Origin: Eledone cirrhosa | Lineage: Eukaryota | Assembly: GCA_964016885.1 (NCBI GenBank) | Contig: OZ024744.1 | Coordinates: forward strand, 5,642,001 to 5,706,000 | DNA length: 64,000 nt | Reading direction: 5' to 3' | Part shown: in pieces, positions 1 through 64,000 of the stretch | Layout of the letters: every line of letters starts with the position of its first letter | How positions within the stretch are numbered: the stretch's first letter is position 1 | Made by a program: the position numbers and the translations under genes | Notes under the pieces: model-generated | Databases searched by the model: none | Seen by the model: the letters and a program-made list of their open reading frames with translations, nothing else | What the model was told of the DNA's origin: nothing

Positions 1-135
1 TATTTTATTAATATTTATATTTTAATATTAATAACTCCGGAAAATTATTTTTTACGTAGAGTGCTTCCAATCTACTGTAAAACTGGCCCGCGTGTCTATT
101 TGCCATGAAGGTAGATGTGCAGTGTTCAGTCTCGC

Positions 136-233
136 ATTTTGCTGACTGATTATCCATGTGGACTGTTATACTACACATATAGGTGGTGACACATATAGGT
201 GGTGAAACGAAGCTAGGTTCGTATCAGCAAAAT
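136..233 (+). ncRNA. Degenerate type I hammerhead-like motif
   Basis: Stem I ATTTTGCTGA(136-145)/TCAGCAAAAT(224-233); core CTGATTA (G8->U) ... T-GAAA; stem III CGAA-GCTAGG-TTCG; GTA cleavage triplet. The C3-G8 pair is broken, so it is probably inactive. Confidence 0.55.
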
Positions 234-619
234 ATAGTTATAAGGTTTGTGATTTAAAACTCCAATCCAGAGATTTGATTCTGATCTGGTTTTTTTCTAT
301 TTAATTGCTTACCTGTAGATATTGTTCCCTGTACAGTAACGGTAAAATCACTTGTAATAATTCCTTACACACTTCTCACTGTGTAACACATTTCTCTTTG
401 TGTAATATATACTTGCATTTGAGCTCGGAAGGAAATTCTCTATTCTTCTTTGAGCTAATAATACTATTATTATTATTATTACAGTGAACAGCGGAATACT
501 CTTATCTCCGCTTTTTGTATATATATGTATATAGTAATAATAATAAATTATAAGACTAAAATCCAAAGAGGACTCGATAAGAATAAATATATATCAAATA
601 TATAAGAACCGTAGAGCAA

Positions 620-773
620 ATATTTATTAAAATAACAGATTAAAGTTTAAGCAAAGAATCGCTGCTTTCACCCTTAACGGGATCTTCTGATCTTTGTTAG
701 TTTCAGAAGATCCCGTTAAGGGTGAAAGCAGCGATTCTTTGCTTAAACTTTAATCTGTTATTTTAATAAATAT
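620..773. repeat. Perfect 71-bp-arm inverted repeat with HHR-like motif (699-749, +), PLE pseudo-LTR fragment
   Basis: Arms 620-690 and 703-773, followed by (AT)n. Motif AGTTT-CAGAAGA-T-CCC-GTTAA-GGG-T-GAAA-GCA...TGC-TT-AAACT has U4->A. The same family recurs at about 46405-46585. Confidence 0.75.
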
Positions 774-870
774 ATATATATATATATATATAACGAAGGA
801 AATGTGGTAAGGAACCAGGTGGACCATAACGCACCAAAGTACTCAATACTTGGGGTAGTAGAGTGGGTAA

Positions 871-912
<42 letters not shown>

Positions 913-949
913 ATTAAATAAATGGAAACTATATTTATAAAACCATATT

Positions 950-1015
950 TATTTCATTATATATATTTCAGGGATATCATATTAACAATATGCTATGCCT
1001 TCCTCAGACAAAATA
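950..1015 (-). ncRNA. Type I hammerhead ribozyme, PLE family B
   Basis: Minus strand TATTTTGT-CTGAGGA-AGG...CCT-GAAA-TATATA-TA-ATGAAATA, with palindromic stem III. Homologues at 41727-41792, 42289-42354, 49972-50036, 55147-55212 and 55357-55422. Confidence 0.7.
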
Positions 1016-1312
1016 CAATATAAACAGTTTTATAGATAAATAGATTCGACATACCGTAACAACATCGACTTGTATTTGAAAAGGTTGATTTGGTAGTGAA
1101 AAAATTGTACACAGAGAGAAAGAAAGAGAGAAAAAAGGAAAGAAAGACAGAACACGAAGAAAAAGAAGAAAAAGAAAAAGAAAAAGAAAAAGAAAAAGAA
1201 AAAGAAAAAGAAAAAGAAAAAGAAAAAGAAAAAGAAGAAATGCATGGAACAAAATAGAGAGATGGAAAGATAGATAAAGAGAAGAACTTCATGTAAAGAA
1301 ACAGAGATATAT

Positions 1313-1544
1313 AGAGAGAGGAAATAGAGATAGATACATATATATAGAAAACTAGGTAGTGGGACGTCTGTTGAATAACGTATCAATGATACATTTATTT
1401 ATTTATTTATTTATTTAGCTCTAGTATTAATGTAAGAGCTAAATAAATAAATAAATAAATAAATGTATCATTGATACGTTATTCAACAGACGTCCCACTA
1501 CCTAGTTTTCTATATATATGTATCTATCTCTATTTCCTCTCTCT
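1313..1544. repeat. Inverted repeat with about 110-bp arms
   Basis: About 1313-1422 is the reverse complement of about 1435-1544, with a 12-bp spacer; directly upstream of the satellite array. Confidence 0.85.
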
Positions 1545-1555
1545 CTCTATATATA

Positions 1556-2686
1556 TAGGTACCAATCAGTACGAAACATAGCTCTGTCAGCTTCATCTCT
1601 TCTGTTTGCTAAAAAATGTAAAGTAAGTGAGACTGTCACTACTCTCAAACAATAGCATAACGTAAAGGAAATGCTTTTAATTAAGCATACGGTGTATTGC
1701 AAAATACACTATATATACATTCACATATATATAGCTATTTCAGAGCGCCAATTCTAATTTTCAATTTCTACTTGACCGGCAACCGCACTGTATAATCAGT
1801 TCCTGATTATTACTAGAAATTCTATAAGAATCAAACATTCATAATTTTCAGCAAACAGGTGGAGTACTTGGTTTTGATAAGTACCAATCAGTACGAAACA
1901 TAGCCCTGTCAGCTTTATCTCCCCTGTTTCCTGAAAATTTAAAGTAAGTGAGACTGTCACTACTCTAAAACAGTAGCATAAGGTAAATGAAATGCTGCTA
2001 ATTAAGCATACAGTGTATTGAAAAATACACTATATATACATTCACATATATATAGCTATTTCAGAGCGCCAATTCTAATTTTAAATTTCTGCTTGACCGG
2101 CAACCGCTCTGTATAATCAGTTCCCGATTATTACTAGAAATTCTATAAGAAGAAAAATTTTAGGTTCTTCAGCAAACAGGTGGAGTACTTGGCTTTGATA
2201 AGTACCAATCAGTACGAAACATAGCCCTGTCAGCTTTATCTCCCCTGTTTGCTGAAAATTTAAAGTAAGTGAGAGTGACACTACTTTAAAACAATAGCAT
2301 AAGGTCTTCGAAATGCTTTTAATTAAGCATACAGTGTATTGCAAAATACACTATATATACATTCATATATATATATCGCTATTTCAGAGCACCAATTCTA
2401 ATTTACAATTTCTACTTGACCGGCAACCGCTCTGTATAGTATATTCAGATCTTGATTATTACTAGAAATTCTATAAGAATAAAAAAATTCATGATTTTCA
2501 GCAAACAGGTGGAGTACTTGGCTTTGATAAGTACCAATCAGTACGAAACATAGCTCTGTCAGCTTTATCTCCCCTGTTTGCTGAAAATTTAAAGTGAGAC
2601 TGTCACTACTCTAAAACAATAGTAGAAGGTCTTCGAAATGCTTTTAATTAAGCATACAGTGTATTGCAAAATATACTATATATACA

Positions 2687-2771
<85 letters not shown>

Positions 2772-4685
2772 CTATTTCAGAACGCCAATTCTAATTTTCA
2801 ATTTCTGCTTGACCAGCAAACGCTCAGTATAATCAGATCCTGATTATTACTAAAAATTCTATAAGAATCAAACATTCATGATTTTCAGCAAACAGGTGGA
2901 GTACTTGGCTTTGATAAGTACCAATCAGTACGAAACATAGCTCTGTCAGCTTTATCTCCTCTGTTTGCGAAAATTTATTGTAAGTGAGACTGACACTACT
3001 CTAAAACAATAGCATAAGGTCTTCGAAATGCTTTTAATTAAGCATACAGTTATTTGCAAAATACACTATATATACATTCATATATATATCGCTATTTAAG
3101 AGCGCCAATTCTAATTTTCAATTTCTGCTTGACCGGCAACCGCTCTGTATAATCAGTTCCTGATAATTACTAGAAATTCTATAAGAATCAAACATTCATG
3201 GTTTTCAGCAAACAGGTGGAGTACTTGGCTTTGATAAGTACCCATCAGTACGAAACATAGCTTTGTCAGCTTTATCTCCCCTGTTTGCTGAAAATTTAAA
3301 GTAAGTGAGACAGTCACTACTCTAAAGCAATAGCATAAGGTTTTCGAAATGCTTTTAATTAAGCATACAGTGTATTGCAAAATACACTATATATACATTC
3401 ATATATATATCGCTATTTCAGAGCGCCAATTCTAATTTTCAATTTCTGCTTGACCGGCAACAGCTCTGTATAATCAGATCCTGATTATTACTAGAAATTC
3501 TATAAGAATAAAGAATTCATGATTTTCAGCAAACAGGTGGAGTACATGGCTTTGATAGGTACCAATCAGTACGAAACATAGCTCTGTCAGCTTTATCTCT
3601 TCTGTTTGCTAAAAAATGTAAAGTAAGTGAGACTGTCACTACTCTCAAACAATAGCATAACGTAAAGGAAATGCTTTTAATTAAGCATACGGTGTATTGC
3701 AAAATACACTATATATACATTCACATATATATAGCTATTTCAGAGCGCCAATTCTAATTTTCAATTTCTGCTTGACCGGCAACCGCACTGTATAATCAGT
3801 TCCTGATTATTACTAGAAATTCTATAAGAATCAAACATTCATAATTTTCAGCAAACAGGTGGAGTACTTGGTTTTGATAAGTACCAATCAGTACGAAACA
3901 TAGCCCTGTCAGCTTTATCTCCCCTGTTTCCTGAAAATTTAAAGTAAGTGAGACTGTCACTACTCTAAAACTATAGCATAAGGTAAATGAAATGCTGCTA
4001 ATTAAGCATACAGTGTATTGCAAAATACACTATATATACATTCACATATATATAGCTATTTCAGAGCGCCAATTCTAATTTTAAATTTCTGCTTGACCTG
4101 CAACCGCTCTGTATAATCAGTTCCCGATTATTACTAGAAATTCTATAAGAATAAAAATTTTAGGTTTTCAGCAAACAGATGGAGTACTTGGCTTTGATAA
4201 GTACCAATCAGTACGAAACATAGCCCTGTCAGCTTTATCTCCCCTGTTTGCTGAAAATTTAAAGTAAGTGAGAGTGACACTACTTTAAAACAATAGCATA
4301 AGGTCTTCGAAATGCTTTTAATTAAGCATACAGTGTATTGCAAAATACACTATATATACATTCATATATATATATCGCTATTTCAGAGCACCAATTCTAA
4401 TTTACAATTTCTACTTGACCGGCAACCGCTCTGTATAGTATATTCAGATCCTGATTATTACTACAAATTCTATAAGAATAAAAAAATTCATGATTTTCAG
4501 CAAACAGGTGGCGTACTTGGCTTTGATAATTACCAATCAGTACGAAACATAGCTCTGTCAGCTTTATCTCCCCTGTTTGCTGAAAATTTAAAGTGAGACT
4601 GTCACTACTCTAAAACAATAGTAGAAGGTCTTCGAAATGCTTCTAATTAAGCATACAGTGTATTGCAAAATATACTATATATACA

Positions 4686-4780
<95 letters not shown>

Positions 4781-6697
4781 CTATTTCAGAACGCCAATTC
4801 TAATTTTCAATTTCTGCTTGACCAGCAAACGCTCTGTATAATCAGATCCTGATTATTACTAAGAATTCTATAAGAATCAAACATTCATGATTTTCAGCAA
4901 ACAGGTGGAGTACTTGGCTTTGATAAGTACCAATCAGTACGAAACATAGCTCTGTCAGCTTTATCTCCAATGTTTGCTGAAAATTTATTGTAAGTGAGAC
5001 TGACACTCTCTAAAACAATAGCATAAGGTCTTCGAAATGCTTTTAAATGAGCATACAGTTATTTGCAAAATACACTATATATACATTCATATATATATCG
5101 CTATTTAAGAGCGCCAATTCTAATTTTCAATTTCTGCTTGACCGGCAACCGCTCTGTATAATCAGTTCCTGATAATTACTAGAAATTCTATAAGAATCAA
5201 ACATTCATGGTTTTCAGCAAACAGGTGGAGTACTTGGCTTTGATAAGTACCCATCAGTACGAGACATAGCTCTGTCAGCTTTATCTCCCCTGTTTGCTGA
5301 AAATTTAAAGTAAGTGAGACAGTCACTACTCTAAAGCAATAGCATAAGGTTTTCGAAATGCTTTTAATTAAGCATACAGTGTATTGCAAAATACACTATA
5401 TATACATTCATATATATATCGCTATTTCAGAGCGCCAATTCTAATTTTCAATTTCTGCTTGACCGGCAACAGCTCTGTATAATCAGATCCTGATTATTAC
5501 TAGAAATTCTATAAGAATAAAAAATTCATGATTTTCAGCAAACAGGTGGAGTACTTGGCTTTGATAGGTACCAATCAGTACGAAACATAGCTCTGTCAGC
5601 TTTATCACTTCTGTTTGCTAAAAAATGTAAAGTAAGTGAGACTGTCACTACTCTCAATCAATAGCATAACGTAAAGGAAATGCTTTTAATTAAGCATACG
5701 GTGTATTGCAAAATACACTATATATACATTCACATATATATAGCTATTTCAGAGCGCCAATTCTAATTTTTACAATTTCTGCTTGACCGGCAACCGCACT
5801 GTATAATCAGTTCCTGATTATTACTAGAAATTCTATGAGAATCAAACATTCATAATTTTCAGCAAACAGGTGGAGTACTTGGTTTTGATAAGTACCAATC
5901 AGTACGAAACATAGCCCTGTCAGCTTTATCTCCCCTGTTTCCTGAAAATTTAAAGTAAGTGAGACTGTCACTACTCTAAAACAATAGCATAAGGTAAATG
6001 AAATGCTGCTAATTAAGCATACAGTGTATTGCAAAATACACTATATATACATTCACATATATATAGCTATTTCAGAGCGCCAATTCTAATTTTAAATTTC
6101 TGCTTGACCGGCAACCGCTCTGTATAATCAGTTCCCGATTATTACTAGAAATTCTATAAGAATAAAAATTTTAGGTTTTTCAGCAAACAGATGGAGTACT
6201 TGGCTTTGATAAGTACCAATCAGTACGAAACATAGCCCTGTCAGCTTTATCTCCCCTGTTTGCTGAAAATTTAAAGTAAGTGAGAGTGACACTACTTTAA
6301 AACAATAGCATAAGGTCTTCGAAATGCTTTTAATTAAGCATACAGTGTATTGCAAAATACACTATATATACATTCATATATATATATCGCTATTTCAGAG
6401 CACCAATTCTAATTTACAATTTCTACTTGACCGGCAACCGCTCTGTATAGTATATTCATATCCTGATTATTACTAGAAATTCTATAAGAATAAAAAAATT
6501 CATGATTTTCAGCAAACAGGTGGAGTACTTGGCTTTGATAAGTACCAATCAGTACGAAACATAGCTCTGTCAGCTTTATCTCCCCTGTTTGCTGAAAATT
6601 TAAAGTGAGACTGTCACTACTCTAAAACAATAGTAGAAGGTCTTCGAAATGCTTTTAATTAAGCATACAGTGTATTGCAAAATATACTATATATACA

Positions 6698-6788
<91 letters not shown>

Positions 6789-9700
6789 CTATTTCAGAAC
6801 GCCAATTCTAATTTTCAATTTCTGCTTGACCAGCAAACGCTCTCTATAATCAGATCCTGATTATTACTAAAAATTCTATAAGAATCAAACATTCATGATT
6901 TTCAGCAAACAGGTGGAGTACTTGGCTTTGATAAGTACCAATCAGTACGAAACATAGCTCTGTCAGCTTTATCTCCTCTGTTTGCTGAAAATTTATTGTA
7001 AGTGAGACTGACACTACTCTAAAACAATAGCATAAGGTCTTCGAAATGCTTTTAATTAAGCATACAGTTATTTGCAAAATACACTATATATACATTCATA
7101 TATATATCGCTATTTAAGAGCGCCAATTCTAATTTTCAATTTCTGCTTGACCGGCAACCGCTCTGTATAATCAGTTCCTGATAATTACTAGAAATTCTAT
7201 AAGAATCAAACATTCATGGTTTTCAGCAAACAGGTGGAGTACTTGGCTTTGATAAGTACCCATCAGTACGAAACATAGCTCTGTCAGCTTTATCTCCCCT
7301 GTTTGCTGAAAATTTAAAGTAAGTGAGACAGTCACTACTCTAAAGCAATAGCATAAGGTTTTCGAAATGCTTTTAATTAAGCATACAGTGTATTGCAAAA
7401 TACACTATATATACATTCATATATATATCGTTATTTCAGGGCGCCAATTCTAATTTTCAATTTCTGATTGACCGGCAACAGCTCTGTATAATCAGATCCT
7501 GATTATTACTAGAAATTCTATAAGAATAAAAAATTCATGATTTTCAGCAAACAGGTGGAGTACTTGGCTTTGATAGGTACCAATCAGCACGAAACATAGC
7601 TCTGTCAGCTTTATCTCTCCTGTTTGCGGAAAATGTAAAGTAAGTGAGAATGTCACTACTCTCAAACAATAGCATAACGTAAAGGAAATGCTTTTAATTA
7701 AGCATACGGTGTATTGCAAAATACACTATATATACATTCACATATATATAGCTATTTCAGAGCGCCAATTCTAATTTTCAATTTCTGCTTGACCGGCAAC
7801 CGCACTGTATAATCAGTACCTGATTATTACTAGAAATTCTATAAGAATCAAACATTCATAATTTTCAGCAAACAGGTGGAGTACTTGGTTTTGATAAGTA
7901 CCAATCAGTACCAAACATTGCCCTGTCAGCTTTATCTCCCCTGTTTCCTGAAAATTTAAAGTAAGTGAGACTGTCACTACTCTAAAACAATAGCATAAGG
8001 TAAATGAAATGCTGCTAATTAAGCATACAGTGTATTGCAAAATACACTATATATACATTCACATATATATAGCTATTTCAGAGCGCCAATTCTAATTTTA
8101 AATTTCTGCTTGACCGGCAACCGCTCTGTATAATCAGTTCCCGATTATTACTAGAAATTCTATAAGAATAAAAATTTTAGGTTTTTCAGCAAACAGATGG
8201 AGTACTTGGCTTTGATAAGTACCAATCAGTACGAAACATAGCCCTGTCAGCTTTATCTCCCCTGTTTGCTGAAAATTTAAAGTAAGTGAGAGTGACACTA
8301 CTTTAAAACAATAGCATAAGGTCTTCGAAATGATTTTAATTAAGCATACAGTGTATTGCAAAATACACTATATATACATTCATATATATATATCGCTATT
8401 TCAGAGCACCAATTCTAATTTACAATTTCTACTTGACCGGCAACCGCTCTGTATAGTATATTCAGATCCTGATTATTACTAGAAATTCAATAAGAATAAA
8501 AAAAATCATGATTTTCAGCAAACAGGTGGAGTACCTGGCTTTGATAAGTACCAATCAGTACGAAACATAGCCCTGTCAGCTTTATCTCTCCTGTTTGCTG
8601 AAAATGTAATGTAAGTGAGACTGTCACTACTCTAAAAGAATAGCATAAGGTCATCGAAATGCTTTTAATTAAGCATACAGTGTATTGCAAAATACACTAT
8701 ATATACATTCATATATATATCGCTATCTCATAGCGCCAATTCTAATTTTCTATTTCTGCTTGACCGGCAACCGCTCTGTATAGTATAATCAGATCCTGAT
8801 TATTACTAGAAATTCTATAAGAATAAAAAAATTCATGATTTTCAGCAAACAGGTGGAGTACTTGGCTTTGATAAGTACCAATCAGTACGAGACATAGCTC
8901 TGTCAGCTTTATATCCCCTGTTTGCTGAAAATTTAAAGTAAGTGAGACTGACACTACACTAAACAATAGCATAAGGTCTTCGAAATGCTTTTAATTTAGC
9001 ATACAGTGTATTGCAAAGTACACTATATATATATACATATATATATATAGCTATTTCAGAGCGCCAATTCTAATTTTCAATTTCAGCTTGACCGGCAACC
9101 GCTCTGTATAATCAGATCCTGATTATTACTAGAAATTCTATAAGAATCAAACATTCATGATTTTTAGCAAACAGGTGGAGTATTTGTTTTTGATAAGTAC
9201 CAATCAGTACGAAACATAGCTCTGTCAGCTTTGTCTCCCCTGTTTGCTGAAAATTTAAAGTAAGTGAGACTGTTACTACTCTAAAACAATAGCATAAGGT
9301 CATCGAAATGCTTTTAATTAAGCATACAGTGTATTGCAAAATACACTATATATATACATTCATATATATATATAGTTATTTCAGATCGCCAATTCTAATT
9401 TTTAATATCTGCTTGACCGGCAACCGCTCTGTATAATCAGATCCTGATTATTACTAGAAATTCTATAAGAATCAAACATTCATGATTTTCAGCAAGTAGG
9501 TGGAGTATTTGGCTTTGATAAGTACCAATCAGTACGAAACATAGCTCTGTCAGATTTATCTCCCCTGTTTGCTGAAAATATAAAGTAAGTGAGACTGTCA
9601 CTACTCTAAAAGAATAGCATAAGGTCATCGAAATGCTTTTAATTAAGCATACAGTGTATTGCAAAATACACTATATATACATTCATATATATATCGCTAT

Positions 9701-12700
9701 TTCATAGCGTCAATTCTAATTTTCTATTTCTGCTTGACCGGCAACCGCTCTGTATAGTATAATCAGATCCTGATTATTACTAGAAATTCTATAAGAATAA
9801 AAAAATTCATGATTTTCAGCAAACAGGTGGAGTACTTGGCTTTGATAAGTACCAATCAGTACGAAACATAACTCTGTCAGCTTTATCTCCACTGTTTGCT
9901 GAAAATTTATTGTAAGTGAGACTGACACTCTCTAAAACAATAGCATAAGGTCTTCGAAATGCTTTTAATTAAGCATACAGTTATTTGCAAAATACACTAT
10001 ATATACATTCATATATATATCGCTATTTCAGAGCGCCAATTCTAATTTTCAATTTCTGCTTGACCGGCAACCGCACTGTATAATCAGTTCCTGATTATTA
10101 CTAGAAATTCTATGAGAATCAAACATTCATAATTTTCAGCAAACAGGTGGAGTACTTGGTTTTGATAAGTACCAATCAGTACGAAACATAGTTCTGTCAG
10201 CTTTATCTCCCCTGTTTGCCGAAAATTTAAAGTAAGTGAGACAGTCACTACTCTAAAGCAATAGCATAAGGTTTTCGAAATGCTTTTAATTAAGCATACA
10301 GTGTATTGCAAAATACACTATATATACATTCATATATATATCGCTATTTCAGAGCGCCAATTCTAATTTTCAATTTCTGCTTGACCGGCAACAGCTCTGT
10401 ATAATCAGATCCTGATTATTACTAGAAATTCTATAAGAATAAAAAATTCATGATTTTCAGCAAACAGGTGGAGTACTTGGCTTTGATAGGTACCAATCAG
10501 TACGAAACATAGCTCTGTCAGCTTTATCTCTTCTGTTTGCTAAAAAATTGTAAAGTAAGTGAGACTGTCACTACTCTCAAACAATAGCATAACGTAAAGG
10601 AAATGCTTTTAATTAAGCATACGGTGTATTGCAAAATACACTATATATACATTCACATATATATAGCTATTTCAGAACGCCAATTCTAATTTTCAATTTC
10701 TGCTTGACCAGCAAACGCTCTGTATAATCAGATCCTGATTATTACTAAACATTCTATAAGAATCAAACATTCATGGTTTTCGGCAAACAGGTGGAGTACT
10801 TGGCTTTGATAAGTACCCATCAGTACGAAACATAGCTCTGTCAGCTTTATCTCCCCTGTTTGCTGAAAATTTAAAGTAAGTGACACAGTCACTACTCTAA
10901 AGCAATAGCATAAGGTTTTCGAAATGCTTTTAATTAAGCATACAGTGTATTGCAAAATACACTATATATACATTCATATATATATCGCTATTTCAGAGCG
11001 CCAACTCTAATTTTCAATTTCTGCTTGACCGGCAACAGCTCTGTATAATCAGATCCTGATTATTACTAGAAATTCTATAAGAATAAAAAATTCATGATTT
11101 TCAGCAAACAGGTGGAGTACTTGGTTTTGATAAGTACCAATCAGTACGAAACATTGCCCTGTCAGCTTTATCTCCCCTGTTTCCTGAAAATTTAAAGTAA
11201 GTGAGACTGTCACTACTCTCAAACAATAGCATAACGTAAAGGAAATGCTTTTAATTAAGCATACGGTGTATTGCAAAATACACTATATATACATTCACAT
11301 ATATATAGCAATTTCAGAGCGCCAATTCTAATTTTCAATTTCTGCTTGACCGGCAACCGCACTGTATAATCAGTTCCTGATTATTACTAGAAATTCTATA
11401 AGAATCAAACATTCATAATTTTCAGCAAACAGGTGGAGTACTTGGTTTTGATAAGTACCAATCAGTACGAAACATTGCCCTGTCAGCTTTATCTCCCCTG
11501 TTTCCTGAAAATTTAAAGTAAGTGAGACTGTCACTACTCTAAAACAATAGCATAAGGTAAATGAAATGCTGCTAATTAAGCATACAGCGTATTGCAAAAT
11601 ACACTATATATACATTCACATATATATAGCTATTTCAGAGCGCCAATTCTAATTTTAAATTACTGCTTGACCGGCAACCGCTCTGTATAATCAGTTCCCG
11701 ATTATTACTAGACATTCTATAAGAATAAAAATTTTAGGTTTTTCAGCAAACAGATGGAGTACTTGGCTTTGATAATTACCAATCAGCACGAAACATAGCC
11801 CTGTCAGCTTTATCTCCCCTGTTTGCTGAAAATTTAAAGTAAGTGAGAGTGACACTACTTTAAAACACTAGCATAAGGTCTTCGAAATGCTTTTAATTAA
11901 GCATACAGTGTATTGCAAAATACACTATATATACATTCATATATATATATCGCTATTTCAGAGCACCAATTCTAATTTACAATTTCTACTTGACCGGCAA
12001 CCGCTCTGTATAGTATATTCAGATCCTGATTATTACTAGAAATTCAATAAGAATAAAAAAAATCATGATTTTCAGCAAACAGGTGGAGTACCTGGCTTTG
12101 ATAAGTACCAATCAGTACGAAACATAGCCCTGTCAGCTTTATCTCCCCTGTTTGCTGAAAATGTAATGTAAGTGAGACTGACACTACTCTAAAACAATAG
12201 CATAAGGTCTTCGAAATGCTTTTAATTAAGCATACAGTGTATTGCAAAATACACTATATATACATTCATATATATATCGCTATTTCAGAGCGCCAATTCT
12301 AATTTTCAATATCTGCTTGACCGGCAACCGCTCTGTATAATCAGATCCTGATTATTATTAGAAATTCTATAAGAATCAAACATTCATGATGTTCAGCAAG
12401 CAGGTGGAGTATTTGGCTTTGAAAAGTACCCATCAGTACGAAACATAGCTCTGTCAGATTTATCTCCCCTGTTTGCTGAAAATATAAAGTAAGTGAGACT
12501 GTCACTACTCTAAAAGAATAGCATAAGGTCATCGAAATGCTTTTAATTAAGCATACAGTGTATTGCAAAATACACTATATATACATTCATATATATATCG
12601 CTATTTCATAGCGCCAATTCTAATTTTCTATTTCTGCTTGACCGGCAACCGCTCTGTATAGTATAATCAGATCCTGATTATTACTAGAAATTCTATAAGA

Positions 12701-13882
12701 ATAAAAAAATTCATGATTTTCAGCAAACAGGTGGAGTACTTGGCTTTGATAAGTACCAATCAGTACGAAACATAGCTCTGTCAGCTTTATATCCCCTGTT
12801 TGCTGAAAATTTAAAGTAAGTGAGACTGACACTACACTAAACAATAGCATAAGGTCTTCGAAATGCTTTTAATTAAGCATACAGTGTATTGCAAAGTACA
12901 CTATATATATATTCATATATATATATAGCTATTTCAGAGCGCCAATTCTAATTTTCAATTTCAGCTTGACCGGCAACCGCTCTGTATAATCAGATCCTGA
13001 TTATTACTAGAAATTTTATAAGAATCAAGCATTCATGATTTTTAGCAAACAGGTGGAGTACCTGGCTTTGATAAGTACCAATCAGTACGAAACATAGCTG
13101 TGTCAGATTTGTCTCCCCTGTTTGCTGAAAATTTAAAGTAAGTGAGACTGTTACTACTCTAAAATAATAGCATAAGGTCATCGAAATGCTTTTAATTAAG
13201 CATACAGTGTATTGCAAAATACACTATATATATACATTCATATATATATATAGTTATTTCAGATCGCCAATTCTAATTTTCAATATCTGCTTGACTAGCA
13301 ACCGCTCTGTATAATCAGATCCTGATTATTACTAGAAATTCTATAAGAATCAAACATTCATGATTTTCAGCAAGTAGGTGGAGTATTTGGCTTTGATAAG
13401 TACCCATCAGTACGAAACATAGCTCTGTCAGATTTATCTCCCCTGTTTGCTGAAAATATAAAGTAAGTGAGACTGTCACTACTCTAAAAGAATAGCATAA
13501 GGTCATCGAAATGCTTTTAATTAAGCATACAGTGTATTGCAAAATACACTATATATACATTCATATATATATCGCTATTTCATAGCGCCAATTCTAATTT
13601 TCTATTTCTGCTTGACCGGCAACCGCTCTGTATAGTATAATCAGATCCTGATTATTACTAGAAATTCTATAAGAATAAAAAAATTCATGATTTTCAGCAA
13701 ACAGGTGTAGTACTTGGCTTTGATAAGTACCAATGAGTACGAAACATAGCTCTGTCAGCTTTATCTCCCCTGTTTGCTGAAAATTTAAAGTGAGACTGTC
13801 ACTACTCTAAAACAATAGTACAATGTCTTCGAAATACTTTTAATTAAGCATACAGTGTATTGCAAAATATACTATATATACA

Positions 13883-13945
<63 letters not shown>

Positions 13946-14579
13946 CTATTTAATAGCGCCAATTCTAATTTTCTATTTCTGCTCGACCGGCAACCGCTCT
14001 GTATAGTATAATCAGATCCTGATTATTACTAAAAATTCTATAAGAATCAAGCATTCATGATTTTCAGCAAGCAGGTGGAGTATTTGGCTTTGATAAGTAC
14101 CCATCAGTACGAAACATAGCTCTGTCAGATTTATCTCCCCTGTTTGCTGAAAATATAAAGTAAGTGAGACTGTCACTACTCTAAAAGAATAGCATAAGTT
14201 CATCGAAATGCTTTTAATTAAGCATACAGTGTATTGCAAAATACACTATATATACATTCATATATATATCACTATTTCATAGCGCCAATTCTAATTTTCT
14301 ATTTCTGCTTGACCGGCAACCGCTCTGTATAGTATAATCAGATCCTGATTATTACTAGAAATTCTATAAGAATAAAAAAATTCATGATTTTCAGCAAACA
14401 GGTGGAGTACTTGGCTTTGATAAGTACCAATCAGTACGAAACATAGCTCTGTCAGCTTTATCTACCCTGTTTGCTGAAAATTTAAAGTGAGACTGTCACT
14501 ACTCTAAAACAATAGTACAAGGTCTTCGAAATGCTTTTAATTAAGCATACAGTGTATTGCAAAATATACTATATATACA

Positions 14580-14632
<53 letters not shown>

Positions 14633-15568
14633 CTATTTCAGAGCGCCAATTCTAATTTTCAATTTCCGCTTGACCAGCAAACGCTCTGTATAATCAGATC
14701 CTGATTATTACTAAAAATTCTATAAGAATCAAACATTCATGATTTTCAGCAAACAGGTGGAGTACTTAGCTTTGATAAGTACCAATCAGTACGAAACATA
14801 ACTCTGTCAGCTTTATCTCCCCTGTTTGCTGAAAATGTAAAGTAAGTGAGACTGACACTACTTTAAAACAATAGCATAAGGTCTTCGAAATGCTTTTAAT
14901 TAAGCATACAGTGTATTGCAAAATACACTATATATACATTTATATATATATCGCTATTCCAGAGCGCCAATTCTAATTTTCAAATTCTGCTTGACCGGCA
15001 ACCGCTCTGTATAATCAGATCCTGATTATTACTAGAAATTCTACAAGAATCAAACATTCATGATGTTTAGCAAACAGGTGGAGTATTTGGCTTTCATAAG
15101 TACCAATCAGTACGAAACATAACCCTGTCAGCTTTATCTCCCCTGTTTCCTGAAAATTTAAAGTAAGTGAGACTGTCACTACTCTAAAACAATAGCATAA
15201 AGGTCATCGAAATGCTTTTAATTAAGCATACAGTGTATTGCAAAATACACTATATATACATTCATATATATATCGCTATTTCAGAGCACCATTTCTAATT
15301 TTCAATTTCTGTTTGACCGGGAACCGCTCTGTATAATCAGATCCTGATTATTACTAGAAATTCTATAAGAATCAAAATTTAAAGTTTTTCAGCAAACAGG
15401 TGGAATACTTGGCTTTGATAAGTACCAATCAGTACGAAACATAGCTCTGTCAGCTTTATCTCCCCTGTTTGCTGAAAATGTAAAGTAAGTGAGACTGACA
15501 CTGCTCTAAAACAATAGCATAAGGTCTTCGAAATGCTTTTAATTAAGCATACAGTGTATTGCCAAATA

Positions 15569-15575
<7 letters not shown>
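1556..15575 (+). repeat. Tandem array of 43 monomers of about 321 bp carrying type I hammerhead ribozymes (retrozyme-like satellite)
   Basis: GTACGAAACATAG or a close variant recurs 43 times at about 321-329 bp spacing, longer where the internal (AT)n is expanded. Consensus HHR is GGCT-TTGATAA-GTAC-CAATCA-GTAC-GAAA-CATAGCTCTG-TC-AGCT. The first unit is truncated inside the core. Confidence 0.93.
2495..2587 (+). ncRNA. Representative type I hammerhead ribozyme of the array (monomer 4)
   Basis: Distal stem I TTTTCAGCAAACAGG/CCTGTTTGCTGAAAA (15 bp), then GGAG/CTCC, an internal loop and GGCT/AGCT. Core TTGATAA (2524-2530), stem II GTAC/GTAC, GAAA (2545-2548), stem III ACA/TGT. Predicted cut GUC|A after 2560. 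Confidence 0.88.
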
Positions 15576-15642
<67 letters not shown>

Positions 15643-15673
15643 AGTGTAATTTACTACACAAAACGAAGGTTAT

Positions 15674-17075
<1,402 letters not shown>

Positions 17076-17081
17076 TTAATG

Positions 17082-17197
17082 AATGAAAGAATGAAGAGTA
17101 ACGTTAAAACTATCCACGACGCAGAGTACTCACGACCTCAAAGTATAACAATATGAGTCGTGGATAGTCTTAACGTCACTCTTCATTCTTTCATTCT
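17082..17197. repeat. Short imperfect inverted repeat between (AT)n tracts
   Basis: AATGAAAGAATGAAGAGT...CCACGAC pairs with GTCGTGG...ACTCTTCATTCTTTCATT. Confidence 0.7.
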
Positions 17198-17198
17198 T

Positions 17199-17320
<122 letters not shown>

Positions 17321-17351
17321 GAAGCATCTTAGCTACCATCAAACACACACA

Positions 17352-17419
<68 letters not shown>

Positions 17420-17424
<5 letters not shown>

Positions 17425-18496
17425 CATAAATCATGTCCTTAGAATTATTAGATAAATATATACCATTTCCTCTCCCAATTAGCATAATTAACCATATAAA
17501 AAATCAATTAGACCAGGCTATAAGAATAAAGGCTCCTATGAAGAAATTCTCGACAAATAACCGAAAACGGCCTCTTCGCGGTGGCCCCAATAGAGTATTT
17601 ATCCAACATTTCAACAGCATGTAGAAGCTGACTAAATATACCGTCAACCATACACAATTAGGTGTAAATTCAAACTTAGAAGAAATATGTACATACCGTA
17701 ATTATATCTCTACCATGGTTTCGTCCGTATTTTTAGACATCCAATTATCAGGATATATCCAGTGTAACAGACTCATCAGGAGAAAACTCAAGATTAGACA
17801 TTTAATTTTACAAAGTGATCGCGCCAAAAATAGATTCAAAAATGGCTACGAATCGTGACGTGGCAGTGGTCAATTTAGAAAGAATGGGATTAGTTGCTTA
17901 CGGCGGGTAGGCTTGTTGCTAGAAAGCGCAGCCCAATATCGCCCAATTGTATCTCAACCTAACGGGAGAGTATTAAATATAAAGATTTACATATACATAA
18001 AGTCATAGATATATATGTTGCAACCGGTTACGTTGTGGCTCAATGAAGAATTAATAAATTAAATAATTAGCCATTTTTGAATCTATTTTTGGCGCAATTA
18101 CTTTGGAAAATTAAATGTCTAATCTTGAGTTTTCTCCTGATGAGTCTGTTACTCTGGATATATCCGGATAATTGGATGTCTAAAAATACGGACGAAACCA
18201 TGGTAGAGATATAATTACGGTATGTACATATTTCTTCTAAGTTTGAATTTACACCTAATTGTGTATGGTTGATGATATATTTAGTCAGCTTCTACATGCT
18301 GTCGAAATGTTGGATAAATACTCTATTGGGGCCACCGCGAAGAGACCGCTTTCGGTTATTTGTCGAAAATTTCTTCATAGGAGCCTTTATTCTTATAGCC
18401 TGGTCTAATTGATTTTTTATATGGTTAATTATGCTAATTGGGAGAGGAAATGGTATATATTTTATCTAATAATTCTAAGGACATGATTTATGATAT
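17420..18496. mobile_element. Inverted pair of PLE pseudo-LTR-like segments (about 430-bp arms)
   Basis: 17420-17848 vs 18068-18496 are reverse complements; (AT)n on both sides; HHR in each arm. Confidence 0.8.
18133..18209 (+). ncRNA. Canonical-core type I HHR; mirror copy at 17707-17783 (-)
   Basis: TCTC-CTGATGA-GTCTGT...ACGGAC-GAAA-CCATGG-TA-GAGA; palindromic stem III ACCATGGT as in dimer-acting PLE HHRs. Confidence 0.8.
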
Positions 18497-18504
18497 ATAT
18501 ATAT

Positions 18505-18611
<107 letters not shown>

Positions 18612-18925
18612 CCTTCGTGAGCCACTTTTTTTAAAGTAAAAAGAAATTCAAACAAACTGGCGCGAAAGCTGATGTGCTTATTCACGTGACTACATCAACC
18701 AACCAAACTTCACTCATATATGAAAAAACAACCTGAGCCCCCCCCCTTGTTTGAAGAACTTTGTAACGCGAACTGGCGCGAAATTTATTATGCTTATTGA
18801 CCAACCAATCAAATTACTTCTCGAAAAACCTGGCGTTTCGAGCCACTTTTTTTCCATATAAAACAAGAAACATTCAGAGACCAGCCAGATGTGAGAAAAA
18901 CCACAGACCCTACATCTCAACTCTA

Positions 18926-18961
18926 CTTTTGAAAAGCAGAAGAACTGCGAAACCGGTAAAG
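18926..18961 (+). ncRNA. Minimal type I HHR (U3-A8 variant); second copy at 22478-22513
   Basis: CTT-TTGAAAA-GCAG-AAGAA-CTGC-GAAA-CCGG-TA-AAG. The surrounding 140 bp or so is duplicated at about 22445-22580. Confidence 0.65.
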
Positions 18962-20091
18962 GAACCAAATAAATATACATATTTTGTTTTAAATAAGATT
19001 CCAGTTGCATTTTCGATTTCATCTTTTTTCCTTATATATAATTGAAAAAGTGGAGAATAACATGGTCAATAGTACAAAAAAGGGGATTTATTTACAGTCT
19101 AACAATTGTTTCACTGATAAAGATGTCTAAAAATTGCTGAACACTAGAAGCAGTGCCACTCAATTTTAAATACGATGTTAGCTCGATCAGATCGTCAGAA
19201 AGTTTTAATTGAAAATATATGTAACCGGCAAATTTGATAGCTTCGTCCAGCTGATTTTATATTCCATGAATATAAAATCAGCTGGACGAAGCTATCAAAA
19301 GCTATGACCTATCAAATTGGTATGACCCACTGCGGTCTCTGCAATATGAAGCTTTTCCAAATTTTAAATTATAACAAAATTCTTCTTCACAGTAAAATTG
19401 AAAGAACTATTTTTTGTCGACATAAATCGGCAACCAAATTCTATAACTTTAGACCAGCTTAATTCCATCTTATCTATTCCATAACCCAGTTTGTACCACT
19501 TAGATCTATTATAATATCAGCATCGTCATCATTATGATTATGATTATAATTATAATTGTCACCATCTATCAAAGAACAACATTAAACCTCTTATATTTAC
19601 ATTCTTATTTTATATATCTCTATCTTTCACTCTCTATATTCATATTTCTCTCCCTAAATTTATTTCATCTCTGTCATTCTATTTTATCATATAATATAAC
19701 TTAAAGCTGATTAATTAATTTATTTATTAAAATAACCAATACACACATAAATATATTTAACATTATCATATTTTTATCTTCATATCTCTACATATATTCT
19801 AATAATTCTCAAAAACCAATCTCAATAATTTTAATATGTTTAAATATTCTTCGCAAATTTTTACTTCTTTTGCGTATTTATTTTCATTTTTCATTTTCAC
19901 ATTTTATACCACTTTATATCACATTAGATGCAATTTATTTATTTATTTATTTATCAATTTATTTATTTATAATTTTTTTATATATTTTAAATATATTTTT
20001 TATATATTTATTTTTATTTTTATTTACATTTACTCATGTATTAACGTTTATTCATTTATTTTCACCCCTATTTTTCTTTCTATCCTACATT

Positions 20092-20170
20092 ATTCGGGGT
20101 CGATAAAATAAAGTACCAGTAATGCACTGGGTAATTGCTGGCCTTGTGCCTAAAGGAGAAACAATTATTT
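20092..20170 (+). mobile_element. SINE fragment (Nin-domain-like)
   Basis: TTCGGGGTCGATAAAATAAAGTACCAGT matches, from memory, the conserved Nin-type SINE domain. Related fragments at about 23560-23590 and 59040-59100. Confidence 0.5.
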
Positions 20171-20425
20171 TTATTATGCTTGTCTCTCCTCTGTCTCTGA
20201 TCATTTCCTATATATTTTCTTCTCTTTATATATATATTTTGTCTCTTTTTTCTTCTTTTTCCTCTTTCTCTTTTTCCTTCTTTATTCTTTTTCCTTTCCT
20301 TTCTTTCTTTAATGTATTTATCTCCTCTTCTTCCTTCTTTTCTCTCTATATATTTATTATTAATATTATCATTGATGATGTAATTTGAATTTGTAAATTT
20401 GCCGGTTACATATATTTTCAATTAA

Positions 20426-20535
20426 CAGTTTCTGAAGATCTGATCGAGCTAACAACGTTTTTAAAATTGAGTGGCACTGCTTTTAGTGTTCAACAATTTT
20501 TAGACATCTCTATCAGTGAAACAATTGTTAGACTG
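20426..20535 (+). ncRNA. Type I HHR with long stem II; mirror copy at about 19095-19203 (-)
   Basis: CAGTTT-CTGAAGA-T-CTGAT...ATCAG-T-GAAA-CAATTG-TT-AGACTG; palindromic stem III ACAATTGT; U.U at the base of stem II. Confidence 0.65.
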
Positions 20536-20778
20536 TAAATAAATCCCCTTTTTTGTACTGTTGACCACGTTATTCTCCACTTTTTCAATTTTATTACTCC
20601 AAAATAAACTTACATAGGAATACAAGTGAAATCATAAACTCGTCATCTACGTAAACCTCTTGTTGAGTCAAACAACGCCGTACGCTATAACTATCCATAA
20701 TAAAAAGTATTCACAACCTATAACTGGATTACCTATAACGATATTTTGTTATCCTTTATATATCTATATCTATCTATA

Positions 20779-20819
<41 letters not shown>

Positions 20820-20914
20820 AGACATGTAAGCTATCGCCGTATTTTGACTAAAGAAATTGTTTAGCCTGATAGTGGGGTTAAGAACCCTCGGAGAAATGGA
20901 AAAAGATGAGTATT

Positions 20915-20985
20915 AACGTGCATGGGAGTCGAACCCAGATCTTTGGTTATCCGGACCACTGTGCTACCATTTACACCAACACATC
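20915..20985 (-). mobile_element. tRNA-derived SINE head or tRNA pseudogene
   Basis: Minus strand has A-box TGGTGTAAATGG, B-box GGTTCGACTCC and an imperfect cloverleaf with many wobbles and mismatches. Confidence 0.6.
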
Positions 20986-21259
20986 ACTCTCATATATATA
21001 TATATATAGCTGATAGCTTTCCACGAAATAATTTGTAATAAAAGAATTATTAAACAAAAAACTTGGTTTTGAACCCTTTCTATATATTGACAACACGTGG
21101 CCAGCTAGTTGGTTTATCGGTTTATCATAATTCTAACATATATGAAACATAGTCATTTCTCTTTGTAATGTCACGTAAAAAATCACTGATTTACCTTGCC
21201 TCAGCCAGCTGTGAGATGACTATATGAAGTGAAAGTCAAGAAACATACAATACTGCGAT

Positions 21260-21298
<39 letters not shown>

Positions 21299-21324
21299 CA
21301 CGCACACACACACATATATATATA

Positions 21325-22410
21325 TACAAATGAATATATGAGGGATGAACACCGATACAAGTATACATGTGTTCGAATTGCAAATGACCAAGTTAGCTAG
21401 GTTGAAAAATTCTAATTTAACATAATATGGTTTGCCTGTCTCGATTTAAAATAATAAATCAATAAAAATAACAAACCTATATTGGCAATGGCCGTGATAC
21501 CCGGACAAATTCTAAATTTGTTTCGCAACAATTAAGTGAAAGTCACTATTCCTGTGCTTTTCTGCGGGTATCCGGGAAAATTCGTATCAATCACTTCAGA
21601 ATACTTAAAAAGACTGATAAATACGTGTTGTTGAACGCACATGTGTCCCAGCGCCTAACTCGTCCCATACTCGTGCCGCTAAAAATAGCAGCCGGTTTTA
21701 TGGGACTAAAATTAGCTCAACGTATGGAGCCGTGAATATCATATATTGAGTTATAAACTCGAAAAAGTCTTTTACTATTAAATAGCTCATAGAAGGGAAT
21801 ATTTCCTCCGAGCCGTGTAATACAAATGAATATATGAGGGATGAACACTGATACTAATATACATGTGTTCGAATTGTAAAGGACCAAATTCGCTAGGTTG
21901 AAAAATACTAATTCAACATATTCTCGGCTCCATACGTTGAGCTAACTTTAGTCCCATAAAACCGGCTGCTATTTTTAGCGGCGCGAGTATGAGACGAGTT
22001 AGGCACTGGGACACATGTGCGTTCAACAACACATATTTCTCAGTCTTCTTAAGTATTCTGAAGTGAAAGGTACGTATTTTCCTGGATACCCGCAGAAAAG
22101 CACAGGAATAGTAACTTTCACTTAATTGTTGCGAAACAAATTTAGAATTTGTCCGGGTATCACGAACATTGCCAATATAGGTTTGTTATTTTTATCGATT
22201 TATTATTTTAAATAGAGACAGGCAAACCATATTATGTTAAATTAGTATTTTTCAACCTAGCTAACTTGGTCATTTGCAATTCGAACACATGTATACTTGT
22301 ATCGATGTTCATCCCTCTCATATATTCATTAGTATTACACGGTTCGGAAATATTCCCTTCTTTGAGCTATTTAATTGTAAAAGACTATTTCGAGTTTATA
22401 ACTCAATACT

Positions 22411-22413
<3 letters not shown>
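21325..22413. mobile_element. Tandem-plus-inverted repeat element (about 495-bp unit) in (AT)n
   Basis: Unit 21325-21820, partial tandem copy 21821-21921, then inverted permuted copy 21925-22413. PLE-type architecture; no canonical HHR found. Confidence 0.7.
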
Positions 22414-22447
<34 letters not shown>

Positions 22448-22859
22448 AAAAAACACAAATCCTCCTTCTCAACTCTACTTTTGAAAAGCAGTAGAACTGC
22501 GAAACCAGTAAAGGAACCAAATAAATATATATTTAAAAAAAAAAGACTCCAGTTGCATTTTCGATTTCATCTTTTTTCTTTTACTTTCACTCGTGTAGGA
22601 CACCTCGTTTTTTTTTCATTTTGTAGAAAAACCTCACTTTCTATAACAATAACATTAATAAAGATGCTGATATTACTTAAATCGTTTATTCATAATAATT
22701 ATTTCAACGGTTCTCCCATAAAATCCAAGATGTAATTCCTGCATTTGTTGTTATGAGAATGGTATCCTCAGATGAAATTCGATTTTGTGATATGCCGCAG
22801 AAGGAAAAAAAACATGTTTTTTCTGTTCGTGCGCTCGGCAGACATTATGACGAACGAGC

Positions 22860-23050
22860 ACCGGTATTTGCCTGTCATCTGCATTGCGGGAACCAGTACC
22901 GGGGTTTGTGGCCGAAACGACTTATTTGGGGTAGGAAAATATGCCACATGTGGCGTCCCAGATGAGGGATTTACCTCCTTCGAATGGGATGAGGGTAATT
23001 CCGTCGGGACGCTTGCCGTCTCCGCGTTTGAGGTCTTCTGGCTCCAGTTG
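22860..23050 (-). pseudogene. Restriction-like endonuclease fragment of a CRE-type non-LTR retrotransposon
   Basis: [34 protein letters not shown] carries the RPD...WD RLE motif. Confidence 0.7.
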
Positions 23051-24339
23051 TGATGGGAATTGTTCTGTCATTTCAAACAATTCTGTTTCAAATGTTAACA
23101 GCATTATGTTGATTGTATATAAATTTGAGTTAATTTGCGACATTCGACCCCAAGATGGAATATATTACACTTCATTGTGTATTTTTGTTTAAAATTTTAT
23201 GTTCCGACACAATTACTCTCTTCTCTTTTAGATATCTGATTTTGACAAAACGATTGCCAGTAATGTATAAGGTATTCTGTTTCGCGACATTCCGTACTCA
23301 GGCATTATATCGCCGAATTTCGCGACATTCCGTACTCAGCATCTTCAAAAAGATTAACCCCTGTATATGTTTTCGCTTCATTTTTAAGAACATTTTTTCT
23401 TCGATAAAATGTTCTTTAAAAAGAGTTTCATTTTTACTCACATTTTTATTTGAATATTGAATATTGAAATAAATTTAAGTTTCCGGCGGTAAATTGAAAG
23501 GGTAATCGCTAATGACCCGTGTGGTATCTACGTCAACTCTCTCCCCGTAGGCTCACCCTTGGCCGAGTTCATCTTTACTTTTCATCCAAGTTCTAGTTTC
23601 AGTGGTTTAACCTAATTGTTAGGGTTTCAGACGAAATGCTTTGCAATATCTGATCCGGTTCTTTAAATTACACACCTTGATTTAAGATGGAAAGTAATGT
23701 CTTTTACCGTGATTAGTATACCCTACCCATCAAAATGCATTAACTAAATGGTGCCCTTCAGTGAATAAATTTAAGCCCCTCACTTAGAAGAAAGTATTCT
23801 TCTCAAAAAGAATTCGGCAGGGAAAGGCACAAGATTCGGCTCCAATATTATGTATGAAAATATTTCGTGTCCGCGTAGAGACTTGAAAGGGCCTAAAAAA
23901 GTTATTCTAGTTAGCGTTTTTATAACTTTGTGTACTCATAGAGAGGCAGTTGGTATCTTTTGATATATTCATTTCTGTCCCAAAAGGCATTCAATTCCTA
24001 AATTCGTTTGCTGTAAGCTGTAACAGAATTCTAAACTTCATTCTTCCTAAAAGTGTAGTTTTGAGTTAAGCTCATCTTCATGAGGAAATAAATACCGTAT
24101 CGCTTTTGAAAAAGTTATCCAAACGTCTCGGAGTTTATTGAAAACTCCTTCCTCTACTGACCTGGGATTCTTCTAAAGCTCAAAAGCCGCATTTATATTA
24201 CGAAAGAAAAAATGTTTAGATGAAAAGCTACTATAGAGCTGAAAATAGTTTTATTTAACAAAATTCAACCCGATATAAAACAAAGAGAAACATGTATCCT
24301 AACCCAAAGTAATATTTAGTTACCTCCAAACTCTACAAC

Positions 24340-25300
24340 ATCCTCGCTGTAACTGAAATTTCATCATTGGATTCATTACCATTTTCGAAGAGAATGTTGT
24401 CTTCAATAGTGTCCATTGTCTTAATGATGTCATATTTGTAAAATGCCTGTTTTATTTAAATTTAGTCAATTCTTACTTTTCCTCCACAATCTCCTTCCTC
24501 CTCATACACACGTGAGTAAGCACGTTCTTTTATTCCATCAAGTAATAGTGGCCATAACCATAAAACAATTGTTTTCGTGTATCTAGTTGTTCCCTTCCTC
24601 TCAGAGTAGCTGGAATTAAGTCGATAAAACACTGTGGATAATAATCAATCAAGTCTTCAGTTAATTTGGGTTTCCATTTTGTTTTTCGTTTTTCAGCTCT
24701 GAAGACATCCAAGATCAGCAGAGAAAGCTTTTGATTTTAAATAAAGGTCGCGGCCATTGAGGTTACCCTTTCAAAACAAAGTAGTATTTCTTTTTCATCC
24801 GTCAATCATTTATCATGTGTAGACAACACGGGGTTAAATTTCTTTCGGCGTCATTTTTCTTTTAAAGAATTTAACATTGTGGGTAATTCCGTTCCACTTA
24901 CACAACAGGCTAACTCCATTCTATAACACATTTTCTTACGTCCAATAAGCTTTATCAGGCATAGTTTTAGCACCATTTACACATGTAGTTATTGCTTGGA
25001 ACATCAGCAGTTACGCAAATTTTTGCATGTCCACTATTTGAGAAAAAATATAAGGAGCTTCTTTTCTTCTTAGCTCTATAATATTCATGAGAAAAGCACA
25101 AATTTCCCTTTCAAATTTCATCAGCATTATTTGAGCAATTTTCTTTTTAGTTCCCAATAATATATATTTTTAATATAAAACGATAGCCCCATCATGCATG
25201 CCCAGTAAAATATTCCCTAATATTGTCTATTCCATCTTCTTTATAAAGGATATAGAACAGACATTCCACATCTGCTCTGATCAACAAGCCAACCATAACA
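24340..25300 (-). pseudogene. Highly decayed pogo/Tigger-like DDE transposase
   Basis: Minus-strand fragments LSLLILDVFRA, IPATLRGREQLD and AFYKYDIIKTMDTIEDNILFE resemble pogo motifs in the expected order; many stops. Boundaries approximate. Confidence 0.45.
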
Positions 25301-25779
25301 TTTAATTTCAAGATATTGCTATTATTCTTTACTCTAACGGAAATTGAGTTTATCATATTTAATAAGTTTCCTTTTTCTATTTTTGATGGCGCCGATTATG
25401 TTTTTATGTTAACGGAAGCGCAGCACAGCTTCCCGCCTCTCATTTCCATGATTGCTTTGCATAATTAATCAAATTTAATTTGAATTTAGCTGCGTATGAC
25501 AGATTTTATATTTATTTAGACATATTAAAGGTTAAATACAGTTTGATGAATGAAAAACAAAGAAAAATGGTAGGTCTAAATATCAATTATTTCTCGTGGC
25601 ATTTAACTTCGAATCGGTTTATTTATGGATGTTATCATCCATGTCTATCATTATATAAACGGGGACGAGTTGACGAGCAGAGTGGTCATTCTTACCCAGA
25701 AACAGAAGCTATCCCTGAAAAGAAGCTATCATTGAAATTTGGGGCGATGGTGGCGAATGTATACATCCCTTCCGAATGT

Positions 25780-27037
25780 ATACTGCCTTCACATCTTACT
25801 AGATTGGAGCGCCTGCTCTCTTAGTTCTTGTAGAAGGAGCAGTATCTACTGGTGAAGTGGTCCATCTGCTGCCAACAACCTCAACGCGAAAGGCTGGACA
25901 TATAGCGGCTGATGATCGGCAAAAATGGGCTGAAGCTACGGCATTTTTAGATATTCTTAAATGGTGAACAGGTGTGGTCGCCGTTTATCAGACGGGCCTT
26001 TCCAAAGTTCGTCTCTTTAACTGTACTGCAGTCCTAGGTCAAGAAGAGACCGAGATTGGGTAACTGGCACCTGGAATGTTGCCAGGCGCTCACTTACCCC
26101 AGCCTGTCGGGCAATGCAATGCGATCAGTAGAAATTCTACGTAAGCGTACTGTAGGGAACTAGTGGCGGGTAAGTGCGAGGATCTTCTCGAGGGTGAATC
26201 TGGGCATCGGTGAAACCCAACTGACCAGTAAGTTCCGAAGGACTTTTCGAGCCGGGGACTAAGATAACTTCCAGAAATCCCTCACTTGTCAGTGTTACCG
26301 AGGGGCACTGCCGGTTCGAGATAAACTCTACTGGCACGGAAGTACTGTCAGACGCAACTGCCCGAGATGTGCGCAGAGCGACGAAACCGTGCTGCACGCA
26401 CTTGTCCAGTGTCCGTGCATTACTGCCTTATGATTTATGTCGAACAGCTGATGTCGCGTGTAGAACGGATCCGGCTATCGGCCGAGTCCATAGTGAAGAT
26501 CGCCCCACCACCTTCTTTTGGTCAGGAAGGTCAGGGAGTTTTCCTCTGTCTGGTGGCAGTAGCGAAAGAGGTTGTATGGTGGACGAGGTTGAAAGGACTG
26601 AAGACAGACACTTTTCTATTCGGCCAATCCCTCATCAACTTTTTCAAGTTTCACTTGGAAAGGAAGGTGAGGGTGGAGAGAGAAGTGCTGCCCCTCAGTA
26701 CATTTGCTGAAAGGTGAGTGGGCCTACTCTGGTCATGCGGCTGTAGGTGGGTAAATTTGAAGAGGAGAAGGGTGCCCTTCCAGGGTGCTCTCGAAGCGTC
26801 GGGTCGTTCAGGACTGGTGGGGTACCTGAGCGAACCCTAGGTGGTCATCCCCCCTATGGGGAATTTTTTCTTGATGTAATTTTATTGTTACTTTATTGTT
26901 ACTTTGTTATTGTTACTTTGTTATTGTTACTTTGTTATTGTTATTCATATTGTTTACTCGATTTTTCTGTAAAGCCCCACTGACCCAGTCTTTTGTATTG
27001 TCCCCTATATGTCGGCCCTTGTGGCCAATAAATGAAA

Positions 27038-27086
<49 letters not shown>

Positions 27087-27087
27087 G
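25780..27087 (+). mobile_element. 5'-truncated Tx1/L1-like LINE 3' end with (ATT)n tail
   Basis: Homologous to the 3' part of the element at 27150-32650 (shared MSRVERIRLSAESIVKI...VAKEVVWWTRLKGLKTDTFLFGQSL); ends in AATAAA and (ATT)n. Confidence 0.8.
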
Positions 27088-27273
27088 TAGGACATTACAA
27101 AAGACGAACAGTGGGTGTTTACAAAAATCAGTTAACAATAAATGAATGAATACAGAATTCACAAATTGGGAGAGAATGCCTAAGGGTCGTCTAGGTACCT
27201 CACAGATCTGAAACGACCCTAACAGCTAACAGTAACCTAGGAAGTTATCCCTCTCCTCCTCAAATTCACCCAC

Positions 27274-30200
27274 CTACAGGCGCATGATCAGAGTAGACCC
27301 ACTCACACGGGCCATTCTCGCCACATTCACCCACATTTCAGCAAATGTACTAAGGGGCAACACTTCTCTGTCCACCGTCACCTTCCTTTCAGGTGAAATT
27401 TGAAAAGGTTGAGAGATTGGCCGAAGAGAAAAGTGTCTGTCTTCAGTCCTTTCAATCTCGTCCACCATACAACCTCTTTCGCTACTGCCACCAGACAGAG
27501 GAAAATTGCCTGCCCTTCCTGGCCAAAAGAAGGCGGCGGGTCGATCTTCACTATGGACTCGGCCGATAGCCGGATCCGTTCTACACGCGACAACAGCTAT
27601 TCAACATAACTCCATAAGTCAGTAATGCACGGACACTGGACGATGCGTGCAGAACAGTTTCGTCGCTCTGCGCGCATCTCGGGCAGGTCCGTCTGACAGT
27701 ACTTCCGTGCCTGTAGAGTTTATCCCGAACCGGCAGTGCCCTCCCGTAGCACTGCCAAGCGAGGGATTTTTGGAAATTATCCATCGTCTCAGGCTCGAAA
27801 GTCCTCCAGTACAGACTGGTTAGTTCGACTTCGTGGACTCCCAGAGCCTCTCCGAGTGCCTCGTCGCACTTGCCCACCACTAATCCTCTATAGAACTCGA
27901 GAGTGGAAGTTCCACTGACCGCATTGCCCGCCTGGTAGAGAGCAGTGAGTGCCTGGCAACATTCTAGATGCCGGTCACCCAGTCTTGGTCTCTTCTTGAC
28001 CCAGGACTGCAACTCAGTCAAAGAAACGAGCTACGGAAGGCCCGTCTGACAAACGGCGACAACACCTGTTCACCGTTTAGGTAGAATATCTGGAGATGTC
28101 GCAGCCTCAGCGCATGCCCGCGCATCATTAGCCACGGCATGCCCAGCCCTCCACGTAGAGGGTGCTGGCAGCAGATGGACCGCCTCACCAGCGGAACCTG
28201 ACCCTCCACAAGAATTTGAAGCGAAGCCGCTCCAAGATGGTGAGGCGCGAATGGGGGCACCTCCGCCCGACCTTTCAGTGATAGCTTCATCCCAGCCCAT
28301 TTCTGGATGAGACTGACTACCCTGCCCGCCACCTCGTCCCAATTCTTATCCACCTGGAGGTCTGGCCCAAACCAAACCCCTAGCAACTTTACCGGTCCGT
28401 CCGTTCAGCGCCTAACGACGCTGTTGGACGGCATGGACTTGCCTCCCCAGGGGCCGAGTTGCAAGCCCACTGACTTTTCTGGGTTAAGTTTTGCTCCCGT
28501 CAACCTTTCATATTCCTCCAATAAGTTGCCGACCACCTCGATTTCTGAGGTGTCCGACACCATCACGATATGTCGTCCGCATGAGCCGACACAGCCTTTC
28601 CGCGTCCCGGTTCGAGCGGGAAGCCCTGCAACAGCTCCAGCTTCCGCAGTAAAGGCTCGAGAGTCAATACGTACAGAGGGGAGGGGAGAGGGCACCCTTG
28701 ATGGACCGATCGGGAGACCTGAAACGGTTCCGAGAGGTGGCCATTAATTTTGACCATCGAGCAGGTGCTGCTGTGCATTGCAGCGAACCAGCTTCTGAAG
28801 ACGGGGCCGAAGCCAGCCGCCTTGAGGACAGCCTCCAGATACCGATGGTCGACCCTATCGTATGCTTTCGATTGATCTAAATTTATCAGAGCCCCACCGA
28901 AGCCAGGTTTACACCCTACCCTATCTATGATGTATCGCATCAGGTGGAGATTGTCGTGTATGGACCTGGTTGGGATTGTGCAAGTTTGCGCCTCCCCAAC
29001 CAAATCCCCGACGACAAGCGCCAACTTCTTCGCTAACACACTGGCCACAATTTTAAAATCTGTGTTGAGCAGAGTTATGGGCCTGAAATTGTCTAATGTG
29101 TCCCTCTTGTTCTCGTCTTTCCTTATCAGCGTCACTACGCCCCAGCTCACAGAACTGGGAATACTCCCGTTTTGCTACCAGTTGCAGTAGAGGGCTTCGA
29201 GGCGATTAGAGAACAAGTCTGGCATATTTACGTAAAGCTCGTAGGGCAGACCATCCGAACCGGGTGACTTGCGCCTCATGCAGCCTACAAGTAATTGGCC
29301 TTTCGCAGTGCCCGGCATCAGCCGTCGAGAGTTGCGACTAGCCATCGAGGTAGCGACTGAAGTCCGCCACCATCTCTGACCCGCCTTTTCCCCCGAACAA
29401 CCGAGCAAAATGTTGGCGAAAGGCCTCACACATCCTCTTGGAATCACTCAGCTCGTGCCCGTCTCGGTACGTCAAAGACCGAATCGTGGTTTAATTACCA
29501 CGCTGCGCCTCTGCCACGAGGGCCCATTGAACAGCTTTGGTTCCCTCGTTTCTCAGAGCACGCGCCTTAGCTCTGACAATGCAACCTTCGTGTTTCGCAT
29601 TGAAGAAATGGTCTAATGCCATTCTCGCCGCTAGTACGTCAGTTGCAATGCCACTACCAATAGCCTCGTCTAACTTATCTACCGGCTCCCCCTCCTTTCT
29701 ATTTTTCTCTAACGCTACTTCTTTGCTAAACTCTATCGACATTACTTTAATCTCTCTTTTGAGAGTCCCCCACCATCTATTGTTGACGACTCTCCCTGTC
29801 AGCTTTTTCTTAACTAAATTGTTGACCTGGTCCCTGTAAGCCTTACGTGCCGTAAATTACATGTTTAGCTTCCAGTAACCAGGTCCTAACCTACGCGTCT
29901 TATCTAGGTCGACCATACAGATCTGAATAGGCGACCGTTTCAAAACGTGGACAGCTTACACTATTTCTGTCTATTTTCCTAATGAATATCCTGTCTATAT
30001 ACGATCTAGATGACCCTATGCGGTTAGCCCAGGTCCACACTGGCGCATTAGGGAAATCTAGTCGGTACCTGTCAGACAGTTGAACTGGCAGATCAGGTTC
30101 TTGAGGCTTTTGCACCCCCCGCTCCTATCGGATACTCCCACACAGTCCCAGCGTGCGTCTAAGATGCCGTTCCAGTCCCCCGCTAACAGTAAAGGGCGAG

Positions 30201-30597
30201 ACGGACCCAGAAGGGCTTCCAGGCGTCTAAAGAAGTCCGGCCGTCCTTCCCCAGTAGGAGCATAGACGGCCACCAGTCTAAAGGCACCACCTTCATTATT
30301 GTTCACGTCCAGGACCACCAACTTCCCGTCCGGGTCCCGGAAGATCGACCTTACATCGAGATCCAGGCCTTTCCTAAACAGCACTGCCACCCCGCCTCCC
30401 ATTCCCGGCCGGCTAACAGATGCAAAGATCTGATAGTCGTCGAAAATGGGGGCTAGTGCGCGCGTGTCGGAAATCCTGGTCTCGCTGACTGCAATTACAT
30501 CCATTTCTATAGACCCGAGGTCGTTGTGCAGGTGACCCTGCTTCCAGGACGATCCCAGGCCTCGAACATTTAAACATCCTACTCTTAATACGGCCAT
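27274..30597 (-). pseudogene. LINE ORF2 (AP endonuclease + reverse transcriptase), disrupted
   Basis: ORF track pieces 30058-30597, 29900-30115, 28563-29150, 28018-28386 and 27581-28021 are collinear parts of one ORF2. Confidence 0.88.
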
Positions 30598-30628
30598 GTT
30601 GGCAGGTTAAACAGAGAGAGAGGTTAGT

Positions 30629-32591
30629 TTACTTACCTCCCGGGCTCTTGTGAAGGTCGGGTTGTTCGACCTCCATAGTTAGTGGGGTTTCTTTTGGGAA
30701 CCCCTTTAAAAGTCTTGAAGTTGGTTTTACGTTCGGGGTTCCCACGTCTCGAGGAAAGCTGTCTCGTATTTCTTTGAATATGTCGACCGACATTCGCACC
30801 AGAACCAAATCTTCCGGCACGCGAAATGTGCTCGATTTAAAAATTTCCCCCTCTTTTTGTATATTTTCACTTCGTGCTACGAGGACCATCAGTTCCTTGT
30901 TGGCCCTCCTGACGATCACGAAGTTTTGTATGTTTTGTTGGTGTGATTTTATTTGTTTGCGTGGCTGTGGTGGTGATGGTTTTGGTGGTGTTGTTTCGGT
31001 TGTATCTGTGTTTGTTGTGAGTGCGGTGTCTGTGGTTTCAGATGTTTGTGTGTATATTTGTTCTTGCGTCTGTTTCATTGTTTGCGTTTGGGGGATTCTG
31101 GTGATAGTGATGGTGGTGTCGATGTTGGTGTTATTGGAGAGATGTTTGCGTGGGTGGTGTCTGCGTTTTTTATTGTCGGTGCTTTTGTGCTTTGTTGAGT
31201 TTTTTTTTCTTTTTGTGTTTCCTTTTTTGTATTTTGGGGGATTTGGGATTTCCCTCATCTTCACTACTGGTAGATGAGGGGTCTGTGTCTGTAAGTGTGT
31301 CTGTATGTATGTTTATGGTTTTATTGGTGTGTGTATTTTTGGGGGGAGGGGGAATTTGACAGCTTTCCTCGTTTCCCCCCTGGATAGTCAATGTTGGTGG
31401 TGGTCTTTCTATTGGTGTTGTTGTTGGTGGTTTTACGGTGCTGGTGTTGGTTGTGGTCCTCGCCCCGGCGTCGGCAGCAGTGGAGCCTTTCGACCCCTTG
31501 CTTCTTTCAGCAGTTGAGGGCAGAAGGCTCGCAAATGGATTTTTTCCCCACAAACAAAACACTGCGGCCTTTTGCGCCCGGTCATAATGTGAATGACAGT
31601 CCCATTCTGAAGGCGGATGTTGTCTGGGATTGTCCTCACATTCTCGGGCCTGATCTGGAGAAGGATCTCCAGGTCAACCCCGGACCAGTCCTCTCTGGCC
31701 ATTCTGGTCACTTCTATAGGGACTGTATCCGTCCCCTCCACAATCACACATCCCAGAAGCCACCACATGTCAAGTCCTGGTGGGATTCTGGGAATGTGGA
31801 GACGGGCCGTTCTTTTTCACATGTGGGAGGGGTACATTATGAGCTTGCTGGTTTTGCAAGGATTCATAGCGTGTTTCATAGCGAGGGCTTCTGACTTGAA
31901 CAACACCGAAATGGTGCCGTACTGCCTCCTCCTCTCTATGTACTGGGTGTCTTCTCTGATGCGCCTCAGCGCGACTTCGACATCTTGTGGGATTAAAGCT
32001 GCCCTTTTGGTTTGTGCTGAGATGCATCTATAATGCACCGTTCTGTGCTCCACTGCCTCAATAGCTTCTACCGGGACAGTTAAGTTGGCCCAGGTTTACT
32101 CTTGCTTGATGAGCTTCCATGCCTGGGCCAACTTTTCATCTTTGGTTGAGAGGTCCATGTTGAAGCATGGCCTCTTTTTTGCTGCTGCCGCAGCGAAAGT
32201 GTTCTTCTTGTTGTCGTTGGGGTCGTTGTTCTTGTTGGTGTTGTTGTTAGCACTGTCGCTGTTATCATTGTTGTCTTTGTTGCCACCGTTGTTCTCGGTG
32301 CAGTTGGTATTGTTGCTGGTGGTGTTGTCGCTATTTGTTTTCATGTTAGTGGTGTTGATATTGTTGTTGTATTTGTTTGTTTTTTTTGTTATCTGTATTT
32401 TCGTTGTCGCTGTTAAGGTCATTTTTTTCAAAATTAGAGTTCTTATTGGTATCATTGGTGTCTTTGTTTACCTTGTTTGTGGTGGTGTTTTTGTTATCAA
32501 TGTGTGTTAATTTCGCTGTAGCGCTCCTCTCAACTTCTACGTCGTTGTCGCACGACAGCCGACATATCGCTGGGGGGCGTGGCTCAGCCAT
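30629..32591 (-). pseudogene. LINE ORF1 (gag-like, CCHC knuckle, Asn/Thr-rich), frameshifted
   Basis: Pieces 32346-32591, 32096-32455, 31817-32053, 31433-31768, 31170-31562 and 30629-31264 lie directly upstream of the ORF2 start. Confidence 0.75.
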
Positions 32592-32855
32592 GTTTTATTT
32601 TCTTCGTAAATTTTTTAACATGTAAAAAAAAAAGTTCAAATATTTGGGCCAAAAGGCCCAAATATTATACTTTCCCCTTCACGGGGCAAAGTCTAAGGGC
32701 TTATATCCTTTACACAAGAAATAGTTAACAATAAATAATTTAAACAGGCAAATAAAGCGACTTACTGTGAGGGAGCAAAATACGTCCGCTTAGACCAATA
32801 ATAATAATAAATAAATAAATTATTGTATCTGAAGCTCTCTTCCACCGTGGAAATA

Positions 32856-35015
32856 TTAAGGAAGGATGTCTGTATATTACATATAAGAAATATTAAGGAA
32901 GGATGTCTGTATATTACATATAAGAAATATAAGGAAGGATGTCTGTATATTACATATAAGTAATATAAGGAAGGATGTCTGTATATTACATATAAGACAT
33001 ATAAGGAAGGATGTCTGTATATTACATATAAGTAATATAAGGAAGGATGTCTGTATATTACATATAAGTAATATAAGGAAGGATGTCTGTATATTACATA
33101 TAAGTAATATAAGGAAGGATGTCTGTATATTACATATAAGAAATATAAGGAAGGATGTCTGTATATTACATATAAGTAATATAAGGAAGGATGTCTGTAT
33201 ATTACATATAAGTAATATAAGGAAGGATGTCTGTATATTACATATAAGAAATATAAGGAAGGATGTCTGTATAGTACATATAAGTAATATAAGGAAGGAT
33301 GTCTGTATATTACATATAAGTAATATAAGGAAGGATGTCTGTATATTACATATAAGAAATATAAGGAAGGATGTCTGTATATTACATATAAGAAATATAA
33401 GGAAGGATGTCTGTATAGTACATATAAGTAATATAAGGAAGGATGTCTGTATATTACATATAAGAAATATAAGGAAGGATGTCTGTATATTACATATAAG
33501 AAATATAAGGAAGGATGTCTGTATAGTACATATAAGTAATATAAGGAAGGATGTCTGTATATTACATATAAGAAATATAAGGAAGGATGTCTGTATATTA
33601 CATATAAGAAATATAAGGAAGGATGTCTGTATATTACATATAAGAAATATAAGGAAGGATGTCTGTATATTACATATAAGTAATATAAGGAAGGATGTCT
33701 GTATATTACATATAAGAAATATAAGGAAGGATGTCTGTATATTACATATAAGAAATATAAGGAAGGATGTCTGTATATTACATATAAGAAATATAAGGAA
33801 GGATGTCTGTATATTACATATAAGAAATATAAGGAAGGATGTCTGTATATTACATATAAGAAATATAAGGAAGGATGTCTGTATATTACATATAAGAAAT
33901 ATAAGGAAGGATGTCTGTATATTACATATAAGTAATATAAGGAAGGATGTCTGTATATTACATATAAGAAATATAAGGAAGGATGTCTGTATATTACATA
34001 TAAGAAATATAAGGAAGGATGTCTGTATATTACATATAAGAAATATAAGGAAGGATGTCTGTATAGTACATATAAGAAATATAAGGAAGGATGTCTGTAT
34101 ATTACATATAAGAAATATAAGGAAGGATGTCTGTATAGTACATATAAGTAATATAAGGAAGGATGTCTGTATATTACATATAAGTAATATAAGGAAGGAT
34201 GTCTGTATATTACATATAAGAAATATAAGGAAGGATGTCTGTATAGTACATATAAGTAATATAAGGAAGGATGTCTGTATATTACATATAAGAAATATAA
34301 GGAAGGATGTCTGTATAGTACATATAAGTAATATAAGGAAGGATGTCTGTATAGTACATATAAGTAATATAAGGAAGGATGTCTGTATATTACATATAAG
34401 TAATATAAGGAAGGATGTCTGTATATTACATATAAGTAATATAAGGAAGGATGTCTGTATAGTACATATAAGTAATATAAGGAAGGATGTCTGTATATTA
34501 CATATAAGAAATATAAGGAAGGATGTCTGTATATTACATATAAGTAATATAAGGAAGGATGTCTGTATAGTACATATAAGTAATATAAGGAAGGATGTCT
34601 GTATAGTACATATAAGTAATATAAGGAAGGATGTCTGTATATTACATATAAGTAATATAAGGAAGGATGTCTGTATATTACATATAAGTAATATAAGGAA
34701 GGATGTCTGTATAGTACATATAAGTAATATAAGGAAGGATGTCTGTATATTACATATAAGTAATATAAGGAAGGATGTCTGTATAGTACATATAAGTAAT
34801 ATAAGGAAGGATGTCTGTATATTACATATAAGTAATATAAGGAAGGATGTCTGTATATTACATATAAGTAATATAAGGAAGGATGTCTGTATATTACATA
34901 TAAGTAATATAAGGAAGGATGTCTGTATAGTACATATAAGTAATATAAGGAAGGATGTCTGTATATTACATATAAGTAATATAAGGAAGGATGTCTGTAT
35001 ATTACATATAAGTAA
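32856..35015. repeat. 36-bp minisatellite, about 60 copies
   Basis: Unit ATAAGGAAGGATGTCTGTATATTACATATAAGTAAT with two main polymorphic sites and no spacers. Confidence 0.95.
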
Positions 35016-35099
35016 CACAACACAAACAGACTGAACAGACAAATAACAAACACAATACATTGTATTGGCTACAACCGCAACAGCTCCCTCACTACAGAA

Positions 35100-38000
35100 C
35101 CACTACCCTATCTCTACCACCACTACCCTAAATCCACCACCACTACCACTACCCTATCTCTACCACCACTACCCTAAATCCACCACCACTACCACTACCC
35201 TATCTCTACCACCACTACCCTAAATCCACCACCACTACCACTGCCCTATCTCTACCACCACTACCCTAACTCCACCACCACTACCACTACCCTAATTCTA
35301 CCACCACTACCACTACCCTATATCCACCACCACTACCACTACCCTATCTCTACCACCACTACCCTAAATCCACCACCACTACCACTGCCCTATCTCTACC
35401 ACCACTACCCTAACTCCACCACCACTACCACTGCCCTATCTCCACCACCACTACCACTACCCTATATCCACCACCACTACCCTAACTCCACCACCACTAC
35501 CACTACCCTATCTCTACCACCACTACCCTAACTCCACCACCACTACCACTGCCCTATCTCCACCACCACTACCACTACCCTATATCCACCACCACTACCC
35601 TAACTCCACCACCACTACCACTACCCTATCTCTACCACCACTACCCTAACTCCACCACCACTACCACTGCCCTATCTCCACCACCACTACCACTACCCTA
35701 TATCCACCACCACTACCCTAACTCCACCACCACTACCACTACCCTATCTCCACCACCACTACCCTAACTCCACCACCACTACCACTACCCTATCTCTACC
35801 ACCACTACTCTAACTCCACCACCACTACCACTACCCTAATTCTACCACCACTACCACTACCCTATATCCACCACCACCACCACCACTACCACTACCCTAT
35901 CTCTACAACCACCACCACTACTCTACCACCACCACCACTACCACTACATTATCTCCACCACCACTACCACTACCCTATCACCACCACCACTACCACTACC
36001 CTAACTCTACCACCACCACCACTACCACTACCCTATCTCCACTACCACCACCCTATCTCCACCACCACTACCACTACCCTATCTCCACCACCACTACCAC
36101 TACCCTATCTCCACCACCACCACCACTACCACCACCCTATCTCCACCACCACTACCACTACCCTAACTCTACCACCACCACCACTACCACCACCCTATCT
36201 CCACCACCACTACCACTACCCTGTCTCTACCACCACTACCACTACCACCACCCTATCTCCACCACCACTACCACTACCCTAACTCTACCACCACCACCAC
36301 TACCACTACCCTATCTCCACCACCACTACCACTACCCTATCTCCACCACCACCACCACTACCACCACCCTATCTCCACCACCCTATCTCCACCACCACTA
36401 CCACTACCCTAACTCTACCACCACCACCACTACCACTACCCTATCTCCACCACCACTACCACTACCCTATCTCCACTACCACCACCCTATCTCCACCACC
36501 ACCACCACTACCCTATCTCCACCACCACTACCACTACCCTATCTCCACCACCACTACCCTATCTCCACCACCACTACCACTACCCTGTCTCTACCACCAC
36601 TACCACTACCACCGCCCTATCTCCACCACCACTACCACTACCCTATCTCCACTACCACTACCCTATCTCCACCACCACTACCACTACCCTATCTCCACTA
36701 CCACCACCCTATCTCCACCACCACTACCACTACCCTGTCTCTACCACCACTACCACTACCACCGCCCTATCTCCACCACCACTACCACTACCCTATCTCC
36801 ACTACCACTACCCTATCTCCACCACCACTACCACTACCCTATCTCCACTACCACCACCCTATCTCCACCACCACTACCACTACCCTGTCTCTACCACCAC
36901 TACCACTACCACCGCCCTATCTCCACCACCACTACCACTACCCTATCTCCACTACCACTACCCTATCTCCACCACCACTACCACTACCCTATCTCCACTA
37001 CCACTACCCTATCTCCACTACCACTACCCTATCTCCACCACCACTACCACTACCCTATCTCCACTACCACTACCCTATCTCCACTACCACTACCCTATCT
37101 CCACCACCACTACCCTATCTCCACCACCACTACCACTACCCTATCTCCACTACCACTACCCTATCTCCACTACCACTACCCTATCTCCACCACCACTACC
37201 ACTACCCTATCTCCACTACCACTACCCTATCTCCACTACCACTACCCTATCTCCACCACCACTACCCTATCTCCACCACCACTACCACTACCCTATCTCC
37301 ACTACCACTACCCTATCTCCACTACCACCACCCTATCTCCACCACCACCACCACTACCCTATCTCCACCACCACTACCACTACCCTATCTCCACCACCAC
37401 TACCCTATCTCCACCACCACTACCACTACCCTATCTCCACTACCACTACCCTATCTCCACTACCACTACCCTATCTCCACTACCACTACCCTATCTCCAC
37501 CACCACTACCACTACCCTATCTCCACTACCACTACCCTATCTCCACTACCACTACCCTATCTCCACCACCACTACCACTACCCTATCTCCACTACCACTA
37601 CCCTATCTCCACCACCACTACCACTACCCTATCTCCACTACCACTACCCTATCTCCACCACCACTACCACTAACCTAACTCTACCACCACCACCACTACC
37701 ACTACCCTATCTCCACTACCACCACCCTATCTCCACCACCACTACCACTAACCTAACTCTACCACCACCACCACTACCACTACACTATCTCCACTACCAC
37801 TACCCTATCTCCACCACCACTACCACTACCCTATCTCCACCACCACTACCACTAACCTAACTCTACCACCACCACCACTACCACTACCCTGTCTCTACCA
37901 CCACTACCACTACCACCGCCCTATCTCCACCACCACTACCACTACCCTATCTCCACTACCACCACCCTATCTCCACCACCACTACCACTACCCTATCTCC

Positions 38001-38856
38001 ACCACCACTACCACTAACCTAACTCTACCACCACCACCACTACCACTACCCTGTCTCTACCACCACTACCACTACCACCGCCCTATCTCCACCACCACTA
38101 CCACTACCCTATCTCCACTACCACCACCCTATCTCCACCACCACTACCACTACCCTATCTCCACCACCACTACCACTAACCTAACTCTACCACCACCACC
38201 ACTACCACTACCCTGTCTCTACCACCACTACCACTACCACCGCCCTATCTCCACCACCACTACCACTACCCTATCTCTACCACCACTACCACTACCACTA
38301 CCCTATCTCCACCACCACTACCACTAACCTAACTCTACCACCACCACCACTACCACTACCCTATCTCCACTACCACCACCCTATCTCCACCACCACTACC
38401 ACTACCCTGTCTCTACCACCACCACCACTACCACTACCCTATCTCCACCACCACTACCACTAACCTAACTCTACCACCACCACCACTACCACTACCCTAT
38501 CTCCACTACCACCACCCTATCTCCACCACCACTACCACTACCCTGTCTCTACCACCACCACCACTACCACTACCCTATCTCCACCACCACTACCACTAAC
38601 CTAACTCTACCACCACCACCACTACCACTACACTATCTCCACCACCACTACCACTACCCTATCACCACCACCACTAGCACCACCATCATTCCCCCACCGC
38701 CACCACTACTCCACCACCACCACCACCACTACTACTCCACCACTACCACCACCACTATTCCCCCACCGCCACCACTACTCCACCACCACCACTACCACTA
38801 CTCCACCACCACCGCCACGACTACTGCACCAACACTACCACCACCACCACCACCAC
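35100..38856. repeat. C-rich (CCA/CTA)-based satellite with mainly 20- and 26-bp units
   Basis: Units CCCTATCTCCACTACCACTA and CCCTATCTCCACCACCACTACCACTA, with CCCTAA variants; extreme C/G strand skew. Confidence 0.92.
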
Positions 38857-38987
38857 AAAAAAACAGAGAGGCAGTACAAATGATATTGTATTAGTTTCAC
38901 GCTTGAGAGTGGGGTGTGAATATATATATATATATATAGGGAAAAGTATGCAGCCCATCGGTCCGCTATAGCCTCAGTACCCCCATC

Positions 38988-39290
38988 CCTGTAATTTTAA
39001 GATAGAATTGGCCGAATACACTTTACTAACCATTTATAGCAAATGTATTAGACCCCTGTAATTTTGTATCATTTTTGTTACTACTCCAATTCTACAATTT
39101 CAAAATTTCTTATTTAGTATTTTCTATTCTCAACTTATTAACCTGTAATTGTAAGATAACATTGGCTGATTACGCTTTACTAACTATTTATAGCAGCTGT
39201 GTTAGACCCCTGAAAAATTTGCATTATATTTTTTCACTACCCACTTCTACAATTTCTTATTTAGTATTTTCTTTTCTCAACTTATTAACC
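38988..39290 (+). repeat. Diverged direct duplication of about 150 bp
   Basis: 38988-39141 and 39142-39290 both begin CCTGTAATT and end near CTCAACTTATTAA. Confidence 0.75.
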
Positions 39291-39708
39291 TTTTCTATAG
39301 CTTTGGCCGTACAAGCAACACCTACTAATTAGAGCAGTTTCTAGACACTACTGTTTTTGTTTGTTTTTTTTATTCATTTCTCACTATCTAATTTTATATA
39401 TATATTTTTTTTATATTTCTTTCTATTATTTTTTATTGTCTCCTACTCTCATCTGACTTACTTATTCTGTAACCTCCCTCTTCCATTTTCCCCAGAACAC
39501 TTTTTCGACTTTTCTTACACTATCCTTAGAATCTGCTGTATAGATTTCACTTTCAACGCTTGACCGGCTCCACTCACTCCCTCACTGTTCTACAGGCAAG
39601 TTCAGCCACCCCTACCTCCCACCAAATGCCATGATAGACTTATTTGTGTTTACAACAAATTTTGACCAATCCTCTCGACAACAACAATCTTCCCATATAA
39701 GGAAGTAC

Positions 39709-39802
39709 TCCCTTGACAAGTTCTGCTATTTATTTACCAGGCTAAAAATTTTAATTTAGTCCAGAAATAGCCGTCGAAACAGCTTGAGCTCTGCCGTCGG
39801 GG
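39709..39802 (+). ncRNA. Degenerate type I HHR (U3-A8), PLE pseudo-LTR family also at 793-870, 41567-41620 and 50632-50810
   Basis: TCCC-TTGACAA-G...GCTATTT...AAATAGCCGTC-GAAA-C...G-TC-GGGG. Other copies give the intact stem III CGGCT/AGCCG. Confidence 0.5.
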
Positions 39803-39890
39803 TCATATTTTTTCCTATTACCCACTCTACTACCCTAAGTATTGAGGACTCAGGTGCGTTATGGTCCAGCTGGTTCCTTACCACAATTCC

Positions 39891-39925
<35 letters not shown>

Positions 39926-39930
<5 letters not shown>

Positions 39931-40262
39931 ATTAGGATTGGTGCTCTGAAATAGCGATGTATACATGAATATATGTATAGATATTTGGCAATATACTTTA
40001 TGCTTAATTACAAACACTTTGAAGACCTTGCGCTATTATTTTAAATTAGTGACTATGTCGCTTACTTCTTTTTTCAACAAACAAAGGGAGATAAGCTGAC
40101 AGATCTGTTTCACACTGTTGGTGTTCATCAGAGCTTAGCACTCGCCGATGTTTGTTGAAAATTATAGATGCTGGATTCTTCTAGAATTCCAGTAATAATC
40201 AGGAACTGATTATACAGAGCGCTTGCCGGTCCAGTTCAGAGCACCAATCCTAATTTTCAATT
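39926..40262 (-). mobile_element. Solo diverged monomer of the HHR satellite (dispersed retrozyme-like insertion)
   Basis: Reverse complement is collinear with the 321-bp monomer; abuts (AT)n; 25-bp inverted terminal duplication at 39926-39950 / 40235-40259. Confidence 0.88.
40071..40161 (-). ncRNA. Canonical type I hammerhead ribozyme in the solo monomer
   Basis: Minus strand TTTTCAACAAACA...AAGCT-CTGATGA-ACAC-CAACA-GTGT-GAAA-CAGATCTG-TC-AGCTT...TGTTTGTTGAAAA; predicted cut between 40098 and 40097. Confidence 0.9.
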
Positions 40263-40264
40263 TT

Positions 40265-41322
40265 TGGAGTCAGGCACCACTGTGGGGTTTGGAGGCCGCA
40301 CGAAAACAGGCAAGGCGGTGCTGGTCGAGCTGGTGCGTGAGCCTGTCTGAGGCCAGATTGCACTCGATGGCATCCCAAGTGGTTTGAGAGGACTTGACGT
40401 CAACAGGGGGAGAAGGATGAGGGACGTTTACTGGGCTAAGTCCCAGCCGGTCCCATATATCACAGGCGGCCTCACGTTCTCTGAACACAGAGGGTTCTAT
40501 TGTGTTTAGAAGAACCCTGCTGACAAGGTTGCGGCACGAGATTACCGACGAAAGATACGCCGGCAAAGCCAGTGAGATCGGGGGCGGGAGGCCAAGGCCA
40601 CCATACCTGACAGGTAAAGTAGCCTGTTGGCATCCAATGTCCTCAAACTTGAAGTTGCATATCTCCTCGGCTGCTGCTCGGATACAAGTATCGAGGTCAA
40701 CGAGGAGAGATGTCTGAGTGTAGCATGGAGCGCTGCGGAGTGTATAGAGGAGCTTCGGCATGACGAAGCAGTTTCTCAACAGAAAGAGGGCTGGGTGGCC
40801 TTCGATCAAGCCCAGTCGGCTCGTGAGAGTTTGGAGTTATTGAAGCCTGGACCTGATGGTGGAGCAGATGGCTGGCGGGTGGATCGGTGACCCGAGGATG
40901 AGAACATCCTATTTAGGGGTCACCTGTACCTGGTGGAGAATGGACCGCACGTCCGAGACGGAGGCTGCAAAGCTCTCAGCATGGTGGCTGACATTCACCA
41001 CCTCCGACTTGGCCGAGTTGACCTGGAGGCCGATGCCCGCCAGGGCAGGAACCAGCGATTGTAGGTCATCAACGTAGCATCATCCAGATACCAAACATTG
41101 AGAGCGGCAGTGATACTCCGAACGATGTAGTCTATACCAAGGGCAAACAAGAGGGGTCCCAAAGGGTCGCCCTGTTGAACCCCAGTGGCCAAAGGTATGA
41201 CCGTATCAGCAGCAAGGAGCATGATCGGGCCTCCATACAACAGGTAGGCCAGCGGGTAGGCAGAGGGGGCTCGGCTGAGCAGGCATCGAGCAGATGGTCC
41301 CGGCGTAAGCAGTTGAATACAG
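40265..41322 (-). pseudogene. CRE-clade non-LTR retrotransposon RT fragment
   Basis: GVQQGDPLGPLLFAL, WYLDD, ALFLLRNCF.MPKLLYTLRSAP and QATLPVRYGGLGL. Confidence 0.8.
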
Positions 41323-41328
41323 AGCTTA

Positions 41329-41558
41329 TTAGTTATGTAATAAACAACATAAGATAATTAATTCATTTACCAAAGGTTTCACGAAGGCAGACGAGCTTGA
41401 TATTTACGTCTGCCTTCAATCATCAGAAATAATTTATTAAGCTTTTGATATAAATGATTTCTAATGATTGAAGGCAGACGTAAATATCAAGCTCGTCTGC
41501 CTTCGTGAAACCTTTGGTAAATGAATTAATTATCTTATGTTGTTTATTACATAACTAA
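41329..41558. repeat. Palindrome with type I HHR on the minus strand (41361-41433)
   Basis: Arms of about 105 bp. Minus strand CTGATGA-T-TGAAGGCAGACG...CGTCTGCCTTCG-T-GAAA-CCTTTGG-TA; the plus-strand copy has CTAATGA. Confidence 0.7.
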
Positions 41559-41629
41559 AAAATATATAGGAACCGGTAAGACCCCGACGGCTGAGCTCAA
41601 GCCGTTTCGACGGCTAATTCTTCGTTAAA

Positions 41630-41669
<40 letters not shown>

Positions 41670-41687
41670 TATATATATATATATATG

Positions 41688-42394
41688 ATATTAAACAAAT
41701 GGAAACTATATTTATAAAACCATATTTATTTCGTTATATATATTTCTGGGATATCATATTAAAAATATGTTATGCCTTCCTCAGACAAAATACAATACAT
41801 AAGCTGTTTTATAAATAATTAGTGACATACCTTGTAATAATGCAACTTCCTTTTAAAAAGTTGATTTGGTAGTGAAACTGTTATGATAGTTATATAGAAA
41901 GAAAACGAAGATGAGAAGAGGAAGAGGAAGAGATGTATGTAAATAAAAAGAAGAAGATGAAGAGATGTATGTAAAGAGAAAAGAGATGTATGTAAAGAAA
42001 AACAACGGAGCGAGATAGAGAGACAAGGATAGAGAGAAATACATTGATGGTGAAAAAAACCCATAGTAGGCTGCTTTTTGACAGATGATCATCGTATATG
42101 TGAGAGGTTAAGGGAAGGGATACAGTTAGATTAGTGTATAGGAGAAAAAGAAAGAAAGATGATATATTTAAAATATATTAAAAATATATTATGTCTCATC
42201 CATTTGAATTATCAAATTTTATGAATTAGGCATTATAATGTAAATATCAGTATTCATGAATGAGACACATAAAACAGCTTATGTATTGTATTTTGTCTGA
42301 GGAAGGCATAACATATTTTTAATATGATATCCCAGAAATATATATAACGAAATAAATATGGTTTTATAAATATAGTTTCCATTTGTTTAATATC
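41688..42394. mobile_element. PLE family B pseudo-LTR with inverted 125-bp ends containing HHRs
   Basis: 41688-41811 and 42270-42394 are reverse complements; homologous to 910-1330. Confidence 0.75.
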
Positions 42395-42482
42395 GTAAAC
42401 CTACTCCAGAAACTGTTGAGTGCTTTTATATCAGTTATAAAATATTTACTCGTTGTAACCCAACAATCTTAAATACAACTTT

Positions 42483-42575
<93 letters not shown>

Positions 42576-42584
42576 ATATATATA

Positions 42585-43127
42585 TTGTTATACTTTGGGA
42601 GGGTCATGTTGCCAATAAGAAACACACGCACCTTTCACTTCAATTTATTATATATTTATAAATTTATAAATTTACACATTTACAAACTTATAAATTTCTG
42701 GTTGGTTGGTTGGTTCCACAACCAGATAGTTGTTTATATATAGTCATAGTCCTTTCGTCACACACTATGTGACCTCTTCAGTGACTGGGGATTCCTTTCT
42801 TTGTTTCTGTGCCTTTCCTTTCTTCTATCCTACGCCATTTTGTTTCTGTGTGTGTGTTGTGTGCTCAGTTTGCGCATGCGCCACATCCGGGTGTCTGTGT
42901 GTGTTTGTGTTCATTTATCTATTTGTTTATTTATTTATTTATTCATTGTTGGTTGGTTGTTTGTTCTATGTGTGTGTGTGTTTTCATTTTGTCCTGTGTG
43001 TGTTTTCATTTTGTCCTTAATTGTAAGTTGTTTGTTCTATTGGCAACATGACCCTCCCAAAGTATAACAATATCGGTTTCAACACACGATTTCAGATAAA
43101 GAATCTTGCTAAACAAATTCAGAAACG

Positions 43128-43128
<1 letters not shown>
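42585..43128 (-). mobile_element. PLE pseudo-LTR with HHR (42742-42786, -) and inverted 3'-end duplication
   Basis: Reverse complement of about 55735-56198; HHR AGTCA-CTGAAGA-G-GTCACA..TGTGAC-GAAA-GGAC-TA-TGACT; (AT)n flanks. Confidence 0.75.
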
Positions 43129-43203
<75 letters not shown>

Positions 43204-43239
43204 AATATATATATATACATATACACACACACAATTATG

Positions 43240-43271
<32 letters not shown>

Positions 43272-43375
43272 TATATATATATTTGTATATATGTATATAT
43301 ATATATATATATACATATACGCACACACACATATATATATATATATACACATATATATATATGTGTATATATGTA

Positions 43376-43436
<61 letters not shown>

Positions 43437-44331
43437 ATATATATATATACGTGTGTGTTTATATGTATATATGAATATATATTTATATATGTGTGTGAAG
43501 CTCACGCAATAGTACTGTCACCCCATTTACATCTCACACTCAACAAGAAAACTATAATAGGTTACAATGCCACCCTCCCCACTACCACTCCTAACGTCCC
43601 ACCCCCCAACGTCAATCCCCCCGTTACCAACACCAACACCACTCTTACTACAGGAACAGTTGAGAAAATTCTCTTACACCTCTTACAGCTGCAACCATAA
43701 CAACATCACCCCAATCAACCACTGCAATGACCATAACTATACTGTTATAATGGTAATAATAATTTCACTGCTGGCCAACCAATGCACTAACAGCCGGACA
43801 ACATTCCATGGACTTCCAATTCCATGTGTACCGCATGTATGTATTGAAGGAAGAACAAATAAAAATTAATACAGAACACTAAATCACTTGTACTATGGTT
43901 AATCAGGAAACGCGTCCCTCAGGAAAGCGCCAGCTTGAGATCGAAAAGTCCTCCTCTGGCACAAACTCTTCTCCAATAATGGACCTGGATGATCACGTGA
44001 ACATGGATTTCCCCAACTCGAGCCCCCCAGTTCTCCCACCCAAGTCACTCCATAAAAGAAAAATGTAAAAGGACGAAATGGACCCGAGAAGAGTATAAAG
44101 AAGTAATATACACATATTACTTTGCATTAAGTAAGCCATCATAAGACAGACACTGCAAACTCTTACAAAATTTGGAAAACACGGAATCACGCTAGCAGAA
44201 GTGATATGACTTATATTTATGTCATTATCCACAGCATGATTGAGCTCAGTTACAACAATGGGAATAACTGCCACTTCATTGACCACAACCTAAGTCATCT
44301 TAGTGCTCCAGCGTTCCTTCTTCTTTCTCGA

Positions 44332-44514
44332 TCACCCTGTAGTCACCAGGACATTGAAGGTCACTCTGTGGTCATCAGGTCATGCAAGGTCACCCTGTAG
44401 TCACCAGGACATACAAAGTCACCCTGTGGTCACCAGGACATTCAAAGTTACCCTGCGGTCACCAGGACATGCGAGGTCACCCTGAGCTAACCCTGTAGTC
44501 ACCAGAACATGCAA
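44332..44514. repeat. 29-bp minisatellite, about 6 copies
   Basis: Approximate unit TCACCCTGTAGTCACCAGGACATTCAAGG. Confidence 0.85.
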
Positions 44515-44610
44515 TATCTATAATTATACAGGCTCTCTCTTCCTTGTATATTATCAACATGTCTGGTTTCTTGTTTAGAATTTCATGGTAAAATTCAGTT
44601 TTATTTACGT

Positions 44611-44985
44611 GTACTCTCGGGTCTCGATTAATCACCACTCTCCTGCTTAATATTTTTCAGATATTTTCCAAACTTCCACTCTTACCTGGAACCCCGTTTA
44701 TTAAATTTTGCTCATCTATCTCCTGTGAAATTTTATTTTAAGTTGTAGCATTCCTGCGACAATTAATTTTCTTCACATTAAACAACATATACATGACAAC
44801 AAAAGTACATTACTAGAAATCCCATATGTTATAACATAAATAGGATGGGTTGGGGTCTCAATAAGTAAACTAAACGACTAATTCGGGTTTTAAAAATCCA
44901 AGGGAGACAACCTATAAATATTACCAATTTTCCACCCCTCCGCTTATTCTAATCTCTGCCTTATTATTTGGGACCCGAGAGGGTA
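44611..44985. mobile_element. Putative non-autonomous TIR element (Tc1/mariner-type MITE)
   Basis: Imperfect TIRs TACTCTCGGGTCTCGATTAAT ... ATTATTTGGGACCCGAGAG(GG)TA; no ORF. Confidence 0.5.
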
Positions 44986-45691
44986 CATATTTCATACATA
45001 CTGTATATTTCGCTGTTGTATATTTATTAAATGTAAATTGTGCATAATATGTATTTGACATGTATTTGTTCGCTGTTATCTCTTGCTACATAATGTAGTC
45101 ACTGTGTGTCCTATTTATCTGATATATTTCACTGTTATATCCATGTTAACTATTCACCAATTCCTTTGAACAGCTTAATTCTTTATATTCAGCGATAGAT
45201 TCCAATAAAGCCCTTACCTTATTTATCATTCATATCTTGTAAATGTTACTGTAGACGTTCGTTATACGAAGCTATTTCAGATTATAACCATTCCACAGTG
45301 AAAAGGCTATGTAAAATAATCGACTCTTTGCTAAATTGTTGTTTTCTTTTAGCAGAGGAAGTCTCTGGTAAAGGTTACAAGAGATTTTCATTGTGTGTTT
45401 TATGTCGGGTTAATGATATTCGGAATTTTCATGCTCTCAGAAGATATTCCTATGTTACATGTTTCTTCTTCACAAACCAAAAGATTGATACCTACTCCAA
45501 TGATCCAATGAAAGAAATTTGAAATAATCTGAAGTAGTTGCTGTTTAATTTAAGAACAGCCCGAATCTAGAATATTTTGGCTGAAAGGTGTTCTAGCAAT
45601 GACCAACACAACGTTATAAAGTTGTCTGACACTTGTCTGCATATTTCTGTATGATTTCATATAATGACCGACATTATATTATAAAAGAAGT

Positions 45692-45840
45692 TAGAGGAGC
45701 GTGGTCCAGTGGTAACGGTGCTGAATTATGATCATAACGTCGTGGGTTCGATTCCTGGACTGGGTTGTGCGTTGAGTTCTTGAGGAAAACATTTAAATTC
45801 ACATTGCTCCAGTATATTCGGCTGAAAATGAGCAGCAGCA
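45692..45840 (+). mobile_element. tRNA-derived SINE
   Basis: A-box TGGTCCAGTGG and B-box GGTTCGATTCC, followed by GAGTTCTTGAGGAAAACATTT, similar to a conserved SINE central domain. Confidence 0.7.
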
Positions 45841-46022
45841 GTAGCTGGGGCGTAGTGCCATCTCCTGGGGCGAGCCTTGTACTCTTGGGATAAGCACCGA
45901 CCCCATGAGTTCGACACAGACTTTAGAATCTTTGCAAGTTGTCTATCACTAATGTGTGTCTGTGGTAATTGAAGGTATATGTGATAGTTTGAAGGTATAT
46001 GTTGTACTAAGGGGTATAGGTA

Positions 46023-46235
46023 TCGATACGAAGCGAGAATGTATTTGAATTTATATGAAAATGAGAAAACTCATCGCTAGAACAGCCATTAAAACACCGA
46101 AATGCTGTCAAAGACAGTGACTGGAAAATACCTCAGGGGATAGAGAGCAGCGGCCAGTTGTCGGCAGAGAGACAACCCATGAGGTGGATAAAACACTTTT
46201 ATATAAATTCAAATACACTCTCGATTTGTCTCGAT
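46023..46235. repeat. Small element with about 34-bp imperfect terminal inverted repeats
   Basis: CGAGAATGTATTTGAATTTATAT pairs with ATATAAATTCAAATACACTCTCG. Confidence 0.55.
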
Positions 46236-46364
46236 CAGACAACAATGTTTATTCATATATATATATATATATAATGAAAAATTGAACAGGGACAGAACAG
46301 AGAGGCAGTACGATAAATGTTTATTAAATTGTGTGTGTGTGTGTGTGTGTGTGCGTGTGTATGC

Positions 46365-46406
<42 letters not shown>

Positions 46407-46446
46407 TAAAATAACATATTACAGTTTAAGCAAAGAATCGCTGCTT

Positions 46447-46485
<39 letters not shown>

Positions 46486-46751
46486 ATAATAATAAATGTG
46501 AAGACTAAAATCCAAAGAGGGCCCGATAAGTTAAGGGTGAAAGCAGCGATTCTTTGCTTAAACTGTAATATGTTATTTTAATATATATATATAAATATAT
46601 ATATATACACACACACACACACGCATACACACGCACACACACACACACACACATATACATATATATATAATAATAATAATAGTAATAATAATAATAATAA
46701 ATGTAATCTGAGTTTTTCGAATATTAATACTGTTTGGCAGGTGAACAGTGA

Positions 46752-46797
46752 GCTGTACTGATGAAGGGTGATAGCCAGAAACATTAGTGTCTGCAGT
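46752..46797 (+). ncRNA. Type I HHR candidate inside an inverted-repeat element (46695-46935)
   Basis: GCTGTA-CTGATGA-AGG..CCA-GAAA-CA-TTAG-TG-TC-TGCAGT; 6-bp stem I, weak stem II. Confidence 0.55.
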
Positions 46798-46968
46798 TCT
46801 GTTTATATGCCAACACAAGAGCAAGAATGAAGTGTTCATCCTAATGACATGGCTATAATAATGAGGTTTGTTTGCATAATTGCAAACGAATCGAATGTTA
46901 GTATTAATATTCGAAAAAGTCAGATTACATTTATTGTATTCAGCCATGTAGAGCAACATTTTCTTTTT

Positions 46969-47004
<36 letters not shown>

Positions 47005-47019
47005 TCAACAAGCATTATA

Positions 47020-49850
47020 GACACAAGAATAATTTCCTCACAAAATTGGCAACAACTATAACAAAAATTTAAGGATAGCATCTTACATGTTTTGTCTGAC
47101 AAAACGAAAAATCTATACACCATGACTCCTGAAACTTACAACTCTTTCCTTCTGAAGGAACTTAATAAAAACTATTAAAAAAACTATACCCTCCAGTGTA
47201 AACTTACTTAACCGAAAAGCCCAGGCTCTGGTTAAGGAGTTGCATCTGGATTGATTTTTCCACCCTTATGTATCTACAACCCCTAGGTTTTCTCTCAAGG
47301 AACACAAACCAAACTTTATTGAGAACCCATCTATTAGGCTTATAAGCCCAACCACATCTGACTTGGGTCGTATAAGTAAGAACATCCTCGATGATCCCTG
47401 TGGTCCAACACCGGCCAAGTCATTAGATGATTCTCCGATCTAAGGTCTAAGGAATCTATGAGGTTCCTCCAATTTGACATTGACAGCTACTACGCTTCAA
47501 TAACCCCGGCACTGCTTAACAAAGCATTAACCCTAGCCAGCACCAACTCTGACATAACCAATAACGAGATTGACATCATACTTATGGCTAGGCAGACCAT
47601 CATTGAATTCAACGGAGCACTCTGGACTAGAAAAGACAGAACAGACAACTTTGACATCACTATGGGCTCAAGCAACTCTGCGCAAATCACCGATTTAGTT
47701 GGAATGTACCTATTACATAACGCCACAGCTGAAATCCAACCCTTGCAAGGCGGAATATATAGGGACGACGCCCTATTTGCAGTCCACAATTGCACTAATC
47801 GAGGCATTGACTTGCTCAAAAAACAATTACATAGATTTTTTTAAAATAACGGTCTCTCTATCAACATCGAGCCGAACCATAAGGTAGTAAACTTCCTGGA
47901 TGTTACCCTAGATCTTAACAATAACTTATATTACCCTTATCATAAACCAGGTGAAATACTTACATATATTAGCCCACACTCTAACCACTCACCGGCAGTC
48001 ATCAGAGCAGTCATCAAATCGATCTCGTATAGGATCTCCATGCTATCCGCAAATGAGGAGATATTTATAAACCATGTGGTATATTATAATAAGGCTCTTT
48101 CTGAATCTGGTTATGAACAATCCATTTACTACATACCTAAATGCCATAACACAGCAATTCACCATAATAAACTTAACACTAGAACTAGAAATACCTTAGC
48201 ATATAGCCAGATTCGCCGGAATTTTAGCAATAACAGCACTTATACAGGGAACCTTAATGGTGGCAGTGGCCTACTTCCCACTCAAGTAGCAAACTCAAAA
48301 TAAACCCTAGAATAGGAATGAGCAATGGGATGACAAATAACAAATGCCCAGGTAATAATAACCCTATGAAGGCCCCTACCAACTCCACTAGAACCCCTAG
48401 AAATATCACCTGGCTTAACCCCCCATTCTCATCTAATCTAGCCACTAATATCCCTAAACGCTTATTCTCTATCCCATCTAACCCTCCCCCCCCCCCCCCA
48501 ACTATAGATATTACAAACTCTTTAATAAAAACAACATTAAAATCTCATTCTCCACAACACCTAACCTAGCAAGCCACATAGCATCCAGTAACCATCATAA
48601 ACTAAGACAGTATAACCACACACCGCGGTACCCACCTCCTCAAATACACAACGCCACTACACCAATACTTACTCTAGTAGCATACCTCCCTCATCTAATT
48701 CTTCTAACACGCACCAACCGCATAATTTAAACAACCCTACCCTCACTAACCGAAGCAGTAACTGCAACTGCCGTTACCCTAATGCATGCCCACTAAACGG
48801 AAAATGTCTTACACGCAATATAGTTTATAGGTGCATAGTTAAAACAGCATCACATACCAGCTCCTTTATTGGTTCTATCTCTAACCCTTTTAAGGTACGC
48901 TATAACGCGCACTCATTTTCCTTCCGAGACTCTAGCAATAGATGTTCAACATCTCTAGCTAGGCTCATTAAAATCTTAAATTAAACAACATTGAACACTC
49001 ACTAACATGGGATATCTTGGCTAGGGCCCAACCGTTCAATAGATGAAGAAACTCTTGTGATCTCTGTATTACCGAAGCCTATTACATAACTCTATCACGA
49101 CCTCTACCGATTAATGATAGAACGGAGGTAACTATTAGCTGTCAACATCGAAGGGCAAATTACTTCGCCAACAGAATATTTGGTCCAACATAGTCATCTA
49201 ATCCCACTTTTACTTATAGCTAACATGTTAAATAGTTAACCCTAACTTAGATAATTATAAGTTACCTCCCTTACATTGTCTCTCACTTAAACTCATTAGC
49301 ACTTCTTAACTATAAACCACCTACAATTTCTAATTTCTCGAGGAGTTACTTCCCCTGAAACCAACCTCTAATTAGTAAGATAAATATGTCCTTAGGCAGC
49401 CATCTTGTTACCCATAGGCAGATCTCGCACAATGCAGCCTCGACAGAAGAATATTGCTCGCCTATGGCAGACAATAGATAGATGCAGGATACTATAGTGA
49501 AATACCAATATATGGAACATTACACTCATGTAACCATCTTTCTTTACCTTAATCAATATTTCAATATTTCAATATTCCTTATCAATATTTTCATTATCTC
49601 TTTTGAAGTTCCGATGAACTGCTCCATTTTTACCTAAGTTAATTATCTTCACCTGAACCAGATCAATAATGATCTATAATCATTTGATCCAGAAACATTA
49701 TATGGAGTAGCGAAACAATTGTAAACGGATATTATTAGTATTATTATTATTCCTTACCTTCCTTACATTAAACTAAAACTATGTTGACAATCTTTAAATA
49801 ATATCTTCCTTGTGAAATTTGTGGTCTTGTTTTGCTTAACTAATGTATAT
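47020..49850 (+). mobile_element. Decayed Penelope-like element: RT, linker, C-terminal GIY-YIG and 3' pseudo-LTR (Nematis-like from memory)
   Basis: KEHKPNF..P.IRLISP, FDIDSYYASI, FDITMGS, IYRDD, NFLDVTL, ITWLNPPFS, CNCR..CPLNGKCL, IVYRC...FIG, CDLC...CQH in order, with stops and frameshifts. HHR-like motif at 49608-49726. Confidence 0.88.
49608..49726 (+). ncRNA. HHR-like motif in the PLE pseudo-LTR
   Basis: GTT-CCGATGA-A-CTGCTCCA...TGGAGTAG-C-GAAA-CAATTG-TA-AAC (U4->C). A more degenerate relative lies at about 53050-53107. Confidence 0.55.
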
Positions 49851-49928
49851 ATATATACATATATGTAGTTCTATTTAAATTGTTGGGATACAACAAGCAA
49901 ATATTTTTATAATTATTGGAGTAAAAAT

Positions 49929-50353
<425 letters not shown>

Positions 50354-50429
50354 CCCGGTTCAATCGGGGGTAACCACAGTAAGGTACTCAATACATAGCA
50401 GAGTATATAAAGTGTTTAATATAGAAATG

Positions 50430-50479
50430 GCTTCTACAGGACTAGAACTGTTTCATTCGAGGGAAATCATCAGGAAAGC
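50430..50479 (-). ncRNA. Type I HHR candidate inside inverted repeat 50415-50546
   Basis: CTTTC-CTGATGA-T-TTC-CCTC-GAA-T-GAAA-CAG...CTG-TA-GAAG. Confidence 0.6.
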
Positions 50480-50565
50480 GCCGTCTGTCCAGATCGTTTC
50501 CTTCGTGAAACAGATCTAGTCCTGTAGAAGCCATTTCTATATTAAATATTATACACACACACACG

Positions 50566-50633
<68 letters not shown>

Positions 50634-50708
50634 GAAGGAAATGTGGTAAGGAACCAGGTGGACCATAACGCACCAAAGTACTCAATACTTAGGGTAGTAG
50701 AGTGGGTA

Positions 50709-50810
50709 ATAGGAACAAGTAAAACCCCGACGGCTGAGCACAAGCCGTTTCGACGGCTAATTAGCCGTCGAAACGGCTTGAGCTCAGCCGTCGGGGTCTT
50801 ACTTGTTCCT
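50709..50810. repeat. Near-perfect 102-bp palindrome of a PLE pseudo-LTR end
   Basis: Centre GACGGCTAATTAGCCGTC; contains only the GAAA-stem III-GTC half of an HHR. Confidence 0.8.
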
Positions 50811-50909
50811 ATATATATATATGTAAAAGGTAAACAGAAATAACAACACAATCGGTACAGTATATGGAAGGAATATATTAGGTTAATGCTTGAAATAGCA
50901 GGAAGAGGG

Positions 50910-50945
50910 TCTTAACGTTTCGGACGCTAGTCCTTCATCAGAAGA
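50910..50945 (-). ncRNA. Minimal PLE-type HHR with extra A; degenerate relative at 59181-59216 (+)
   Basis: TCTT-CTGATGA-A-GGAC-TAGC-GTCC-GAAA-CG-TT-AAGA. Confidence 0.7.
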
Positions 50946-51309
50946 AAGAATGAGAAATTAGAGAGATTGAGGGGACGGGCGGGTTGGTATTGGAAAAAAA
51001 GGCCTTTAGATAAAAATAACAGGTTCATTCATGTTGACATCTCTTAAGTGTGAAGAATAAACACAAAATTTACCCAACATTTCTTCGTAGTTCAGAAGAA
51101 TTAACTAAATAAATAATCAATTAATCTGAGCTAAATCTAAAATATAAATGTGAAGAAAAAATAGATAAACATTTCCGAATTTCTCTCCGTTAGTCCCGAC
51201 TGCTGTCAGGTTCGCTTGTGCTATGTAGAATAAGTGCAAGTTCGTTGTAATTGCACCCTCTCTATGAGGCTTTAAGCTTTTCAAGAGACTCCCTCAATTA
51301 AGACTAATA

Positions 51310-51790
51310 TTTTCTCAATGACAGGTGAAGGACATATGGAGACATTCCAGATGGTTTTAAAGAGTTGAGGAACTCTGTCAGGTGTTTGAAAGATTCCGAC
51401 TGTTCCACCACAGTGTCAACAGATTGATAAAGGTTCGAAACCTTTGGAATTCTTTTTAATAGCTTTTGATTAACCAATTTTACAATCACATTTTTAGGGG
51501 TCAATATAGCCCTTTCACTGAGCCACTTGTGATGTGCGAACATCAATATTAGGGAACACTTTTTCTATGAGATGGAATAATGATTCCACCATCATGCCTA
51601 TGGAACTTATATCAATAGCTCCATTGCTATCCACGGGAAGTATTCCGTCCCCCAGCATTAATAGAATCTGGGTGAACTGCTCTGATTGTTCGTCACAGCC
51701 AATATATGCGTTCATATCTTCAAAACTTTTATACAAACTCCAAAGTGTCGACATTTTCAAACAGGCTCAGATTTGATCCAATCCTATTGA
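51310..51790 (-). pseudogene. Helitron PIF1-like helicase fragment
   Basis: LLMLGDG, LIEKVFPNI, WLSERAILTPKN, YQSVD and EFLNSLKPSGMSP..L.L. Confidence 0.8.
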
Positions 51791-51795
51791 TCTCT

Positions 51796-52139
<344 letters not shown>

Positions 52140-53149
52140 GACAGGTTTGCGGTCGTACCCCTGGTAGAGGAGACTTCTGGTGTCCTTGGCCTTAGGGCTA
52201 CCTCCTTACTCACCACCATAGGTGCTGAGGTGGCCAGCCGCAGGTGTGAGTCCTGCGAGTTCGAGTGGCTTTTCCAGCGTGTCTCCCTTGCTGTCCTCCA
52301 GGGAAATGCCTCTCCATTCTGACCACCGGGGCTGTGGTGGAGCCCCATCGCGTATCATTCCATATTTAGTTGTGGTCGGTGTGTGTGTGTGTGTGTTTGT
52401 ATATATTGCTTTTGTTTTCATTCAGCATCATGTCATTCTTCATTGCTTTTCTCTACTAATAAATTATATTTTGAAAAATAAAATAATAAAATATAAAAAA
52501 AACCCAAAAAACTATATGTAAGCCCCCCTCCTCCCCCCCCCCAAAAAAAACTGGCACTATATTTTTCTGACTATGACGTTGTTTTAACTATATTTGTAAC
52601 TGTAATGTTTTATCTTCATACTTTGATGAGTGATATATATTATCTGTTTTACAGAATGATTTGTATTGGTATTTTAAATAAACTCTGATGACATACATAG
52701 TTTATGCTCACTAATTGCAAATTGTTAAATAAAATCATTTTCTGTCTGTGGTATATTACTGTGGGAAGATACAGTTATTACATAACTTGAACTTTTAAAT
52801 TCTTTTGTCTCTAAACAAATTGTAACTATATAACGGCTCTGCACGATACTATCATTGCATTGGACTAAAATACACTGAGTAAATGATTAAAATTTACTCT
52901 CATTAATATTACTATTATATATATATATATTTATATATATATATAATAGTAGAACACTGGAGGGTTATATCCGTAGTAGTAGAGCACTCAGTCCATGGGA
53001 CGAGTTAGGTAGAAGTAGTTCCACAACAGTTAGTTCACCATACCGAGAACACTTGTTGAACCGGCAGACAGCTCTCGAACTGTCTGCCAGCGAAACAATT
53101 GTAACACACGATAATTTGAGTTCAGATGCATCACTGACTTTTCATTTTC

Positions 53150-53225
<76 letters not shown>

Positions 53226-53366
53226 TTTACGTATCGAGAAAGAGAAAAAATACATATAGTTATTTGCCAAGTAGCGTATGCCAAAGGTGCTCGATACTAG
53301 TGCCGGCAGTATTAAATATTCGAAGTGTTAATATTTAGTGGGCTAGAGAGTTAGCAGAGCGTAAGC

Positions 53367-55010
<1,644 letters not shown>

Positions 55011-55103
55011 TTGCAGAGGTTTTATTTAATTTGTTGGGATTCAACAAGCTTAAACATGTTTATAACTGATATAAAGCACTCAACAGTTTGGTGGAGTAAA
55101 TAC

Positions 55104-55465
55104 ACAATATATTAATAAATGGAAACTATATTTATAAAACGATCATTATTTTATTATATATATTTCAAGGGCGACCAAGGTAAATTATGGTGCGCTTTCA
55201 TCAGATAAAATACAGATTTGTTTTATAAATAAATATTGACATACCCGGAAAAAAGACAACCTCAACGGTTGAAATTCGCTGGATATCCATCAAATTTCAA
55301 CCGTTGAGGTTGTCTTTTTTCCGGGTATGTCAATATTTATTTATAAAACAAATCTGTATTTTATCTGATGAAAGCGCACCATAATTTACCTTGGTCGCCC
55401 TTGAAATATATATAATAAAATAATGATGGTTTTATAGATATAGTTTCCAGTTATTAATATATTGT
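55104..55465. mobile_element. PLE family B palindrome with HHRs (55357-55422 +, 55147-55212 -)
   Basis: Arms 55104-55276 and 55293-55465; TATTTTAT-CTGATGA-AAG...CTT-GAAA-TATATA-TA-ATAAAATA with a perfect 8-bp stem I. Confidence 0.8.
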
Positions 55466-55480
55466 ATTTATATATATATA

Positions 55481-56405
<925 letters not shown>

Positions 56406-56703
56406 CTGTGTGTGTGTGTGTATTTATATATGTACGCTTTAAATATTTATTTTTTAACAGTAATGACCAGTTATCTAAAACGGCTGAGCTATGTAATTAC
56501 GCAGTCCAGAACACAATTTCGCGACACACCCAACCATTATACAACCTCGCTATTGCATCTAAACATTGAAATAACAATGCAGCTAGTTAGAAAGCTTTAC
56601 ATATAATTTAACGCCTATATGAAATTTGAATTTCATTATACTATTTAATATAGCCTGTCTAGTAAAACACAACACAACACAACACAACACAACACAACAC
56701 AAC

Positions 56704-56737
<34 letters not shown>

Positions 56738-59272
56738 AAAATACATTGCTGCTGATCATCAAAGACAGAATGTTGTTTATTATCGATTTCAACAGAAATA
56801 TTGCAGACTGTTTTCCCTGAAGAGATTTGCATTTTTATATTCATTTGTAAATGTCTGGCACATTACCGATACCACAGCACAAAATTCTATGAAGCAAATT
56901 GTATTGACGACAGATTTGTATTCTAAACCAAGAAAATATTTATTCAAAAATATAAAATAATAAAAAAAAAATTTGAACAAAAGCATATTGTAAGTGTTTG
57001 GAAATAAGGCACAGCACTGTTAATCAGAATGGATTTGAATGAGTGAATACTGTAAAGAAAACTATTTCGCCGCTACAAAAACAATGACGTTTACATGTTA
57101 ACTTCTATAATTTCAATAATTTATATTTATATTTGTTAAGGGAAAATACTTGTAAATATCCATAATTATATAAAGGCTACAGACGTTTCATTTTGAAACA
57201 GGAAAAAAAAAAAAAAAAAATACAGAAATTCATATGCAAAAAAAAACAAAACAAAGCAAAAAAACATTTTACACCATTTTTCTAGTATATGTTGTTGTTT
57301 TAAATTTTATTTTCAAGACATTTCTAAGAGAAATATTCGTTTGTTTATTGGTTAATTTTATCGGGTGATGTGTTTCATAACCAGATATAATTGTCCAAGT
57401 ATGAGAAAATAATAATATGATTGTAGGGTATGTGATATAATTTTCTTCTTTCGTTTATTCTCAGCATGTGTTTGGCAGATTTCATTACATGTTTTTATTT
57501 TATCGATACATTGATAGAGGGTGCATGTTTAATTGTTAGAATACACACCTTATAACACACGTCATTCAATGGTAATTCTAACAGAAATGTCACCATGTAG
57601 AACTGTAATTAAGCCACTTCTAAAACGTTAAAAATATTATTAATTGAATATAATGAAGCTTAATATTGTTGAAAGTGTCTTTATCTTTAGCAACAGACAC
57701 ATCTGATACTCTCAATTCCTTCGGTGGGATTTGATAACATTGATACCGACATAAATATCATGTTATAAGACAACTTTCTTATAGCATTATAAGTCCTTGT
57801 TGTTGTTGCAATTTTTGTTGCTGTAGCTCACATAGAGAGATAGGCTAAACCTAAAGACTGAAAATAAACTGCAATTTGAACATCTGGAATTTGGATACCC
57901 GGAAATTGAGGATAGTTTGTACCGGAAGTGGCAACCCTAACTTGTAACAGGATGTTAGTATAAGGAAAACGTTGGTTATTAAGAACCATTTAAAAGCACT
58001 ACAAGTGGGCACTGCCACCAAGCAAGGACACTGAACAAGACAAACTGATCCCGGATCATTGAAGGGGACATTGAAGCCTTTTCTAGCAGAGTTGTAGTAA
58101 GTTTTGCTGGCAACAATAAACTCCCCTTAGTTGCATGAATAAACACATGAGAAATGACAATAATATTCCGTCCTTAAAGATTAAAACAAAGCACAAAAGC
58201 TTACAGTAGTTGTTGTTGGTATAAAGTCAGTAGATCTTTTGTGGTGGTTGGTTGTGGTGAGTGTGGTGGTCGTGTTAAATCACTTCACATTTAACTCTAC
58301 AAAATACTTCAGCAATGCTGGTGTAGTCACTGCCTTCGTTTCTTTTACTACCGACACATCTTTCAATGGAAAGAAACAATATAATTATTAATAAGAAGAG
58401 TTGAAATTAATGCAAGCAAAATTTCACAGCTTTAGAATTATTCCTTCATAGTCGACCTGTAAACCTTTCACATCACCCTCGTTTGATATTTATGCTCCTA
58501 GCGTAGTCGAGCAACATTTTGTGAGTTAGTGTGTGGGCTATTTCTAATGTTACCAATTACCACATTCATCCTAGCAAACATTGGAATTTTATTTTTATCC
58601 TACACGTGGCTTGAGCAAGGCTGGCCTCCCATTCTTCGGGATCTAATTTTTCTGGAATTACAAGGTGTCTACTGATGATTGTTAGTTCTTGGCTTCACAA
58701 TTTGCCGATGTTAATCAACGGTAAATATTAATGAGTTTTGTTGCATGAAATCGTACCATATAGACCTGTTATCCACTTTACTCCAGTAAACATGACGGCT
58801 GGGAGACGCTTTCAGGAACGCATATGTCTGCTGGACGTACGAGTAGAAGGACGTGTGCTTTTTTTCCTGCTGATACTATATCACAAAATCGAATTTCATC
58901 TGAAGATACCGTTCTCAAAACAACAACAAATGTATGAATTACATCTTGGATTGCATGGAAGAACCGTTGAAATAATTATAATGAATAAACGATTTATGTA
59001 ACATCAGTATCTTTATTAATGTTATTATTATACCAAATCCCGCCGAGGTTAACTTTGCCTTTCATCCTTACCAGTCAAAATTACTAGTTGAGTACGCTCA
59101 TGTGGTATTTTCGACGTTTGTTTTCCGTTCCTTCTTTATATTCTCTATTTTTCTATTTTATCTTTTATTTCAAATTCTATGTTCTAATGAAGGACTAGTT
59201 TCCGAAACGTTAAAACTCTATTCTTGTTATTTCAAGCATTACACTAATATATTTCTTCAAGTACTATTTAAT

Positions 59273-59326
<54 letters not shown>

Positions 59327-59328
59327 AC

Positions 59329-59359
<31 letters not shown>

Positions 59360-59579
59360 TATATATATATAAGGTAAAGCTCGAATGTTATTTTATTGCC
59401 CACAGTAAGATTGGAAAAAGACATTTCAGAGTGTAATCCGATTTGTATATTTCCAGTCATAACAGTTTTATAAATTCGAGGCATAAATGAAATGAAGAAA
59501 AAATTACCAGGTTTGAATTATTTTTTATTCATTTTGTACATACAGTAATGCACCAGCTTCAACATTCGGTAATGAGAAG

Positions 59580-60170
59580 AAGGGAGGTAGGTGTAAAAGC
59601 CAAACTCCCTATCTACAATTCGGTATTGGTGCCAACATTACCTATTGTCATGAATCTTGGGGCATGACCGAAAGAATATGATCGCGAATACAAGCGGCCG
59701 AAATGGGATTCTTCCGAAGGGTCTTTGGAATAACATTACTCGAAAAAGTGTATAACTCGGATATCAGAGAGTCACTCCAGGTAGAGCTGCTACTTCTCCG
59801 AATTGAGAGATCACAGCTCCGATACTATGGACATGTGGTTAGAATGTCTCAGGAAAGAATCACTGAACAGATTTTATAGGCAAAACTAACTGGCAGGAGA
59901 CCCAGGGGTAGACTCCAAGCAAGATGTTTGGATAACATCCATGAGCTTGGCTGGTCTCGCTTGGAGGTCAAGCCGGATCAGTTGGAGAAGGTTGCTTCTG
60001 ACAGGACCTGCTGGAAGGAGTGTTTGAGGACTCTGGCCCCACGACCCTCTCAGGGATATGTGGGCGAAGAAGAAGAAGAAGAAGAAGAAGAAGAAGAAGA
60101 AGAAGAAGAAGAAGAAGAAGAAGAAGAAGAAGAAGAAGAAGAAGAAGAAGAAGAAGAAGAAGAAGAAGAA
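59580..60170 (+). mobile_element. 3' end of an RTE-clade LINE with (GAA)n tail
   Basis: IYNSVLVPTL.Y.HESW...IQAAEMGFFRR...SQLRYYGHVVRM...GRRPRGR, then (GAA)n. Confidence 0.8.
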
Positions 60171-60189
60171 CGAGGAGGAGGGCAGTGGG

Positions 60190-63100
60190 AGAGTCCCTCT
60201 GATTCAAAACCACTTTGTGACTCTGGTCAGTGTGTACGCTCCTACTATGTGCGCTAGTGATGATGAAAAACTAGCTTTCTACATGTCTTTGAGAAAGGTT
60301 ATCCATAGTATACCTTATGCAGACAAGATTGTAATCCTTGGTGATTTTAATGCACGTGTTGGTAATGACTTGGAAGCTTGGAATGTGATGGGAAAGCATG
60401 GAGTAGGTAAGTGCAATAACAATGGCCTACTTCTGTTGCAGATGTGCACTGACATGGATCTTGTTGTTGGGAACTCGATCTTTCAGCAGAAAGACAAATA
60501 TAAGACAACTTGGATGCATCCAGGTTCCAAGAAGTGGCACCTTATTGACTTCGTTTTAACGAGGAAACGTGATGTCAGGGATATCACATTGGTTCGTGTA
60601 TCGCGAGACACGGAATGTTGGACTGATCATCGTCTGGTGCGCGCCAAGTTTCAATTTGTTGTGAAGCCCAAAGTAAGGGGGAAGAAGGTTGCACTCCCAA
60701 AATAACTGAACGTGGCTCGTCCGAAAATAGAGAAAGTCAGAGCTTAGCTGTCGAAGTCCCTTGAGTCCATGGAATGTGAAAACACTTGGGAATCATTGAA
60801 GAAAGCCGTCTGTGATGTCAATGCTGGGGTTTTAGGTCATACCAATAGAAAGCATAAAGACTAGTTTGATGAAAATGGTGCAGTGATCCAGTCCTTGCTT
60901 GAAAGGAGACAAAAGGTGCTGCCATCATTATTTTGTGAGACCTGTTCTGACAAGAGTGACCGGACCTTCAAGCAGATCAAGGCACGTATACAAAATCAAT
61001 TGAGAGCCATGCAGGATACCTGGTGGAGAAAAATTGTGATGAAATCCAGAAAGCCCCAGATAGACATGATACAAAGGTCTTATACAATCTGCTGAGGGAG
61101 GTTTATGGTCCAACTGGTCCACAAATATCACCACTTCGTTCCAGGGACGGCAAGGAATTGCTCAGAGATCCGAAGGAAATCCTGATCAGGTGGCCTGACC
61201 ACTTTTATGAGCATCAGAAATTGATGATGAGTTCATCCGATCGATTCCATCCAGACCTACAAAGCTGGCAATGGCTGATCCTCCTTCATTTGATGAGGTG
61301 GCGAAGGCCATTGCCAAATTAAACAGCGGCAAGTCACCTGGAATGGATGGACTGAGTTCCGAGATCTTCAAATGGGCTGGTGATAAATTCTTAAACCACC
61401 TCACTGATCTCTTTGTGAATGTTTGGAATGAAGAAGATCTACCGCAGGACTGAGGAGATGCATTGATGGTGGTACTTTACAAAGGAAAGGGAGCCAAAGA
61501 TGAATGTTGCAACTACATAGGTATCTCGCTGCTATCTGTGGCTGGGAAGATCTTGTGCAGGATATTGTTGGACAGATTGATACAGCATATTGCTGTTGAG
61601 GTACTTCCTGAGTCCCAATGTGGCTTTAGGAATGGCAGAGGCACTGTTGATATGATCTTCTCGGCCAGACAACTTCAAGAGAAATGCATTGAGAAGCGCA
61701 TGGACTTATACCAAGTTTTTGTCGATCTGACCAAGGCATTTGACACCGTTAATCGGAAGGATTTGTGGGTTATTTTGGAGATATTGTGCTGTCCTGAAAA
61801 GTTTGTGAACATTCTGAAGCTCTTCCACGATGACATGCAGGCATGGGTGAATATTGGAGGTAAACTATCTGAGCCAATCTCGGTTGAAAATGGTGTCAAG
61901 ATGATATACCCGCACTAACTTTGTTTGCCTTGTATTTCGCAATGGTGTTCTTCATGGCCTTCAGGGATTGTCAACACAGTCTATCTCAGATATAGCACTT
62001 CCGGTAATATGTTTAACCCCAGGCGTCTCACTGCCAACACTAAGGTACTGAGTACCTTGATCGGGGAATTTTTATATGCAGATGATTGTGATCTCTTTGC
62101 ACACTCCCAGAGTGACATGCAACACCTTATGGATTCTTTTTCCAATGTGTGCAGTGCTTTGGGACTGACAATCAGTCTGAAGAAGAGTGTCGTCATGTAC
62201 CAAACTGCTCCGGATAAAGTTTTCAAGGAACCCTCCATATACATATACGGTCAAAAGCTGAAGGCTGCTGACTCATTTGTGTATTTGGGGAGTACTCTGA
62301 GTGTGGCCTGCTCTCTGATGTTTTTCTGTGTATTAGCAAAGCAAGTGAGTCATTTGGAAGGCTCAGCAACGATCTTTGGTGCAGGCAAGAAATCACAATG
62401 AAGACCAAGTTGAGAGTGTGTGCTGCATGTGTACTGTCAGCTTCGCTGAATGCGTGTGAGACATGGGTTCACTATAAACGGCATCTCCACAGACTGGAAC
62501 AATTTCACCAGCAGTGTCTCAGAAAATGCTCGGTATCAAGTGGCAGATGCATGTGAGTGATGTTGAGGTCCTTGAGAGAAGTGAGTGTCGGAGCATTGAG
62601 AGTATAATCCACCAACGACGTTTGAGATGGACCGGACACCTTTGCAGAATGGAGGATGATCGAATCCCAAAACAACTCTTGTATGGCGAGCTTTGTAAAG
62701 GTAAGAGACCACCCCACAAACCAAAGCTCTGATTCAAGGATTGTGTAAAGGACTCATTGAAAAAGAAACTGGTTTGATGGTGGCTGACTGGGAGATAGAA
62801 GCTCTTGAAAGAGAAACTTGGCGTGGAATGGTGAATGATAGGTCCATAACTTTGAGGACAGGCGCATAGAGTACGAGAAGATCAAACGGGATGTCCGTAA
62901 GCAATGCCCTGATGTATCTGTCGAAATGACCGGTGTCTCCATTGACTTGAAGTGGGTTGAGTGTGGAAACATTTGCTTGAGAAAATCTGGTCTCAGGAGT
63001 AACAGTCGCAGCCATGTTCAAAGAGAACCAGTGAACTATGATCTCCACGGTGTTGTGAGAGTTCACGGGCAGCCTGATGCAGGACCTCAAGCCAGGGAGA

Positions 63101-63240
63101 TCCATAGTCGTCAGTGTTTGAAGGAGTGAAAGTCTCTAGCAGGCTTGAAAAGCCATATCCGAGAGTGACATATTTGAATCTGACAAGCGATTGCAATACT
63201 CTTGGCAGTGTTTGCAACCATCATGTATGTATGTATGTAC
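60190..63240 (+). mobile_element. Decayed RTE/BovB-like LINE (partial APE + RT)
   Basis: SVYAPT, GDFNARVG, TWMHP..KWHLIDF, TDH, KSPGMDGL, GISLLS, PESQCGFR, FVDLTKAFD, LYADD, YLGS, RLRWTGH; frameshifted. Confidence 0.9.
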
Positions 63241-64000
63241 AAAGGGCGGAAGAACTCATAAGAGTCAACAGCCATCCAAAAGTGTGTAAATATGTATATA
63301 CACATGTACATGTGTGTGTATATGTGTATATGCATGGGTGCATGTGTATGTATATGCGCGGGGACACAGAAATAGTCGGGTTGGACACCCGATCGCGCGG
63401 TTAAACCACTGGGAGTGAAGAACCCCTAGCCTTTGTCAGGGCATTCTTCTAGGAGAAGGCAACTCAGGTAACTGGGATAACCCCGATATAAAACCTGCAG
63501 CTCTGTAGTTACCGATGATGTTGATCTTTTCTTCTTTTCGGGTTATAGCTACTGTCTCTCAGAGAGTGGGATTGGCTCAGTGTACAGTCTTTCCTCACTT
63601 TAAAAAAGATCTTCACGCACAGGCATTGCACGATAGAATTAATTAATTATTATTAATAATGGTATATCGTGCAATGGCCATACTCGATAACGAAGGGCAG
63701 CCATCATCATGTATATATGTATGTATGTTCTTCTGGTTTTATAATTTCACAAATTGTTTCCCAATAAAGAGAGAGTCGGTTTCTAACATAGACACAAGAC
63801 TCTCTCACTGGAATTTACACAACATCAACTAGGTAGATTATATAGCAGGATAACCACCCGCAACACCAGTCAACAAAGACCTGGTGAAACAATGTGTGCG
63901 ATATGTAACAAAGTGTGTAGAACTAGTTCTGGGCTAAAAAGACACATGGGGGGGGGGGGAGTACATAAAGATTGCTTCCCACAGGGTGACACCATCTCTC

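Follow-up and report, generated by a model that had tools for sequence, protein, structure and literature searches.

The 64-kb stretch of Eledone cirrhosa DNA analysed here (the window) carries a tandem array of short hammerhead-bearing repeats, followed by the 3' end of a Penelope-like element (PLE) and, further on, a single insertion of a related family (Table 1). The preliminary description had claimed an array of 43 units on the + strand, and 43 anchors were located between 1567 and 15430, all on that strand; TRF gave a repeat period of 321 over 1555-15598. A complete hammerhead had been expected in every unit, which is true of 42 units with a complete type I ribozyme but not of the first, since the array is truncated at its 5' end within stem II. 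Its 3' end coincides with the "no-tail" terminus of the family, here called family A, and (TA)n flanks it on either side. The proposed monomer length of 321-329 nt was likewise correct for most of the array: 37 of 42 cleavage-to-cleavage monomers measure 320-329 bp, while five reach 355-397 bp because of (TA)n expansion. In the higher-order block, monomers at equivalent positions are 97-100% identical, compared with a mean of 92.9% over all pairs.

Table 1. Features of the window and their coordinates.
Feature	Position	Strand	Basis
Family A retrozyme tandem array, 42 monomers and partial ends	1556-15575	+	anchors, TRF, monomer lengths
Higher-order block in which a six-monomer unit of about 2 kb recurs 3.5 times	1589-8577	+	
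Representative type I hammerhead with extended stem I	2495-2587	+	fold, core intactness, covariation
Hammerhead core UUGAUAA (U3-A8)	2524-2530	+	
Stem II GUAC/GUAC	2531-2534/2541-2544	+	
GAAA box	2545-2548	+	
Stem III, 3-bp, near-palindromic	2548-2559	+	
Predicted cleavage GUC↓AGCU	between 2560 and 2561	+	predicted from sequence
Conserved multi-hairpin domain, monomer +60 to +200, shown in unit 18	7345-7485	+	
Fixed 3' termini of insertions	about +135 (7420) and +169 (7454)	+	
(TA)33 target microsatellite, common to array and adjoining PLE end	15572-15638		
Neptune-type PLE 3' end, two-arm inverted insertion	15639-16940		
Minimal U3-A8 hammerheads in Neptune-type end	about 15780-15830; 16790-16835	-; +	
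Single family B insertion (81% identical), C3-G8 canonical core	39926-40266	-	

The family A unit has a GC content of 34% and little coding capacity: the longest ATG-initiated ORF in a trimer of the unit is 28 amino acids, and the array lacks any ORF of 120 amino acids. An autonomous PLE, which requires RT and GIY-YIG ORFs, was thus rejected as the identity of the array. A plant LTR retrozyme, with type III hammerheads within LTRs, was also rejected, as the topology here is type I and the units lie head-to-tail. No minus-strand copy of the hammerhead anchor was found in the 64-kb window, and an ambisense viroid-like reading was dropped for this reason.

In the representative unit, the core, stem II, GAAA box and GUC site of the type I hammerhead could all be placed as previously described, and stem I is lengthened not only by the claimed 15-bp distal helix but also by an additional 4-bp helix. 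The region 2495-2587 folds with -36.4 kcal/mol (z -6.2; equally stable shuffles 0/200), the active fold lying about 2 kcal/mol above the slightly different minimum-energy fold. The core is intact in 34 of the 42 array hammerheads, and the core together with all of stems I-III in 26. The suggested check against Rfam Hammerhead_1 gave no match, and no Rfam model reported a hammerhead at gathering score in the window, the best being HH9 (18.2 bits against a cut-off of 52, E 0.2). The motif is nevertheless not a chance occurrence, because exact 32-mer core matches number 213 genome-wide (control 0) and its pairs covary. Among families A, B and C, 9 of 25 named pairs are altered on both sides, including the 3-8 pair, which is U-A in eight and C-G in three of the 11 aligned rows; covariation as high was seen in 0/500 shuffles, a figure that is no probability, as only three lineages are involved. 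The swap with C3-G8 between sister families bears out the idea that U3-A8 keeps the 3-8 pair, and a published study (PMC4209133) gives U3-A8 as a natural hammerhead covariation. By its core, stems and covariation the array motif is a genuine type I hammerhead, for which self-cleavage is predicted. Another string resembling a hammerhead, at about +214-240, was discarded: its 3-8 positions are unpaired and its PLE matches have E-values of 0.3-3.7. Two core-intact ribozymes flank 27 of the 42 array monomers, and the array could possibly release monomers or circles. In one preprint, one of nine Xenopus genomic retrozyme dimers cleaved in vitro and eight did not.

The view that the locus is special or the source of the family found no support: the array is one long member of a mobile family whose copies are spread through the genome. 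The 3.0-Gb genome contains at least 907 family A copies, counted as those that run through the cleavage site and dispersed over many contigs; the loci studied were picked as best or exact matches, so the sample leans towards young and long copies. With 43 units the array is the longest seen (the comparison with locus L151 uses at least 22 units), and it holds 27 of the 99 exact dimer matches, the 72 outside it being mostly single. This length, the 34 intact cores and the lower number of distinct variants in the core and stems (4 in 12 sites and 6 in 20, both small numbers) than elsewhere (116 in 206) would suit a master locus that is still active, or a circRNA factory domesticated and maintained by selection. 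We consider such a role very unlikely, since all of 128 dispersed copies are at least as close to the family majority sequence as to any array unit, and array units differ from that sequence by 4.2%, against 3.1% for dispersed copies. The array also bears private and ribozyme-damaging mutations. Marker 211A occurs in 28 of 42 array units versus 2 of 175 dispersed copies, the core-damaging A9G change has itself been duplicated into four units, and the array carries a weakened stem III variant whereas raw-data contigs mostly have the perfect palindrome (83% of the depth at 15442 in X1). These contigs, X1-X3, come from one sample and were compared over 14800-16120; they cover the array and the PLE flank alike and therefore look genomic. 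The array is a sink or product that was enlarged by six-unit duplications and is now decaying, not a master copy.

The PLE insertion signature of the family, which the preliminary description had missed, is the more informative feature. Dispersed family A copies sit in (TA)n targets, are 5'-truncated and have inverted arms, and their 3' ends lie at two fixed sites separated by 34 nt. The 3' termini of 196 arms fall at +163-178 in 71, at +119-151 in 87 and elsewhere in 38, while the 5' ends are scattered across the unit; most arms are 0.6-2 units long and few reach 7-22 units. Among 68 two-arm insertions, 41 combine a tail with a no-tail arm, two are double no-tail, none is double tail and 25 have an unclassified arm, so that tail and no-tail are paired in 41 of the 43 classifiable cases (P 1e-10). 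Exact junctions of the tail with (AT)n number 1,026 genome-wide (control 0). As the targets are (TA)n, target-site duplications are unreadable. The copy ends are truncations and (TA)n junctions, and on this basis no LTR, PBS or PPT was assigned. The sister families behave alike: families B and D have 3' ends at the same two sites, and the family B insertion in the window has the tail terminus followed by (TA)n and an inverted 5' piece of 32 bp at 40235-40266. The four families are mutually 54-89% identical, and A and D share the U3-A8 core.

An ordinary satellite, or a SINE-like repeat mobilised by a LINE with twin-priming inversions and an incidental hammerhead, is a most improbable explanation of these copies. 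LINE fragments do lie in the window (Pfam RVT_1 and AP-endonuclease at 28.5-30.6 kb) and the higher-order repeat is satellite-type growth, but the ribozyme covaries between families, and the arms have two fixed internal start positions separated by 34 nt, a pattern that twin priming is not known to produce. Moreover, all four families lack a poly(A) signal and a Pol III B box. T4 runs at +86, +169 and +256 also count against Pol III read-through. A promoter scan (9 found, 15.9 expected) used bacterial models and is uninformative here.

The PLE end next to the array served as an in-window control, its anatomy being that of the retrozyme insertions: the - arm has an extension of about 35 nt that the + arm lacks. 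It is 86-95% identical to the 3' UTR of another locus, L209, whose ORF carries a Pfam GIY-YIG domain. The PLE literature describes a 30-40-bp tail at one end, inverted 5' copies and a microsatellite bias (PMC8557442), and the tail corresponds to the segment separating two internal positions where the RT begins (PMC11167929). The conserved multi-hairpin domain is the putative region in which reverse transcription starts, its two termini enclosing the 34-nt tail. Alignment folding of the domain revealed double changes in 8 of 32 pairs on the + strand and 12 of 38 on the - strand; the changes thus single out neither strand and fit an RNA or a DNA role of the domain. An autonomous partner with shared sequence was sought with BLAST and nhmmer by comparing families A-C with 75 PLE loci, drawn from first-look candidate sets of 10,597 and 24,961. 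No partner and no pLTR homologue of the monomer emerged among these 75; the only matches were a nested family C insertion (L052) and a weak one (L056), which turned out to be the fourth family, D. Taken as a whole, family A is probably a non-coding, non-autonomous animal non-LTR retrozyme that parasitises a PLE.

How the multi-unit arms arose was addressed through their starts and shared variants. Copies that start at the cleavage site, with both upstream bases unmatched, number 17 versus 2 at the single control site, +41 (P 1e-5). Seven of the 17 complete a palindrome and could be microhomology joints, the remaining 10 versus 2 giving P 0.003; stem I stalling the RT could be another source of such starts. 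Among 196 core-selected arms, 5' ends at the cut site were not in excess (4 versus 3.7 expected). Rare non-CpG variants are shared 8x more within the tandem units of one insertion (43/23,584 sites) than between loci (354/1,603,569). The older arrays L152 (14 units) and L151 (at least 22 units) are star-like and have no close pairs, and one variant is present in 21 of 22 L151 units versus 1 of 217 dispersed copies; each array looks as if copied from one template.

Rolling-circle reverse transcription of a ligated monomer would account for these observations, which are no proof of it. In the proposed sequence of events, a tandem copy would be transcribed, and hammerhead cutting at GUC↓AGCU would free a 321-nt monomer, as structure, covariation and a weak genomic footprint suggest. 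A host ligase such as RtcB may then circularise it, as in published retrozymes. The RT/GIY-YIG protein of a PLE, most likely of the Neptune/Nematis type, would nick a (TA)n microsatellite and begin cDNA synthesis at an internal position of the RNA, near +135 on one target strand and near +169 on the other, leaving the observed two inverted arms, one with the 34-nt tail. Where copies read through the ligated cleavage site, the cDNA would have circled on into multi-unit arms. The insertion at the present locus later grew by DNA-level duplication of the six-unit block. The two start sites mapped within the multi-hairpin domain, the copies that cross the ligation site without a seam, the few that run off at the cut end, and the arrays of 14-22 units made from a single template lead us to suggest, tentatively, that these insertions record how a Neptune-type PLE reverse-transcribed a ribozyme-made circle of RNA in a target-primed, rolling-circle manner.

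The read-through, shared variants and star-like arrays also fit quick local amplification, or uncleaved multimeric RNA from a young homogeneous source. In the latter case the same PLE machinery would copy linear multimers from short young tandem copies, the hammerhead being kept for 5'/3' processing or read-through release and circles, if any, being by-products. About 98% of the counted copies cross the cut site (907 versus 17), purified anole PLE inserts in vitro without hammerhead cleavage and no RNA reads end at its cut site (PMC11167929), and partial or multicopy tandems are described as well for autonomous PLEs and for the non-autonomous, ribozyme-free Chlamys elements (PMC8557442). We nevertheless find a linear template rather unlikely: all four families have kept a canonical ribozyme that covaries and is stabilised by a long stem I, and such a ribozyme should cut multimers, and long star-like arrays require long homogeneous sources, whereas long arrays are scarce.

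The assignment to retrozymes made in the preliminary description is upheld, and family A is a new family within the known animal non-LTR retrozymes. In common with these (PMC7229834), it is dispersed and has a non-coding tandem unit of 150-450 bp with GC below 50% and one type I hammerhead in each consecutive unit, no LTR, PBS or PPT, PLEs in the same genome, a self-paired circular fold (z -7.5) and arrays from dimers to tens of units. Published units measure 220-245 bp in coral, where arrays reach 62-mers, 350-390 bp in mussel and 330-350 bp in axolotl/newt satellite 2 (PMC7229834). The differences are the U3-A8 core in families A and D, insertion ends mapped down to the PLE tail, the inversion and the (TA)n target, and a description based on genomic DNA. 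Among the papers listed by a literature search, none dealt with a cephalopod retrozyme of this kind, and the sequence family does not appear in the texts consulted; the supplements of PMC7229834 or of the preprint by Li, Clavereau and Pollet (bioRxiv 10.64898/2026.07.22.740005) may list the family or its ends. Those authors describe retrozymes as non-autonomous PLE derivatives from co-occurrence and pLTR homology, mainly in Xenopus, and favour local tandem growth from one pLTR. We arrive at the same partner class, but from insertion anatomy and without a pLTR homologue, and the dispersed multi-unit copies look inserted as such. As they report arrays of up to 180-300 units, 43 units are not exceptional, and the array itself is ordinary for its class. 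With Neptune/Nematis PLEs (PMC8557442) and anole Poseidon PAc (PMC11167929), family A shares 5' truncation, the inverted 5' arm, a one-end 30-40-bp tail, two internal RT start sites in a stem-loop 3' of the hammerhead and AT-rich or microsatellite targets; unlike them, it has no ORF, a canonical rather than minimal hammerhead and a single 321-bp repeat as element.

The way in which animal retrozymes move, and the role of their circles as true transposition intermediates, have been proposed but not demonstrated in the literature consulted. Family A supplies base-level predictions, namely starts at about +135/+169, a (TA)n target and a Neptune-type partner, which are testable with the existing in vitro PLE assay. 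A review states that animal retrozymes show no conserved motif indicating a partner (PMC7761336). If the rolling-circle reading is true, the +60 to +200 domain would supply this reportedly missing recognition signal, and would offer a portable module through which PLEs insert circular RNA into (TA)n.

Scanning the window for the hammerhead anchor gave 43 copies, every one on the + strand and within 1567-15430. The preliminary description had counted 43 hammerhead units; the anchors agree with this number, but only 42 hammerheads are complete, copy 1 being truncated within stem II. The motif with its 15-bp distal helix was present as described when its structure was checked. Monomers of 321-329 nt had been expected, and 37 of the 42 measure 320-329 bp, while the other five are longer through internal (TA)n. 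The core is intact in 34/42 hammerheads and stems I-III as well in 26/42, and 27 monomers are flanked on both sides by core-intact ribozymes. Folding placed the active hammerhead fold ~2 kcal/mol above the minimum-energy fold. The Rfam search that had been proposed as a check found no hammerhead at gathering score in the window, the best match being HH9 (18.2 bits, E 0.2). The array is real and was correctly classed as a retrozyme, and it very probably represents a new family (family A) within this known kind.

The family A unit is dispersed in the 3.0-Gb genome, in which the window lies on contig C28, with 213 exact matches to a 32-mer of the core (control 0). Three sister families, B, C, and D, have units of 315-317 bp; pairwise identity among the four is 54-89% and all have kept the hammerhead. 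Eleven real copies from families A-C, which stand for three lineages and not for 11 independent events, showed both-sided changes in 9 of 25 named pairs; the 3-8 pair is one of these, and three others belong to stem II. The family D hammerhead has U3-A8 and stems differing from those of the other families; a first-pass genome search gave 318 candidates. At the loci L265 and L262-L285, family D is a 316-bp retrozyme in which the core has U3-A8 and stem III is long and perfectly palindromic. U3-A8 has been published for hammerheads of Penelope-like elements (PLEs) (PMC4209133), and it was present in 12 of 30 GIY-YIG loci scanned.

To describe insertion anatomy, 160 loci were tiled with the unit, and overlapping duplicates, two long arrays, and arms below 89% identity were excluded from the family A arm statistics. 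Among 196 arms, 71 have their 3' end at +163-178 (mode +169, the long end) and 87 at +119-151 (the short end), with 38 elsewhere, and the 5' ends are scattered across the unit. The 68 two-arm inverted insertions comprise 41 that have one +169 end and one short end, two with two short ends, and 25 with an unclassified arm; none has two long ends. In family B, without an internal TA run, the short end is fixed at ~+135, and the extra piece of the long end is therefore 34 nt. Family D insertions have the same two end positions as A and B. Exact genome matches in which the long end lies directly against (AT)n number 1,026 (none for the control). In contigs from one raw-data run, an (AT)n loose end appears at 15299, which is position +169 in unit 42. 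The 3' end of the array is the short terminus, and on the far side of the adjoining (TA)33 a PLE 3' end follows directly. This PLE end, too, is a two-arm inverted insertion, one arm having ~35 additional bases, and it matches at 86-95% identity the 3' UTR of the PLE locus L209, whose ORF ends in a Pfam GIY-YIG domain preceded by a CxxC motif, as given for Neptune and Nematis (PMC8557442). PLE insertions are described there as 5'-truncated and frequently as having an inverted 5' copy as well as, at one end, a tail of 30-40 bp. This tail corresponds to the sequence between two internal sites at which RT starts (PMC11167929). A search of 75 PLE loci, few in comparison with the thousands of candidates, revealed no autonomous PLE that shares sequence with the monomer. 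We are highly confident that the family is mobilised by a PLE.

The best-kept region between D and A-C is +60 to +200, which folds as a conserved multi-hairpin (double changes in 8/32 pairs by alignment folding); its reverse strand folds likewise (12/38). The internal (TA)n that expands in units 4, 10, 16, 38, and 40 (e.g., 2671-2769) lies where the short ends of insertions terminate, which means that family A brings its own target site. Self-insertion there could contribute to array growth.

Priming at +169 on a linear monomer that has been cut would give at most 169 bases of product; in 42 of 65 loci, chosen by exact core match, the longest arm is more than one unit long. The 29-mer spanning the cut site has 907 exact genome matches, copies that continue across it, and 17 copies start there with both upstream bases unmatched, against two starts at the control site +41 (P 1e-5), although in sampled loci the control 27-mer occurs more often (132 vs 88). 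A palindrome is completed in seven of the 17, two of these being one junction; without the seven, 10 remain against 2 (P 0.003). The sampled loci, picked for the upstream core, show no excess of 5' ends at the cut site (4/196, 3.7 expected). Rare non-CpG variants are common to tandem units of one insertion 8 times as often as to units of different loci, and subfamily markers are concordant within insertions (312G in 24/29 tandem pairs, 15% expected). Two older arrays, L151 and L152, are without higher-order repeats and without close unit pairs (minimum distance 6.1% and 8.8%, respectively); an inverted 5' arm is also found in L151, where one variant occurs in 21/22 units vs 1/217 dispersed copies. 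Shared variants in tandem units and the absence of close pairs are what copying round one circle predicts. Nearly the same would be expected of uncleaved multimers produced by young homogeneous sources, or of local amplification that was early and rapid, and so the circle is something we only infer; the full circle-based model appears moderately likely.

The monomers of the array in the window form 17 classes, which run abcdefabcdefabcdefabc before the order becomes reshuffled, and monomer identity peaks at lags 6 (0.951) and 12 (0.952) vs ~0.926; the array therefore grew by DNA-level duplication. It is the longest seen, with 27 of 99 exact dimer matches (L151 has at least 22 units). Of 128 dispersed copies, none lies nearer to any unit of the array than to the majority sequence of the family; marker 211A is present in 28/42 array units vs 2/175 dispersed copies. 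The core-damaging A9G change was duplicated and is now in four units, and stem III carries a weakened variant, the perfect palindrome being the majority in raw-data contigs. Core and stems hold fewer variants than the remainder of the units, in numbers too small for a claim of selection. The array is a sink.

The (TA)n-rich flank holds a nest of further short elements: an end of 85 bp and two inverted pairs whose arms are 94% and 96% identical. Of 270 sampled loci, 26 contain homologues of 500-780 and 45 contain homologues of 790-875; these elements are probably 3' ends of additional PLE-type families. Minimal U3-A8 hammerheads, with a palindromic stem III of 4 nt, lie in the 3' UTRs of several Neptune-type PLE families (L051-L078, L192-L209), which terminate at (TA)n wherever the end was read. 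The CUGAAGA-core motifs of another repeat family, seen in 17/270 sampled loci, have a 6-bp stem II preceded by one unpaired base. Broken RT and GIY-YIG-like frames, which we assign to a PLE by their motifs, belong to a very abundant PLE-like family (24,961 candidates in a first-pass search); the two frames compared with Pfam gave no match.

Features of the window and two further family A arrays
Feature	Position	Strand	Remarks
Short elements	620-773, 790-875, 1307-1550		in (TA)n-rich flank of array
tRNA-like Rfam match	20914-20985	-	35 bits; possibly SINE head or pseudogene
Broken LINE	~27600-32500	-	Pfam RVT_1 28563-29174, AP-endonuclease 30058-30606
36-bp minisatellite	32852-35015		60 copies, 97% match
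C/A-rich 20/26/46-bp repeat	35099-38812		3.7 kb, extreme GC skew; adjoins minisatellite
Family B single copy	39926-40266
Minimal hammerhead-like motif	42740-42795	-	CUGAAGA core
Minimal hammerhead-like motif	~55933-55990	+	CUGAAGA core
Broken RT and GIY-YIG-like frames	47431-48984, 53752-54501	+, -	PLE-like family
L151	C2:230635300-230643499	+	older array, at least 22 units
L152	C1:93461800-93466400		older array, 14 units

Non-LTR retrozymes of similar size are reported from corals to axolotl in arrays of up to 62 units; Northern blots demonstrated their circles, and PLEs were put forward as the partners (PMC7229834). In a 2026 preprint (bioRxiv 10.64898/2026.07.22.740005), arrays are reported to reach 300 units; pLTR homology was seen in Xenopus, and of nine dimers one cleaved. 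The array by itself is ordinary. No description of family A, or of tails and inverted arms of retrozyme insertions, was found in titles and abstract openings, a coverage outside which most subscription journals lie. A conserved motif indicating the partner is absent from animal retrozymes, as a review states (PMC7761336). With start sites mapped, an open mechanistic question becomes testable.

What the first reader, a model, noticed from the sequence alone, without database searches (positions are those of the whole stretch)
39894..40262. Solo monomer carries a Penelope-style insertion signature, pointing to PLE-driven mobilisation
Seen: about one unit length (39926-40234) lies on the minus strand with its 3' end fused to (AT)n. 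Its 5' end is followed by an inverted copy of its own 3'-terminal 25 bp. Its ends are permuted relative to the HHR cut site. The same geometry is seen for PLE fragments in this window (42585-43128, 49929-50195). The array also begins and ends in AT repeats. Inference: a non-coding RNA is reverse transcribed in trans by a PLE RT/GIY-YIG from a circular or multimeric template.
Basis: inference. Interest (0 to 1): 0.78.

Follow-up and report, generated by a model that had tools for sequence, protein, structure and literature searches.

The report
Ribozyme repeat with Penelope insertion footprint
This is a scattered copy of a small self-cutting RNA repeat (a retrozyme), and the way such copies are joined to the genome matches the footprint of Penelope-type retrotransposons, direct support for a proposed but untested idea that these RNAs borrow Penelope's enzymes to spread.

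Summary
39926-40234 (minus) is one unit of a dispersed 317-nt type I hammerhead family, 92-95% like other genomic copies but only about 76-80% like the local array. Its 3' end is fused to (AT)n. The inverted arm is 32 bp, not 25: it holds the 7 nt the main arm lacks, so it was copied from a longer-than-unit template, not from its own DNA end. It abuts a cut LINE, not (AT)n. In 77 insertions, ends are not freely permuted: 94 of 121 outward 3' ends fall at two sites 35-40 nt apart, 85 of those 94 on (AT)n, none with poly(A). In 19 of 20 head-to-head insertions one arm is long and one short. That is the PLE 'tail' signature, which intact Neptune- and Hydra-clade PLEs of this genome share. PLE-driven mobilisation is well supported (0.85). 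Circle versus uncleaved multimer is undecided, and no partner PLE with shared sequence was found. Verdict: new member of a known kind (non-LTR retrozyme), with junction evidence I did not find in print.

The parts
39894..39926 (.). (TA)n tract, inferred target, to which the long-type 3' end is fused
   Evidence: 16.5 copies, 100%
39926..40234 (-). Main arm: unit positions u1-u310 of the 317-nt retrozyme subfamily B
   Evidence: (96.1% to the in-script majority unit)
39926..39965 (-). 'Tail': the 40 nt between the short (about u270) and long (u303-312) end sites; present here, so this arm is long-type
   Evidence: end census; coordinates read
40071..40162 (-). Type I hammerhead with long basal stem; core 40131-40125, predicted cut after 40098; palindromic short stem III
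   Evidence: 95% of cells paired, 8 of 24 pairs with changes on both sides; not found by Rfam at gathering score
40235..40266 (+). Inverted arm, u286-u317 (32 bp); its 3' end abuts the main arm's start (u1) in template coordinates
   Evidence: (d = 0)
40265..41317 (-). RT + restriction-like endonuclease LINE copy (CRE-like, label recalled), cut at the junction; 2-nt microhomology at 40265-40266; its 3' part (about 0.7 kb) is missing
39765..39893 (+). Unrelated repeat X ending on the other side of the same (TA)n
   Evidence: 89.9% to 50634-50762; same neighbour in L036, L052, L059
42586..43128 (.). Neptune-clade PLE end, head-to-head: minus arm at the short site, plus arm (43038-43128) at the long site; (AT)n both sides
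55481..56199 (+). Neptune-clade PLE 3' end: GIY-YIG C-terminus, pLTR with minimal hammerhead, long end on (AT)n
49868..50195 (.). Family Y, head-to-head, one long and one short end on AT repeats; no ORF link shown
53223..54885 (.). Hydra-clade PLE end, palindromic, with a tail on one arm only
1557..15571 (+). Tandem array of sister subfamily A (321-nt unit), also dispersed genome-wide with the same two end sites

Best explanation
A dispersed insertion of a non-coding hammerhead retrozyme, made by target-primed reverse transcription by the RT/GIY-YIG protein of a Penelope-like element acting in trans. Steps: (1) Tandem or partial-tandem copies give an RNA longer than one unit or a circle [shown: arms cross the cut site and exceed one unit; circle versus multimer not shown]. 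(2) A PLE protein nicks (AT)n on both strands [target shown; enzyme inferred]. (3) RT starts inside the RNA at one of two fixed sites, about u270 and u303-312, both in predicted loops and 130-175 nt from the ribozyme cut [ends shown; loops predicted]. (4) Each DNA strand primes its own cDNA, usually one at each site, giving head-to-head arms with a 35-40-nt tail on one side only [geometry shown; two-primer model inferred from PMC11167929]. (5) The 5' ends join at variable points. In this solo the first cDNA started at u310 and stopped at u1. The second started at u317 on the LINE-side end with 2 nt of microhomology and ran 32 nt, as in twin priming on one RNA, with loss of target DNA [inferred, about 60%; a later deletion is the alternative].
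For: Census of 77 insertions: 94 of 121 outward 3' ends at two windows covering 7.6% of the unit; (AT)n at 85 of 94 of them versus 3 of 27 other 3' ends and 7 of 33 5' ends; 46 of 77 head-to-head; 19 of 20 two-arm insertions with both ends canonical pair long with short (50% expected, p 2e-5); 0 of 121 with 6 or more A. Replicates: 11 of 11 in subfamily A, 5 of 6 in the tail-anchored set. Controls: Neptune-clade element, 39 of 40 ends at two sites about 60 nt apart and 9 of 9 opposite-arm loci long+short (counted by hand); Hydra-clade element, two sites 158 nt apart, 3 of 4 pairs. In the tail-anchored set, 24 of 45 arms run through the cut (counted by hand) and 2 of 45 start within 10 nt of it. 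Repeated segments within an insertion agree at 89% of subfamily-diagnostic sites versus 56% between insertions. L201 of subfamily A repeats the solo's geometry with AT-rich flanks on both sides. Literature: the tail is the stretch between two internal RT start sites and is described as unique to PLEs (PMC11167929); inverted 5'-truncated copy, 30-40-bp tail often at one end, (TA)n targets (PMC8557442).
Against: No sequence link to an autonomous PLE: local alignment scores against the Neptune-1, Neptune-2 and Hydra-1 pLTRs were within or near the shuffled range (best 9 of 200, one of 14 non-control comparisons), and 30 of 76 tail copies with unusual downstream sequence showed no shared ORF continuation. 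Tail lengths of the two intact families (about 60 and 158 nt) differ from the retrozyme's 35-40. Those families look younger: 2.1-2.5% between arms (7 and 4 loci, chosen as best protein matches, so biased young) versus 6.1% for retrozyme B. The short site lies in the unit's own AT-like tract, so it is fuzzy by about 6 nt and could partly reflect microhomology or AT slippage. The solo has (AT)n on one side only and no testable TSD. Abutment of the second arm is only a weak general trend: 6 of 11 within 25 nt (permutation p 0.03), 5 of 10 without the solo (p 0.10), 1 of 7 in subfamily A and 0 of 1 in the tail set. No pile-up of arm length at one unit (12 arms at 300-325 nt versus 17 and 10 in flanking bins).
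Confidence: 0.85

Rival explanations
1. Same mobilisation, but the solo's right junction is secondary: it was an ordinary two-arm insertion flanked by (AT)n, and a later deletion removed most of the second arm, the AT tract and the LINE's 3' part. This rival concerns only this locus and is compatible with the best explanation.
For: About 0.7 kb of the LINE 3' end is missing; 2-nt microhomology fits end-joining; 24 of 27 off-site 3' ends sit in non-AT DNA; abutment was not replicated in subfamily A.
Against: The arm ends exactly at u317, next to the main arm's start (chance about 1 in 317 for an exact hit); L201 shows nearly the same arms with AT-rich flanks on both sides.
Confidence: 0.4
2. 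Fold-back or self-priming: the inverted arm is copied from the element's own new DNA end (the first reader's wording; related to the antisense self-priming model of PMC3846280).
For: 25 of 25 identity between the arms; palindromic junctions are reported for PLEs.
Against: The arm continues into 7 linker bases absent from the main arm instead of into (AT)n. The two arms' 5' starts are within 15 nt of each other in 3 of 33 two-arm insertions, 3.2 expected by chance.
Confidence: 0.05
3. SINE-like mobilisation by a LINE, with L1-type twin priming producing the 5' inversion.
For: The solo's arms have the in-place inversion geometry described for L1 twin priming (PMC2837659); LINEs are abundant (2483 candidates for the flanking family).
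Against: No poly(A) at 121 ends; two internal fixed start sites with long/short pairing; the adjoining LINE is cut by the element and its copies do not end on (AT)n.
Confidence: 0.04
4. The copies are 5'-truncated ends (pLTRs) of an autonomous PLE not yet found, inserted in cis.
For: Geometry equals that of true PLE ends; Xenopus retrozymes resemble pLTRs; only a small part of the family was read.
Against: Copies wrap from u317 to u1 with no ORF: 39 of 77 have an arm longer than one unit, up to 703 nt in B and over 1900 nt in A; stops in all three sense frames; no ORF continuation.
Confidence: 0.04
5. MITE-like DNA transposon with 25-bp terminal inverted repeats, or a DNA-level escapee of the local satellite array.
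For: A perfect 25-bp inverted repeat brackets the unit; a related array lies 24 kb away.
Against: Inverted arms range from 23 nt to over 500 nt and 31 of 77 insertions have none; the solo is only about 76-80% like the array.
Confidence: 0.02

Closest known systems
Non-LTR retrozymes of metazoans (Cervera and de la Pena 2020, PMC7229834; passages and Discussion read)
   Same: About 300-nt non-coding low-GC unit with a type I hammerhead, in monomers, partial tandems and long arrays; co-occurs with PLEs; PLEs named there as strong candidate mobilisers.
   Different: That paper predicts tandem cDNA from circles and, in what I read, gives no junction analysis ('target site' 0, 'inverted' 0 hits). 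Here copies have two fixed internal 3' ends, (AT)n targets and head-to-head arms. Expression and circles are untested here.
Li, Clavereau, Pollet 2026 preprint (10.64898/2026.07.22.740005; parts 1-3 of 5 read, whole text searched for terms)
   Same: Argues that animal retrozymes are non-autonomous PLE derivatives; counts solo monomers.
   Different: Its evidence is co-occurrence and pLTR homology in Xenopus; 'tail' and 'junction' have 0 hits in the main text. Here the evidence is the insertion footprint, and pLTR homology was looked for and not found.
Poseidon element PAc in vitro (Frangieh et al. 2024, PMC11167929; parts 1-2 of 4 read)
   Same: Two internal RT start sites bounding a tail, AT-rich targets, both strands extended, hammerhead cleavage not needed.
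   Different: PAc is autonomous and its start sites lie in the ORF; the retrozyme has no ORF. No strand difference in start site was seen there; the genomic long/short pairing counted here suggests the two priming events are coupled.
Neptune, Hydra and Naiad PLE clades, and non-autonomous Chlamys such as MRC1 (Craig et al. 2021, PMC8557442; passages, section 11 and one supplement search)
   Same: Inverted 5'-truncated arm, tail at one end, (TA)n preference; non-autonomous PLEs with head-to-tail copies exist.
   Different: Non-autonomous Chlamys resemble their partners at the 3' end; this family shows no such match to the PLEs I recovered. Naiads lack canonical hammerheads and were not recovered here.

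Membership tests
Non-LTR retrozyme | Short (170-400 nt) low-GC repeat unit | tested here: met
   317-nt unit; sister array 321 nt, GC 0.30-0.34
Non-LTR retrozyme | Type I hammerhead with conserved core and stems | tested here: met
   Core invariant or U3-A8 variant in 14 natural copies of three subfamilies; 95% of cells paired, 31 cells with changes on both sides versus at most 10 for slid controls. Structure was drawn by me; changes are few events inherited by subfamilies. Rfam gave no hit.
Non-LTR retrozyme | Non-coding | tested here: met
   Stops in all three sense frames of the unit; no ORF of 150 aa or more at the locus
Non-LTR retrozyme | Tandem copies with two ribozymes | tested here: met
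   Met by the family: 10 of 77 insertions have one arm crossing the cut twice. The solo itself has one ribozyme, a 'monomer' in the preprint's terms.
Non-LTR retrozyme | Self-cleavage and accumulation as circular RNA | not testable with these tools
   Needs bench assays or RNA reads
PLE-type insertion | (TA)n or AT-rich target | tested here: met
   85 of 94 canonical 3' ends
PLE-type insertion | 30-40-nt tail between two internal RT start sites, often at one end only | tested here: met
   Ends at about u270 and u303-312; 19 of 20, 11 of 11 and 5 of 6 long+short pairs
PLE-type insertion | Inverted 5'-truncated arm, partial tandems | tested here: met
   46 of 77 head-to-head; 39 of 77 with an arm over one unit
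PLE-type insertion | Target-site duplication | tested here: inconclusive
   Unreadable inside (AT)n; at the solo the LINE continuation is absent on the far side
Autonomous PLE | RT + GIY-YIG ORF | tested here: not met
Non-autonomous derivative of a named PLE family | Homology to the partner's pLTR or 3' end | tested here: not met
   Not met for Neptune-1, Neptune-2, Hydra-1 and 14 flanking segments, most holding other PLE fragments; other families, Naiads included, not sampled
MITE | Fixed terminal inverted repeats and fixed TSD | tested here: not met
   Variable arms; 31 of 77 without inversion
SINE / LINE-mobilised | Poly(A) or LINE-type 3' tail | tested here: not met
   0 of 121 3' ends followed by 6 or more A

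The most novel reading that the evidence does not exclude
A protein-free ribozyme RNA with no detectable sequence kinship to its host enzyme recruits a PLE dimer by structure alone. The two RT active sites prime on one RNA, possibly a circle, at two loop sites 35-40 nt apart, one per DNA strand. This would explain the near-obligate long/short pairing and the solo's abutting arms, and would make these AT-targeting hammerhead families a natural structure-function series for the PLE RNA-recognition signal.
Probability: 0.3. Interest if true: 0.72.

Novelty: new member of a known kind. Interest (0 to 1): 0.5.

Why it matters
Which enzyme spreads animal retrozymes has been open since they were described in 2020; the published arguments I saw are co-occurrence and pLTR similarity. 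The tail footprint is described as unique to PLEs, so finding it on thousands-of-copies non-coding hammerhead families is mechanism-level evidence. It also gives exact predicted RT start sites for the existing in vitro PLE assay. The ends do not map to the ribozyme cut, so the cleaved linear monomer is not the main template. The single locus is ordinary; the value lies in the family census.

Tried and rejected
Rfam at gathering score found no hammerhead in the window. Pfam found nothing for the PLE fragments, the flanking LINE fragment or the 1241-aa ORF; clades were assigned from motifs listed in PMC8557442 (Neptune: CX2-5CxxC linker; Hydra: RWK, DKT, CxCX5C, read by eye). Short-window folding of six motifs gave weak z-scores. 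RNAalifold on a first alignment with badly chosen subfamily C coordinates was uninformative and was replaced. A first census wrongly merged some loci; it was redone by coordinates (9 duplicate loci dropped, 5 added from the first search). A peptide resemblance between the retrozyme tail and the Neptune N-terminus was seen by eye but had no support at DNA level (107 of 200 shuffles as good) and was dropped. Chimeras L033 and L048, where the retrozyme runs into Hydra-clade GIY-YIG sequence, involve different families, so they name no partner. The idea that family Y is the pLTR of the L033/L045 Hydra family was not supported. The self-inverted-arm age estimate for retrozymes (8.6-9.5%) is noisy and was not used. 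Arm-length pile-up as a circle test was negative. Sequencing runs: no RNA holder listed; no reads were laid. The hammerhead-anchored census cannot contain single arms that start at the cut, so only the tail-anchored set was used for that question. Earlier findings: none by place or sequence. Three retrozyme motifs had no hit in the one PMC8557442 supplement held, a metadata table; its sequence files and the preprint's supplements were not seen and may bear on partner identity.

Full report
1. Observation. The window is C28:5642001-5706000 of a 3.0-Gb animal genome. The segment 39926-40234 reads on the minus strand as one repeat unit, its 3' end fused to a perfect (TA)n. A perfect 25-bp inverted repeat joins 39926-39950 with 40235-40259. 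Full-length matches to units of the array at 1557-15571 are 75.5-79.7%, while dispersed copies are 92-95% identical (2805 candidates, 40 scored). The solo is therefore a member of a sister subfamily (B), not an escapee of the array (A). Tandem copies elsewhere show the unit is 317 nt, with an 8-nt linker (20 of 30 counted junctions). The inverted arm is u286-u317, 32 bp, and carries the 7 linker bases u311-u317 that the main arm (u1-u310) lacks. It cannot be a plain copy of the element's own DNA end. The two arms are adjacent pieces of a template at least 342 nt long, with the upstream piece flipped in place. Beyond it lies a LINE copy; 11 other copies show it is cut mid-ORF, shares 2 nt with the arm, and its 3' part is not on the far side of the solo.

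2. What the unit is. It holds a type I hammerhead (core 40131-40125, cut after 40098). Rfam does not find it. An alignment of 14 natural copies from subfamilies A, B and a third, C, keeps 95% of cells paired, with 8 of 24 pairs changed on both sides, far above slid controls. I drew the structure myself and the changes are few inherited events, so this is support, not proof. Circular folds of the majority units are 4.9 (B) and 5.9 (A) SD below 60 shuffles. All three sense frames have stops. A 28-nt tail motif has 1279 exact matches, mostly subfamily C in the 25 insertions read; A has 2080 candidates. This meets the sequence definition of a non-LTR retrozyme.

3. Junction census. I took all 87 exact matches to two 31-nt hammerhead patterns and reduced them to 77 insertions. 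Of 121 outward 3' ends, 94 fall at u266-279 (true break about u270, blurred by the unit's AT-like tract) or u303-312. Of these, 85 sit on (AT)n, against 3 of 27 other 3' ends and 7 of 33 5' ends. None has a poly(A). 46 of 77 are head-to-head. Among 33 simple two-arm insertions, 20 have both ends at canonical sites and 19 of those pair one long with one short end (p 2e-5). Subfamily A gives 11 of 11 (26 loci, L193 left out as cut off; these were best full-length hits) and the tail-anchored set 5 of 6. The 5' starts are scattered and not mirrored between arms (3 of 33, 3.2 expected), which argues against fold-back. 39 of 77 have an arm over one unit. In the tail-anchored set, which is not biased about the cut, 24 of 45 arms run through it (counted by hand) and 2 start within 10 nt of it, one exactly at it. 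Repeated segments inside one insertion agree at 89% of 12 diagnostic sites against 56% between insertions, so both arms come from one source. Arm lengths show no pile-up at one unit, so circle and uncleaved multimer cannot be told apart.

4. Controls in the same genome. The fragment 42586-43128 and 55481-56199 belong to a high-copy element (28189 candidates) with an open 1241-aa RT + GIY-YIG frame and Neptune-type motifs. In 30 loci, 39 of 40 ends lie at two sites about 60 nt apart on (AT)n, and 9 of 9 opposite-arm loci pair long with short (counted by hand). A Hydra-clade element (927 aa) has two ends 158 nt apart, 3 of 4 pairs mixed. Family Y (49868-50195) has the same geometry with about 88 nt between ends, but no ORF link in 16 loci. 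The retrozymes thus share the footprint of bona fide PLEs.

5. Mechanism. PMC11167929 showed in vitro that a PLE protein nicks AT-rich DNA, extends both strands, starts RT at two internal RNA sites whose spacing is the genomic tail, and does not need hammerhead cleavage. PMC8557442 describes inverted 5'-truncated arms, a 30-40-bp tail often at one end, and (TA)n targets. The retrozyme census fits each point. Both start sites fall in predicted loops: the short one in a small hairpin loop, the long one in an unpaired stretch closed by a stem that needs the next unit's first bases. I infer priming from both strands by a PLE protein in trans (0.85). For the solo, the second arm starts at u317, five bases past the long cluster and flush with the main arm's start, like twin priming (PMC2837659). 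L201 of subfamily A is nearly the same product with AT-rich flanks on both sides. As a rule, abutment is weak: 6 of 11, 5 of 10 without the solo (p 0.10), 1 of 7 in A. A later deletion remains a real alternative for this one junction (0.4).

6. What was not found. There was no homology to the pLTRs of the two intact families, of a second Neptune family, or to 14 flanking segments. No ORF continuation appeared behind the tail in 30 of 76 atypical copies. The intact families look younger than retrozyme B (2.1-2.5% versus 6.1% between arms), though they were picked as best matches. Older Neptune and Hydra fragments of 30-75% protein identity are common in the flanks, and Naiads, which also target (TA)n, were not sampled. 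The partner is unknown.

7. Known and new. Non-LTR retrozymes and the PLE-partner hypothesis are published (PMC7229834; preprint 10.64898/2026.07.22.740005). I found no paper that maps retrozyme junctions or reports the PLE tail on them, in searches and term searches. The library lacks most subscription papers, I did not read Cervera and de la Pena 2014, and supplements were mostly unseen. PMC3846280 (passages) already reports PLE action in trans, a tail on one of the inverted pLTRs, and insertions without TSD joined by microhomology. An earlier scan note on another genome (e1-7858806) led me to that paper; it is not independent support. Verdict: new member of a known kind; the locus alone is ordinary, the family-wide footprint is useful mechanistic evidence. 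Interest 0.5.

Noticed in passing
window 1557-15571: The array's hammerhead core is the compensated U3-A8 variant; the same variant core appears in the Hydra-clade pLTR (L254) and in the inverted family near 16790-16830.
   Followed up: partly
window 2671-2769, 4670-4778, 6682-6786, 13867-13943, 14564-14630: Internal (AT)n expansions of the array lie in the unit's own AT tract, which is the short RT start site; the first three are about 2.0 kb apart (higher-order repeat). The unit may carry its own target, allowing self-insertion.
   Followed up: no
window 39765-39893, 795-871, 41566-41621, 50634-50812; L036, L052, L059: Repeat X ends on (AT)n, looks hammerhead-like by eye, and shares an AT tract with a retrozyme copy in four loci.
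   Followed up: partly
window 15639-16939: Another head-to-head family with a tail on one arm and AT/CT repeats on both sides; 98% between arms.
   Followed up: no
L033 about 1478; L048 about 1427: Off-site retrozyme 3' ends run straight into the GIY-YIG region of Hydra-clade PLEs of two different families: chimeric cDNA or nested insertion.
   Followed up: partly
L158-L187: Subfamily C shares most of the unit with B but has a rewritten hammerhead basal stem with compensatory changes.
   Followed up: yes
L153, L254, L255: Open full-length PLE frames: Neptune-type 1241 aa with an asparagine-rich insert, and Hydra-type 927 aa; tens of thousands of candidate copies each; no Pfam hit for the first.
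   Followed up: partly
window 47000-49200: Older, broken Hydra-clade PLE.
   Followed up: no
window 32852-35015 and 35099-38812: A 36-bp minisatellite (60 copies, 97% alike) and a strongly C-skewed 20/26/46-bp minisatellite side by side.
   Followed up: no
window 20914-20985: Weak tRNA-like Rfam match (35 bits), perhaps a SINE head.
   Followed up: no
window 25804-31900 and 60028-62401: Broken LINE copies with endonuclease and RT remnants.
   Followed up: no

Follow-up and report, generated by a model that had tools for sequence, protein, structure and literature searches.

Hammerhead repeats in the window

The window, a 64,000-nucleotide stretch of contig OZ024744.1 of Eledone cirrhosa, contains a tandem array of hammerhead-bearing monomers on the plus strand and a single related copy on the minus strand, which belongs to subfamily S1 and is called here the S1 copy (Table 1). 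The S1 copy is 75–80% identical to the array units and carries one ribozyme only, while the array and other loci carry multiple ribozymes. The monomer contains no reading frame, and thus lacks the frame with reverse transcriptase (RT) and GIY-YIG domains of an autonomous Penelope-like element (PLE). The neighbouring frames are LINE-type RT fragments, and the S1 copy is flanked by a (TA)n tract and a LINE fragment. Broken LINE-type elements with endonuclease, RT and zf-RVT Pfam matches are located at 27584–30606 (−), 40998–41357 (−) and 60028–62398 (+). Another high-copy repeat (39765–39926, with further copies at 766–871 and 50597–50812) ends in the same (TA)n tract.

Table 1. Features of the S1 copy and the array, in window coordinates
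Feature	Position	Strand	Basis or remark
Tandem array, 321-bp monomers, subfamily A	1555..15638	+	U3-A8 core; 6-unit higher-order repeat
(TA)n target microsatellite	39894..39926	none	Adjoins 3' end of S1 copy
Retrozyme monomer, subfamily S1 (S1 copy)	39926..40234	-	309 nt, one ribozyme; 5'-truncated just under full unit
'Tail' of about 30 nt, UA-rich tract to 3' end	39926..39956	-	3'-end clusters of the family
Two hairpins 3' of ribozyme	39979..40017	-	Covary between subfamilies; mutated in S1 copy
Type I hammerhead ribozyme, extended stem I	40071..40161	-	Sequence, fold, sub-gathering Rfam HH9
Palindromic helix III, ACAGAUCUGU	40099..40108	-	Self-duplex energy
Stem II ACAC/GUGU, loop CAACA	40112..40124	-	Double changes at all four pairs across subfamilies
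Core CUGAUGA; C3 at 40131, G8 at 40126	40125..40131	-	Sequence
Inverted monomer piece, 32 nt	40235..40266	+	5' junction of S1 copy

The ribozyme of the S1 copy

Read along the minus strand from 40161 to 40071, the ribozyme has the arrangement UUUUCAACAAACA..AAGCU CUGAUGA ACAC CAACA GUGU GAA ACAGAUCUGU C AGCUU..UGUUUGUUGAAAA. It contains the type I hammerhead core (YUGANRA, GAAA, UH and an N3-N8 pair) and three helices with the open end in helix I, which are supported by covariation. Cleavage is predicted after C17 at 40098. The fold has a z-score of −4.8, and none of 200 shuffles was as good. The middle of stem I forms a 2x2 internal loop, a U·U occurs at the base of stem II in 32 of the 44 copies of this group, and the active fold lies above the predicted minimum by 4.0 kcal/mol (2.3 kcal/mol in the array). 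The S1 copy is most likely inactive.

At the gathering threshold, Rfam reports no hammerhead within the window. The best match of the S1-copy ribozyme is Hammerhead_HH9 (RF02275, clan CL00010; E=0.0018), with which it shares the type I topology, the core, a CAA-rich loop II and a stem I bulge, the whole model being aligned. However, the score of 23.1 bits is below the gathering score of 52, and the ribozyme is part of a mobile repeat here, whereas HH9 is a single conserved intronic ribozyme of vertebrates. The S1-copy ribozyme is not a member of this Rfam family.

An earlier note on this DNA had reported that the single copy differs from the array by a U3-A8 to C3-G8 replacement, by stem II ACAC/GUGU in place of GUAC/GUAC and by changes in distal stem I. 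All of these differences are present in the sequence: the array reads UUGAUAA, GUAC/GUAC and CAGCAAACA/UGUUUGCUG at the corresponding positions. Over the 20 pairs that the type I hammerhead model defines, the nine substitutions between the array consensus and the S1 copy result in four double-compensated pairs (G-C to A-U in distal stem I, U3-A8 to C3-G8, and two in stem II), one change from G·U to A-U, and no broken pair. Random placement kept all pairs in 14, 1223 and 3083 of 200000 trials at transition shares of 0.45, 0.9 and 1.0, respectively. The reported compensation therefore holds in that none of the 20 pairs is broken, but it does not extend to the internal loop in stem I or to the U·U at the base of stem II. 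The contrast between the array and the S1 copy represents one evolutionary path, with no independent replicates.

A genome-wide family with at least 13 subfamilies

A core pattern matched 4226 times in the 3.0 Gb genome, against 10 matches for the reversed control, and 4026 of the 4226 carry either C3-G8 (1740) or U3-A8 (2286). These counts come from exact patterns, which miss mutated copies, and are slightly inflated, since some 10 of the 100 matches at the head of one pattern listing are unrelated repeats; nine of these appear from their sequence to resemble an RT coding motif. The first-look candidates numbered 2301 for the ribozyme region of the S1 copy and 1630 for the array type. The region in the S1 copy is 94–97% identical to the best 40 of the 2301 candidates, itself excluded. 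The monomer is thus solitary within the window, as had been described, but not in the genome, which holds thousands of copies.

The family is a dispersed type I hammerhead repeat of approximately 313–321 nt with at least 13 subfamilies. It falls within the 150–450-bp range of low-GC, non-coding repeats with one type I hammerhead per unit, occurring both in tandem and dispersed, that are known as non-LTR retrozymes, and it has every retrozyme feature testable on the sequence except a score above the Rfam threshold. For the comparison of subfamilies, 60 further loci were chosen by visual inspection to be diverse, from among the first 100 matches of two pattern listings. The 202 ribozyme copies recovered were sorted by diagnostic motifs into 15 groups, a rough grouping in which about two copies are misassigned in S1. 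Groups G and S3 (two copies each), window-derived and duplicate loci, and another hammerhead family (L114–L117) were left out of the pair counts. The latter is a second, unrelated full hammerhead family with stem II GGG/CCC and helix III ACAUUAGUGU, which is dispersed in the genome and also found in the window at 46758 (+).

Covariation between subfamilies

Covariation among genome-wide homologues, which the earlier note had proposed to test, is strong between the consensuses of the 13 subfamilies. Across 21 pairs, 263 of 268 scored cells are paired and 11 pairs have changed on both sides, figures that were not reached, either one, in any of 2000 runs of neutral placement of the same 39 substitutions on the tree (transition shares 0.6 and 0.9). 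Excluded from this count were pair five of proximal stem I, a U·U in 9/13 subfamilies, and the variable central part of stem I. The five unpaired cells comprise U·U at the base of stem II in two subfamilies including S1, U·C in helix III of the array lineage, and one U·U in stem I; several successful subfamilies carry one of the first two. In 28 natural copies, 94.5% of 740 cells are paired, against 37–47% for a slid alignment, and 10 of 27 pairs are double-changed. Shuffles of these copies reached the observed paired share in 0/500 cases, the number of double-changed pairs in 35/500 and the number of pair types in 498/500.

Wobble intermediates are found, with A-U, G·U and G-C at the first distal pair. 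The non-Watson-Crick states on the ribozyme strand comprise five distinct G·U and no A·C, which favours RNA over DNA hairpin repair. Ten of the 12 core positions are invariant across the 13 subfamilies, and the remaining two swap jointly as C3-G8/U3-A8, a single event on the tree; the GUC triplet is also kept. RNAalifold recovered stem II from both alignments; the local one also gave stem I but no helix III, and the full-length one helix III but no proximal stem I.

Two hairpins 3' of the ribozyme, just upstream of the 3'-end hot spots described below, covary as well. They show the series C-G to U·G to U-A and G-C to A-U, and 174 of 174 cells are paired (6 and 70 of 2000 simulations), although these statistics are optimistic because the hairpins were chosen by eye. 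We infer that they are candidate cis signals for the reverse transcriptase.

Helix III and a possible dimeric ribozyme

The perfect palindrome of helix III, listed earlier among the changes of the single copy, is indeed present but is not peculiar to it, since perfect palindromes of 10–12 nt occur in 7 of the 12 scorable subfamily consensuses. The others contain a central mismatch or the U·C of the array lineage. Among 33 dispersed array-type copies, 11 have a perfect palindrome and 14 the mismatch of the array. The energies of the consensus helices range from +1.1 to +2.1 kcal/mol as isolated 3-bp hairpins and from −6.9 to −24.3 kcal/mol as self-duplexes; for the S1 copy the values are +1.3 and −13.6 kcal/mol. 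The inner four bases have changed from AGCU to GGCC, a paired change that occurred once and that fits the dimeric ribozyme model, because such pairing is impossible within one hairpin.

Newt satellite 2 and the schistosome satellite hammerheads form satellite-like arrays, and their hammerheads may act as dimers. The repeat described here differs from them in its longer helix III palindrome (9–12 nt) and extended stem I. The dimeric hammerhead model is described in PMC4209133, the available text of which already reports U3-A8, palindromic helix III and within-genome covariation.

The level at which selection acts

In 156 dispersed copies, private changes were found at 135/7000 stem positions and 475/25415 positions elsewhere (p=0.73). 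Of 122 one-sided private stem changes, 88 leave the pair broken, and eight private cells are double-compensated. Inserted copies decay about neutrally, and so the compensated states belong to the source lineages. These comparisons indicate that selection on the fold acts on the replicating source RNAs rather than on the S1 copy or the array. The proposal of selection on RNA structure and catalysis therefore survives for the fold, including the C3-G8/U3-A8 pair, at the level of the subfamilies sampled, but not for inserted copies, in which private stem changes occur at the background rate.

Core positions mutating as freely as the rest of the monomer had been named as evidence against such selection. 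Private changes are somewhat fewer in the core (19/1856, p=0.007), but many copies were found via the core itself. In 74 copies found by BLAST, the core (5/883) may be compared with nearby positions (51/4674, p=0.20) and with those further off (109/7711, p=0.04). The deficit is probably explained by ascertainment, while a slight copy-level constraint on the core is possible. Counting core changes in genomic copies is in any case a mis-aimed test, since selection sits on the source RNAs.

Compensation could also arise without selection on RNA, if inverted arms were repaired at the DNA level or exchanged sequence by template switching. The eight double-compensated private cells are of the kind expected, and arm-to-arm switching does occur, as junctions often use the stem I arms. 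Nevertheless, most one-sided private changes remain broken, C3-G8/U3-A8 is a lone tertiary pair outside the inverted repeats, and G·U persists through whole subfamilies with no A·C counterpart on the ribozyme strand. The strand-specific wobble and the core pair already largely refute this explanation, which is very improbable.

The array contains 42 full ribozyme copies between 1845 and 15487 on the plus strand. The identity at lag 6 is 0.981 (first 15 comparisons) against about 0.90 at other lags, and this higher-order repeat indicates growth of the array at the DNA level, through duplication of blocks of six units. Private changes in its monomers affect the stems (8/1931) and the rest (39/7713) alike (p=0.72). 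Compensation had been argued to be something that a neutral satellite would not show; once inserted, however, the array does behave as such a satellite. It most likely represents a retrozyme insertion that was later enlarged as satellite DNA. Directly after the array, an inverted pair (15640–16940, 98% over 435 bp) carries a U3-A8 hammerhead-like motif in each arm (15823 − and 16792 +) and matches both ends of a PLE locus, L168.

Compared with the consensus of its own subfamily, the S1 copy has eight substitutions and one deletion over about 255 nt, and no pair-breaking change in the ribozyme. The intact pairs and the slight core deficit would be expected if the S1 copy or the array were kept by host-level selection as a co-opted ribozyme. 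However, the array stems change about as often as the rest, and the S1 copy has a (TA)n tract on one side and a LINE fragment on the other, which makes co-option extremely improbable.

Insertion pattern

Of 109 loci examined, which are not a random sample, 107 were scored, giving 178 pieces of at least 45 nt. The 3' ends of 143 of these pieces fall into two hot spots about 30 nt apart, 74 at +132–145 and 69 at +167–177 after the cleavage site, and none is at the cut. Because the first hot spot falls within the UA-rich tract of the element itself, it is blurred by alignment into the target (TA)n. A dinucleotide repeat abuts 124 of the 143 hot-spot ends, 52 of the 107 loci have back-to-back (5') inversions, and 65 run more than 340 nt head-to-tail. 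The 5' ends were also considered as marks of the cleavage site and rejected, as 5/178 lie within 6 nt of it, mostly alignment edges or stem I template switches. The S1 copy matches the pattern of the family, having its 3' end on the second hot spot beside (TA)n and the 32-nt inverted piece at its 5' junction; 40234 is joined to 40266 across strands in contigs of other copies too (three sequencing runs of one sample).

Partial tandems, inverted 5' copies, a tail and a microsatellite target are thus all found, as in non-autonomous elements mobilised by PLEs. The accessible text of PMC8557442 gives partial tandems, inverted 5' copies, a 30–40-bp tail and microsatellite bias as PLE traits, and that of PMC11167929 relates the tail to two internal RT start sites. 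The latter source, as far as it is available, also describes a ribozyme that needs protein and whose mutants have no effect on insertion in vitro. Only one of nine retrozyme dimers tested was cleaved according to the accessible part of bioRxiv 10.64898/2026.07.22.740005.

A protein-dependent ribozyme that is dispensable for insertion in vitro, together with a cut site devoid of any 3' end or clear 5' end, raises the alternative that the fold is selected as a scaffold for the PLE protein, the ribozyme cutting little or with protein help and catalysis not being the main target. This would also accommodate the covarying hairpins beyond the ribozyme and the good conservation of the rest of the monomer (56/187 columns variable against 22/46 in stems). 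It does not readily account for the invariant core positions, the joint C3-G8/U3-A8 swap and the kept GUC, given that the N3-N8 pair is known, in the literature accessible, to matter for catalysis. The scaffold alternative is therefore unlikely.

Possible Penelope-like helper

PLEs with GIY-YIG are abundant in the genome (10595 candidates), and some have frames of 844–1096 aa containing RT. Some possess a cysteine linker like that described for Neptune in the available text of PMC8557442, and minimal U3-A8 ribozymes of their own. No terminal sequence common to the retrozyme and PLEs was found in 50 PLE loci compared out of the 10595 candidates. A PLE protein match occurs at 9 of 109 loci, and only that of L007 is upstream on the same strand. 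Two candidate helpers, L122 and L007, were rejected, being PLEs with their own ribozymes into whose (TA)n ends retrozyme copies are inserted (at 2438–2871 and 1416–1795, respectively); the position of these copies indicates that retrozymes and PLEs share a target.

The repeats might instead be detached pLTRs of an unsampled autonomous PLE. Their insertion signature is the same as that of PLEs, Xenopus retrozymes are related to pLTRs according to the accessible text of bioRxiv 10.64898/2026.07.22.740005, and the PLE comparison covered only a small part of the candidates. Against this, the 65 loci run head-to-tail past one unit, the single upstream PLE at L007 has its own ribozyme ending in (TA)n, with the repeat inserted there, and no common upstream sequence was found among 51 free 5' flanks, in which one pair matches. 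Such an origin is quite improbable, and an independently spreading retrozyme is preferred. The 3' ends of three PLEs (L121, L124 and L132) consist of TTTTCA-(TA)n, a 30–40-nt tail and (TA)n again. This architecture resembles that of the retrozyme despite no alignable sequence, and offers a lead to the helper.

Origin of the S1 copy and comparison with known retrozymes

The S1 copy is explained, with a probability of about 0.87, as an inserted non-LTR retrozyme that carries a type I hammerhead, shaped by selection on its source RNA and inserted in the manner of PLEs. The repeat represents a new family within the known class of non-LTR retrozymes, and the enzyme that moves it is most likely a Penelope-like reverse transcriptase. 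In the proposed mechanism, tandem copies would be transcribed, and two ribozymes would join by base pairing of their palindromic helices III and cleave after GUC, with the monomers possibly being circularised. The RT/GIY-YIG protein of a PLE would nick (TA)n, and reverse transcription would start at two points inside the RNA, roughly 140 and 170 nt downstream of the cut. An RT reading a circle or an uncut multimer could produce the partial tandems and 5' inversions. New subfamilies would be founded only by properly folding RNAs, leaving the covariation behind.

A more specific proposal, for which the odds seem about even, is that the PLE RT copies retrozymes in trans from two fixed internal starts 3' of the covarying hairpins, reading through uncut ribozymes and requiring no homology to the terminal repeat of the helper, and that the change from AGCU to GGCC records selection on the dimer. 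If so, PLEs would have a true structural parasite in this family, which would also serve as a natural panel for tests of retrozyme movement.

As far as their available text shows, the non-LTR retrozymes of animals (PMC7229834; bioRxiv 10.64898/2026.07.22.740005) similarly have a type I hammerhead in low-GC repeats of about 300 bp forming monomers, dimers and arrays, with several ribozyme families per genome and co-occurrence with PLEs; axolotl HHR_Amex2 also has U·U at the base of helix II. However, the sequence family described here is new, with no pLTR homologue in the 50 PLE loci, and the two-site 3' ends, (TA)n targeting and inversions were not found in the accessible text of those papers. 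PLEs with pLTR hammerheads (PMC4209133, PMC8557442 and PMC11167929, in the text available) differ from the present repeat, which has no reading frame. The PLEs of this genome carry minimal hammerheads, whereas the retrozyme has a full-size ribozyme with a long stem I. No published description of the family, in octopus or other cephalopods included, was found in the literature consulted, which was poor in subscription papers.

Since the class is known, the ribozyme itself is no surprise. The family is valuable as a test bed, because the literature accessible does not settle by which enzyme animal retrozymes are moved or whether their movement depends on cleavage. Both can be tested with natural sequences, since at least 13 subfamilies swapping core and stem pairs, defined 3' starts and long-frame PLEs occur alongside one another.

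Other repeats in the window

Minimal U3-A8 hammerheads with helix III of the ACCGGU type at 18929 (+) and 22481 (+) match the terminal repeats of long-frame PLEs (L139, L159 and L162). Another PLE-type insertion, at 53220–54890, is an inverted pair (98% over 734 bp) that contains two minimal hammerheads, one at 53458 (−) and one at 54794 (+), with helix III ACGUACGU. The hammerhead-like motif CUGAAGA..GAAA occurs at 42781 (−), at 55947 (+) and in L007, where its place within the 3' end of a GIY-YIG-like frame makes a PLE terminal repeat probable. Hammerhead-like motifs in the 17751 region (−) and at 50473 (−) match the PLE loci L161 and L167, and one at 50941 (−) is unmatched among the loci compared. 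A minisatellite of 36-bp units (60 copies, 97%) occupies 32852–35015, and a C-rich repeat of 20/26 bp, the GC skew of which is extreme, follows at 35099–38812. A tRNA-like match at 20914–20985 (−), slightly above the Rfam gathering score, is possibly the head of a SINE.
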